From NCBI GenBank assembly GCA_973895155.1, contig OZ316892.1, positions 5,106,510-5,170,509 of the forward strand: a stretch of 64,000 bases of DNA, in the 5' to 3' direction. The DNA comes from Marsupella aquatica. Lineage: Eukaryota; Plantae; Marchantiophyta. The notes beneath the pieces were generated by a model that saw only the letters and a program-made list of their open reading frames with translations, had not been told where the DNA came from and did no database searches. Position 1 is the stretch's first letter; each line of letters begins with the position of its first letter. The translations under genes and the position numbers were made by a program. Shown in pieces: positions 1 through 64,000 of this stretch.

Positions 1-3000
1 CTTGAGCAATCTGCAAACTAAGTTCTCTTGGCAAGTCTTCATAAACCCTACTGGCTGTCTCATGAAGATCATCTCTTCCAAGTTGCCATAGAGAAAAGCA
101 GTAACAACATCCATCTGATCCATTACCAGACCAAAAATACAATAAACTGACACAAGATCCGAATTGTGGAATACGTTGCCACCAGTGGAAAGAGCTCATT
201 GTAATCCTCTCCTTTCTCCTTAGTGAATCCCTTGGCAACAAGCCTTGCCTTGTAGATCTTATCTCCACCCTCTGAAGGACTATCCTTCAACTTGTAAATC
301 CACTTGTTGTCCACCACTTGCTGATCTCTTGGAAGCTCCACCAACTCCCATGTCTTGTTGTGACTCAAAAATTGCAACTCCCTCTGCATTGTTGCATTCC
401 ACTGCTTCTGCTTTGAAGCACAAGCTTCACTGTATGAAAAAGGCTCTCCTTCTTCCAAGATCAAAGTCATGTCATCATCATCAGGTGCAATATCAATATC
501 ATCTAGCTTAGATGAGTCTGCCCATTGATCATACTTGGTAGGAGCTCTGGTAGAACGATTGGAAGTTCTTCTAGTAGATGACTCAGGCTGATCTGCTACT
601 GCTCCTGGTTGAATTTGAGGTACCCTAGCAACAATCTGCTCCTCTTGTTCCATCACAAGAACCGGCTCCAAGCCCGGAGCTTCTCCATCTCTCTTGTCAT
701 GAACAACATCATGACTAATCTTCCCCTCAACCCGGTCCGGGATGGGAGATTTTCCCTTGTCAGTATGGGAGTCCTGAGAACTCCCCCCCTCCTTTGATGA
801 TTTGGATTCATTAAAGGACACATCTCTACTAACAATTAGCTTACAGGTTACTGGATCCCATAACCTATAACCCTTCACGCCTTTCTGATAGCCAAGGAAA
901 ATGCACTTAGTTCTTTGACTTGGACTCTAGCTTGGATCGAAGCTGGGAAGGTGTAAGCACATATGCATCACATCCAAAAATCTTTAGATGTGAGTAATCT
1001 GGTGGATGCCCGTACCTCATTTCAAATGACATCTTGAATCCAATAGAACTGGATGGAGAAATTTACCAAATAAGCTGTAGTGTTGACAACTTCAGCCCAA
1101 AACTCATGTGGTAAGCATGATTGACTCAACATACTCCTTGAGCAGTCCAATAGTGTTCGATTGAGTCTCTCAAAAACACCATTCTGTTGAGGAGTATAAC
1201 TTGTTGTGAGATGGCGGGTAATCCCCTGCTCCTTACAATACGTTCCAAATTCCCCGGAACTGTATTCATCGTCATTATCCGATTGAAGATATCTCACCTT
1301 ACTACCAGTTTGATTTTCAACCTGGGCTTTCCACTCTTTAAAAGTGGCAAAAACATCAGACTTACTGTGTAGAAAGTATATCCACATATACCTTGAGTAA
1401 TCGTCTATGAACATGACATATTAGTATAACCATCCAGAATGTGAGGGAGTAGGGGCTGGACCCCATACATCGCTATGTACATACTCAAGTACCTCCTTGT
1501 TGGTGTGAGTTCCAACTCCAAAGGGTTTCCTGTGCTGCTTTCCAAGCACATAGTGCTCACAGAATTCCAACTTACAAGATTGCAAATTAGAAAGTAATTC
1601 TTTCTTCTGAAGAATAACCAAACCTTTTTCACTCATGTGGCCCAAACAAAAGTCCCACAGCCGGGTCATCTCTTCATGAGATAAGGTTACATTGGCTTCA
1701 TCATAGACTACACTGCCCTCCAAAATGTATAGATTATTATGTCGCTTTCCCTTCAATACAACTTTAGTACCAGTTAAAATCTGAAGGACACCATTAGCAA
1801 AACTCCACTGATAGCCATTTGCTTCTAGAACTCCAAGTGAAATTGAGATTTTTCATCATGCGAGGAATATGTCTCACATTCCTCAACGTTCTCACAACAT
1901 CATCAAACATCTGAAATCTAACAGATCCAAGTCCAACTACTTGACATGGGATTCCATTTCCCATCAACACTGACCCATTGGAAACTGTGTAAGAACAAAT
2001 CTCTCCTCGAGCAAATGTGAAAAGTACATGCACTATCTAGAATCCAGTCATCACTACCTGGATTTGACACTACGTTGAGAGCATAACCTTGGCATCGCAA
2101 TATGTCATCATGATCGAGCAAATCTACCTTATGCAAGCTCGATGCCGCGTTAGCTGATGCAGTAGGGTCCTTTACTCGACAATCCCTTTTCATGTGGCCA
2201 AGCTTGCCACATCTCCAACATGCAAGAGGCTTCCTCTCTTGCAATTTCCCTCTGGATTTAGATCTCTCCCGTGATGTAGATTGACTAAACCTGTTCTGCC
2301 CATTCGTGCATTGCGTTGGTCTTCCCATGTTCACGTTCAGCGCAGTGCCAGAAGAAGATGTTGTTTGTGATTGACCCAGCTTCTTCTGAGCATCATCAGA
2401 CAATAAAGAGCTCACCACCTCATTATACAAAATGGACTTTAGATCTCTACGCAAGAGCACCTGTTTCAAGCCCTGATATGACGGCGGTAAGGAGCTTAGC
2501 AGAAGTAAGGTCTTATCCTCATCTTCAACTCCTTTTCCCAAGTTTGACAAATCCACCGCTAAACTGTCAAACTCATCCAGGTGATCCTGCATCTTGCTCC
2601 CTTCCTTGAGCCTGAGGCTCATCAAGAGAAACTTCTTGTACAATTGGTCTGACGCATCTTCCCGGTAGTACTTCTCTCTTAGAGCCTTGAACAGTGACGC
2701 GCAATCCGCATAATCATCCAACTGCTTGATGATGTGCGGCTTGAGATAAAGCATCACTGTATTGACAGCAATCACCTGCTCCTGTCTCCACTGCTTCTCT
2801 GAGATCTCCTCCTCTCCATCATACAGCTCTCACGAAGAAAGCAGATGAGCTAAGCCCATGGCCCGTAGAACACTCTTCACTTGCTTCTCCCAGAGCAAGT
2901 AATCAGTATGACCATCGTACTTCTCCACCTCAAACTTCACTCCTCCAAATCTAGTCATCTCTCTTTCTTCCCCACTACTGACAGCTCTAGTAGTAGTACA

Positions 3001-3161
3001 GCTTCCTCCATTGCACGCCGCACCGGTGATTGTACAGGTGATACTTGTTCTTCCTCAAACGGTAGCAACTCCTCCTCAGACTCTCTGTTTGACCGTCGTG
3101 ATCCTGAAGTTCTACTGACGCCAATTCTTCCAGTATCCTCCGAGTCACTCATCTGAAACAA
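1..3161 (-). mobile_element. Ty1/copia LTR retrotransposon (Tnt1/Tork-like) gag-pol, frameshifted and truncated by the window edge
   Basis: Successive minus-strand ORFs give gag (DEDKTLLLLSSLPPSY, zinc knuckle CWRCGKLGHMKRDC), protease (WILDSACTFH), integrase (HSDVWGP, FIDDYSR, TPQQNGVFERLNRTL) and RT (NKTWELV, YKARLVAKGF). The order PR-INT-RT is the copia order. Several frameshifts and stops. Confidence 0.95.
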
Positions 3162-3689
3162 TCACAAAAAAAAGTCTTTTTTTGAAACTTCTCATAAAAC
3201 TCAAAACTCAACACTGCCGCATAGCCTACAAAGCTAGGAGTCCACTACTGAAAGCCAAATCAAAATCAAAATTCGACACAAAAGTTATTCAAATTTTGGT
3301 CGGGTGGGTAAAACCTTGGGAAACTCCCCCGTTTTGACCACCTCGGAGAATAACCAAAATACCAAGTACAACCCGTTGTCGGAATCTCAATGTGATTGGT
3401 GCGTCGTGTTGCCAACTTCAATGGCTACGTTTTCGCCCAAAAAGAACCAAAAAAGTTACCATTTGGCGGACGTAATCTTTGTAGGATGGCCAAAAAATAG
3501 CTCTCTATTTTTTGGGAATATTCCTGCACAATACAACAAATCTTATAGGGGGCCATTCTGCCTGTCAAAGCGGTTAAAATGGAGGGTCACCAGTCCCGGG
3601 ACAGCCAATAGCATCAAACCGGGAAAAAACAAAAAATGGGCCCTTAAAAGGGGGGTTTAAGCCCTTTTAACTAAAAATATTGTGTATAA

Positions 3690-3735
3690 GGACCGGGATC
3701 CAACGTGCGTATGATCACTATATTCATTAAAACTG
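3690..3735 (+). repeat. Left terminal inverted repeat of the large DNA transposon
   Basis: Inverted match to 16459-16528. Confidence 0.75.
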
Positions 3736-3967
3736 TACTTTTAAAAGTCCATAAGATGAACCCTAAAGTTGTTTTTTTTCAGGCCAAATTTCTATTAAAG
3801 CATTCCCAAAAGCTAATTTTTTCAGCCCAAATATACACTTTTGAATGCCCGAAATTTTGTTTTTTTTCACCCAAATGTTTAATAATAACTTAAATCATAT
3901 ATTCTAATTAATTTAAAAATTAGAGTAAATCTGATTTAGTCCAAAAATCAGAGGCCAATACCACTCA

Positions 3968-3999
3968 GACCATCTATAAATTAAAAAATATAGATGGTC
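3968..3999. other. 11-bp-stem hairpin downstream of the cargo gene
   Basis: GACCATCTATA-(AT-rich loop)-TATAGATGGTC is a perfect inverted repeat. Confidence 0.6.
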
Positions 4000-4178
4000 A
4001 TAAATCAAGGGTCAAAATGAGATTGATCCACTGTATAATTATTAAATTGTCCAGTCCAGTGAGAGAGCCTCACACTAAGCATATCCTAATTATTTACTTT
4101 ATCCTACATGTTCAAAACATATCATTTGACATAATATGAATGTACAATTCAAGGTAGGCACTAGAACAACCCTATCTC

Positions 4179-5217
4179 CTAATGATCAAGACAAAACTCA
4201 TTTGAACAAGAAAGACTGCTTCCTGATTTATCATAGCGTATGTCACGGTTGCAAGTATCTCTCGCATGGTGGTTCTTAAACTTATTGGTGAAATTCCTAG
4301 TTCTGAGAACTTTCCAAATAAAATGCCTTCTATTTTGTCTATGAGGACCAGAATAGTTGTCTCCAAGTATTGCGTTTGTAGTTTCTTCGATCTCATCCGT
4401 GGTCCACGTCTCCAGTGGTGGGTAATGCTGCACCTCGTTCTTTCCGTCCCAAGGAATCTCTTCAGGAGTCACATCCAAGATGGTTCCAAACTCCTTATGG
4501 ATACAACGACAATCTCCCCACTTCTGTTCCAAAAGAGCATAGATGGCAGCATGATCCTCCTTGCTTGTTAATAAATTGAAAACAGACCACTTTGGATTGT
4601 TGACAGTGATATAATGTTGAACACAGTAAGCCTTTCTCAATTTGCAAAGATACGGCCATAATATCTCGGGCAAAAAAGTGTCATTTGAAGCTGTGTGAGT
4701 AAATGGATTTGGAAACAATCCATTCACGTCATAATTCAAAAATGCCTTCAATGGAGAATCATCAATAAGAACTGTATTAGAAGCATCATATTTTTTTGGA
4801 AAACGATCCCAAATGGTTTGCAAATTCTTCAGAAGTAAATTGGCCTTCCCATCTGTTATATCTGGCCTTTGGATGCAACTATCAAAGGTATCTTCTTGAG
4901 TAAAGACAAACTTGAACTTCTGTCGCTCCTCCTCAGTGAAAATCAACTCCATTAAGTCCATTGTTTTTGGCCTCCTTGCACAGGTCCAAATTGCGACGTC
5001 AAAAACCATGAAAGCTGCATATAGAAATTCGTGGAGGTATGGGTGCTCCACATACATGAAATTAAACCCTCCACGTCTCCCCCAGTGCACACCACGTAAA
5101 CTTGTCTGATTTCGCCATGGTCCTGAGCTTCTGGTCTTAATGCAATCCCAACAAATCTTGTTAAGGTCAAGAACCAAGAGCTTCGCCGGATCGGAGAGTG
5201 TAGTATTGGAGTGAATT
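4179..5217 (-). CDS. FCP1/NIF-like HAD phosphatase domain; probable last exon of the transposon cargo gene
   Basis: Motifs KLLVLDLN (HAD motif I variant), HPYLHEFL, FDVAIWT, LLKNLQTIW, NTVLIDDSPLKAFLN. Candidate acceptor ttttaatgtttccag immediately upstream. Confidence 0.8.
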
Positions 5218-5559
5218 CTGGAAACATTAAAATAAGCCCTTAGTCAATGCGACTCAAAGTTTAAACAATTACTACAGAGGAAAACTCTCAAAATTTGAAA
5301 TCAAACAAACTTTGTTATAGCATTTGAAGTAGAGAGGAATGACCCTGGGGCGACCCTCCTAGAAAAACATTAATTACATTTTTAGATCCAAAGTATACCT
5401 GGGTCAAACCCTTCCTCCACAGCAACGCTTTCCGAGGGAATGCCAACAAAATCCTTTGAGGAAGGAGATTCTACGACGGAACTTTGGTCTATAAAAAAGT
5501 ATATTATTACAAAGATAAAGCTTAGATTGTCATTAAAATACCAAGAACCAAAGAAAGGG

Positions 5560-7884
5560 CTAATAATTTCCAATGCTAAAATGCCCAAATTCATCTATTG
5601 TTTGATCACCTAGAACACTCTGTATCTCGGAATTGATACCACTGGGAAGTTGCTCTTCAAAGGATGGGGGTGCAAAAACTGGGCTCAGTCTCAAGTTCAG
5701 TTTTTTGTAATCTGATTTTGCCATTATCTTTGGAGCATCGTCTAGTGATTCTATCATTCCAACCTTTGGTCCATTTCTCCATATAAAATGAGTTGCAGGA
5801 CGGACTATTTTCATATATCCAGTCCTGCCAATCTCGGATCCAGAATTTTGTGAAAATGATAATACTACGGGGCTTCATGTAGAAGCACTTGTAAAAACCA
5901 ATTTAGTCTCTAATGAGCAATATAGAGGAGACAGGGGAGGATTTGAAGCACCTGCCTTCTCTTCTTCATTTGCAGCGGTCTCAGGTACTTGACGATCATC
6001 CTCCTTTGCAAGCGCAATGTCTGACATTTCTCCCAATTCTACTGCATCAATATTGCCTAGATCATCTGCGGTTGCCTTCCAATGTGCGTCCGATGTGGAC
6101 GATGTAAGATCTGGGTCCGACTGGTGCATCCAATTCTCTACACCGACAAAGGGATTTCTTGGTGGGTCGCCCTCAGGTCGACCCACAACATCGGCCAACC
6201 CCACACCAAAGTAGGGAATACCTACCACTTGTGTTCCACGTTCATCCAAATTTTGGGTGACCCTATCGTCTGTGTCGTGATCCAATTCTCCTTCCTCAAT
6301 CTCATCTTCGCCCTGGTCTACGCCTTCTTTGGCGCCAACATGCTCGGAAACCCCATCGCGGGCTCTACCAAATTTGGAACTGCCCATCCGGTCACTCATT
6401 ATGGAAGGAACTTTCTTGCAGAGAACCCTTCCATATGCCTGAGTGAAATCATATTCATCCTTAGTGTCTGAATACGCAAAGCATTCTCTGAAACACAACA
6501 ATGACACCTTCATAACCTGTCCTCCCGAGAAAAAGTCAAGTATAGTCTCCCCTTCAGCCAAAAAAAATTCAATAATACTCTACAACATACATTTTGGCTT
6601 AGCGTGAATATTCACAAAGCCACCTCTACTTCCCACCATCTCAAACATGGGAGCCTTTTGTAAGAAATCTCCAATGTGAAATGCCGAAGTTGACTCAGTC
6701 TCTGTCTCCTTACTTGTCTTACTCTTATTCTTATCTCGCTTCTCCGTCTTGTCTTCCACTTGGAAATTAGGGTCGATCGCCGAATTGTAAGAAAATTGGC
6801 AATTAAATCCAGGCCTGAACACTTGCTTCCAATCAAATTTCTCCTCAGTGGTGATTCCTGCAAAGATTATCTCCTCCATACCACAACTGAAAAGTAAGCC
6901 CTCTAGAACTGGTGTATCACTCCGTCGATAGCTCCCGTAGTCAACGTGGATGTCCATTCCCTTTTCATGTTGCAATTTCCTAAGGGCACTCAAAATGTTT
7001 GCAGCAAGTGGCCCCGGATGCACAGTCATGACAACAACAATTGTTGGATTTCTTGGAAGATCCACAATGTATTGCAGTAATGCAATAATTTCAGCATCGG
7101 TCCAAACATGTTGTCGGAGCCTACTGAAGTCAACAATGGCAAGAGGACACAAAGGCGAAGGCTCTTGTAGCATTTCCGGCACGGTCGTCTTCATCAAATT
7201 ATCACTAAAAAATATCAAGAAAGGCTCCGTGCGAGAACGACCAATCCCACCAAATTCTTTACAATACAACCCATCTAGTCTGACCATCAGACTTTGTGGG
7301 AAACTCTCCTTGACCACATTCTTCTTCAATGAATTGTTGAGGTAAACCTCAGCCACTGCTCTCCTCAATTTTGTCATCTCAAGCTCAGATTTCAAGGAAG
7401 GCAACAATATCACTAGAGACTCCCAAGATGTGCCAACAGGAAACTTCTCACGATACTTTTCCATGAAATAGCCAATAATGACTGTTCTCAATTTGGACAT
7501 TATCTTGATTGTAAGGGCCAAGTCTCCCATTGCGACAAGCTCTGATTTGTTGGTGATATCCTTCTTCAGCAAGGCACGCTCCTCTTCAACGTCCTTCAAG
7601 ATCTCAATTATCTGTTTGCTACTAATCTCTCCTTCAAAGCATCGAAAGGTACCGGGAGTGATCAATTTTGGGGGTCTTGGCCCTCCATACCCACCAGCCC
7701 CGTCTTGGAGCTTCCCACTCAACCATTTTGCACACACGTTCCGCCATAATTCAAAGAGCTCATCTTCGGCAAAAAGTAACCAATAAATGCTCTTTAGGCT
7801 TGACTTCCCCATTGTAACCTTTGCCAGGGCAAACCAATCCTGCATATCCAATGGACTTGACATTAGTTTCAGGGTACAATGCAT
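5560..7884 (-). pseudogene. Cargo gene middle part: beta-class (N6/N4) DNA amino-methyltransferase-like domain plus acidic linker; in-frame stops at 6580 and 5875
   Basis: ORFs 6580-7884, 5875-6561 and 5560-5814 share one frame. Reading through the stop gives VNIHAKPKCML*SIIEFFLAEGETILDFFSGGQVMKVSLLCFRECFAYSD, which resembles the HPTQKP..L...I...S.EGD.VLDPF.GSG......GR..IG.E consensus. The putative motif IV position reads LAIVDFSR instead of DPPY/SPPY. Confidence 0.65.
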
Positions 7885-7925
7885 ATGTTAGAAAATTTAT
7901 ACCTATGTTTGAAACAGGCTAAGCC

Positions 7926-8105
7926 GCCTCGCCCCAAGGGCGTGGCGAACCTCTACATCTAACCGCAATTGACTGAAATGGAACTAGGGAATTATTCTTA
8001 GAGAGACTAGTCTAGGTTGCCTTGCCCTCAGGGCGAGGCAGACATTTGCTTTAATATTCTAACCAAGGAAAACAAGACAAGGCAGCCTCGCCCTTGGGGC
8101 GAGGC
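7926..8105. repeat. Three dispersed copies of palindrome GCCTCGCCC-N3-GGGCGAGGC in a probable intron
   Basis: Copies at 7926, 8019 and 8085, between ORFs 8191-9435 and 6580-7884. Confidence 0.9.
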
Positions 8106-8190
8106 AAACCTCTACCACTGGCAATCTTTAAACAACGCGGATCAAGAATAGTTTACGTTGCTCCAATATGTACATGATAGTTTTTCCTGT

Positions 8191-9435
8191 CTATATTTTG
8201 ATTGGTCCAATCCCTGGACGCGGCGGTTTCCCGCACTCCTCAAACTGCCTACGTGCATGAACAATAGTCTCTAAAAAACAAGACTTAAATTGCATAGTAT
8301 CATTGACAGCACTCGATAAACTTGAATGCTCAACCAAAATTGTCTTCGGAGTGAGGTCAGATAGGATCCTTGCTTTCCTATACTTTAGTTTGTTGGCAAG
8401 ATCTGTCAGCTTGGCGTCAGTCTCGGCCCACCCTTGGATCCATTGGGCAGCTCTTGCAGAATGCTGGCCACTGATGGCAAGGAATTGGATCTCATGCCTC
8501 TTCACACCAATCAAAAACTCTTTCCTATCCTGAGGTGTGTTGTCATAATGAAGCAACTGTTTAGTGCTCTCGCGATACGGAATCAAATCAGCAACTTGTG
8601 GTTCCTGTCCAGGGTTTTTCATCATAGACTTTGATATCTCCATTGCATGCGAAAGATTGAACATTCGATATACAAAAATGGCTGATGGCAGAATAATACT
8701 TTTTACAAGAATATCAAAAACTTCGCGGATGCCAAAAGTATAATACTGCTCAATATTACGCAAAACCTCTTGGCCTTTGAGCACATCATCTTCTTTGTGT
8801 CCTTCTGTCGGACACATATCATCCTCTGGATGCAAGACAAAGTTTGAAGTCGACGCTGACATTGGTTTTGATTTCGCAACCTTTGCCTTCTTTGTGTGCT
8901 TTTTTTGGGGGCCCTCATCATCTTCATTTTTTTTAGCCATCTTCTTACGGCGTGAACTCCCAGATTGTTTCTCTTGTTGAACAACCGGCTCTCGAAGCTT
9001 TCGTTTCTTCTCTGTCTTTGATTGCGCGCTTCTTTCCACTGTCTTCTTTCTCTCCTTTGCCTTATGCTTTGCTTCTTTTTTCTTCATCTCTGAAATCCAC
9101 GTCCGGCACGCGGCCTCTTGAAACTCTGGACAAAAAATGAAACTCTTGTCGATTGCTTGCTCGTATGAAAAATGTGCCTTCTCAATCATCCTTTGAACTA
9201 TCCAAGTAGACGGAGGGTCCACACTGTTCGCATTGTCATGCATGTGCTTCTTTACGTAGAGAAATCCAAACACTAGGTTAACTCCACTTATTTGAGAATG
9301 CGTCTTCTCAAACATCTGATCAATTGTTACTCCATCTGGGAAGAATCCCATATCAGCTATGCTTATCTCCAATCGAGCCATCCACTCAACATTCAGTAAA
9401 GTCAAGTAGAGTTTTATTGGCACCAGAAGTCTCAT
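8191..9435 (-). pseudogene. Cargo gene N-terminal part: Lys-rich low-complexity region plus ParB/Sulfiredoxin-like domain
   Basis: 414-aa ORF containing VYRMFNLSHAMEISKSM...FLAISGQHSARAA, resembling the ParB/Srx R...l..s...(I/V)xGxHR motif. A probable first exon lies at 10634-10466 (MSTSSSSEAS...FPR, GTAAG donor). Confidence 0.6.
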
Positions 9436-9770
9436 CCACTAAGATTTCTCATTGGACTCAACAATAATTGTTGCATTGCGGTTGTTGTCCGTGTCACAAG
9501 GACGACTGGACCTAGAGTAACAATTGTCTTGCGGTCATTCAATTGACTTGTGAGGCCCTTGAAACAAATCAAGAGACTGCCTTTCGCCGACACCCAACTT
9601 CTAGTGCCCATCTAAATCCTGGAGTATCTTGGTCAGGGAAAACAAAGTCCTTGATATCCTCATCCATAATATTTAACTCCGGCTTCTCAAGATTTTTTCT
9701 TGGTAAGAAACATTGAAAAAAATGGTCAACATCATATTTTTAACATTGACATGTGGAAAACTTTCAAGGT

Positions 9771-10438
9771 GCCTCGCCCTTGGGGCGAGGCGACAAATAG
9801 AAGATTGCAAAAGCTTCTTTGCTCCTAGTGCAATTAGCCCTGCCACCTCATCCAAGCAATCAAACATTATTTAGGAATGCAGACGACATCGCCTCGCCCC
9901 AAGGGCGAGGCAACTTCTGGGAAAGCAAACAACATTTAGGAATGCAGACAACATCGCCTCGCCCCAAGGGCGAGGCAACTTTTGGGAAAGTAGACAACAT
10001 TTAGAAATGCAGAGGACATCGCCTCACCCCAAGGGTGAGGCAACTTCTGGGAAAGCAGACAACATTTAGGAATGTAGAGGACATCGCCTCGCCCCAAGGG
10101 CAAGGCAACTTCAGGGAATGCAGACAACATTTAGGAATGCAGATAACATCGCCTCGCCCCAAGGGTGAGGCAACTTCTGGGAATGCAGACTACATTTTAG
10201 GAATGCAGACGAAATTGCCTCGCCCCAAAAGCGAGGCAAAAAATAGAATATAGCTAAAGATCCTTTATTAAAGTAAGATACAAGGTCCAATATGCCTTCG
10301 GAGCAACAAAAAATCTAGAATGAAGTAGACGTCGCCTTGACCTTGGGGCGAGGCGACTGCAAAGGAATATAGAAATTTTCCTAATAAGAAGTTTGAAATC
10401 CAAATTAAAGTAAAGTTGCCTCGCCCTAAGGGCGAGGC
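9771..10438. repeat. 65-bp tandem array (~5.7 units, 9871-10240) plus flanking copies, each carrying the GCCTCGCCC-N3-GGGCGAGGC palindrome
   Basis: Palindromes at 9771, 9891, 9956, 10021, 10086, 10151, 10217, 10334 and 10418. Unit: TTAGGAATGCAGACGACATCGCCTCGCCCCAAGGGCGAGGCAACTTCTGGGAAAGCAAACAACAT. Confidence 0.95.
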
Positions 10439-11787
10439 AAGAAGTTGAAGCAGGTGGTGCCTTACGTGGAAAAGTTAACTGGGCTTTCTTTGACGCCTCC
10501 AACGCATTGTTAACCAATTTTTGGACATCCGGATCTTTAGGGTCATATTCATACAGAGAGTTATAATTGAAGTTCAATGACTCTTCAGAACTGGCGGAGG
10601 TGGTGGAAGCTTCAGAACTGGAGGAAGTAGACATTGTAAGGGGCGAAAGAGATTTAAGATGACACATGGCAGCAATGGAGAATGCCACAGGCTGCAAGAG
10701 GGCACTAACAGGCAAACAATGATCAATGGAGCGACCCAAAAGAGAAGGGAGCAAGGCGGAAATAAAAGCCTTAGAGCAAGGCGAAAACAAAAGCCCAAGA
10801 GCGAGGCAAGAGGGAGGCAAGGAGTGAGGAGACGAGAGAGGAACCCGGAGAGGAGGAAAGAGAGGAGGCAAGAAGGAGGCAAGGAAATGAGGCCTCACGC
10901 GCAAGGCCTGCCTTCCTATACCCCCTGCGAGCGAGGAGTCTAAGGAGGCAAGGATCCGAGAGGATACGGAGGCATCAATGCGCGCCAATGATGGAGATCC
11001 TCCTCGCTGCATGTGCTCGTGAGTCACCTGTGATGGTGTGACCACTCACGACCACTCGCGACTCACCTACCAATTTTAAACTTCCAAGCTGTCAGCGGTG
11101 TGCGCTCGCAACTCACCTATCACTCATGAGTGATTGGCTGACACCCTATCCGATGTCTACTTGTGTGCTGGGTGCGTGCCTGATCCACCCGTGCCCGATC
11201 TGTTGGTGTCCACTCGTGTGCTGGGTAATGTGTGGGCTTTTTGCCTCTCAAACTGAGTATAGACCTCCCACAATCCATTTTTTGGTTCATTGTCATTTAG
11301 ACAGTGATTGGTACGGTCATTGACTCTCCTCTGTCCAAGTGCCTTGTTTAGGTCCGCATGGTTGAATGCAAGGTTTAGTAAGGGCACTGGTGAGCACTGT
11401 GGTGCTAAGAGTTACAATGCTGGCATCCTAGGTACCCATTTAGCTTGTACAAGGGTGGGTAGAGATATATTGCGGAGCAGGTTAGTGATTTTATTTATTT
11501 ATCTTAGAAGTAGTAGCTCAATTGCATCTAATTCAATACCTTTAAGCCAAACCTAGATTAAGATTTACACATTAGGTTCTAGATCATATATTTTACTCAT
11601 TTCTAGACTTTTATCCACACTCTAGCATGTGTAGAACTTACTGTACCCCTTTGTGTGATTACTAACATAGTTTCTAGAAGTGGGTCGGAATTATTTCGTG
11701 CCGACCTGACTATGTCATCTTAACTAGCATTTTAATCTGGTATATAAAAGCATAAGCAAGATAGTTTCACGAATAGTTTTGACATAA

Positions 11788-12110
11788 TTTCAACTTAATA
11801 GTTGGAGTAGGGTCAAAATAATTCTGACCCAACTTGTCAATGTTTAGTAAATTCAATCATTTTAAGACATATTGTTGGAGGAGGGTCGAAATAATTCCGA
11901 CCCAACTTGTAAATGTTTAGTCAATTCAATCATTTTAAGACATATTGTTGGAGGAGGGTCGAAATAATTCTGACCCGACTTGTAAATGTTTAGCCAATTC
12001 AATCATTTTAAGACATATTGTTGTCAGAGGGTCGGAATAAGTTCGACCCAACTTGAATGTGTTTAGGGTTTTGAGTGATTTTACAATATTTTTTGGAGGA
12101 GAGTCCAGAT
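11788..12110. repeat. 73-bp tandem array (~4 units) with palindrome GGGTCG-AAATAATTC-CGACCC
   Basis: GGGTC cores at 11810, 11883, 11956 and 12029 (exact 73-nt spacing), with a degenerate copy at ~11682. Lies just upstream of the acceptor ttgaatacag at ~12168. Confidence 0.93.
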
Positions 12111-12181
12111 TTTGAAACATGATTGTAACATGGGGAACTTAACAATTTCTAACTTTATTTGAATACAGATAGTCCGCTATC

Positions 12182-15100
12182 ATGATCAATTTTACACGAG
12201 GGGATGAAGTGCAATTGGTGATCGATGGATTTGAAACGGCAATTGGGATAGTTCAAAAGGTTGACCCCCAGGATACTATACAGAACATTTGTCTAGGGGA
12301 TAATCGAATTGGGGTATTGATCGAAAAGTGTTTTGATGGATCGCGTCAACTTCCATTTCCTTCACCCAAATTTTCTACATTGGCTGAGGCAATTGACTCC
12401 TGCGTGATTTGGGATTGTGCATTGGCATACTTGAGGTCATCAACTCAGTGCCGAAGAATCAATGTCGATAATTTCTCTTTGGCTGGAGATGTTGGAAATG
12501 ATAAATCCAAAATTGATGCAAGGGTTGAAGAGGACGTGTTCAAGGAAGGAGATGAAGTTCAGATGTTCATTTTTGATCAGTTGGTTGCAAATGGAATCGT
12601 TTTCAAGATAAATCCGATGGATATTTGTCATACTGAAAGACTCGGGGTTGGTCGCATCAGTATAAGAATATCTGATATTGTTAAGGGAAATCAAAAATTG
12701 CCATACTCGCACCCTGGAGCTGATACAATAGAAGAGGCCTTGCATACCTGGGTTATCTGGAATGTTGCGCATGTTTCTAGAAAGGGCACTCTACAAGATT
12801 TTGGCATGTTTGGTAGTTCAAATATTTTCAATGATCTTCCATTAAAAGATTTTACACTACGTTCCAACTGGATGGCGGAGGAGGTTGATTTGTATGACGC
12901 TTCTCGTTGTCGGAAGGTTGCAACAGGTGTTATCACGGTCCCATTTGAAACAGGTGCCGTTGACGATGAACTTCTTGGTGCAGATCATGTTGGTGTTGCT
13001 GTTGTGAATATCAATGAACCCGGATTATTTCCAAATATCCGTGTGGGTACCCCTGACTTGGTGAGGTGGGAAATCAAATCCCTTCTATTGATTTTGTCTC
13101 AAAGGTTTCTTGGGGATATCCTTGAGGAAGTTTTAGAGAAGTGGATGGAGTCGGGTCGAACTAAGGGCGATCCGGATTCAGATGGTGATGGTAAACCTAC
13201 AAAAAGACCATACAATTTCATTAGGAGGACAAAAGTTGATCTTGAGGAGAAGAAGAAAAGGCATTTGGAGTCGAGGGCACTTTTGAAAATTACCGAGGAG
13301 TCCATTGATTCCATCCAAAGAGAAGGTTGTTGCAAGCTGAAGTGTTGCTTGAACATGCCCAGGGAGGACTTAGAGGCAATGAGGAGGGAATACCATGGAA
13401 TGTCAAGTGACAACAAAACAAGTCACATCTTTAGTCTCTTTGGGTGTCGAGAGGAGCAAGTCAAGAGAAAAGGATTTTTTGTTCTAAAGGGACGTGTGGT
13501 TTGTAAAGATGCATTTATTAAAATGCATGGGTTCAGTACAACAAAGTACTATGACTACAAAAATCAATACAAAGCTGGTTGCACAATTGGTTTCCATGGA
13601 AATCAGGGACAACGGAAGACATGATCAAGCACTTTGCACGCTCACGCCTTGTTGGAGTCCATTTTAATCCAAAATAGGGAACCAATGCCACATCTTCCCT
13701 ATGGTGGGTCCAACGGCATTGACACTATTGAATATCGGCTCCCATCTTGTTTTACTAAGAAGGAGATTTTCCAAGAGGTGTTTACCAAGATGGAATTAGA
13801 TGGGTTTGCTAAGGTTACTGAAGTTACTATGTACAACATCTGGAAAAACTCATTTGATAATTTTGACTTTCACAAGGGAAGTGCATTTGCCAAGTGCACA
13901 TTTTGCACTGAGTTCAAAGATCAATTGATGCGGGAGAAGAGAAAAAAAGAGCGTGCAGAGATTGAAGAGAAAAGAGCGCGACATCTTCGTGAACAAATGT
14001 CAAGAAGATATGTTTACTATGCTCATAGGGTTCTTGCAAAAAAGGATCCTCAAAACTATCTTTGCATTATTCACGATAAGATGAATCAAGCCAAGACTTG
14101 GATCCCCAGGTTGGTCCCCACTCCAAAATCCCTCTCTGGTAGTGGTCAGCCTTTGCCTATTGCTCTTACTGGGATGTTAACCCATGGAAGAGATCTTGGA
14201 GTGTATGCACATTTCAGTTTGACTGGACTTTGGCCTGGAGATGCAGACTTTATCGTGACATCTTTGGCCAAATGCCTCCGAGATTTGGAAGATTACACAG
14301 GAGACAAAACTGGAGACCTTCTTGAAGGATTGAATTGGAATGCAACTAGGCCAATATTTCAGTCCCTTCAAGACTTTGAAGCATTTTTGGCCGGTTACTT
14401 GGAACCCAAAAATGTTTCAATTGTTCGATTTCAAGGCATTGAAGATGGTCAGGAGACTAAAAAGTCAGGCACAGTGGATGTTGGTTCTAAGGATGATCCT
14501 GAGACTACTAGGGGCTCTTTCAAGCCCTTACCAAGGCACCTAACATTGCAGATGGACAATTCAGGGAAAGATAACAAAAATCAATATGTGATGGCATTTT
14601 TCACTGAGCTTGTTAGCAGGGGGTGTTTGAAACTGTGCAAATGTCATTCCTCATGGTTGGCCACACCCATGAAGACGTGGATGCATTATTTTCTCAAGTA
14701 TCCAAATAGGTTAGATACAAAGAGGTTGCTACCCTCTTGGGGTTGATGGCTGAGGTTTGGGAGTGTGAAAGCATTCATCCTGTACCACGATTGATTCAAG
14801 AGGTTGCATCTTACAAGGAGTATTTGAAAACTTTCTAGGTGAAAGAGATAGAAGGTCACTCAAAACCAGTGGCATTTCTTTTCTCCATGAGGGATAATGT
14901 GCCAGTGTATCAATATAAAGCACATGTCAAGCAACCTTGGCTTCCGGCAATGGGGAGGTCCATTTGGAGAACTGATCCCATCACAAATGCGCTCATTTTA
15001 CCGGAAGGCCAACCATTTGCAAAACCTATATCTGGGGATGTACAAAAGAAGGCTGGAGAAATCATCCCATTCCTTAATCGCTATATTGATTTCTTGAGGA

Positions 15101-15884
15101 AAAGTTGTAAGGATGAGACCTCTACAGCATATCAAGAGAGATTTCCTCTGGTCAAATATTGGGAGAATCTTGTGCAAGCACTGTCCGAGGAACTTACAAT
15201 AGAAGGGGAGGGGGAAAGACAATTGCCATTGACAACTGATTTTTGGCCAAAGACTAACCATGGCACAGGTTACAAGATGATTTTGGGACATCTCAGCCGT
15301 CAAGTGAACCTTCTCAAAATCTAGAGATGATGGACCTTCAAAATGAGTACATGGAAGAGATGGAAGATCAAGCTACACCCTTTGTTGGTGCACGACAAGA
15401 GCGAGAACCTGCACGTTGGATTCCTCTACAAGATATTCAAGAAGGTCACTTTGTATTTTTACGTCTAGAGGATGAATGGGAACAGGAAAATGGCAAAGGG
15501 CATTTCTGGTTGGTTCGAGCTTTGGGTGGTGTGGATCCAAACCATGAGGTTCCCTCAACAGATTTGCAACATATTGAAGGGTCTTCTTCAACGTCTGTTG
15601 AGAGGAATGCTCCTATGTTCCAAGTACAATGGTGGAGGCCTAAACATGGTAAGCATGATGCAAAGGATGATGTTCGATATGAACGTTGCTTTCAAACCAC
15701 TAAGACTTGGGAGCTGGATCCTGGGTTTGACAATGTTACTCAAAGTTGGCAGTTTGCAAATTCTACAATGTATGGGTTTAAGTCAGGTGCTAAAGAACAA
15801 AATATTATGGATAGAGGTTTGACAATTCCTAAGAATGTTTTGAAAACTCTCAAAATTTACATGGAAGGTATAATTGATGAGTAG
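12182..15884 (+). pseudogene. Sola-like (DUF7869-type) DDD transposase with three N-terminal TNP1/Transposase_23-like repeats and a C-terminal SH3/Tudor-like domain
   Basis: Motifs CCKLKCC, VCKDAF, CTFC...H, IIHDKMNQAK, LQMDNSGKDNKN and, after a frameshift near 14620, MSFLMVGHTHEDVDALFS at 14641. In-frame stops at 13622 and 14836. Repeats of the form VAxGxV...LG...V.I....LP....TL.EA....V.W occur in the 12182 ORF. Confidence 0.85.
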
Positions 15885-16458
15885 ATTGATAGAACTCGTA
15901 GGTTACAAGTCTCCACTCAAATGACTTGTGATTAAGAGGGTCGAGTTGATTTCCATGCGTTTGTCTAAAGTGAGAGAACAAGACAATCAAATTAATACTC
16001 TATGATCTCTCAAAGTTATTGAATGGACTTTCTTATAATTATTATTTTATTTGTCTTAGTATATTTTAATTCTAGAAAATGATGTCATTTCATTCCTTCT
16101 AGTCTAGTAGGTTGGATATCATCCTAGTTAACTTTGTCTAGACAATATAGTCATTCGATTGTATTGGTGCTTAGTTAGATATCTTACTCAAGCTAAATGT
16201 TTTGAATATAGATGCTATTCAAGCTTATATGTTATTACTAGATTCTATCTAGTTTCCAACCAAATGAACACTTTTATCACCCAAATGTTTTTTAATATCA
16301 TCCAATTTAATATTTTATTTTCCCAAAATTTCATTTTTTGTCCCCAAATTTACATTTAATGATGCTTGAATTTTCATTTTTCATCTTCCAAACTTACAAT
16401 TTTCATGCCTAAAACTATGTTTTTAAATCGCCAAATTTCCCTATATCCTTTATAATTT

Positions 16459-16528
16459 CAGTTTTAATGAATATAGTGATTATGACCGGGGGCGTACTCG
16501 GGCGACGGCGTACGTTGAGTGTCGGGCC
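16459..16528 (-). repeat. Right terminal inverted repeat of the large DNA transposon
   Basis: Inverted match to 3690-3735, with ~25 extra nt between the two matching blocks. Confidence 0.75.
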
Positions 16529-16531
16529 ATC

Positions 16532-16569
16532 TTAGCTCATGAGTCACAAGACTAGAGCAATATCTAACA
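16532..16569 (-). mobile_element. 38-bp stub of the 5' end of a copia LTR
   Basis: Reverse complement TGTTAGATATTGCTCTAGTCTTGTGACTCATGAGCTAA is 37/38 identical to the start of the solo LTR at 17189. Confidence 0.85.
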
Positions 16570-16733
16570 GTTATGGTGCATTCTAGTATCACCAGGACTT
16601 TCTGGTGATAATGGTGGGTTAACCATTGACAGGACATGTACAAAGACTGTACCACCTGTTCAAGAAAGTGTTGGCATTAATTGGCACAAAGTACTTGCCT
16701 ACAAACTCCTGACTTTTGCAGGAAATTCCTACG

Positions 16734-16889
16734 GACAACTTCCGGGGCAAGGCTGGGGTGACCCCTCAGCGTTCTGACCACACCATCTCCCAACCTACTA
16801 AGGATGTCTGCAGACAACTTCCGGGGCAAGGCTAGGGTGACCCCTCAGCGTTCTGACCACACCATCTCCCAACCTACTAAGGATGTCTG
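16734..16889. repeat. 79-bp direct tandem duplication
   Basis: GACAACTTCCGGGGCAAGGCT...AAGGATGTCTG at 16734 and 16813. Confidence 0.95.
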
Positions 16890-16919
16890 TAATCAGGTGC
16901 ATAGAGCATCTTTGGACAC

Positions 16920-18115
16920 TGCTATATAGCAGTTTCAAATGTGGAGAATCCAACTTTCATGTTTTGTCTTATTCATATTTGTGTATCATGTATTTTATTT
17001 TAATGTATCTTAACAAGGGGCATATTTTGTATCACATAGACTTTTAATTCTTTTTTAGACCCCTTTAAATTTTTGGTATCCTATAGTATTTTGGATTTAT
17101 TTTGGCAGCCCCCTTAAATTTTTAAACTTTGTTAAGTCCTAGAGCTATATAGCAGTTTCAAATATGGAGAATCCAACTTTCATGTTTTTGTTAGATATTG
17201 CTCTAGTCTTGTAACTCATGAGCTAACCATAGTTAGGCTAACTCGGGTTAGGACTTAGCTAATGTTAGCGGTAGTGCTGTTGTTGTAGAGGTTAACTCAC
17301 TCAGTCTTGGGTTGAACTATGGTTAGTATATTAACTAGGGTTAGAGTAAACCCTTCAACTTCTATGTGGTGTGAGAACACACAAGAGAGTTCTCAAGAGA
17401 GAACATAGTGATATAGCAAGAGATGAGAGCTTGAAGAGATGAGAGCTATGGTGATGCTTGAGTAGACACATCACCATTAATAAAGCTTGGTCTTCCCGTG
17501 GACGTAGCCAACCTTGAGGCGAACCACGTAACTATTGAGCACGTGTATGTTTGGAGTGTTTTTCCTGATCTGATTTCTCCCCACAGTTGTGAGTATAGCC
17601 AAGGCTGATGCCAGACCCTGGTGAAGCTTAGGCTCATTGTTACAGAGCTAGTTGAGAGATAGAGAGAGCTTGTGCTGTGGATGCTTGGTATGGCCGGTCG
17701 GCCTAGAGTGCAGTAAAACTCTTGTGTGTTCCCGTGGTCGTAGCCTCATGTGGAGGTGAACCACATATTTCTCTGTGTTGACTCTTGTGCGTTGGATGGT
17801 TCATGGGCTTGCAGTTGCGAATGTCGTCTATGCTCAACAATTTTGTCTTATTCATATTTGTGTATCATGTATTTTTATTTTAATGTACCTTAATAAGGGG
17901 CATCCTTTTTGGACCCCTTTAAATTTTTGGTATCCTATAGTATTTTGAATTCATTTCAATTTTGTCTTATTCATATTTGTGTATCATGTATTTTTATTTT
18001 AATATACCTTAACAAGGGGCATCCTTTTTGGACCCCTTTAAATTTTTGGTATCCTATAGTATTTTGTTTTTATTTTGGCATCCCCCTTAAATTTTTAAAC
18101 TTTGTTAAGTCCTAG
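16920..18115. repeat. AT-rich ~120-220 bp direct repeats interrupted by the solo LTR
   Basis: TTTTGTCTTATTCATATTTGTGTATCATGTATTTT...GACCCCTTTAAATTTTTGGTATCCTATAG recurs at ~16961, 17841 and 17960. Confidence 0.85.
17189..17839 (+). mobile_element. Solo LTR (651 bp, copia/Tork-like)
   Basis: TG...CA termini. Near-TSD GTTTT/ATTTT. The empty site catgttttgtctta is present in the neighbouring repeat copy. Two CGTGG.CGTAGCC...GAACCAC motifs typical of plant copia LTRs. Confidence 0.88.
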
Positions 18116-19527
18116 AGAGAAATCAAGGGCTTCATTTTCTACCGCTTGTGAGTATTCTCATGAGTGAGAGGAATGATTCTAAATAATGTCAACACATCCT
18201 CTCTTAAGTTCCCCTTGTGGCTTTCTTTCCTAAATTTATGGTTTTTATTGAAATGAGAGTCATTAATAAGACACATTGAAGTAAGTGCAGAACTCATAGC
18301 ATCTTTATGTCATAAAATTTAATTGTATTTTCCATTGGTCACTATGTGCTTTTATTGCATGTGCTTTATTGATATTATTTTATTCCATTCACACATTTAA
18401 TATGTATTCTAGTTTTACTCTCTAATTTTGTCTACTTAATATCACTACCAGGCAAAAAGTAAAGCATGTTCCAGGATGAGTGAATTAGCTAAGTAAATTA
18501 GCACGTCCTACAAGAGAAACTCTTGGGTTGATGCAATGCAACTGTACTTACTGCCTAGTAGCTCAAAAACCCGTGCATATGCACACACAGGGCTCTCCAT
18601 ACCAAAGTTTCCCATATGCGTCCATACTTGCAAGCATAGTCTAAATATATTAAAAGATTGTTACAGAAAACATTATGGCCTGTAATGACCTCACTTACTC
18701 TGTGGAGTAGGGCATGAACTGTAAACTTTAATTGCAGACTGTAGTGAAAAATTCGAAGTAGGTCATGAAAGGTAAACTTGATCTCATTATAATCTAGAAT
18801 GATGGCGGGGAATGATGTAAAGCCAATAATTGTATGAAAAATAAATATCTCATGCTAGAAGAATTAATTCTAATACCTAGCTTCACTCAACTGCAAGCTT
18901 CAACTACCCTGCCTTTCACCTTAAGTTTAGCATAGTGGTAATGAGGTTCAGCACTAGATAAGTGATTGAACATAATTTGGTGCCCAATTCAAATTTGAGG
19001 TTCCAAATATGGTGAGCTGGAAAATATGCAGAGAATTTCTGGAAATGGTGAGTAGGTTAAATACCAAACACGAAAGTATGGAAAACTTTATATGAGGTGA
19101 ACTGATTTTGCCCCCAAAACTGGAGGAAATTAAATTCCAAATCGAACTGCATGGAAGTCCTTATATGAGGTGAAATGCCCCAAAATTTGGTAGCTAGGTC
19201 TAGGCCACATACAAGAAGAAATCGCACCTCTCTAGAAATTGGTCGCTAGTTGTAAGCCATATGCTGGAGAAATATAGATAGCGCAAACTTTCTGGATAAG
19301 AACATTTCTGATGGCCAACTGCGAAATTCTGGACGCAAGTAAAAATGACCTTTCGCAACACATAAACAATGTAACACTCCCGTAGTATCTATGGGAGGTA
19401 TGTGGCCCTCATAATGATGATGTTCTTTGATGAACCCCTCGAGTGATCCATATCATCCATAGACCTTAAATGAACTGTCTTACTCAAAATCTCACTGGGT
19501 CCATCAAGTAACATTTCTCATTTTGGG

Positions 19528-19694
19528 GATCCATCAAGCATAGCCATAGGCCTCTAGTGTGGGCGTTTTCCGATGTCTTTCGTAAGGAGCTACAAAGAGA
19601 GGATTGCTGATCCATCAAGCATAGCCCCATAGACCTCTATTGTGGGCATCTGCTAATGTCTTTCTTATGAAGGAGCTACAAAGAGAGGATTGCA
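19528..19694. repeat. ~80-bp imperfect tandem duplication
   Basis: GATCCATCAAGCATAGCC...AAGGAGCTACAAAGAGAGGATTGC occurs twice. Confidence 0.85.
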
Positions 19695-20122
19695 AATGTT
19701 CAGGACGGTGCCACGGTTCTTGGTCCGTTATGCTCAACCTGGGAGACAACTCTTTACTCCACAAGTATTGAATCGACATTCTGTATTATCAAATGCGACT
19801 TGAATTAAATTTTCAGCAAGCAGCATGAGACTGATATTGAATCATATGTCAGGTCCTTCGAGAGTCAAGGTGTAGTATTGGGATCGCATGTTCTTTGTCG
19901 ACGCCTGAATTGTGTAACAGGCAGTCTGTTTCTACGTACGCATGCCAATGGATATGAAGTTCAGGATCTTATTTGTGAATTGGGAGAGAAAAATGAGCCT
20001 GAACAAATTTTAATGGCTTTTATCAAGGTACGTTGGTTCCCCTACACTGTTCCGATGCACTCCAAGGATCCTTCGGTGGGCCCCGATTTGTGACCTTCGG
20101 ACACGACAGAATCCTTAGGCAT

Positions 20123-20552
20123 CGCCTTCAGAACTATCGATTCTGCTGACTTTCCCTGGATCACGCGTTGAATGAGCTCTTAAACGGCCTTGTTTAATTT
20201 TGCAAACTTTTTGAGAACCCCCGCACGAGTCATGTCGATTGGATCCATGAGCTCAGGCGTAAATTGGTTTAACGCTGTGATCTGTTCAGGACAAAATGTT
20301 TAGCATGCATGTACATAATTAAGATTTCCCAGCCTTCGTGTGATCGCCCTTAAATGGGAACGCCTTCAGAACTTTCGATTCTGGTGACTTTCCGAGCATC
20401 ACTTACGTGTGGGTCACGTGTTGAATGAGCTAAAACTGCCTTTTTTATTTTGCGAATATTCTCAGAACCACCGAACTAGCTAGGCATGTCGATTGAGTCA
20501 ATGAGCTCAGGCCTCAATTAATTGGGTTTTCCGATGTGACCTGTTCAGGACA
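20123..20552. repeat. ~190-bp diverged direct duplication
   Basis: CGCCTTCAGAACT...GTTGAATGAGCT...ATGAGCTCAGGC...CTGTTCAGGACAA at 20123 and 20361. Confidence 0.8.
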
Positions 20553-20699
20553 ATTCCCGGCCTTCGTGCTGAACACATTGCTACGTGCAGTATGTATTTA
20601 AATAATACATACATTCGTGATATTCGTGCTGAACACATACATACGTGACATTCACTCATTCGCTATTTTAGTGGATCTTGAAAACGTTCTCTGGCTCTT

Positions 20700-23600
20700 T
20701 CCGGAATCTTTTCGTTCGAGGCGGAGCGGAGCGATCCGGAGCGGAGGCGGAGCGGAGCGGCAGCCGGGGTCGGGCGGAGCGGGGGAGCAAGTGAGTGGCA
20801 AGCGGGTCGGATGAGCGGAGGTCGAGCGTGGCGGGGTGAGCCGGGGGGCGCGGCTGGGCGCTGACACGCTGCGGGTGCTGACGCATGGCGGACCCAGGGA
20901 GGGGCATGCGCAGGGGCCCTTTTATGGGGGGCCTCATTACGAGGGACCCCTGGCCCCTCGGGGAGGGGCTCCTTCCGCCGGGGTGACCCTCGGACCCCCC
21001 CCCCCCCTTCCTCCTTACCGGGATTTTAGTGTGGGTTGTTGGCCCCTGGCTTTTCATCCCTGGTTCTCCTCTTTCGGTGCTCCTCGAACTGCATTTCCGT
21101 CTGCTGGCTTTGGCCCTTTGGGGGCTGTTTTCCGGGCCTCGGCTCTGTTTGGCGAGAAGGTTTTGGTGCTTGGGAGCCTTCTCTGCTGGTTGGATTTATG
21201 CTCCAGCCTGGTGACCGGCTCTGGCCTGGTCCGGGGTCTGGCACTTTTTCTCCTGGCTCTGAGCCGGGGTTGGTTCGTGACCTGGGGGAGCACGTTGTGG
21301 TGTGGCTTCTTGGTGATCTGTCCGGAGGGGGTGCCTCCGCGACAGCTTCCCTTGCGCGGGGCTGCGGCGGACCTTTTCGACGTGTGGTTGTTGTCACTAC
21401 CGGGTCGAGGTTCTTTGCTTTGGACATCCATCCTTTGCTTTGGTTTTTGTTGTCGCTTTCGTAATAGTTTCTGTTTGTTTTTGTTTGACTTGCCTACTTT
21501 ATATGTTTCTTCTTTATCCTTGTTTTATATTTTCATTTTCATTTTCTCATGGAGCCTCTTCCCATTCTGAGTTCCCCTCCCCCCACTCCACGCCCACCGG
21601 CTTCCCCCTACTCCACCCCTCTTTCCGTCCGTCGCCATCGTCCCTCCTCACCTCCCACTTCCCCATCTGATCCCCGTGTCCAGTGCGATGCTTGTCATAG
21701 TTGGTACCGGCCGTCAGGTTTGACGCGCCACCGTCGTTCCTGTCCTGCCCTTCGTGCTTCCTCCTCCACCTTGCCTCCACCCCCCGCCCTCCCCCCACCT
21801 CCATCTGGGCCCCCTCCCTCCTCTTGGGATTGGTTGGCTCACCTTGATGTCCTTGCTGCCCTCTATCCCGGTTTTTGGCATCCCCGTTTGTTTACTAGGA
21901 TTCCCGTGCCTGTGCGGCCTCTCCTTCAGAGAGCCTTTCGTCTTCCCTTCGACCGCTTGGCACGCGACCCCTCAGATGTTGGGGCTTGGTCCTTGCTCCT
22001 CCTGCTCCCTCATTGGGTGCTGGTCCTTCCTCCACGGGGGGGGGGGGGGGCATCCGGGCATAGGGAGACCTTGGTCCGGTTGCAGTGGTTCCTTTCTGGG
22101 GATTGGGCTTCGCTTCATGAGGAGTATTACCATAGGTTGTTAGCGATGGCCTCTCGGACCTCTGAGCCTGTCGAGGAGCCATCTGTCCCTCCAGTGCAGC
22201 GCAGGCTTCGCCAATGCCTTCTTTTGGGGCAGGCTGGGGAGTTTTCTCGGGCCGCCCGCTCCTTGGTCCCCCTCTCCCCCTCTCCTCCATCAGCCGAGAC
22301 TGTTCTTGCCTTACAGTCTCTTCATCCCCCGGCTGCATCCGAGGTTCCTTGTTTTCTTGGGAGCTTTACCCCAGAGACCAAGTTCTCCCTATCCCGTGAG
22401 GTGTTCTCCTCTATCTTCCTTCATCTGCCCCGCCTATCCGCGGGCGGGATTTCTGGTATGAGGTTCGAGCACCTACGCGATTGCTTTTGTCCCGACGACT
22501 CGGCATCTGGTTTTTCTGAGTTGTTCCAGGTCTGTGCCCATGTTGCGGGGGGTCGTATTCTTCCTGTGGTCGCTCGGCTTTTGGGGGCCTGTCGGCTTCT
22601 GGCTATGGCCAAAGAGACTGGGGTTGTCAGGCCCCTGGCCATCGGGGAGGTCTTGTTTCGCTTGGTGAGCCGTACGTTGTGTTTGTCTGCAAACTCGGGC
22701 TCCCTTTTCATCATACTTTTTTCCTCACCAGTTTGGTGTGGCCACCCCTGGCGGTTGCGAGAGTGTGGTGCATGGCCTTCGTGCCATCTTGGATATCCAC
22801 CCCGATTGGGCGGTTATTCAGGTGGATGTGGCTAACGCATTCAACTCTGTATCCCGACGGGTCATGTTTGAGGAGTTGTGGGCCGCTGGAGGGGAGATCG
22901 CATCCCTCATCCCCTTCGCCCAGGCCTTCTATGGGACCCCGACCCCCCTGGTTTACCTTGACCATCTTGTTCCTGGGTCCTACGTGACCATCTCATCCGA
23001 GTCCGGGACTAGGCAGGGTGACCCCCTTGGTGAGGCGTTGTTTGCTATGGCGCACCTTCGTGCTATTCGTGCCTCTTCGGCTGCCTTCCCGGGCTGCATG
23101 TTTCCTTCTGTTGCGGATGACACTCACATTGTTGCCCCGGTCTCGCTTGTTGGGGACGCCTATTCCCACTTTGTGGACCAGCTTACCCTCATTGGCCTTT
23201 TAGTTCAGCCTTGGAAGTGTGGGGTTTGGTCTCGTCTCCCCCTCCCCCACTCTTTCACCCCACCTCTTGGTATACCCATTCGGCTCGAGGGCATCCGAGT
23301 CCTTGGGGTGCCATTTGGGGGAGCGGTCTTTGAGCAGGATTTTCTTCTAGCTGCCCTGTCCCAGGACATATTGCATATTGACCAGTTGACGTCCTTGGGG
23401 GATGCCCAGATCTCCTTTTTGATCCTGGTCCTATGTTTTGTTCGGCGTCCTTCCTATCTTCTCCGGACTGTCCCTCCTACCGCGATGTTCCTATCCTTAC
23501 TCTCTTCATTTGACACCACTGTGATGAGAGTCTTTGGTCACCTCATTGGTCCGGGAGCCCTTGATGGAGAGGATGGTTCTTTTGCAGCTAGGCAGGCTGC

Positions 23601-24830
23601 ATTGCCCCCATCGGGAGGTGGTATGGGGGTGGCCTCGGCAGTGGACACTGCCCCCTGCGCATTTCTTGGTAGTTGGGCGCAGGTGGCTCCTGCCCTGGCC
23701 TCACGTTTCATTGTGGACCTTCGGCCTATCCTCTCTGACTCGGTCATGGGAGTGGAGAACGGAGCTCTCCCTTTTCAGGTCCAGCTTCGTCATGCATGGT
23801 CATTATTGCCGGAAGACGTGCAGAGCGTGGTCCCTGCTTTCGAGGGAGTTGTTTTGGACAGCCTGGATCGAGTCCAACAGGTGATTTCTGATCGCATGCA
23901 CCAACATACCCTTTCCAGCATGCTTTCTGAGGCACCCTCGGATTTGGTACGGGCACGTCTTCTATCCGGTTCGGGCACTGGTTCGGGAGCTTGGCTATCG
24001 GCGAGTCCTCTTTGGGGCCCCTTTCGTATGAGTTCTTTTATTTTTACCACATCCACGCGCCTTCGGTTGGGTCTTCCTCACCCTTGCCTCTTGGGTCAGC
24101 CCACTTGCGTCTGTGGAGCGCCCCTTGATGGACGAGGCATTCACATTCTCAGGTGCGGTCATGGTAGTGAGAGGACTGCGACACACGATGACATTCGGGA
24201 CGTGGTGGCGGCCATTGCCCGTGACTCTGGGTACCATGTCACGATGGAGCAGAGACATGTGTTACCTCCACGGGATGGGGTTTCTGATCGTCGTCGGGCA
24301 GATTTGGTATTCTCTCGCGTTGGTGTTCGTGCCCTTGGGGATGTTGTTGTTGCTGATCCGACTAGTGGGGCCAACGTGGCTTCAGCGGCTCATGTACCAG
24401 GCCATGCCGCTTCGAGGGCAGCTCGGCTGAAGGAGGAGGCCTATGCCATGCGGTACCCTGGGGACCTCTTCTATCCGTTTGCCGTGGAGGTCTTTGGGGC
24501 GCTACACCCATCCTTTGACCGTTTTCTTCGCTCTTGCGCAGTTCAGTACGTCGAGCGGAGGCACAATCCCCCTGTGTCTGTCATCACTGCATTCTTTCGT
24601 CAGAGGGTGTCTGTTGCGCTTCAGCGGGCACAGGCATTCACTATTCTTCGTAGGGGGGAGGCTGTTGGTCTTAGGGCCGCTAGTAGGATTCCTTTGCTTG
24701 ACCCCCCCATGCAGCTCACACCAGAGCTTTACCAGACTCTCCAGTTTGCTGATAGGTAGGCGTTTGGGTTCCTGTCTTTGGGTTTGCTTTTCTTGGCCCC
24801 TTGGTGGTCCCCGCCCTCTATTTTTTGGCA
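20700..24830 (+). mobile_element. CRE-clade non-LTR retrotransposon (RT plus restriction-like endonuclease), nearly intact; ends approximate
   Basis: Sharp GC-rich island with a GCGGA-repeat 5' end and one long coding region; see next feature. Confidence 0.85.
21549..24759 (+). pseudogene. CRE-type polyprotein (zinc finger-RT-zinc knuckle-RLE) with one frameshift at ~22685
   Basis: Motifs CDACHSWYRPSGLTRHRRSC, RPLAIGEVLFRL, QFGV..PGGCE, DVANAFNS, GTRQGDPLG, SVADDTHI, GIRVLGVPFG, CVCG...HILRC, RRADLV...DVVV...K...Y, FAVEVFGALH. A 4-nt TTGT duplication explains the shift between ORFs 21549-22835 and 22738-24759. Confidence 0.9.
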
Positions 24831-25198
24831 GTTTGATATATAGATTCTTTCCAATCGTCGACAGATTTCACCTTGATATTGTCGACGATTGGAAATTAAG
24901 AGCCAGGAACGCAAAATCTGACGAGTCCCGTTTCGGTGATTTCGAAACCGTTCTCACGTTGTTTTCCACTCGTCGGGAGATTTCGCCTTGATAGTGCATC
25001 TGCATCTGTTAACCTTTTTCATGCTCGTAATCAGCTAGACGATTTGGCCCAAAGGTCCGACTTCGTGATCAATGGGTTTTGACAACTGCACTTGCTGTTA
25101 GGTTCTTTTCTGTATCGGATCACCCTCATCACGGCGTTAGGGCTGTGCTCTTCGAAGGCCCGGATGTGTGCAGCATTCCTATCTAGAGGGAAAATGGA

Positions 25199-28100
25199 AT
25201 GGATCCTGAACGCGTTGCATGGTGTTCAAGATGCCTCAATTTCGTCAGCATCCAAACCGACGGCATCACGGGATCATTCCTGTCGCGAACTAAAGAAGGT
25301 AGAATTTCATCAGTGCCTGCGGTTGCTCCTTCACCAGTACCGAACAGAAATAATTTCACGTCGTTTACTTCATCTTTTCGATCTACCACTTGAAAATCGT
25401 GACAAAGTGGACATGAGTGTGCTACAAATCCGTGCGATAGTTTTCTTCACGGTCTCCAATTTGATAAATCTGAGATGACGTTTCTCACCACATGGCTTTC
25501 AAAAGATGGGCGAGAGTCTTGGCTTCCTTGGATCTTTGAATATTTTCCAGAAGCTCGTATTCTCGTCATTTCATACAACGGCTGTGTTGAGAAGAAAAAT
25601 AAAGAGGGTGGTCCTCATATGCAAATCACTTCGGAGAATCACGTGATTGATGCGCGTGTTGGACAAGATTGATGCCCTGTTGTGCTAGTGGGACACAGTC
25701 TTGGAGGGTTGGTGATGAAAGAAGTTTTGCTGATCGCCAATTCAGTGCTCAAGTTGGATCCATCAAAACAAGTAGAGGAAACAGCTATTCTAAAAATGGT
25801 ACCAGATTGGCTGTTATTGAAACAAAGTTTGTGAAAGGAGAGCTATTTGAACATCTCACCGTTTTCAACAAGGAAGCATCTAGATGCAATGAGGCGTTTC
25901 GCAAGTTACGCCACAAGTACAAGTGGAACGCTTTTTCAATTGTGGAAGCCCTTCCAACAGATTTGGTGAGTAACAGATGCTTTAACAGGGTATCGTATCA
26001 AGTCGGCACCATGTCTCTTATGATTGCTCATAAGATTTTTTTTAAACATTCGCAGTTTCCACGCAAATTTAAAGGACTGTATCTGTTTGACAAAGCCCCC
26101 ATTGGATTTATCCTGCTTCAAGGTGTCCTACGACTCTAAGAGAATTTGCCACATACGAAGTACTATTCAGTTTTGCAAGTTTGACTGACGATTGGACAGG
26201 CCTTCAGTGTTGTGTGTGGGGATTTTAGAATGGAGAGAAAAAAAGCTCAACTTGAATTGAGTTTCTCTTCCACGGAAGCATTTCCAAATCCTACTAGTCC
26301 CAACGAATTTTCTTCGTCTGGGCTGCCCTGGCCTCGAGGATTTGTCAGTGCGTGCAGTTTTGCCAGCGCTTTAATCTGGACTTGCCTGAATGCGTTCACA
26401 AGTAACTTATCATAAAGAAATGTTCATTCCCATAACCTTCTTTACATGCTGTCTTCCCCAGGGACAATTGGGTAGGCATATTGTTGTGGAAGAGGCTTCA
26501 GCGAGGTATGACACAGACGACTATTACACAGCTCAAGATGCTGATCACGTTAACATATGTCGACCCGAATCTGAAACTAGGAATGTTATCAATCAGGCAC
26601 TGGCAGCGGTATCTAACTTCAAACATATTCTATGTGCACACGCTCTTCAACTATTTTGTGATGCATTCTACTTGGCCTCTTTCAATGTTCGCTGTGCCTA
26701 GATTTTGTGCGGGTTGGAAGACCGGAAGATCCTGTTAGTTTAGTGAAAAGAACGTTTGGCAAGTGAATTGATTGGCGTGCGTAACCTTGGTGTTCATTCT
26801 ATGGCAGGATGTCGAGGGCCACAAGCTTCGGTTATCCTGTGATGAAGTTGTAGGTCTCGATAAACAGGTTGAGATGGTTCGAGATGAACTTGAGAAGTCT
26901 CGCCAGGTGGGCTTGTTTGGACCGGGTGGTGTTGGGAAAACCACCTTAGCTAAGCTTGTATATAACGACATGTCAGACAACTTCGAGTACACCTGCTTTG
27001 TAAGTGAAGTGAAACGAAGTGTGACAAAGGAGGCAAGTGTGGAAGACCTACAAGCAGAAATACTGAAAAACTTGTACTACAAAGGGCGCCAGATAAAAAA
27101 GAAAGGACGCGAGGTAAATTTCGAATGGAGTAGATTAGCAGGAAAGAGAGTGCTGATCGGTCTGGATGATGTCGAGAACGACTCTCAGATTTTGAGTCTG
27201 ACCGACTCAGGATTTTCAACGGAGAGTTGTGTCCTTGTCACATCTCGGGACAGAAGACTTCTGGGGTGGAACGATTTTAGAGTTCACCATGTCGAATTCC
27301 TTGATCCTGAGGGGTCCAAAAGGTTATTCTGCAATCATACTTTCAAAAATGCAAATGCGCCTGAAGCTTACAAAGCGCCTGTGGAGAGATTTACACAAAA
27401 ATGTAGGGGTTGGCCATTGATCCTGAAAGTTGCTGGCAAATATTGTATCAAGATGAAGGAGGAGTTTGGGACGACGCATTTGACAAATTAAGTCAGGCGA
27501 GGCCACTGGAAGCGATCATTGATAAGGATGAATTTTGGCCAATTTTCAAGGTGATTTACGGTGCTCTTCATACAACTTACAGAACAACAAATGTTCTTGG
27601 ATATAGCCATTTGTTTCCATGACGAGGAATTGCTGTCTGTAAAACGAGCTTGGAGAGTCTGCAGGGGATTTGCTGATGCCGGATGGCAGAATTTGTTGGA
27701 CATTGGTTTGGTAACAACAACCATCGACACCAGCTCTGGCGACACCAACATCAAATGCACGAGGTGCTCCGTGATTTGGGACGTAGCATTGCATGCCCAG
27801 ACCCGAAAACTATTGAAGGCCACAGTCATGTTTGTTACCATATCGATAGGGGCCCTTGGCCATTTGAGCAGGTAATGCCGATACCAACGGTGAATTGAGG
27901 TCTGCCAAAAAAATTCAAGATTGGGTTTTAAATGTTGGCAAGCTTGCAGACACTAAATTAATTTTTGTTCAACGTGCACAAATCAATGCAGGGAAATTCT
28001 AAAGTGAAAATATTGAAGATTGTTTCTGGCCGTGGGCGGAGGTACCCAAGAGCTGGCCCGAGACGTACCATCGATACTCGGGAACTTCGTGGATTGGAGA

Positions 28101-29506
28101 ACTTGAAAGCTCTCTGGCTAGACGGTGTCCCCCTGCATGGGACTTGGAAGTTGCTTACAGCCAAACTTGAGTTTCTACAATTGAAAGCAGGATGGATATC
28201 TTACGAATTTGATTCCCTGCCATCGTTGAAGTGGAAAGCTGGCTGGCTTTATAGTGTCGTTCTGCGTGGGGCTTGGAATTTGGTTCGAGCCAAGCTTGAG
28301 TTTCTGAAAGTGACAGCAGGACGGATATACCAATTAGGTTTTTTCCGTCATGCAACATTGCGACATGTGGAAATTGACATCGGGGGAAATCATTCGGGAT
28401 CTCCGAGAGATACTCTCGATCAACTTAAGGCCCTGGAATATCTGAGTTTTGGGTCCTGTAGTTCACGAGACCTTCCGCATAGCTTCAAGCAGCATGGAGC
28501 TCTAAAACATTTGAGAATAGGTGATTACCAAAATACAGCTCTTCCTGATAACCTGGGGGATCTTCAAGCTCTTGAACATTTGGAAATTGGGCGTTCGCGA
28601 CTGAAATATCGCCTGGATAGTCTGGGCCAGTTCGGAGCTTTGAAGAGTCTAACAAACGACTGCTACGGGGCAGAAACCATTTCAGAGTGTCTCTGGCACG
28701 TATCAAGTTCGGAATTGGATTGTTCTCGATTCACAACTCTGCCTTCAACTCTCGGAGAGGTGTCGTCTCTGAAAAGTCTGACATTAAGTAGTTTCGGCTG
28801 CACAGCTCTTCCTTCTACTCTCAGGCAGCTTCGGGCTCTGGAGAGTCTGACATTAATTGAGTGCCACGGATTGCTAACGCTTCCTAATAGCCTAGGGCAA
28901 CTGAATGCTCTACGGCAATTAGTCGTCATGTGGTGCCCTCGGATCATGGCCTTTCCGGAGACCCTCGGGCAGCTGGATGGTCTACGAAAGTTAACAATTA
29001 TCGGTTGTAAGCTTCTGAGAAGTCTTCCAGATGCCCTCGGGGAGCTTCAAGCTCTCTCACATCTTGTCATAAGAAGGTGCCATCATCTAGAAGCTCTTCC
29101 CCCTACTCTCAAGGAGCTTCCCGGGTTGCAACATTTTGATTTGGAGTGGTATCGGCAGAGCTTGAAACCTCTGGAGAACATTCTTCAGGAGCTCCGATCT
29201 CTAGAGCATTTCACTCTGTTCAGTTCACATGACCCAAGGGCTGTTCAGGAGGCCCTTGGGCAGCTTGATGCTGTGAAACATCTCAACATATGGATTGGCA
29301 AGGATCGGTTTGATAGAGTGGGGCAGGAGGAGCTCGGCAGTGGAAACTATTTTGAAATTGTTTTCTGTGTTAGTAACTCTAGTGATCACTTAGACGGTTT
29401 CTTAGCGCCTCTCGCACCGTTGGAGATTGAATCGACTCCAATTAGATGGACTGAGGAAGCATTGCGCCCTCTGGCCTTGCCTTATTTCAAAGTCCCCCCT
29501 TGGTAA
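25199..29506 (+). pseudogene. alpha/beta-hydrolase-NB-ARC-LRR (HNL) immune receptor pseudogene; 5' end uncertain
   Basis: Hydrolase: IVFF-HGLQ (frameshift), ARILVISY, PVVLVGHSLGGLVMKEVL (after a stop at 25670), VVEEASAR...DADHVNICRP. NB-ARC: GPGGVGKTT, VLIGLDDV, VLVTSRD, GWPLILKV, MFLDIA, MHEVLRDLG. LRRs: LPxxLGxLxxL repeats in 27965-29506. Multiple frameshifts. Confidence 0.9.
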
Positions 29507-30246
29507 GTCTCTCTGATGGAGTATGAGTTGCCAATAGATGGGTCACTTTGACCCCTGCCATAAGGGGTGAGTTATTGGTACTCCTGTTCACAGTAAGTGT
29601 TTTTGGGTGTCCTTCTCGGACAAGCCCAAGCCTATTATCTTGACAAATGGGCAGGATAGCATTCTAATAAATAATACACAGTGACTAAATCTGTCCCTGG
29701 ATGATGTGATGTTGTGATGATGCTGTTGTGATGATGCAAATTCAAAGTCTAAAAGTCAAAGTTTCAGGTTTCGATGAGCCATTGTGGCACTTTCTTGCGG
29801 AAGCCAATTTTGGCCTCCTGCAACTTTCATGGCTGTTCTTGCAACTCATTCCTTACCGGCAACTTGTAACTTGTTACGGTCGTGGTTTGAGACGCCCTAA
29901 TAAGTTAAGCCTTAGATGAACTCAAACTACATGAGATTAAAGGGCTAGAAGGACAACTAGAGCAATCTATTATAATTCTTTGTAAATGGCGGTTAGGTTA
30001 GCCATAAATTAAAAGTTGGGTGGCATTTGGGGATGAATCAAAGCAATCAATGTGTTTCACCAGGTTTAAACTATAGGAAGCTTTCTCCCTTATAGTAAGA
30101 CCACCCTTGGAGTATCTCCCTAATCAGTAGAAGTGGACAAGAGATGGCCCACTTTCACCTAAGCCTGCCCTAGCATTTCTTTATCTATTGAATATCTTGT
30201 GCTTTTGATGTTGCTCTATTAGGAGAAACACTAGCTTCCAACACTA

Positions 30247-31145
30247 CCGTCTTCCTTCGAACACAACGTCTGGGCGCTGTGTTCAAATATGGGATTTGTA
30301 GGGTCCTAAAAGGAAAAAGTTGTTTTTCTTCAAACACAACGTCGTATTAACATAATGCCCGGGCGCTGTGTTTGAAGTTGGCGTTGTGTTCAAATAGTTG
30401 GCGCTGTGTTCAAATAGTTGGCGCTGTGTTCGAATAGTTGGCGCTATGTTCAAAATTGCACCTTGTGTTTGAGAGAGATCCCATTTTGTGTCTCCCGCTA
30501 CATTTCAAGCTGAAGCAAAACTTAACAAAAAAAGTTGTCCACAGTTTTCGCAGCGTCTGTAGCAATAGTTGCAACAATTTCTAGAGCAAAAGCACAGACA
30601 CACATTTTTGACTAAAAGGGCACTTGACAACTTTATCTCATTGTGAAACTTCTTACGTGAATGTGCACATGTACGAAGTTAGAATTCAGATCGATAATGA
30701 ATCTCTAAACTCCTAATATGACTTATCTTCTACAAATCGGGGTTCATCAAATTTGTGAGAGGCTTTCCTTTCAGTAATAGGATAGAGATCCTCTTGGCTC
30801 TTGTGGCTCTCTTCTCTTGTGTAATTTTAGTGTTTGAGTTACTTACACATTCCCAAACACTTTCTTTAAGACATCTATTTTGTATATGATTTTTGTTTTT
30901 GCTTACACCATAAATTAATCTCCTAGCCTTGTACACAACGCCTAAACTCAAACACAACGTCAAACTCAACACAACACCATTTTTTGAACACAGCGCCGCA
31001 AGTGAAAAAATCCAAAACCATGTGACAAAATTTGAACACAACGCCTAGGGCGCTATATTCAAATATAGCGCCCCTCCACCCCCCCCCCCCCCTCCCCCGG
31101 GCCCACTATTTGAATAGCCTGGGCATTGTGTTCGGGGGAAGACAA
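30247..31145. mobile_element. Non-autonomous Tc1/mariner (pogo-like) element / MITE with TA TSD
   Basis: TIRs CCGTCTTCCTTCGAACACAACG and rc TTGTCTTCCCCCGAACACAATG, with TA on both sides. The rebuilt empty site CCAACACTAGTAATGTT matches neighbouring CACTAGTAAT/GCTAGTAATG repeats. Internal 20-bp GTTGGCGCTGTGTTCAAATA tandem repeats at 30377-30455. Confidence 0.8.
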
Positions 31146-31700
31146 TAGTAATGTTCATTTATTTTTATAGCCCAATTTGCTTAATTTTTTCTCATAAATA
31201 GAGGTGGTAAATAGAGCTATCAAAATTTAGTAAATAGAGCTATCAAAATTAATGAACATTACTAGCGTTTTGTGCTTAATTTCTCTCATAAAGACACTCA
31301 AAATAGTGTCATTTTGAACAATCCAAACTGGTGTGATCCCAGCGCTAGTAATGTTCCTTCACTTTTGTTATCTTTTTGCCTATTTTTATGTAACATGCTC
31401 AAAATACTCTCATTTGGAGGGTTCAGATGGATGTGACATTACTAGCTTATGGTGCTAGTAATATTTCATCATTTTTGTTACTCTTTACTTACTACTTTTT
31501 TGGAAATATGCATTCCTATAGTGTCATTTTGGAGTGTTTTGGTGACTTGAATATTACTAGCTCTCGACGCTAATCATATTTTTAACATTTATATTAATTT
31601 TAGCTCAAGTTTAATATAAATATTCTTCAAATAACATCATTCCTAAAGGGGAATGATCAAGCCAAGTAGGATATTGCCAGCTCCCCACACTAGTAATATA
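31146..31700. repeat. ~120-bp degenerate repeats with ATTACTAGC...GCTAGTAAT inverted cores
   Basis: Cores at ~31258, 31344, 31438-31462, 31553-31574 and 31688. Confidence 0.65.
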
Positions 31701-32779
31701 TTTATTTATTTTAAATATTTTTGCTTATTTTATTTTATTTTATTTTATGGGTTTATGTTTATTATTTCTTGTAATTGACTCTTTTGCCAAATTTTCCTTA
31801 AAAAATGATGGATGTCTCTACACACACAGGTGTCATTTGATAATAGCATCCGCTGCTTTTATCAATCAATAGTCAAATAAATATAATTTATGATAGCGCC
31901 TAGCGCTACTATAAATTATACACAAGATTTAAGAACTACTGAGATAGCAATTAGGTACTAAATAGGGATTATATCATATTAAGATGTTAAATTTCTTTTG
32001 CATCTGGAGCTATTATGAGATTTGTTCTCAGATATAATCCAAGAGTTTAATCTGCATGACCCTTAAACTACATGATGCAACCAGAGGATGTTATAGTTCA
32101 AGGGAAGGAGGGTAAAGTCTGTTTACTTCATAAAGCACTTTATGGACTCTTCAAACTTCTTGCCTAGATGTATTTTTCCCTAAAGCACACGGTCTGGCTA
32201 GTCCAATTGCTTGAGTAAATGTCTTTTCTTCTAGAGTATGATCATACTCTCTTGTTTAAATCTTGGAGGGTTGATTATCAAAAATCTCAGGAAGCACTGC
32301 GATCTAAAATATGTATTTTTGATAGAAATTAACATGTTTTTCAAATATGTATTTAAAAAACATAAGAGGCAAAAAAAGGTATCATAAACTCATGTTTATA
32401 GAATATTATCTAATATATACTTTTTATAAAGTAACATATTTTATTAATATTAAAAATGAAGCATAATCTTGTAATATTTTTTCTATAAAATAGGTCTATT
32501 TATATAAGGCTAAGATCGCAGTGGTACCCCAAAATACACAGTCACTTAGTTAACCACTGAGGTTGAAATGCCTTTTCTCCACTACGCATGCTCTTGGCTA
32601 TTGCAAGTTTTTACCAAACTGGTACTTCAGATTCAAATTTTAATGACATGTTGCTTAAAGATTGCACTGTGTGAGTGGGAGGAGCTTTGCAAATAGCACT
32701 CTACTTGGTACCCGATCATCGCCATGGCAGGAGGCGGCTTGCCTATCACTTCCGTGCCTCTATTCAACAGAATTTCTGA

Positions 32780-33800
32780 GGGGCAGGGTGCGCTATTATT
32801 TACCCCCTTACACTTGTAATTTCATTGTTTTTTTTTCTGTGGGGCTTTTCGTACGTATTATTGGACGTGCTGAACAAGCATTTCCAGGTAGTCCTCCATA
32901 TCACAAAGCTGGAATCAACGGGTCTTCAAGTAATGTATTTTGGTGGCGGTTATCTCTTGTTTTCTCCGGTCGCAGCAGAAGTCATGAGACACAAAGGGTA
33001 CAAAATCATCATTGGTGATCCAGCATCTGCCTCTACTTGATTGCAGTTTTGCCAGTCATGGAACGGTGTGGCTTCTTTCATCGTCTTTTTATTGCTTTGA
33101 AGTATTTTTTACAAGAAAAAAAGTCAACAACCTTGTGAACGTCTAGTATGTGTATCTTGTAGTTGCTTGCACTGGTGGTGCTGATGCACTTCTCTTCATT
33201 TTTACCAAGCTCCCTAAAGTCTCAGAAAAAATGCTGCAATTGTCAACCACGGATAATATTCAAATTGATGAGTCTGGTCAAGAGATCAGTCAAGGGCATT
33301 TGTGAAGACAGTACAACTTGATGTTTTCCTTCCTTGCTCAATTTTGTTACGTAGGGGCGCAGATCACTATTGCATCTTTCTTCATCAACTATGCAACTGA
33401 GAACGTACTAGATTTTTCTTTTGCTGCGGCCTCCAATTTACTATCATAGGCTTTGATAACATATATTCACTATAGGCAGATTCTTTGCCATTGCTTTGGC
33501 AACTATTTTCCAGGCTAATTTTCCCCTTGCCATCTATGGAGTCTTCGCAATTGAATGCCTATAGCTGCTTTGGTCGTGGTAGAATTGCAGTTGGTGTTCT
33601 TATTTCTTTGTTCTTTTTTGAGGCAGCTATGTACCCGATCATATTTGCTCTTGGTATTTCAAACCTTGACATTCATACTCGTCGTGATCATGGCATCTTG
33701 GTGACGGGGGTATCTGGTGGAGCTGCTCTTCCACCAATTCAGGGTGCTATTGCAGATTTTTATAGCACTAAAATTTCCTATTTAGTCCTTTTAGTGGACA
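32780..33800 (+). pseudogene. MFS L-fucose permease / glucose-galactose transporter (FucP family) pseudogene, fungal-type
   Basis: Motifs LFFLWGFSYVLLDVLNKHFQ, HITKLESTGLQVMYFGGGY, (W)RQYNLMFSFLAQFCYVGAQITIASFFINYA, FFEAAMYPIIFALG, GVSGGAALPPIQGAIAD. Stops, frameshifts and an internal deletion. Confidence 0.85.
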
Positions 33801-34599
33801 ACTTTTCAACACCTTTGTACTTTTTTGGTCATTAATATATGTTTTTTTGGCATGTATATTTATGATTTTTTGTATTATCTCACTCACTTTTAATTAATAG
33901 ATATTATTTTTCTTGGCATGTACTTTACATTTACTCTCTTCTTTACTTTAAATAAATTAAATGAATTACATATCACTACAAGACAAAAATAGAGATAGGT
34001 TCCAAGATGAACATGCTATATGAATGATCTTCTTATAACTGGCAATCATGAGAAGAAAATTCAATGACTCATCAAGCAATCGCATCAGAAATTTAAAATG
34101 ACATTTCTTGGAGAAATGAAATTGTATTTGCGGATTAATTGAGTTTATTTGTCTCCCGTCTGAAATCCTCATGACACAAAGGGGATATGTACTACAAATT
34201 CTAGAGGAATTTGGAATCTCTGGGTTCTCACTATATGAATGCATGCATCCCTATCACCTGCAATGTTTTTAGGCCTTAGACCCCCTAAAATGTAAAAAAT
34301 TATTATTATTTTCCAACTCTCATAAAGTTGGAATATTTTTGGAATATTTCAAAATTTTTGTGATAAGGACCCTAATGTTCTTATAAGTCTCAAAATTTGA
34401 TTTAAAAGACCCAATTGTTCTTCTCAGAAAATTTATAAGTCTTCCATTTGAACCAATAAAACAACCCTATATTTTGTCGCACGTGATGTGTCATTTTTGT
34501 GGAAGTGAAACACCCAAGTTTGGAATGGTAGGATGTAATCCTTGTCCCGCAACTATGCATTTTGATTGTCATCTAATAACTCATATGGGAGCAAAAAAA

Positions 34600-35699
34600 C
34601 ACACAGACCTTTATATAGGAGAATTGTGGGCAAGCTCATTTATCTTATCAACACAAGAGCCAAAACATCTGGCTATGCTGTGAGCATTGTAAGTAGCATG
34701 GCGGAGCCTCAAGTTCTGCACATGATTGCAGTCAAACATATACTACAATACCTGGCACATACAACAGATTTTGGAATTCTATTCAGTAAAATTGGGAGCT
34801 ACAATCTATGAGGATTTATATAATTATGCTAACTGGGCAGAAAACCAGAGGCACAAAAAATCTACCTTTGGGTATGTATTTCAATATGGACTTGCCCCAA
34901 TCACATAGAAATCCAAATATCAACCAACTGTTGCACTATCATCTATGGACAGAAAACCAATCACTGGCAAAAGGAGCAAAAGAAGTTGTTTTGCTAATCA
35001 ACTTTTGAAGAAGTTGGATTTCAATGATGAGAAACCGACAAAACTATTTTGTGAAAACACTAGTGCTCTGCTTCTTGCTCAGAACCATGTCTTTCATGCA
35101 TGTACGAAGCATATTGAGGTTCACTATCACTTTGTCAGGAAGCAGGTGCAAAATAAAATCTTAGTCTAGTGTATATTGCTTCTAGAGACCAAATTGCAAA
35201 CATCTGAACTAATCCACTTGACCATGCAAAAATTTTGGAGTTAGGGAACATTCTTGGCATTGTATGGCTCTCTCAAGTAACAGACGATGACAAATAGATA
35301 GGATATGACGATTAGTTCTGAGTCTCAAAATTCAACCTTCAAGTGATTCATCCGTATGGAAGAGACTATTTTCCTCACTGTGATCACTTTAAGTGTGAGA
35401 GGTGTTGGAACTTCACTTTGTGACACACTGAAAGTACATAGTTATTATATAGTATTTTTATCTTTAATTAGGTAATCTTTCTTGCGCCTTAAGCTTAGGA
35501 GTAGTGTTTGCTGTCTTGTCTGATCTACCCCTTGCATGGGTTCTATGTTGGGCTCCACTAGCTTGCTGGTTAGTGCAGTTCAGTAAAGCATTCCATTGGA
35601 AATCACAGTTCATGCGCCCCCACAAATCCAGTTGCACCATCTTCTGTTGTTTCCGGGGTTGTTTCACTCATTCAATTCTCATGAGGAAGGTTTGTAACA
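34600..35699 (+). mobile_element. Copia 3' remnant (RT end, RNase H, PPT-like tract, 297-bp 3' LTR at 35403-35699)
   Basis: YRRIVGKLIYLINTR, AVKHILQYL, KKSTFGYVF, HACTKHIEVHYHFVR; purine tract before TGTTGGAAC...TGTAACA. Confidence 0.85.
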
Positions 35700-36314
35700 T
35701 TTCTTCTCTCCTGAAGAGATTGCATTAAATGAATGCTCTCGCGAACTAGAATCTTGGCCAAAAAAAAACACTCATGTGGAAGGATTTCTTATATTTAATT
35801 CCAAATTAAATCACACCTTCAATATAGGGAAATCTTATTGATTATTTTGTAACTTCTTGAACATTAATATTAATGTATGGATATAATTTTACAAGCAAGT
35901 GTAACAAGAATTTCTGAGCCCATGTTACGGATAGACACACCAATGAGTTAAAATTATAAAACCAAGTCTAATTTCAATCTTTGTTTTGCAAGAGATTTTG
36001 GGACATTCAATATTAATTTGAATACTGTTAAAATTGTCTTTTTTAAACCACAAACATCATTATATTTTCAAGTTGTTGATTCTATAAATTTGTGTTATTG
36101 TTATCTTCACAGAATTTCTTAGAATTATTTATAAATTTATTATTCCCATATATAAGAGGATGGGGTGCTTAAGAAAATGAGAAAAGTTTTGGACTACAAT
36201 AGGATTAGAGTTTGACGCTCTCTCGTGACCCCAATATATCTAGCATAGGACAAGAAAAATATGATGGTAATGCCATACTCCACCATACAAATTGGCCTAA
36301 TTAATTTAATGTGT

Positions 36315-37618
36315 TTAAAGTCCTCCTCCTTCAAATCTCCATTCAAAAAAGGCAATTTTCACATCCAAGTCAGGATCCAAGTGATACACTATCCAACCAT
36401 TTTGTGCGGCTAGTGCAATCAGAGCTCTCATTGTCTCCCATTTCACTACTGGTGCAAAAGTTTCATCAAAGTCTATTCCCTCGTTTTGCTCAAAGCCTCT
36501 TACAACCAATCTGGCTTTGACGAGCCCTTTTAATTTGTGAAGCCACTTTGTTGTGATGGGAGTCATACCTTAAGGAGTCATACCTTAAGCTCTTTCTTCA
36601 TAGCCGTCGTCCATGCAAGAGATTTTGCAGCTTCCTCATAAGTACATGGTTCAACCAGGTGTGATCAGTTTTCAGGTGAGCCAAGAAAACCTATTACCTG
36701 AGAATGGTACTTCATAGTCATCGAGGTACAAAGGCCTTCTTGTAATTCTTTGAGACAACCTGGTCGCAGGCATATCTACGGAGGAGATTGATTGAATGTC
36801 GAAGTAGATTCTGCTGAATCTGGTGGTACCTGGTGTTGTGAATTTTCTTGCAGACCAATGTCATTTGTAGCCCCATCCTCAGCATCATTGTTGGTGGCAG
36901 TGCCAGAAGTGGGGCTTACCATCGTGTTCAGTTGTGGCATCAGTAGCCTCATCATCAATATCGTTAGCAGCAGCATCTGCATCAAATTGAGTAATTTCCT
37001 CCTCTGAGGCACATGGGGCGATGACCGGGGGAATGTAGGAGAGACCTGAAAGAATAAACTAATGGATCAAAAGAAAAGGTGGGGCTAACTGAGAAGTAAT
37101 ATTGGGGAGGAGAAGAGCTTACTAGCGAAGAAAGGCTCCTGGAAGGAAATTCAGACTCAATTGAATTTGACATCTCGACTAATACGAATTTTTTGAGTCT
37201 GCCAGTCATAGAGACGAAATGCCTTACTGCGAGACCCATAGCCTACAAAGATAAGACAGTTTGACATCTCTGTTTCTCAAGGAAACGATGAGAACCTGCA
37301 CCATGAGAATTGAGTGAGCGCAACAACAGAAGATGGCGTAACTGGATTTGTGGGGGCACATGAGCTGTGATTTCCAATGGAATGCTTTAATGAACTGCAA
37401 GGACCAGCGAGTGGAGCCCAACAAATAGACCCCACCCAGAGAGGGAGACCAGACAAGACCACAAACACTGCTCCTAAACTTAAGGCGCAGGAGATCACAG
37501 ATGATGAGCTAAGCATACCTAACATAAACTAATTATACAATCAGAAAGATTACCTAAAGGTGAAAACAGTAAACAGTAACTATCTACTTTTGGTGTGTCA
37601 CAAAGTAAAGTTCCAACA
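36315..37618 (-). mobile_element. Internally deleted copia remnant (LTR ~37290-37618, integrase C-terminus, RT N-terminus)
   Basis: rc TGTTGGAACTTTACTTTGTGACACACC matches the LTR at 35403. Protein motifs KAFRLYDWQTQKIRISRDVKFN and KARLVVRGFEQNEGIDFDETFAPVVKWETMR. Confidence 0.85.
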
Positions 37619-38500
37619 TGAACTCCTGAGGATCCATGATAGTGGATAGCTACACAACAATTGCTGCTAAATGCTTCATGAGCATAGCGATGGTGGAGGC
37701 AGCTGGGATGCACAACAAGTTGTCTCCCACTATGGGTTTTGGTGTGTAAAAATAATAAGTTGAACTACCTCTGTAGCAGTTCGAACCAGGGTTAACAAGT
37801 ACAGGTCGGAATAGCAGGGAATCAATGGTGATTAGAAATTGGATGGAAGTAAGCTTTCAGGCCTCCATATCACCGCCTCTATTTTGGGTTTAGGGGCCAA
37901 ATTCTGGAGATGCTCTAAGTAGGGGAAACAAGGAACATTTGAGTCTTATTTATTTGTTCGTGAAATGAAATGGGCGACAATTGTGCTTGCTCATCTCATT
38001 TCAGTTGCCATCATAATGCTTGTAATGTAAGAAGTGGTGTATTTCTTGTATACACCACTCTATATCAAGGCTAGCTGCCTGTCCTAAACGCACTACTAAT
38101 CAAAGTGATTTCTCAAACTGATCAGGAGAAATTTGTAAGTGACAGCCGTTCTCAGCATTGGCTACCAATCCTGTCTATTGTAAGCTTTGGATTCAGTGGA
38201 TGTATATACAATTAGCGATAGATTTAAGCTAGAGTGCGGTAAGGTTTCCACCAGCATTAATTCTTACCGTCGGTGGTGGTTCCTTGGGGCTTCTACACAA
38301 TTGGAGATGAAATCTACACAATTGGAAATAAATCGTCTCCTCTTAGATGTACTGAATCAACATTTCGTACTCCGGCCTTGTCTGCTAGCTGCTTCGAACA
38401 TTCAGCACTCTTGACAATTTGGGCTTTACCACACTGACATGAGAACTGTCACTCTTAAAAGCTGCCTTGGAGAATGAAGTATCGGCCATGAAGAGCCTTG

Positions 38501-41157
38501 CTAGAAGAAATTCTGGCCTTCAAAAGATTGGCCAAACCGCCAATAGCGAGGAACCACATTGTAGGATTCGACAACATGGCCGTCACTTGCAGTCACTTGG
38601 AATGACAATACCACCCCAGCCAAGGCTCTGTCGTGGATGGACCAGAACTGGCCCCAGTTCCTGTACATGTACATCCAGCCGGTGTTGGGACCTTTCACTG
38701 AGACGGAGCGGACGTCTCCCGCCCCAGCAACGTTTGTGAGGAGCACCATGAACGCCCAGGGGTTCCCATTCATGGTGAAGTGGATGCCTCCTCCTCTCTG
38801 GCATCTCACCCTGCACATTTCAACAGACAGTTTATCAGCCCGGTGGGTATCACTTGAGCGCCATCGTAGCTCTTTACTGCCTTGAATCCAATCCCATCAT
38901 TGGATGCATACGTGCAGGATTGCACAAAACAGCAATTCACCTTTTAGTATGCGGGGTCCTGTTGTCTACAGTAAGTAAAACGAGTAAATTTCAGTTTCTC
39001 AGAAGCCAGCGGGTTGTCCGTTCTGCTATTGAGAAGGGCAGGGTTTTCGTGTTCATATCCAAATCATTATTCTCGAAATACCGAATTTTGGGGAGCTCTT
39101 GCACCCTGATTTTCTCAGCAAGGACTTCAAACATGATTCGACTACTCGCGATGAGGCCGATATCTGTTAAGTGCATTGAAATAGGCACAAATCGATCTAA
39201 GCGTAAGCAAGTTCTTTCTTGAACGGTTATTTTGGTCCCTCTGCATTGTTTATTTTGATTCAGAGTTAGGACAGCATGGTCACGAGCAACGGAAGGTGGG
39301 TATGCAGGTCAGGTCATGATCATGATCGCTGGTCATGATAGATCCATCGTTGATTGTGTCTATCATTTCCGTTCGAGCTGATAACTCGAGCAAGTCGTAC
39401 CCAGTTTGGTGCCAACCATGATGATACAATCGACAGAAATACCTAGTCAACCGCGAAGCACCAGTAGCTCAACATCCGGTGTACTTGCACCTACTCACAC
39501 GCACGTCCCTCCTGAATGGCGGTAGTCTACGTTCGAAGATTGAGGCAAGGAGCTTCTCTGTATCTGCGGTGCAACTTTCGTCTAAAGACTTGAAAGCTCT
39601 TCATCTCATTTAACTCCGGTCTGAACTTTCCTTCTTGCACCTTCTTTCGTAATCAAACAATGCAGAGAAGAGAGGATAAGTCCAATGCAGCCTGAAGAGA
39701 TCATATAGCATTAGCGATACCCTGACTGATGCCTTCAAACAAAGGGCCAATCAGTCGTGCACATTGATGCTGGAGGCTCACTCTGCGATTGCAAAACTTA
39801 CGGTCAGTAGTGTTGAGTACATAATTAACGCTCTTTAAGGGTGACACCCGCACAATTTCGGTCTGTATCTCTGCGATGCATTTATGTGTAAGAGGTGCAC
39901 TGGGCCATTACCAAGTCTGCACTCGAACAACAGAGTTTGCCCTTCAAACGAAGTTCTGCCCATTACCAAGTCGGAGTGGACAACAAAAGCTCCAGGTTCA
40001 CTCTTCAATGGAGGCGTACTATCCGGTGATAATGTTGATTTATTACTACATATGCACGAAGCTGAACAGGATCGACGTTAATCATTCCCAGCCAGGTTCT
40101 CTAGTTCATTAGGAATGGTCTAAAAACTTATACAATGATTGTATAGGACTTGCAAAACTTGTATCCTGACCTCGTAAGTCCTCGTAGAAAAGGCTCAAAT
40201 GACAAAGGGAGACTCATTGGGCAATGCAACCGTAGACAGAGTTCGTGACTGAGGTCTCCACCGATGTGATCGAATCTTGAGCTTCGGGGAGGATTTAGTA
40301 TATCGAAATCACATTGAGACTCCGAGTAAGGCTCACTTAAATCAGATCAATTGGTATTTACCATCTGCAACGATATAACAGGACCACAAGATTTGGCAAT
40401 CATACCTTCTATACAGCACGGGGACTATGCCTGCTCGGTACACAGCGATCTGTTGGAAAGCAGGTTGTGACATGTCGAAGTGCTGCAAAGGGTAGTTGCA
40501 CCAGCCACCAGCGTTGTTGGGATGCGCGTGGTTTTGGGGGCAGAAGTTGGTTGCGGTGATCTGGATAGAACGCTGGCCGTAGAGACACCATCTCTGGGAG
40601 TTGCATTTGATCTCAAAACAAGCACCACAACTGAGTCCATTGTCGAAGAGAGTGGTGCTCAAAGCTGCTGTGTGAGTCCCGTAACCAGTGTGGTAGAGAT
40701 TCCCATATCCACACGCTCCACCTGATTTCATTTCAATCCAAATTTACAAATTCAAGCATGTTAAGATCTTACTGAAAGCTGAACAACCTCAGGTGGTTTC
40801 TAGGCTGAAGACCGCAACTTAGAAATGACCGCTTCTTTCAATGCATCTCACAACGAGTTTCCAGGAACGGAATCTACAATTATTACTGAGAGGCTCCTAC
40901 AAATACTTTAGTCCAGTCGATGTTGAATCAATGTGGTCAACCACAGCACCTTAACCTCAATTGTAACTATAACTCACTTGCTTCTCGTATATTACGAAAG
41001 AAGATTTGTAAAACGCACCTTGTGTGCCTGTCGCGTCAGAGCCGCCATAGAATGTGGCATGCGCTTGTTGCCAGCCGTGTGCAGTGGTGAACATGTAACC
41101 CAGGCTCACAAGCGCCACCAAAAACAGCCTCGTTTCCCTCCCAAAACCGCACGACAT
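38501..41157 (-). CDS. EXPA: alpha-expansin; exons 41157-41019, 40721-40406, 38810-38501 (254 aa)
   Basis: Signal peptide, [59 protein letters not shown] introns join in frame (765 nt). Confidence 0.96.
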
Positions 41158-44100
41158 CCTGTGAGCCAGAGGAGGAAATCAAACAAATTATTTTAAGCAT
41201 GGTCGCTTCAGACAGAGGCAAAATGTTCAATCCAAACATGAAACGAACAATCCTGTAGCCAACGCCTCTGTCTTCATAAGAAATCAAAAATGTCGTATGC
41301 GATTCTAGGCTTGGGTTATAATTCTCGAGATTCTGAGCAAGAAATCTGAGATTGTTCTTCAACAGACGAACTGGCTTGCCTCTCCCTGACCAAGAGAGTT
41401 GCTCATTGAATGTTATAATTCACTAGAACTTAGCAACAGGACAGCAGTAGCAGCCGTATACTACAGAGTCAGTGAATGGTGTAGTAAGTTGGAATCACAT
41501 AACCATGAAAACGTACTTCAAACATTTTGACCGTCCAGACTGTGAACATCTATCCCTCCAAACATTTCCTCATCAGTGTGCATCACTTCTGGGCCTCGCA
41601 GTCCAAGCAGCATACTCTAGTTAAGTGACCAAGCTGAATTTCACAGTGGCACATGGATGCGTTTATTTGACTTGAGGTGACTAGACCTGCAGAGGGGTTG
41701 TTGTAGACTAGAACTTGGGCCAAAAGAGCGACGCCATTAAGTTCATCTCAGTCTTCGACGGTGACTACTCGATGAGTGCCTCAAAGATTGTGGAAGGCTG
41801 GAAATCTGGGGTCTTACGTTTTATACAGGAGACGGCGAGGCTTGTAGTATTCGACCGAGATTCAAAGCAAACAGTATAAGACTCCCGGTAGATACATGTC
41901 CTTCTTTCGCACAAAGCGGAAGCCAAATCTTCAGGTTGAATCACTCACAATCCAGGAACTGCACATAAATCTTAGCCCAAAAATTGGGAGCTAGTACAGT
42001 TGCTATGACGAATTTCCGAGAATCTATATTCACATCGAGAAATTGAACTCTCTGAGACCTTTGGACTCTGACTAGCTAACGCCGACATTCTTCAAAAAAT
42101 TCTAGTCTCTTACGCTCCAGATGATCCTCTCTTCGATGCTATTGCTCACTGCAGACGATACCGTCGAACTCCTTGTTGGTCTCTGCAACCGAGACCCTGT
42201 CAACGAGCTCCAGATCGCCTCCAGCCAGCTGACAAGCTTGTTTGCCTACACCTGAGCGCTGCAATCATCCGCAGCTTATATGCGCAACTTGCGTGGTCGT
42301 AGCCGGATCTGAGGATCTCTGCAAAGAGAATGATGAATCAATTTGCTGATGAGCTAAAGCCAGGTCTCCATTAATGAGACAAGGCCAGGCAGATCGATCG
42401 TCAGAGGAGCAGGGAACGTCGGCCCTCGTTGAGTCGTTGTCGATCGTTACCCACCCCACGAGCGAAAATTAAACAACTTCGACTGGTCGACAAATCACAT
42501 TCAATATCCGTCGATCGCTTGATCGATCAGCTGGGAGTATATCTCCACCCGGTAGTTGAGACGTTACCTGCCGACCGGTAAGAACTCGATATATTGAACT
42601 GACGGAGGAGGTCGCGCGCGACTGGAATGATGATGATACATTGCTCCAAGACAGCGACTACCAGCAATCAAGCTCAACATTCAGCGCGCAGCCTAATATA
42701 TTGTTCAGGTCCCTCCGAACCACCGTAGACGAGAAAGGAAGTCCTTCGCGGTCTGGTCCGCTCTCCGCTGCAATGCACGGCCTTCTAGCTAGCCGTCACT
42801 TCACAACGACAGAGACATGCACACTCATCACCGCTCACGTTTTATCGTAAATCGCTTTCGACGATATCTCCGGATTTATGCTAAGGGTTCATTGTCAGCA
42901 GACAATTAGGTGCCTGAGCTGAACGTGGCAATCCCGTCGAGCAAGTGGCCCAATTAATAGTTGCACTTTTCTGGATTTCGAGCACCTGCTTTTCAGTAGT
43001 CCGAGCTCTTGATCAACAACAATGCGCAATTGGAACCAGAATACGTACTCTATTCTAGAACCTGCAGTGGTGCCGAAAAATGCATGATCGAGTTCCTGGA
43101 AATCCAGCTTGGTTGTTCATTCTTCGCCGCCTTTACTAGTGATCAAACTGAAATATGAGACGGTCCCTCATTCTACTAAAGAACTGTGATTATAAAGCAT
43201 CTTGCATGACCAGAAAAGTACACCGAGACCCATCTAATATCAAGAACGTTCTTCCGAGACTCTCTTGTTCAGGGAAATTGTAAATTTAAGTACTGCAGGA
43301 GAGAATTAGTTACTGTACTGTAGTAAGCTCCAGCCGAGTACTCCAGCTGCATGAGTACTACAACAAAGTCCTCCACCTGAGTACGTAGTGTTCTGAAATT
43401 GTATATTTTCAGATTGTGATTCATGCTCGATCTGTTGTCTCATTCAACTGTCGCTATCAGTTAATTATTGTTCAGGATTCACGTCATCGGATAGTGAATC
43501 CCACGACAGTATACTTAGATACAAGGGCAACAGCATTCTCACCTCCGATACGATATCAATATATGCATCTCGATGTTGCCCACTTGCATTGCCTTGAAAC
43601 AATAAGAACAATGTCAGTGGGAGGATTGTGTTCGCTTTTCGAACGCTCTCGAAACTCATGGAACAGAATTAAGTGTAAGCTCTTTTACAAGCAATCAAAT
43701 CCATCCCTTCAATACCCCGTAAATCCGTTCTCAAAAAATCGTTCATTTACTTGCGGAGCTCGGATAATATGCAGGCACGTACTCCATCGAACTACATTCA
43801 CGTGTTTCTATTGAAAATCATAGCCCGGGAAAGAGGTTCGGTCAATACAGAATTTCAGGCTCTGGATTCAGTCTTGAATTGATTCTGGTTGCAGGAAATT
43901 TTATCATAAAATGGTAACGTCCTGCAGGTGGGCGTCGGCCTGTATGGCGTACTACCGATTTTCCGAGGTACGTGACAAGGATATCTCCGGTACACATATT
44001 ACTGCGGCAATCGACACCGATGGAGACTTGGAGATTGAAGCGGGTGGTACTACGTAGCTAGCCGAAAGGTGACCATTTCTTTCGCAATCTATGGTTGTTG

Positions 44101-47100
44101 GTGTGTGTAAAGTACTGTATAGCTGCGATGGATTGTTGAAATTCGTATTCTCTTCCTTGGCCTACGATTATACTATCAACGTTGGTGTTTGAAGAATCTT
44201 TACGCTTTGGTGCTCTGGTGTGCCGTAGGTACGTATAAATGTATCCTGTGGCACCACGTACCACGCCATACCTGTGGTGGAGTGCCAGTCAGTGGGCACA
44301 CAGGATCCATCTCCTGCCCGTCTCTTCCCGCCGCATATGAATTAAAAGTCAAATCATTGAACATGATTTCGTGCTATTCATAACAATTTCGGTAGTTAAT
44401 TAACATGATCTGGTCGTTGATGCAATTCAGCACATTGAAGCCCAGTGCAAGCTTTATTTGGCAAGCTACTGTGTTTTTCCCTTAAAACCTAAATTCAGTC
44501 AGTCGGGAGGCCTCGATTTACAGCCTCGGAGTTGCATCGATCGTCGCACAAGCAAGATTTCAATTCAGCAAGTAAACACCATGAAATTACAGTTTTTTGT
44601 ATGATTACTAAAGACACGTTGATTAGATCGTCACACAATCGAGACTTCAGTTCAGCCTTTCAGGGAGCCCAGTGTCATTAGATGTAATTAGTACGATGAT
44701 TACTACAATGGATTCATCCGCGCGAGGATTATGAAAAGGAGACTTCAATCCAGCACATCAGGGTCGAGATCAGGGTGCCTATCACCTTAGGATTCCTTCA
44801 GGATGATTAGGACAGGGTGGATTCTAGCATCCCAAAAATTATTGGAACTTCTTTTCAGCCAGTCAGAAAACAATAGCTAAAATTATGGCGGGTTCTATGA
44901 AGCAGATGGAAAACTAACGGGACTTTCATTCCGAAGCCAGAAGATCTGCAATACGAAGAAGTAATCTCCCTCACATTACTGTCAAATCTCGATGGACGCA
45001 GTACTTTGATGTGAAGCAGAGGGACCAAGCAGGGACAATGATGGAAAGCGATCATGGCCAAATGGGTTGATTATTGTTTGACACCGTCTGCTCCAAGGCA
45101 CCTCCTCCTGTTACATTCTCGATCTTCTTTATCGATCTGTCTGTCCCAGAATAGTGAGATCACCTGGCAGGTGGAAACACAGACCAATTGCATCACGCTC
45201 GTTTCTTGAATATCATTTGCAGGAGCTAGGGTCTCTCTCACTTGGTCTTCGAGCGTACTACCTTTGTGATGGACAGTGGCTGAAGGCATCAGTCTCCCTC
45301 ATTCTTCTTCCTCGTGGTTACTGGGAGGACGTAGCTTGATTTACAAGCAAAGGTAGAACTACCGTAGCCATCCATAAGCATACAAACTGAGTACGAGACC
45401 CGGCATCTGTTGCAATCGGACAAAAACTAGGACGTAACTTTGTTCACATGCAAGGAAATTACTGGATCGAGCCATGCAGCTGCATACACAATTGAGTACG
45501 AGACCCGGCATGTGTTGGAATCGGAGAAAACGTAGACCGTCAAGCACGGCGTGCACTGGCTCGACAAGACAGTAGTCAGTAGGTACATGCTTGTTGATAG
45601 CTGGACCTGAACCTAAACAGAATGACCGGCAGGGCCCGGATTGGAGTCAAATAAGATGCTATGAATTGTGGTTGAAGAGAGCTATCCCAACGGAAAGCAG
45701 CAGAGAAGTGGGGACCAGCCGTACCATCTCCGATCCGCCGGTTTAATTAGAAAGGGCTCCCAACCAGGCATGGAATCCATCTACAGCATCGATTTCAGTC
45801 AACCTATTCAGTTCGATCAGTGCGTTGCCTCTCGTATGTAGGTACAGTACATGTAATTCTCAGAAGCTCAGACCATAACGTTATAACCTCATGTGGGCTC
45901 GGGTCCTGGCCTAACATATTGTATTTAAAACTTAAACTCCAGCTCAGCACTGTCAACTACTGCGATGATAGCCTGTGCAAGCTAAGGTGATGGGCTTCGT
46001 ATATAATTAGAACCTGTTCTCATCTGAACCTTCATTGTCGACTTGGGTACGTGGTAATCCTTCGCAAGTACTACCTTAATGACTGGATTTGAATTTGGTT
46101 CGGTTATTTAGAATTATGGACCAAGCAATCTATGGGAATCTGAAGTCGGGTTCCAATAATTCTCTCATCAACCTTAGAGCATTTTAGCCCGGACCTGAGG
46201 TGTGAAGAATATTTATTTATTCACTTGTGAGCCTATTACTTTATCATCATGTCATTACCCGCCGTTTCACTCTATCTCAGTTGCAGCAGCAATCATTCCA
46301 GAGGAGGTTCAGGCTAAATGCATGATCATTTCCCGGATCATTCTCATGAGAAAGCCTACTCTGCGCCTCCCTCCCCGTCAACTACAGACGACAGTCATGT
46401 CCTTTTTGCAAATTCAGCAGCAAGAAATTTTTTTTGCCTCTGTTACTCAGTTTTACGAGTAAGCTGGATTAGTGATAGGATTGACGTAACTGGTTGTCCG
46501 GCTGCTTCCCTGTATTAATTGAACTAGCAGATCTTACCTACAGCCTCACCCCATCTGTGAGCTAGGGATGCCCACGAAAATGTAGCACTAACTTTACTGT
46601 TTGCTTGTATCTTGTTAACCCAGCTTAGATCGATGCCAACCATAGACAGACTTATTGTGCCTAGAGATGTTACTGTAGCATGTTATTGTGCCGGTCCGAA
46701 TGTGAGCTGAAAATACAAAACACATATGATGAGGTTGATCATCATTCTAGCTAGCAACAATCGAAGGGATGGTATGATTCAATGAATGGTTGCTGGTTTC
46801 ATCCCACTCCACAGAAGAGATCCACCTCCCTGTAATTCAATAGGTAAAGATCAGCTTCAGTTGAAACAGAACTCGAGAGAGAAAATTAATGCAGTGTCTA
46901 ATAATCTAATGGGCTGCCCATAGAAGCAGCCATCCACCACACGTACTACATTTCCTAAACTCGACTGTCGTGCTTCTGCTGAGCCATCAAATTGATGCAC
47001 AATCATCTCCTGGTGAAATTAGTGGTACCAGACACTTGCTTGACTGTGGTACTGTAAGTTAGTTCAGTAAAGTTGTAAGGACTGTATTTTTCCTAAGCCG

Positions 47101-49816
47101 TATCAGCCAGTGACCGCAGTCACGATCAGTGGCCTTTTCTGTGCTGCATTTGAGGTGACCTTAGTGCATCATAAAAACGCCCATAAAATAATAAAATAAT
47201 TGTTTCGCAGGATCTTTTCACAACACAGGAAAATATTTGAGTGAAATTTGGGGCGTTTTATCTGCAAAGAAAACACAGACTAAACAGACAGATGAGTGAA
47301 ACATTCAGAAAAGTACTTTAGCTGCATATTTATGCATGTTCCATATTGGTACCTAGGTTGGACCCACATACTGACTGCGTGGTTTCACCACGTACTTCAG
47401 TAGCAGTGATTCATATCAGTGCAGTTAACATCAATGGTAAAGTGATTCACAGCACTGTAAAACGTGGTACACAAAATAGCCTCACTGCAGTTTGCATTTT
47501 GGGTTTGGGCAAGAGAAGAAGATCCCAATCATGGAACATACCCTATCCCAAGCAGGACTTGTACTAAGGTTGGAGATGAGCTTTGCAACTCATAGCCAAA
47601 GAACAAAAGTGCCGCATAGGGAGACAAGATCCCATAGGCAAGAGAGGCATGACTTTGTGGTAGCTCACTTGAATTGAGACTCATAGGTCTTGGGTTCAAC
47701 TGTTGTGGCTGACACTTCCCAACTATTGTGGTTGACTCTTCCCTTTCTGTGGGGTTTCACAGATTTCCCTTTAAAAAAAACAAAAAAACAAAAAAAAAAG
47801 ATCCCATAGGCAGTGAACCCCAAACAGGAGAGAAAACAAAGTAAAAGTCAAGAACACCAACTAAGAGCCAATTCAAAAAAGCCCAAGAGTTCTTACAAAT
47901 GCCGACAATTCACTCCAATACACACCCTGCCTCTCCCCAGGCAACAAGCAATTACTTCAACAAAAACCAAAAACAAAAAAGTGCTCTTATCATTGTGCTA
48001 ACTCTCTCATTTCGTGCCTGTGATCAAGAAGGACCTGTAATGCATTTCAAGCTATCGAATGTATGCTTTGTTCATGAGGTTCAATTTTTAATTTTTTTAT
48101 GTTTTTTTTGTTTTGTTTTGTTTGTGAGGTTCAATGATGTGGACATCATTCAAAACTTTAATTGAAGACGAGAAGGAGATCACTTCAACACTTTTCCATA
48201 TCATTTTGCCCATTGGCAATTTGGGACAGCTGATTCAGGCATCCATTCAAAAACATGATTGTACTTTGACCAGCAGTAATTTAGACATTGGTGCATTGTG
48301 GATCTATAAATGGTGTCTGCCTTTGCAAGGACAATTTATATAAGCAAACAACGAGATCAGGTAAAGGTACGAATGTAATTTTCCAGGAAATTATCTTGGT
48401 TTGGATCCAAATCTGGTTGGCAGCTAGGATTTGCCACCACAACCTGGGTTTGGATTCAAGCCTTTTACATGGTAAGTAATCTTTTCATTGGGAGCAATGT
48501 GTTGAGTGAATATTGACACATCACACTAAGTGGGCAAAAGTTGGGAAAACGTTTTGGAAGAAGAAAATACGAGTGTCACAGGTTATGATACTACAGACTG
48601 GACACTTGGGACAACTATTTGGGTAGAGGAGATGGTTTAGTGTCTTGAATCATGTCCAAGGGGCTGGACAGTATTGAAGAGTCCTCAAGTACATTTTGAG
48701 AATTTGAAAGCAACAAGGAATTTAGAGGCTTGAGTGTGTCTGGGCCAACTCCAACAGCAAGCTAAGTAATGATTTTTTTGTTTATTTTCTAATTTCCAAA
48801 GTCTAACACCTTATTTGGGCTATTGGCACCAGACGGCCTATTGGCACCGGACGGAACTGATGGCATAAAGATATAGATGCAAAACCAGTCATTTTCCATA
48901 ATATTTGCAATCCTAACCAGTAGACAACTAGAAAATACATAGTCTTGTGTGCATCTTGAAAATTAGACAACTAGAAATTAAAATAGAAAACTAGACAAGC
49001 AGATATGCATACCGTTCCAATTTTCATAAGTCTACAGCTTTGAAGGTATATTTAATTTTTCCTTGGGATGGAGCCACAAGCTCGGATGGGTTCACCTCCA
49101 TCTAAAACCTACAGACTGTGATGGGTCCCATAATACTCTTTGCATGAAACTAAAATGCAGTCCATGTTGTCTTGGCTCAAATTCATGTTTATGTACACCC
49201 TTGTGTCTAAGTGCAGGCTCCTAGGAAGACACCTCAAACCTGCACTGACCCTCTATATACATTGTTAAGTGCACAGATATGTTTTACACATTTCTCCATG
49301 GTTGCACTACGCAATAAGAGCATGGGAAAATCGCTCATGTACTTTTTCACATGTTGTCAAGTCACACACATTGAACTCCTCATATCTTGAGCCCACATAC
49401 TACACAACCAACAGGATATTATGTGCATGAAACTATCTTATGTAATTTTCTGCCACAATTATCAATAAATGCTTGTTCTGTATGTATCATACTAACTGAT
49501 AAATGTATATGTGCACTTATAGATGAAAATGTACTTATGTATTTGTCATTTAGTGAAAGCCGACCTGTACTTATACAAGGTGCATTTTAATCATCCCAAG
49601 TCCCTGTTTACGTAGATCCAAGCCAAGTTTAGAAATACTATCCCAGAAAAAGGTTTGAAATGGAATAGCATGTGAGCTTCTAGCTCAGCCAGGATGACAT
49701 CGATTAAAATTGAAAAACTATATAAAAGGCATTTTAGAATCCTATCGGAGCTTATAGGTTTGGCTGGGAAATCCATCCGAGCCCACGAGTCGGGGGGTAA
49801 CATTAGGGTTGTGCTG

Positions 49817-49824
49817 TAGGGTTT
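49817..49824 (+). promoter_or_regulatory. Telo-box upstream of the ribosomal protein gene
   Basis: TAGGGTTT (rc AAACCCTA), with a second TAGGGTT at 49804; typical of plant translation-machinery promoters. Confidence 0.55.
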
Positions 49825-50112
49825 CGTCGCTCCTCTGGAGAGTTTAGGTTTTAGAAACTCCATAGCCGAAATTTGGATCGCCTCTCAGTCTTTGCGCTCC
49901 GCTTGCTGCAGTCTGGCGTTTGGAATCTCGATCAGGCGGCGATCAATAGTGCGGCATTCTTTTGGAATTGCTTCGTCAAGAGGCGAGGCGAAATCTGCCA
50001 GCCCAGTGAAAGAAAGCAGAGGAATTCCTTTCTGGGTTTGGGGAGCGTGCCCGTGGAGCAATTTCGGAAGACAGCCATCCATCACCGCAATTCACAGCTC
50101 GACGTAGCAGCC

Positions 50113-52043
50113 ATGTCGGTGAGCGAGCTCGCCGTCACGTATGCGGCTCTCATCCTCCACGACGATGGCATTCCCATCACAGTATCCTCCTCACCTGGCT
50201 ACGCATTGTGCATCCTCTTCGTGTCTGTTTTTGCTGCGGACTTTGCTTGATGTGGTGGGGTTTGACGGCGTCAGTCTTCTTGGTGTGCGGATTTATTTGC
50301 GCTTGTCTAAGGTGAGGGAGAACTGAAATTGGACGAAATGAGTCTGCTTTGGTGGAGCAGTTTCTGTTTGCTTCTTTCGTTGCAGTCCAAGCAAGCAAGA
50401 ACTTAAACTAATTGAGCTGCTTGCTTATAATGCAATATTTGGGGTTGTGGGTCTCTTGCCCTCAGCGGGTAAGCGTAAGCTAAAATTGTGGATATGACAT
50501 GTTCTGGAATATTAGGTCTCCTTCCCGAAAGAGAGTCTCGGGACAGTTATTCTCCTTCTCGTTACCAATACTTAGAGTGCCTATGACGATAAGTTTTCAG
50601 CTGATGGTTTCACCAGGTGTTGATTCTCACTCTTTGTCACTACCACTGAGGCACCTGCTAACTTCGCAAAGAATTGGAGTCTGGGAATTATCTTCTTGCT
50701 TCTTCTTAGTATGTGCAGTCGGCTGGAAAATAGGCCCGTTTCAATGAGAGCAATGTCCAGAATTGGTTGCGATAGAGCCTTTCGGATTCAAGAAATTCTG
50801 CTGTAACAGTGAATGATGACAATGGGCTTGCTCTTCCTACAGTTTTGCCTGTTACCGTCGGTTGTTGTCGGGAAATTGACACACCGCGCTGTATTTTGAG
50901 TAGGGAAAGTTTGAATTCCTCTCGTGAGTCTCCTAGTAGTCTGACGTAGGTCTCAGTCTGAGTATTGTACCATGACCATAGCCTAATTAGCAGGAATTCC
51001 TGCTAAGAATATAAAAAATGAAGTGTTGAACAAAGAATGAACTAAAGGTGAAGGAAGCTTGCGAGAAGAATGAAATACCAATTACAAATTATTTGATAAG
51101 AAATGATTGAACCTACGAATGAAGCTTTCCTATTATTTGATAAGAAATGAATGAACCTATGAATGAAACCTCTTCCAAGTAGCGGAAGAGAAGGGAGACA
51201 GTGATGAGTTTTTAGAACATTGTAGCGTATGCTACCAAAGAAGGGTTCCTTGACCTCTGGTTTAGAGCGAGAAACTTGCCACGTTAGTAAAGGCAGCTGG
51301 CGTGACCGTCGAGTCATACTGGCCCTCCCTCTTCGCCAAGCTGCTCGAGAAGGTCAGCGTGGAGGACCTGATCACCAACGTCGGTTCGGGTAAGGGTTCG
51401 TTTGCAACGTGCTTTGTTCACTCACTGCCGTCGACGTGGTATCATGTTGCTCATGGGAAGAGCTGGATCATGTCCTGAGCTTGGCCTAATTCATTCCACG
51501 CTTTTTGCAGGTGGAGGTGGTGCTGTCTCAGTGGGTGCTGCTCCAGCAGCTGCCTCAGGTGGGGCACCAGCCGCCGAGGAGAAGAAAGTAGAAGAGAAGG
51601 TACTAATTTGCACACCAATTGCCGTTCCTGGTTTGCCTTGCTACACTCTTAGATTTCTTTGCCCTGGTATAGCACTCCTCACGTGGATTACAGCCAGTCT
51701 TGGTATTACGTAAGGCATTTGGTGAGGATGCCTATGATTAGCGGAGGGCTGTCATGTGGTTTGCTGCGTAGAAGCGTCCCTGTGTCGATGTTGTCAAATA
51801 TTGCATGTTGGAAAGATCGAAACACTTTTCTCTATATCTGCTCATTGGAAATATTGCATGACTCCTAGCCTAGCTTTTCTTTTAATACATTCTTGAATTG
51901 CCCGTAGTGAAAATGCAGCTTCTAGAGGAAATGATTGGTTAGGGTTCTGTAGGTTGAAGTTCTGACAAGGTTTTTTTTGTATAAATTAGGTTGAGGAGAA
52001 GGAGGAGAGCGATGACGATATGGGCTTCAGCTTGTTCGATTAG
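50113..52043 (+). CDS. RPP1: 60S acidic ribosomal protein P1; exons 50113-50181, 51266-51389, 51511-51599, 51990-52043 (111 aa)
   Basis: [23 protein letters not shown] / [29 protein letters not shown]...NVGS / [14 protein letters not shown]...EEK / [21 protein letters not shown] introns, in frame. Confidence 0.96.
50577..50654 (+). ncRNA. Intronic box C/D snoRNA, probable guide for an 18S rRNA Am in GGUAGUGACAA (SNORD70/snoR17-like)
   Basis: Terminal stem GTGCC/GGCAC, box C ATGACGA (50583), D' CTGA (50601), box D CTGA (50646). An 11-nt guide TTGTCACTACC is complementary to conserved 18S GGUAGUGACAA, and the +5 rule points to the A of GGUAG. Confidence 0.8.
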
Positions 52044-53084
52044 TCTAGCCATTTTTTGTGATCTTCGAGGCAATACCTCTCGTGAGGGCTCATTTTTCCA
52101 CGGTGTATCTGAGATCCCATTGATGTACGAAGAGAGATAGGAATTACGACCGTGCATTTTTGTCTGCTGTCTAGTAATTTCATGTTTATAACAACACATT
52201 CAAGTGCTCAGTCAGTTTTGTTCATGTGTTGCGACGATGAAACTATCGTTTGCTGACCGGTTTCTTTTGCACTCGAAGTGAGAGGTCGTCTGACTGATCA
52301 CTCCGTCCCATTTTGGTTGAGTTGTTTGGGTTATTCCTCATTTCTCAACCAACGATTGATAAACTTACCCTGTAGCAGCAAATTGATGTCTGGAAAAGTT
52401 ATTGACGCAACTCTAGTCTTGCTTTTGGTAGCCAGTCATCACCAAAGCCAGTCGCATTCTCTATACGTGCCTGTGGTAGCCTGTCATCACCAAAGCTCTT
52501 GTGATTGATGAGCGTCAAACTAGATTGGCGGTGGTCTGCAACGACAATGTTTCACGTTATGCCCTCAAGACCCACTATACTGGGCGAGCTGTCGGCATCG
52601 GTAATACTGGTTCAGGCAAACCTGCCTGCTAAATCTGTTGTGGGGACAAAATGGTCATTTAGTCCTGTGAGGCTTAACCGAATTGAATACCAGGGCCCCC
52701 TGTGACTTTTGTTATCAAGGTGATATGAATGGAAGACTTCACGGCATGAAGGTAATGGTGCTTTCTTTGATTTCTTGTAATTTTGTCTAACAGAATTGGG
52801 TCTTATATGAGCTGGTTTGTTGTGGTCCACTCCAGTCATGCCTGTGTGGGTCTAGAGAATGCGACTGGCTTTGGTGATGACTGGCTACCACAGGAAGTAA
52901 CTATCAGGAAAGCATGGATAATGGTTTGAGAGTTGCCTTCGAGCTGCCTCCATAGCTCATGGATTGACTGAAGGAGAACTCTGGTGAGACTGCCATCCAG
53001 AAAAACTTCGAAGTAATGAGAGATACCAGACCTCTTCTCTCCTAGAAATAGGAGAAGCCTTCGGTAATTAAAGAAGGCTTTGAA

Positions 53085-53780
53085 TTCTGAAAATACATTA
53101 AAGGAGTAAATGGAACTTTCCAAAGGAGCTCCATTCTGAAAGCTCCATTCTGAAAATACTCCTTTGGAATGATAGGAAAGCTCCATTCTGAAAATACATT
53201 AAAGGAGCTCAAATGGAACTTCCTGTTTGCCAGAATGCTTGGAGGATAACAAAAGCTCAAATGGACCTCCATGCTTACTAAAATTCTCTGTGATACTTTG
53301 GCAACCAGGATGGACTGCAACAAAACCGACTATCGTGCTCAATACAGGACATGTTATATATATAGTGAAATGTGTAAAAGAAAACGAGTCATCCTTGGAT
53401 ACAGCACATTTTTAGCACATATTATGTACATAGTGAAATTTGGGAAGAAAATGAGTCATCCTTGGAAGCTCGCATGCCTCTCAATTCTCTATGAAACTCG
53501 GTACTCATACAGCACATATATAGATAGTGAAATGAGGGAAATCAGTCATCCTGGCCTCTAAATATGAAACTTGGTGTAATCAAGCTCATTGGAACTCCAT
53601 GCTTGCCAAATTTCTCAGATTTACTTCAGCACCCTGGTGGACTGCAACAAAACCCTCTATCATGCTCATACAGCACATATTATATAGATGAGTGAAATGT
53701 GGGAAGAAATCAAGCCATCCTTGGAAATTTGCAGGCCACTCAATTCTCTATGAAACTTGATGACAACAAGCTCATTGGAA
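53085..53780. repeat. Cluster of short and ~330-bp diverged direct repeats
   Basis: TTCTGAAAATACATTAAAGGAG x2, AGCTCCATTCTGAAA x3, TGGACTGCAACAAAACC x2, ATACAGCACAT x3. Confidence 0.75.
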
Positions 53781-54455
53781 AGATCTTTCCAAAATGTTTC
53801 TCATGAACCCAAAAGTCCAGATTAAATTGCATATTGAGGAGATACTGGGTGTCATACTGAATATGTTAACAATGAGTGATGCACTAATCTTGAGATATTC
53901 ATAACTCACAATCCTTAGAGAAATTAGAGATATTAAAGTTTGTTGGAAGACTTTCTGAATACAATAACAAAGTGACTAAGGAATCTTAAGAAATCCAGAA
54001 CTCTCCCCATTCTTAGAGAAATTAGAAATATTAGACTCTGTTGGAAAGATATTACAACCCGTTCTAAGGAGCCCAAGAAGTGCAAGACATCAAAGGGAAA
54101 TATTGGAAGTCAAAATTGTTGCTGAAGATTTTTAGGAAACAATTAAGGTGTCAATGAGTGAAAGGTGTGAAAAGGGTTTACTTGCAGTTCTTCGGGGTTC
54201 CATGTTTCACAGGCTAGGTGGATGGGAGCATCATGTTCTCTCTCTTGTTACAGCTTCTTTTAATTATGTTTTCATGTTCAATGCATACCAGATTGCAGAT
54301 TGTTCCTTTCTGATAATATTCCCCTTTTCTGTGAAAGCAACTTACAAGTGAAGTACATACACCCATAGTGTTCCTTTCTAATTGTAATCTATATCTTACT
54401 TAATCAACCGACAATTTGAGTATCTGACCCCATAGCCCAAGGGCAAAGGTCACCA

Positions 54456-54928
54456 AATCGAGCTCTTCCCATGATATACCTCAAAACTTATATGACTTCA
54501 TCTCCATGTGTCTCACGAGGTAGAAATCTCACGTTAGCTACAGGAGTCTAATTTTTTCATTCATTAGAAGACGATGCAACCAGAGCCCAGGGAAGCACTT
54601 TCTAATAATTTGAAAGGTGACCAAAATTTCATGTCCATTTGTCTCACAAGGTGTAAATCTCACTTTAGCTACAGAAGACTTTCTTATCTCAATCGAGCTC
54701 TTCCCATGATATACCTCAAAACTTATATGACTTCATCTCCATGTGTCTCACGAGGTAGAATCTCACGTTAGCTACAGGAGTCTAATTTTTTCATTCATTA
54801 GAAGACGATGCAACCAGAGCCCAGGGAAGCACTTTCTAATAATTTGAAAGGTGACCAAAATTTCATGTCCATTTGTCTCACAAGGTGTAAATCTCACTTT
54901 AGCTACAGAAGACTTTCTTATCTCAATC
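54456..54928. repeat. Near-perfect 235/234-bp tandem duplication
   Basis: AATCGAGCTCTTCCCATG... at 54456 and 54691; only a 1-nt indel seen. Confidence 0.95.
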
Positions 54929-56399
54929 ACTAGAAGACGAGAACGTCCTTGTTTAATTTTCTGGCTCAATCTGTGGAAGTTATCCACATCTCAATCACTA
55001 CCGCACTAGACAATAATTTTATTGCTCAACGAACTGGCTCAAGGCTCAGAAGACAGAAGCAGACACCAAGTTTTTGAGTACAATTCTACAGTCTCCTGCA
55101 ATGGATTAGGTACGGCACGAGTAGGGCACACAGTTGCTTTTGCAGCTGGACAGAAATTCCTTCCATTCACTAGAAAACGAGGATTTCCTTCCTGTCAACG
55201 AACTCCTTAATTTCTCTCCAGCAGACTTGACTTTGCACTCAGAAATGAATGCTGAACTTGAAGCCCCCTAATAAAGGCTCTGGGTACTGTGTCCTTCACC
55301 AACTCTTTATTCCCTCTCCTTTTCTCCTTTTTCCATGTGCATTATTATGTTTCTTGATTTTAGACGCGCATCTTTCATGACCCTCATTGCTTCAGGAATG
55401 CCTCAAGTTCGTTTTCTTCCTTGTGTTAAATTAAAATTATAGCCAAAGATGACAGTCAGGTTTTTTTAATTACTTGCGTTTTGATGCCATAGTAATTATT
55501 ATCGTTATACCACATCTATTCTAACGATATAAGTTCATTCAAAGTAAAACCTGATTTCAAGTAGGATCCAAGTCCGGAAGAGAGTGGCAATCACCCAACT
55601 TTTACACCTGTGAAAAAAATGGTAAATTTATTGTAGGGTAATCCACCAAGGGGTTCTGGGATGTAATCCCCAATAACGGTGAGCCCAAGGGGGTTACAGC
55701 CATGGCCCTTGAGTGTAAATGTATCAAGCATAAGCCCTGAGTCTAGTTTCACTCTCTATGTGACCTGAAATTCTATGATTTATGAGTTATACACCCCCGC
55801 CCCTATATATAGATCACAATGTTTGTCAAGATACGTTCATTGTAGGATGGGCAAACCTGCATGGACTGTTCTGAATAGTCATTGTTAAGTCACATAACAT
55901 CTCAGCTTCCTTTGTATAGAAATTTATTCTTTTTGGGTGTGAAAAAACTGCTTGCTCTATGGGAATCCTAAGTCAAACATAATGGTCCATCCCAGCCAGC
56001 ATTATTCTTTAGTGCAAATTTTCGCCAAATTCCACTCACTAAAAATTTGACAGGCTTTTTGTCTCATTTAGCCAGTTCCTGATGGTTATCCTTAATTCTA
56101 GGTAGACCTAAACACAATAATTAATCTAGAGAAACTAAATAAGGAATATTCTTAGTTTCTTTTACTCTTCCCAAGATGACATTATACACCGTGGCTAACA
56201 AAGAAACACCTTGAAAATGTTCCCAGCATCAGCATCAACTTCCAAGCCCTGGGGATGACATCACTAAATTGTAATGAAATACTTTTAATTTTCAAGCCTG
56301 GGGATGTAATCAATAACTTGTAATGAAAATCTCTCCAATTTTTGGTGTTTCCATTATACAGTTACCACCTAGCCATAGACCCATCCCCAGACCCATAAC

Positions 56400-56700
56400 C
56401 TAGAATTTAACAGATTTCCTTAAATCTAGGGGGATCTGACTGTCAAATTAATAGGAAACTTTGCCACGGACCCGATTACCTATTTAACAGATTTCCTTAA
56501 ATCTAGGGGGATCTGACTGTCAAATTAATAGAAAAATTAGCACAGACCCCGTCGCCTACAATTAACAGATTTCCTTAAATCTAGGGGTATCTGAGTGTCA
56601 CATTAATACGAAAATTAGCCACAGACCCCATCACCTAGAATTTAACAGATTTCCTTAAATCTAGGGGGATCTGACTGTCAAACTAACAGGAAAATTAGAT
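56400..56700. repeat. 77-79-bp tandem array, 4 units
   Basis: TTAACAGATTTCCTTAAATCTAGGGG-ATCTGA at ~56407, 56484, 56562 and 56642. Confidence 0.93.
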
Positions 56701-59700
56701 AAATAATATTGCTTGGATCTCACCTTAAAAAATTAGGCTGATGTACAGTTCTGTACTGTGGTAGATGATTGTACACAGTGCGTGATACGTATGAGTGATT
56801 GATTGCTACCGATCGACGTGATTGCGTGCGTTAGAATTCCGGGAGAAAAATTAGTGGAGAATGTTACGCGTCCATGTCAAATCTGTGTGCGTGCCCATCG
56901 ATTGATTTTGCCTATCTGCCTCCTTTCATCCTTCGGTTGACCTGCTGACTGTGAGAGGTGATGACGTGAAGTTGTCGGGATAAGCTTGCTCTCCTTTGGA
57001 ATCCACCATTGGAATCCAAAATCTAGGAATGTTTCCCGCAATTCCAGGCGTGTCGGTCGTCCTCCCTTCCCCTGATCTCCTCCTTGCCCCACTTACTCAG
57101 GTATTTCCGGGCATGGATTTGGGCCCTGTGGTCCTGGAAGTACACAACCGCACATGGCTGCGAGAGCACTTCACTTGTTTCGGAAAAAGTGAAGACATGG
57201 ATGGCGCTAGAGTTTTCGACATCCTCAATCCCTGACTCTATCAAGTAAGCCTTGGAATGGGAGGAATTTACAGCTTACCATTCACAGGGTGTTCGATTGT
57301 GGGTCGTTTTTTTATTTTGGCGCTGACGGAGTTATTTCATCCGCACTGTTATGTGGGTCTTTAGATTTTTCGCTTTCTGTGAAATGATGGATCTTCTGCT
57401 TCTTGTTCGTCACGCGAAAGACGATAGAATACGAAACGAATGAGGTGGAGAGATGCAAGATGTCCGTCACACGCTTTTGCAATCGTGGGTCTTTTGTTGT
57501 TCTGACATTGACGGTACTGTGGTCTGTTGATTCTTTGCTGCTGTAATTTGATTGATCTTTATCTAAGCTTCGGTCTGCACAGCCGAAAGAGAATAGAATA
57601 CAACAGGAATGAGCGGATGGATGGATGTAACAGATTGTGCAAGTGAGGAGTGGGACCCTGCGGAGGGAACAACAAAATGCATGAATGATAGCACATTTAC
57701 GTTGGATAGCGGCTGTAGTCCTGTAGCTGGAGCGGAATGCACAACAATATGCGACATGAGCGGCAGACAGGAGTCAAACAACGTGGAACCAGTCGTTGAA
57801 AGTAGGTTCAACTTTGGTGGAAAGTGGGGCCGGTTTTATGCCTACGATATGAGAGTCTAACTCCTTGTTCGGTTCCTGGGGTGTTTGTCATATCTCTTCA
57901 CATGTCAATGATTTGTACACCTTTTACAAGATTGCGATTCTATTGCATATGCCGGGAGAGATGAGGATGATCCTTGCCAGACACTGGGTCAGGATGTGCA
58001 GTGAACATGTTCAGTTTTATCACTGTAGCACTCAGACACAGGTAACTCAAATTAAATGCTTCGTAGACTCCAGTCAGGTTCCACATTGTCCGAGGACTAT
58101 CAGCAGAATTAACAATACCCCTAATCGGTGGCGACAGGGGAGTAAAGTTTGAACTCACAGTCTTGGTCTTTGAGAAAGCTCGAGATAAGCTACTGTTCCA
58201 GGAGAAAGCTTTATCCACCACCCATGAAAGTGAAGTCATGTATCCCCGGGGGCCAAAGCGTCCATGAGACAGCTTTCGTTCGTAAGCAAGGTAGGAGTAG
58301 AGACAAAGCAGGTTTAATTTTTTTCCACTTGACGACTTTCGGCCACTTTGTAGAGACTCAGTTCATGCATTTTACATGAATTGGAGTAGTGGGTTGGCAA
58401 TCGGCTTACGGCCGGGGTAAATCTTAAAAGAGAGAATCTCAAAAGAGACCTTTGGCAAATCTGTACATCTCGGAGTCCTTGTGACACCAGCTCACTCCTT
58501 AGGTATGTAAGAACTTCTAAATTTGGCTTCACTTTCCCTTTTAGGTCGCTCTTTCCGACAAGTACTGTACCCACGTCTAAGATTCAGCTGCTCACAAATT
58601 CTCCAGCTTGGTACTTCAGAATTTTTGTGGAGACTTCGTCCCCACCAGTGAGTCAAGAGGCGCTCTCTAGGATCCCAAGCCGCAAGATATGTACTGTCAC
58701 CTACTGGGAGATCATTCAAAGCCTAGGGTTGATACAAAGTGCCCACTATGTCACAATCGATGCAGGGTGCAATCGAAGTCACTCTTCAAAAGATCTCCAC
58801 ATAACTGATTCACGAGAACTCTTTCAAAGTACACGGCTCCCGAAGAGGCAAATGTTACTTAGTACAAAAGTGTTGCGGTGCCAGAAAAGAATGGACTGAC
58901 AAAAGGAAGGATGGGTATCTACTACTGCAACTGGTGTCCCCCCCGATAAATTCATGCTACTTGGGGTCTGGTGGATTTGAGGGGTTAGAGTCTCTCTCAT
59001 CCATTACAAGTAGGCACATGGTTTGGGGATTTGAGTCATTTCTCTTTATTTCTTCCTCCTCGCTTTCCCACCTATAGTGGCAGCACTTAGTTTGGGGTTT
59101 CGAGCACTCTATCTCGCTGTGCTCCACAACAGCCTCGGAATTTGAGATCTCTCTGTGTCTCTCTCATCAACAAGATTAGACGCACTGCAGTTTCCTTCAC
59201 ATATATTTGGTCAGAGTGGAAGGATTCCTAAAAACCCTTTCCAACAAATCGATGGTTGTGGGAAGAACTGTCCGAATAACCTTGTCAGATTCTTACCTTT
59301 GACCTTTGTCCCTCTTTCTGTCTCAGGCTTTCTCGTCCACTATCAGGCATTCTCATCCACTATGTTGAAGGTTAAACTTCCCAGTTGGGAAATGATTTGG
59401 TTGCTGGGCTATCTCATCCACACCTGTAGGCTAAAGCTTTCCAGACAAGCATCATCAAGTTGCTCTGGAAATCTGGAAGCAGCCTAGTGAACGGGCCCAC
59501 ACAGAGAGAGGGATAGATCAAAATTCCAGAAGGACGTCAATCCATCCATCCAGACAGATGCACCACATGGGTGACACTTTTGAGAACAAATAAGCTTCCG
59601 TGGGGCCCCTGGCGGGGCACCATCTTGATGTTTCTCACGTATTCCAAGTGTGGCCGTGCGAAAAACTCCTCTCTCCCAAGCCAAGCATGCAAAGTACGTC

Positions 59701-61652
59701 TTCACCAATGGCTACCAGGTGGGTGATACTGTTGCCTGTTGGTGTGCTATTCACTTCAAAAACGGACCGTCACAAGTTGTTGCACATCAATCACATCACT
59801 GTAAGGTTTTCAGTTGCTACATTGCACTTCAGGTTGAATCTGTTGGCTACTTTGCAAAAAGGAAACAACAGAAACAGAACACATTTATCTGCTGAAAATC
59901 AGGTCAATGAATGGATCACTTCACTGGTTCCGAGTCCTCCGTTTGCATTCCATGGTGGCTCGTGAGTTTTATGGCATGGCCCGGGACCACAGACCTCTCA
60001 CCCTCACAGACATTGATGGCAGGGGTGAATGATTCGTGGTAAGGAAATGGGAATCATCTACTCGCAGGTGGAAAAGCTGAATGAAATGTAGAAAAAACTT
60101 GCAATCACTCGCTCATCATTCGGGCAATTGTTTACCTGGAGAAAGAACGACAAACACACGAAGCACAAAAGCCTTCCCATGGCTCCGTGAATCATATCTA
60201 TTATTGTGCACAAGTAAACAACACAGCCAGACACCCCGACCTACTGTATGGAAATTAAGAGCCATAAACCCTGGTTTTAGACTATACCAGACCCCCCATC
60301 CAACACTCACCTGAACTGGGATATTGAGTACATTTGTTCTACCCCCCCCCCCCCCCCCCTCCTTCTCTCACTTTATCAATTGGAGAGGGTGAGCTTGGAC
60401 AAATTATGAGACTCGGCTTGTCCCAAGACCAATTACCTGTCATCTTGGGCTTGTCTAGTCTGGTTAAGCCACCCACATACAAGATGCGGGGAAATCCAGT
60501 AATTGAATTAGTTTGAATTGTGATCAGGATAGTAAATTAGACTAGTTTCGGGGACAGTTTAGGGTATAAATAAATTCTTATAAACAAACCAAAACCCTCT
60601 TCTCAATGGTCAATGGCTCAGTTTTCTACCAGTGATTAGAGTTGTGCATTGAAGAACCGGATGAAATGAAGGCGATTACAAGTGTTAGTCCAAAAAATGA
60701 GTAACCTTAAATTCTCACACCAACACAGATTGATTTGTGAAACTCAGAAGTTCAGGGGGGCAATGCTGTGAATGCAAACTAAGTTGTCTCATTTTGGTTG
60801 TCTCATTCTGCTCCAGCAGAACTCCTGGTGACTACGAGTGGGGCACATCCCAAAGCCAAGCCCTAAAACTGGCAGTTTCAACCCCTATTCAAATCCTGAG
60901 TAGGTCAACTGAGAACTGACACTCAAACTCGCCCTGGATCCATGCCTAAATAATAGTTGACTCACCCTGACTTGCTCACATTAGATTAAATTCCACAGGT
61001 ATGTACTCCTTTTAAAATAATCAAGACTGTAGAGACTCTTTTGAAATAATCAACTTGCCAGGCTGTGAATATTTCTTTTGTAGTAAATATCTCTAAAGCT
61101 TTTTGTCATTTTATAAAGGGGAGACGGCTGAAAGCAAACCATGCAACTGGCTTTAGGAGGAGAAACTCATGTTTTATATTTTAGATATAGTTCCTAAACT
61201 ATTGCAACACTTGTGGCGCACACGTATAGTGCAGGAGACAATTTGGACCACAACCCAGAGCTGAAAGTAGACCAAAAGTGTCTGATTGGGATATAATTTG
61301 GCCACAGGTCACCCTGGCCATTTGAGCTGACCACCAGGTACTATTCAAGTGGGATAGAGGCATTACATTGAACCCAGAAAAAACCTGCCAACTGGAAGAG
61401 AGACAGGATCTGAGAGGCAGGGACCCAATTAATTGGACAACACAAAAGGAAAATCCATGGAAGAACAAAGAGCCAAAAAGCCAGGTAGTCCCCTACAACT
61501 ACAAAGGCACTTGCAGTCTAGTAAGTAACAAACTGAAAAGCCTGACAATGCCCCAGTAAACTGCATAGGAGGGTGTTACCCCAACAACCCACGAAGGTGA
61601 AATTCAAGTGGGCAAAGAGTCCAGACAGGCCACAGAAAGGTTTACATAAATC

Positions 61653-61880
61653 AATATCATATTGTAAAATACAGCATGAATTCTACATCAAACTTTTTGA
61701 ATTAACTGTTTCTGGTCCCTGCTCCTAAAAGGCTAAAAATGAACTATACGTGGGGATGGGATAGTAAAATATCATATTGTAAAATACAGTCTGAATTCAC
61801 CCAGTTCTACTTGAAACTTTTTGCATGAACTTTCTCTGGTCCATGCTCCTAAAAATGAACTATACGTGGGGATAGGATAG
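61653..61880. repeat. ~115-bp diverged tandem duplication
   Basis: AATATCATATTGTAAAATACAG...AAAATGAACTATACGTGGGGAT occurs twice. Confidence 0.85.
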
Positions 61881-62379
61881 GACACTTACCAATAGGCAAA
61901 TCGTGTAACAAACAAGGTGACAACGGGGGCTGGGGGTGGGTGGCGCACATCACCACATCACAGTCATGTGAAGAGCCCTGTCCTCTGAATTCTGGAGGAC
62001 ATGGGTTGCCACCTATTCAGAGTTTCAGACCAACATGACAAACAAGTGAGACAAGGTCCATGACACAATTCTGAAAGACCTGAACTCCTTGGGGAATTTG
62101 GAGACACGGGACACGAAGGTCCATGTGCAGCCCCGTGGGACAGGCCAGAGGGCTCTTACAATGTACAAGGATTAGGGGACAAGAGGCTGGGCCATGTGGT
62201 TCCAGTACTGAGTCCAGGCAGGGTCTCCATCTAACGGCCATTGATGAGATGGGTCTGGGAATCCAGGGTCGAGATATACCCTATGTTGGGGAACGCACCT
62301 CCAGCACCGTCGATGATGGATCCCATTTGTGACAGCTCCATTGAGGATACTCCAGGTGTGTCCTTCTCACCACTTGGAA

Positions 62380-63050
62380 TTTTGACCAAGCTGCCAGGAG
62401 GAATTAATGTACTATTCCATACTGTCGTCTACCATTTTGAGTCGCTTCTGGAATCTAAGAAAACTATTCAATCCCTATGTCGAACTCCAAAAACCCTGGT
62501 CATTTTACTATTACTTTGTCTTAGAGTGTTCAGTTTTGGGTTTCTTTTGGGGGAGGGATGGGAAACCATGCCCAAGATTGCAATGCCACACAACTGGCCG
62601 CACATCCGGCTTGCCAGCGTGGGTACTGGAAAACCCTTCTGATTATTAGGCAAATAAGAGAAAATATGTGACCCAGATCCCCAAGCCCAAGCAATTTTGA
62701 CATATTGGTTTGCTCGAGTTTTCAAGACAGGAACAAGCATAACAAATGTTGCAGCAGCAAATGATTTGCTATTGGACCTAATACCAAATACCAAGGTGAG
62801 AGCAATTCTTTGGGGGTGGCTGTGCGTAGCCCACGACTCTTCTCTTTGCCTGTATTTTCACGAATGCAATTCAACCCTCTAGTTTGCTTGGATGGCAGTT
62901 CGAGATACACCAATCTGCTGGAGAGTCCCTTCGGGGAGAATTGCCACAAATGTGACCCACCAACCCATACTAGAAAACCGATCAGTGCAAAATGGCAGGT
63001 TGGACTTTTTGGGTGCAAAGGAATTTAGTACTCCAACCGGGTTCCAGCCT
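62380..63050 (+). mobile_element. Possible highly decayed L1-type LINE fragment (post-RT region)
   Basis: Weak motif remnants LPGGINVLFH..YH, FFWGRDG, PKIA; heavily disrupted. Confidence 0.25.
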
Positions 63051-64000
63051 GAAACACAGCATTGCAATTGATTTTGACACTATGTGTAAAGAGTGGTATC
63101 ACAGCAAAGCTAAATATTTTCTCGTCATTCATCTGAGTTGTGTTCCTCTATCCGTACATTTTTGCAAACCTGGTGGCCCATCAAATGAATGCTCTCTTTC
63201 TCCAACTCCCCCTAAGGATTTGGCCAAAATCTCTTCCCGCCACCCCCCCCCCCCCCCCCCCCTCTCAACAGGGAACAAAAACAGTGGAGTAGGTTGAGAT
63301 AGGGAGTTTGAGAGACGGGCTTTGAGGCGTCTCTTGCAGTTAAGTGTTAACATTAATATGGGCTGTGCTGGTCTCCCTGGCTTGACTTCTTGTCCTTTGC
63401 AATAAGGGTTGGGGAGGGAGGGTCTTTCATAAAGCAAAACTAACTAAGGTAAAATTCGAACTAAAAACAATTGAAAAACAACCCCCGCCCCCTTCAAACC
63501 AACTTAAAAAGCACACCAAAAAAATTCCAAAAACCACTGGAGGGCATGTATATGGTTAAGGACAGGAGCTGTTCCTTAATGGGATATAAAGGCGACCGTA
63601 TATGGTCGACCCGCGTATGCGGGGAGACCGTATTCGGGAGACTTTATATCCCATTTAAGGGACGGGCTCCTGTCCTTAGCAAAACGTTAAGTGTTAGAGT
63701 GATACCCCTGATTTGATGCGGACTGTATGGAAGTAGCTGAGGACCTCAATAAGTGGCTGCCACTGTGATGATTCTCCTGTACAGACCTCGATGCAACACA
63801 ATTTTACTGGCTGTAATTTTCTTTGCATATTCGTCAACACAATCTGGCATTCTAAATTTTGAGTTGTGAATCAACGTCAGCTCTTACGTTCTCATCTCTT
63901 CGACTTCAGTACTTTCTTGATAAAGACGTCCCGCATTTGCTGATGTGTTTCTTTGCTCGAGGGAATGTGAGATTGGAGTTTTGCCAAATCAATCCTTATC

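Follow-up and report, generated by a model that had tools for sequence, protein, structure and literature searches.

An approximately 12.8-kb element at positions 3690..16528 of a 64,000-nt stretch of Marsupella aquatica DNA (hereafter the window) belongs to a repeated family of cut-and-paste DNA transposons, of which it is a decayed copy. Its inverted ends enclose two divergent genes separated by a GC-rich spacer: a DUF7869 transposase gene on the plus strand and, on the minus strand, a cargo unit in which a ParB-like domain, a methyltransferase (MTase)-like domain, an acidic linker and an FCP1-like domain follow one another. With about even confidence, the cargo protein is read as a DNA-binding regulator without catalytic activity that targets its own element and keeps that element active. 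Features are listed in Table 1.

Table 1. Features of the Marsupella aquatica element (positions in the window)
Feature	Position	Strand	Remarks
Left terminus	3690..3745	+	Outer 20 nt (GGACC...) and 35-nt core 3711-3745
FCP1/UBLCP1-like HAD domain exon	4179..5217	-	Motif I DLNK; IDDSP kept; Pfam NIF and PDB 3shq
Putative small exon	5399..5488	-	Between MTase and FCP1 exons; canonical acceptor and donor; predicted from sequence
Cargo exon	5560..7839	-	Helical domain; beta-class amino-MTase fold, with motif I DFFSGG and putative motif IV DFSR; acidic linker; DEFG tail, conserved
Intron between ParB and MTase exons	7840..8173	-	Three palindrome-1 copies inside; position common to homologs
Cargo exon	8174..9698	-	N-terminal domain, Lys-rich linker, ParB/Srx-fold domain (~8790-8200; Box II = GQHS)
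Palindrome array 1	9760..10440	.	65-bp tandem unit, 9 copies of 9-3-9 palindrome
Putative first coding exon of cargo gene	10460..10670	-	Ser-rich, acidic; predicted
GC-rich spacer	10650..11150	.	GC 0.539; likely bidirectional promoter
Palindrome array 2	11680..12066	.	Unit of 73 bp; 9-3-9 palindrome unlike that of array 1, in 5 copies; 5' of transposase coding exon
Transposase pseudogene, ~1230 aa	12182..15884	+	Repeated N-terminal domains, CxxC, HDKM / MDNSGKDNKN / GHTHEDVD core (DUF7869)
Right terminus	16449..16528	-	35-nt core and outer 20 nt (GGCCC... on minus strand)

The inverted-repeat core comprises 35 nt with 89% complementarity between 3711-3745 and 16449-16483. Inward from 3690 and 16528, the outer 20 nt matched at 14 of 20 positions, a score reached in 4 of 300 shuffles and obtained from this one copy; on the right arm, approximately 24 additional bases separate the outer part from the core. 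GC content was 53.9% in the spacer versus 42.1% across 30-64 kb of the window, and the spacer is likely to serve as a bidirectional promoter. The original prediction of imperfect terminal inverted repeats (TIRs) bounding two divergent units, with a GC-rich spacer and a private palindromic array for each, is thereby borne out. Sola elements are flanked by a 4-bp target-site duplication (TSD), which was not seen in the 12.8-kb copy: no duplication of at least 3 bases was present at any boundary shift within 6 positions either way (left flank ATAA, right flank ATCT). The present flanks may differ from those of the original target. Compared with contigs of other copies, the stops and frameshifts that disable the 12.8-kb copy are mostly private to it. 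A deamination-like excess was also present, the others having G/C at 279 places versus 128 for the reverse (X1 run, flanks included).

The transposase was matched by Pfam DUF7869 (E = 2.4e-14) and can be aligned end to end with intact relatives of 1250 and 1300 aa. One stop (~13622) and two frameshifts (~14620 and ~15280) interrupt it, across which all three motifs predicted for the plus-strand unit (HDKMN, MDNSGKDNKN and GHTHEDVD) remain legible. All 22 aligned rows have HDKM, and D-N and GHTHED were kept wherever present, the triad being a candidate assigned by motif. The N-terminus is made up of repeated domains, for which precomputed annotation gives PF26133, and in two relatives Transposase_23, a TNP1/EnSpm-family domain, was matched (E = 2.2e-8 and 0.043). 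Comparison of the transposase profile with the PDB gave no solved-structure match, and its scan of viral contigs gave nothing.

Because Pfam recognized neither the ParB nor the MTase ORF of the window itself (N6_N4 came no closer than E = 0.14, stops being treated as X), the identities of both domains rest on homologs and on modeling. On that basis the cargo carries a ParB/Sulfiredoxin fold. An AF2 model of the domain had a pLDDT of 94.2, and in Foldseek the best 31 ranks were all ParB, Noc, PadC, KorB or Srx, with Noc/ParB at probabilities of 0.94-1.00 and a best E of 1.7e-3. Structure alignment with VIA gave ParB/Srx-superfamily proteins in the top 10 of 16 rows (best Z 7.7, rmsd 5.5, 127 residues aligned), PadC aligning at Z 7.5, rmsd 3.1 and 98 residues. 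Pfam, NCBIfam and a profile search of PDB sequences did not recognize the domain. The Box II Arg (GxxR) was found in 0 of 56 rows, GQHS being dominant and its His invariant; in proteins of this fold, replacing the Arg by Ala eliminates NTP binding (bioRxiv 2025.10.10.680097). A helical region follows the domain in the low-confidence AF2 model of the MTase region. The boundary of the downstream intron was reproduced in homologs, with 37 of 49 ParB-side and 21 of 26 MTase-side ORFs stopping or starting there; the single-ORF homolog P0239 continues at 7839, beyond the intron.

For the following exon, which is interrupted by stops at 6580 and 5875 (other copies have Gly at 5877), a beta-class amino-methyltransferase fold was identified through homologous sequences. 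The profile matched M.RsrI at E = 1.5e-8 in an alignment spanning profile positions 157-270 only, and Pfam N6_N4_Mtase was matched by 19 of 66 chosen homologs, six exceeding the curated cut-off. ParB and MTase domains lie within one protein in 7 of 154 homologs. An AF2 model of the region, built from six aligned rows, was of low quality (pLDDT 46.6); with it, Foldseek returned nothing at E <= 0.001 and the best VIA hit (Z 7.5) was a Nudix N-terminal domain, and the ESM Atlas gave no usable match for the ORF. Motif I reads DFFSGG in 14 of 25 rows, motif X-I lying at the C-terminal end. Motif IV, (D/N/S)PP(Y/F/W), was present in 0 of 30 rows, with D-F-[STA]-R there instead; this putative motif IV was located by order and by predicted secondary structure in the poor model, not by direct alignment. 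A DIHY sequence in locus L047 had been considered for motif IV and was dropped, as the profile alignment puts it upstream.

The cargo could instead be an active, non-canonical N4C/N6A DNA methyltransferase that its ParB domain directs to the arrays, where it would mark the element's own DNA as proposed for algae. Proteins only 30-50% identical keep motif X-I (KP...DFFSGG) and, in 27 of 30 rows, the Asp at putative motif IV; the protein of the Ectocarpus element Sola1-1_Ec32 is predicted to make 4mC or 6mA (PMC12477816); and a liverwort possesses a prokaryote-type 4mC methylase (bioRxiv 2021.02.12.428880). However, PP-aromatic is absent from all 30 rows versus TSPPY in the active Marchantia enzyme (bioRxiv 2021.02.12.428880), and motif I is one residue shorter than the M.RsrI loop; we therefore regard such an activity as unlikely.

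The third module contains a NIF domain (Pfam E = 8.1e-15, 55.3 bits versus a cut-off of 21.8), whose nearest solved relative was UBLCP1 (PDB 3shq, E = 2.7e-9). The catalytic motif of FCP1/SCP CTD phosphatases is DxDx(T/V). DxDxT is absent here, being replaced by DLNK in the window and by DLNG and GING in two L047 copies. The module resembles FCP1, SCP and UBLCP1 HAD phosphatases in its NIF domain and the retained IDD motif; it differs in motif I (DLN), in the absence of any visible ubiquitin-like or BRCT domain and in its location inside a transposon. The domains and their order on the minus strand thus stand as predicted, whereas an FCP1-like domain on the same polypeptide as ParB/MTase was found in 0 of 154 homologs. 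An ATG occurs at 5227, just outside the exon. The FCP1-like exon may either end the cargo gene or form a gene of its own.

The palindrome of array 1, GCCTCGCCC-nnn-GGGCGAGGC, has 12 copies between 7926 and 10438, and that of array 2, GGGTCGGAA-nnn-TTCCGACCC, has five copies between 11682 and 12049, both counted at up to 3 mismatches. For both, 0.00 copies were expected (100 shuffles) and none occurred beyond the element boundaries. Array 1 probably lies inside the first intron of the cargo gene and array 2 probably within a 5' intron of the transposase gene. The two arrays differ in sequence, and one protein may not bind both. Neither the termini nor the palindromes of the window had a meaningful DNA match among the 80 loci compared. 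A distant transposase clade has another palindrome, concentrated on the upstream side of the transposase (136 matches in 247 kb, versus 15 in 161 kb downstream, the motif being derived from the same loci).

The arrays could be binding sites of the transposase through its repeated N-terminal domains, the accessory protein then acting as a transpososome or targeting cofactor, like CACTA TnpA or the Myb partner of Harbinger. The PF26133 repeats, the two Transposase_23 matches and the position of array 2, distinct from array 1 and directly before the transposase exon, are consistent with this, and transposases can act as sequence-specific activators (bioRxiv 2026.08.24.746577). Yet both arrays are internal, on either side of the spacer, and neither is subterminal; palindrome 1 is confined to the span of the cargo gene; and red-algal ParB genes adjoin inverted-repeat arrays in elements with an unrelated transposase (bioRxiv 2025.02.11.637652). 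We consider this arrangement rather improbable, less so than active methylation.

That the cargo travels with the transposase, as the original prediction held, is supported by several observations. Contigs from three studies cover both genes. In X1, the run that gave the cleanest reading, six contigs over cargo, spacer and transposase had depths of 421-517; no listed contig spans both genes, and depth does not equal copy number. Relatives of both genes occur as annotated gene models in the liverwort Riccia. At 8 of 26 sites of the distant clade, cargo pieces lie upstream of the transposase on the opposite strand; the eight may represent seven independent sites because L072 and L073 are sister copies. 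Downstream, one spurious match was found among 19 sites: that in L036 was rejected, since it matches a transposase-proximal repeat inside the L031 query. The FCP1-like domain occurs in tandem in this clade (L047, L031 and L049). The distant link needed profile comparison because BLAST of the window cargo against the 80 loci gave one weak FCP1 match only. With hhalign, distant-clade cargo was colinear with the window cargo (score 42.9, E = 1.7e-4, 564 columns; 15 shuffles, at most 22.4). A profile comparison restricted to ParB was weak, scoring 23.3 (E = 0.009) against a maximum of 15.6 in 20 shuffles. Scanning metagenome and viral contigs with the cargo gave no match.

A cargo that is a mere passenger, or a separately mobile cassette caught between the ends by chance and of no use to the element, is very unlikely. 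It would fit the 18 of 26 distant sites at which no cargo piece was detected within the available flank (including L013, with 10 kb upstream), the absence of adjacent locus tags between 6 named cargo and 20 named transposase models in Riccia (cluster representatives only), the 12.8-kb copy without TSD and the movement of algal accessory genes between transposon superfamilies (bioRxiv 2025.02.11.637652). Against it, the two transposase clades with cargo share side, strand and domain order and fall on opposite sides of the midpoint root (in a tree of the relatives found in this analysis); contig depths match in X1; and the intron position and motifs of the cargo are conserved across 180 clusters (50% identity).

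Across the family, catalytic motifs are altered in all three cargo domains, so that the cargo is unlikely to methylate DNA or to dephosphorylate the Pol II CTD. The original prediction holds as to the domains carried by a DNA transposon. For the non-catalytic regulator favored here, both genes would be transcribed from the GC-rich spacer and the accessory protein would bind as a dimer to the palindrome arrays flanking it, probably via the helical region after the ParB domain, at the HTH position of bacterial ParB. The methyltransferase fold would serve as a DNA- or SAM-binding scaffold without methyl transfer. Bound protein would shield or open the CG-containing arrays and the promoter against host cytosine methylation, allowing expression of the transposase, which would cut at the inverted ends. 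The FCP1/UBLCP1-like module, fused or separate, would be a phospho-protein-binding adaptor rather than an active CTD phosphatase.

More tentatively, and with clearly less than even confidence, the family could belong to a lineage of giant DUF7869 transposons that is ancient and widespread in non-seed land plants, with a triple pseudo-enzyme as accessory protein (ParB without nucleotide switch, methylase without catalytic loop and CTD-phosphatase-like domain without DxD). This protein would recognize family palindromes in its own introns and link that recognition to the host transcription machinery. Escape of transposons from host methylation has been shown experimentally in few systems. For the algal ParB-methylase accessory genes the role is still hypothetical, and their hosts offer few experimental tools; the present family brings the design to land plants. 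The idea is testable in bryophytes: a liverwort has annotated gene models, intact relatives exist, the 21-bp palindromes are clearly defined, and the model predicts sharply that the protein binds but does not catalyze. Transposon cargo probably also accounts for dozens of models annotated in liverworts as 'hypothetical' or 'DNA methylase N-4/N-6'.

The original prediction considered the combination not known as described; this no longer holds, as ParB-bearing Sola1 and Plavaka elements of algae are in print (PMC12477816; bioRxiv 2025.02.11.637652). Sola1-1_Ec32 of Ectocarpus is a 21.5-kb Sola1 element with an opposite-strand ParB and N4C/N6A methyltransferase gene, for which self-modification has been hypothesized, and the best match listed for its transposase is Sola1-1_PPa (PMC12477816). 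Likened by description only, it shares with the liverwort element the form of a giant DNA transposon with imperfect TIRs and a ParB and amino-MTase gene opposite the transposase. It differs in its brown-algal host, AACCG termini, 282-bp TIR and 4-bp TSD, compared with GGACC/GGCCC termini, a 35-nt core and no TSD in the liverwort; the available part of its description does not mention an FCP1-like domain, palindrome arrays or altered catalytic motifs. More generally, Sola elements have DDD-type motifs and TIRs, occur in non-seed plants and in some cases exceed 15 kb (PMC10741241); the liverwort element agrees in TIRs, host and size range and has a candidate DDD triad, its place in Sola being putative. 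Red-algal Plavaka elements bear the accessory genes PAG2/PAG3; their ParB genes adjoin arrays of inverted repeats, and self-targeting has been hypothesized for them as well. Their transposase is of the EnSpm/Plavaka type, and ParB-2OG oxygenase and methylase-SET are in separate genes (bioRxiv 2025.02.11.637652), whereas ParB and MTase form one protein in the liverwort element, followed by the FCP1-like module.

Prokaryotic and phage ParB-N6N4-methyltransferase fusions, and ParB, Noc, KorB and PadC, likewise have a ParB/Srx fold, in the fusions N-terminal to a beta-class amino-MTase fold, and such fusions are likely the ultimate source of the cargo. Unlike them, the cargo gene is eukaryotic with introns, lacks the Box II Arg and PP-aromatic, and has a long helical insert and an acidic tail. 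A land-plant or FCP1-bearing version of the design was not found in the literature searched, and one may be held in subscription titles, Repbase Reports or bioRxiv supplements, outside its scope. The ParB-methylase cargo design is already published in algae; here it is seen in a land plant, with a phosphatase-like module added. As a functional model, VANDAL/VANC of Arabidopsis is comparable in that a transposon-encoded accessory protein acts on its own non-coding repeats, and the Bostrychia preprint names VANDAL as the sole known case of a system that binds its own sequence and modifies it (bioRxiv 2025.02.11.637652). VANDAL is Mutator-like and VANC is an unrelated protein of demonstrated activity, whereas that of the liverwort protein is inferred only. 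On the more tentative triple pseudo-enzyme reading, plants would have another anti-silencing system besides VANC, of separate origin and assembled from components of bacterial segregation and restriction-modification.

The element is a real feature, and the TIRs, GC-rich spacer and separate palindrome array for each gene that had been predicted were all recovered (see table). The outer 20-nt ends, starting at 3690 and 16528, matched at 14 of 20 positions, a level attained in 4 of 300 shuffles, and the right arm carried ~24 additional bases between this outer part and the core. Two distinct palindromes, each of 9-3-9 form with a TCG-N9-CGA core, occupied separate private arrays, with 12 copies within the cargo gene (array 1) and 5 before the transposase exon (array 2; 0.00 expected for the copies) and none elsewhere in the 64-kb window. 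A hybrid palindrome, with GGGTCG arms (array 2 type) and a CCCTCAG centre (array 1 type), was located within the coding sequence for the cargo's acidic linker.

Comparison of both flanks gave no TSD at this copy. At the right flank, 16532-16569 was an inverted match to 17189-17226, the first 38 nt of an LTR-like sequence, and a copia element was reached from the left flank. The absent TSD could be due to insertion into a 5′ LTR with a later deletion next to it. The copia element, the LINE-like RT and the NB-ARC/LRR gene (see table) mark the window as plant nuclear DNA.

Coordinates of features in the element and its neighbourhood
Feature	Position	Strand	Remarks
Inverted 35-nt core	3711-3745 / 16449-16483		89% between ends
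Spacer	10650-11150		GC 53.9%
Hybrid palindrome	6162-6186
Intron in cargo	8173-7840	minus	common to homologs
Candidate solo LTR, as its sequence suggests	17189-17589		other copies run past 17589 into primer-binding-site-like sequence
Decayed copia element	1-3200	minus	Pfam gag, zinc knuckle, integrase, RT; region upstream at very high depth in 4/4 runs
LINE-like RT ORF	22669-24759		in GC-rich, T-skewed region 20700-25500
NB-ARC + LRR gene, immune-receptor-like	26772-29506	plus
Near-perfect tandem duplications	16729-16889		79 bp
	17838-18066		119 bp
	54456-54928		234 bp
	56388-56698		80 bp

Eight sequencing runs were listed, none recorded as RNA; the stretch was present in six, from four studies. 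Contigs were compared from four runs (3 organisms, 3 studies) selected by presence of the window stretch, and all 30 bins were covered in each. The predicted decay of the window copy was confirmed. At 5877 all four runs encoded Gly in place of the stop, insertions of one base relative to the window occurred at 5181, 8206, 9493 and 15284 (two to four runs each), and the HDKMN of the window was HDKMD in other copies. This comparison drew on 40 out of the 1155 rows for substitutions and 12 out of the 79 for indels. Divergence between run X1 and the window was ~0.6-2.1% in five of six long pieces. The window copy showed more G/C-to-A/T differences than the reverse (279 vs 128 places, flanks counted in). 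Single-contig depths in X1 were 515 (FCP1), 480 (MTase), 474 (ParB), 421 (spacer), and 517 and 509 (transposase), next to two low-depth contigs (12, 37). None of the contigs listed spanned both genes. The matched depths, depth not being a copy number, are consistent with co-amplification of both genes, which they do not prove.

The transposase matched Pfam DUF7869 (E 2.4e-14) and nothing in PDB. Among 2484 candidates, 49 relatives were found, several of them intact (1000-1334 aa); HDKM, CxxC and LTGM.HG were invariant in 22 rows picked from these. Two relatives (P0006, P0058) were aligned over their full length by the window transposase, in three frames. Named relatives of both element genes were from liverworts (Riccia sorocarpa, Calypogeia fissa), which makes a non-seed land plant the likely host.

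For the cargo, word-indexed searches returned one relative each, and HMMER over 1.84 billion representatives gave 180 matches at E <= 0.001, 150 of which were listed. The ParB-like domain of the original prediction was upheld by a model with pLDDT 94.2 (56-row alignment) and by structural ranks. Foldseek yielded no match to this model at E <= 0.001, its best ranks being Noc, ParB, PadC, Srx and KorB (best E 1.7e-3, prob 1.00). VIA-align gave 16 of 48,161 chains at Z >= 2; its top 10, with values including Z 7.7 (rmsd 5.5, 127 aligned) and Z 7.5 (rmsd 3.1, 98 aligned), are ParB/Srx-superfamily proteins. Box II read GQHS, with Arg in 0 of 56 rows. According to bioRxiv 2025.10.10.680097, this Arg is required for NTP binding.

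A 48-row profile matched M.RsrI (E 1.5e-8), in agreement with the predicted beta-class MTase-like domain, and M.MboIIA (E 0.027). Pfam N6_N4_Mtase was matched by 19 of 66 homologs of our choice out of 148 new ones, 6 above the cut-off. Of the 25 rows with a residue at the motif I site, 14 had DFFSGG. The putative motif IV, located from the order of motifs and a strand predicted in a poor model, was mostly D-F-[STA]-R, with PP in 0 of 30. An active non-canonical methylase is an unlikely alternative. ParB and MTase occurred in one protein in 7 of 154 homologs (five Riccia gene models and P0094/P0239, one cluster); 37 of 49 ParB-side ORFs ended and 21 of 26 MTase-side ORFs began at the shared intron. 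Two Riccia cargo models, P0191 and P0231, bear the UniRef names 'DNA methylase N-4/N-6 domain-containing protein' and 'Nucleolar protein 6' and are probably transposon cargo.

The predicted FCP1-like HAD domain was found as a NIF domain (nearest PDB relative UBLCP1, E 2.7e-9) with DLNK where DxDxT is expected, but its fusion with ParB-MTase was not recovered: 0 of 154 homologs contained an FCP1 domain. Cargo homolog P0239 (1009 aa) terminates at a conserved E[YF]GS tail; this could be the genuine C-terminus or mark where an exon ends. Before the FCP1 exon lie small exons bearing canonical signals, as well as an ATG, so the FCP1-like module may be fused or encoded separately.

In metagenomes, 218 stretches were confirmed by scanning with the transposase alignment, and the best 80 loci among them represented 58 distinct sites. 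Among the 26 sites with 5 kb or more upstream, 8 had cargo pieces there on the opposite strand (5 FCP1 only, 2 ParB or ParB + MTase, 1 all). The single downstream match, among 19 sites with at least 5 kb downstream, was judged spurious. Locus L047 had the full order: N-terminal piece, ParB (SGQH), helical, MTase and two FCP1 domains. Its colinear alignment with the window cargo (564 columns, score 42.9, E 1.7e-4, probability 49%; 15 shuffles <= 22.4) lends moderate support to a putative common cargo. The transposases of the eight sites formed one clade (100/99; 32-row tree), separated by the midpoint root from the window's clade (98/95, including the three Riccia rows used). The eight-site clade had its own arrays of 45-49 bp, built from another palindrome and lying 1-4 kb upstream of the transposase. 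Another family (L013, L021) had an array upstream of the transposase, yet L013 had no cargo in 10 kb upstream, so the cargo is either not a universal component or frequently lost.

In other intact DUF7869 families (L002, L004, L016, L018), repeated palindromes differing in sequence per family lay shortly before the transposase. Long, degenerate telomere-like (AAACCCT) arrays lay 4-9 kb upstream of it at L026, L036, L058, L062, L072 and L073, in the last two loci between transposase and cargo. At L008:1-3880 the transposase sequence doubles back near 2105 with two arms of opposite orientation, either a palindromic rearrangement or an assembly artefact.

The arrays are internal, on both sides of the spacer, CG-containing, family-specific and near a ParB-fold gene, and key catalytic residues are absent from all three cargo domains, yet the domains are conserved. 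On these grounds the simplest reading, which we give about an even chance, is that the cargo product would regulate the element's own promoter region in a sequence-specific, non-catalytic way. Binding of the arrays by the transposase, with the cargo as transposition cofactor, would fit array 2, which directly precedes the transposase exon, and less readily array 1 within the cargo gene; we consider it rather unlikely. That the cargo is a passenger would agree with its absence at L013 and sits poorly with conserved domains, and is quite improbable. Self-regulation remains our preferred reading.

Assignment to Sola is plausible from TIRs, size and the presence of Sola elements in moss (PMC10741241). 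The GG start of the element is nearer to GGCGG of Sola2-1_Ec32 than to AACCG of Sola1-1_Ec32, as these Ectocarpus termini are listed in PMC12477816. In that source the 21.5-kb Sola1-1_Ec32 carries, on the strand opposite its transposase, a gene combining a ParB-like with an N4C/N6A methyltransferase domain, for which self-modification of the element is proposed. No land-plant or FCP1-bearing case was found in the literature searched, whose coverage excluded most subscription papers and Repbase Reports. PAG3 of red-algal Plavaka elements in Bostrychia, with ParB, adjoins inverted-repeat arrays and PAG2 bears a methylase (bioRxiv 2025.02.11.637652). PMC4738411 deals with ParB-associated methylases of eukaryotes and with DIRS methylase domains that are inactive, and bioRxiv 2026.05.21.726589 with retrotransposon DAMs. 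As far as the literature searched reaches, three things are new: the occurrence in a land-plant lineage, the conserved position of an FCP1/UBLCP1-like module, and the loss of catalytic motifs throughout the family.
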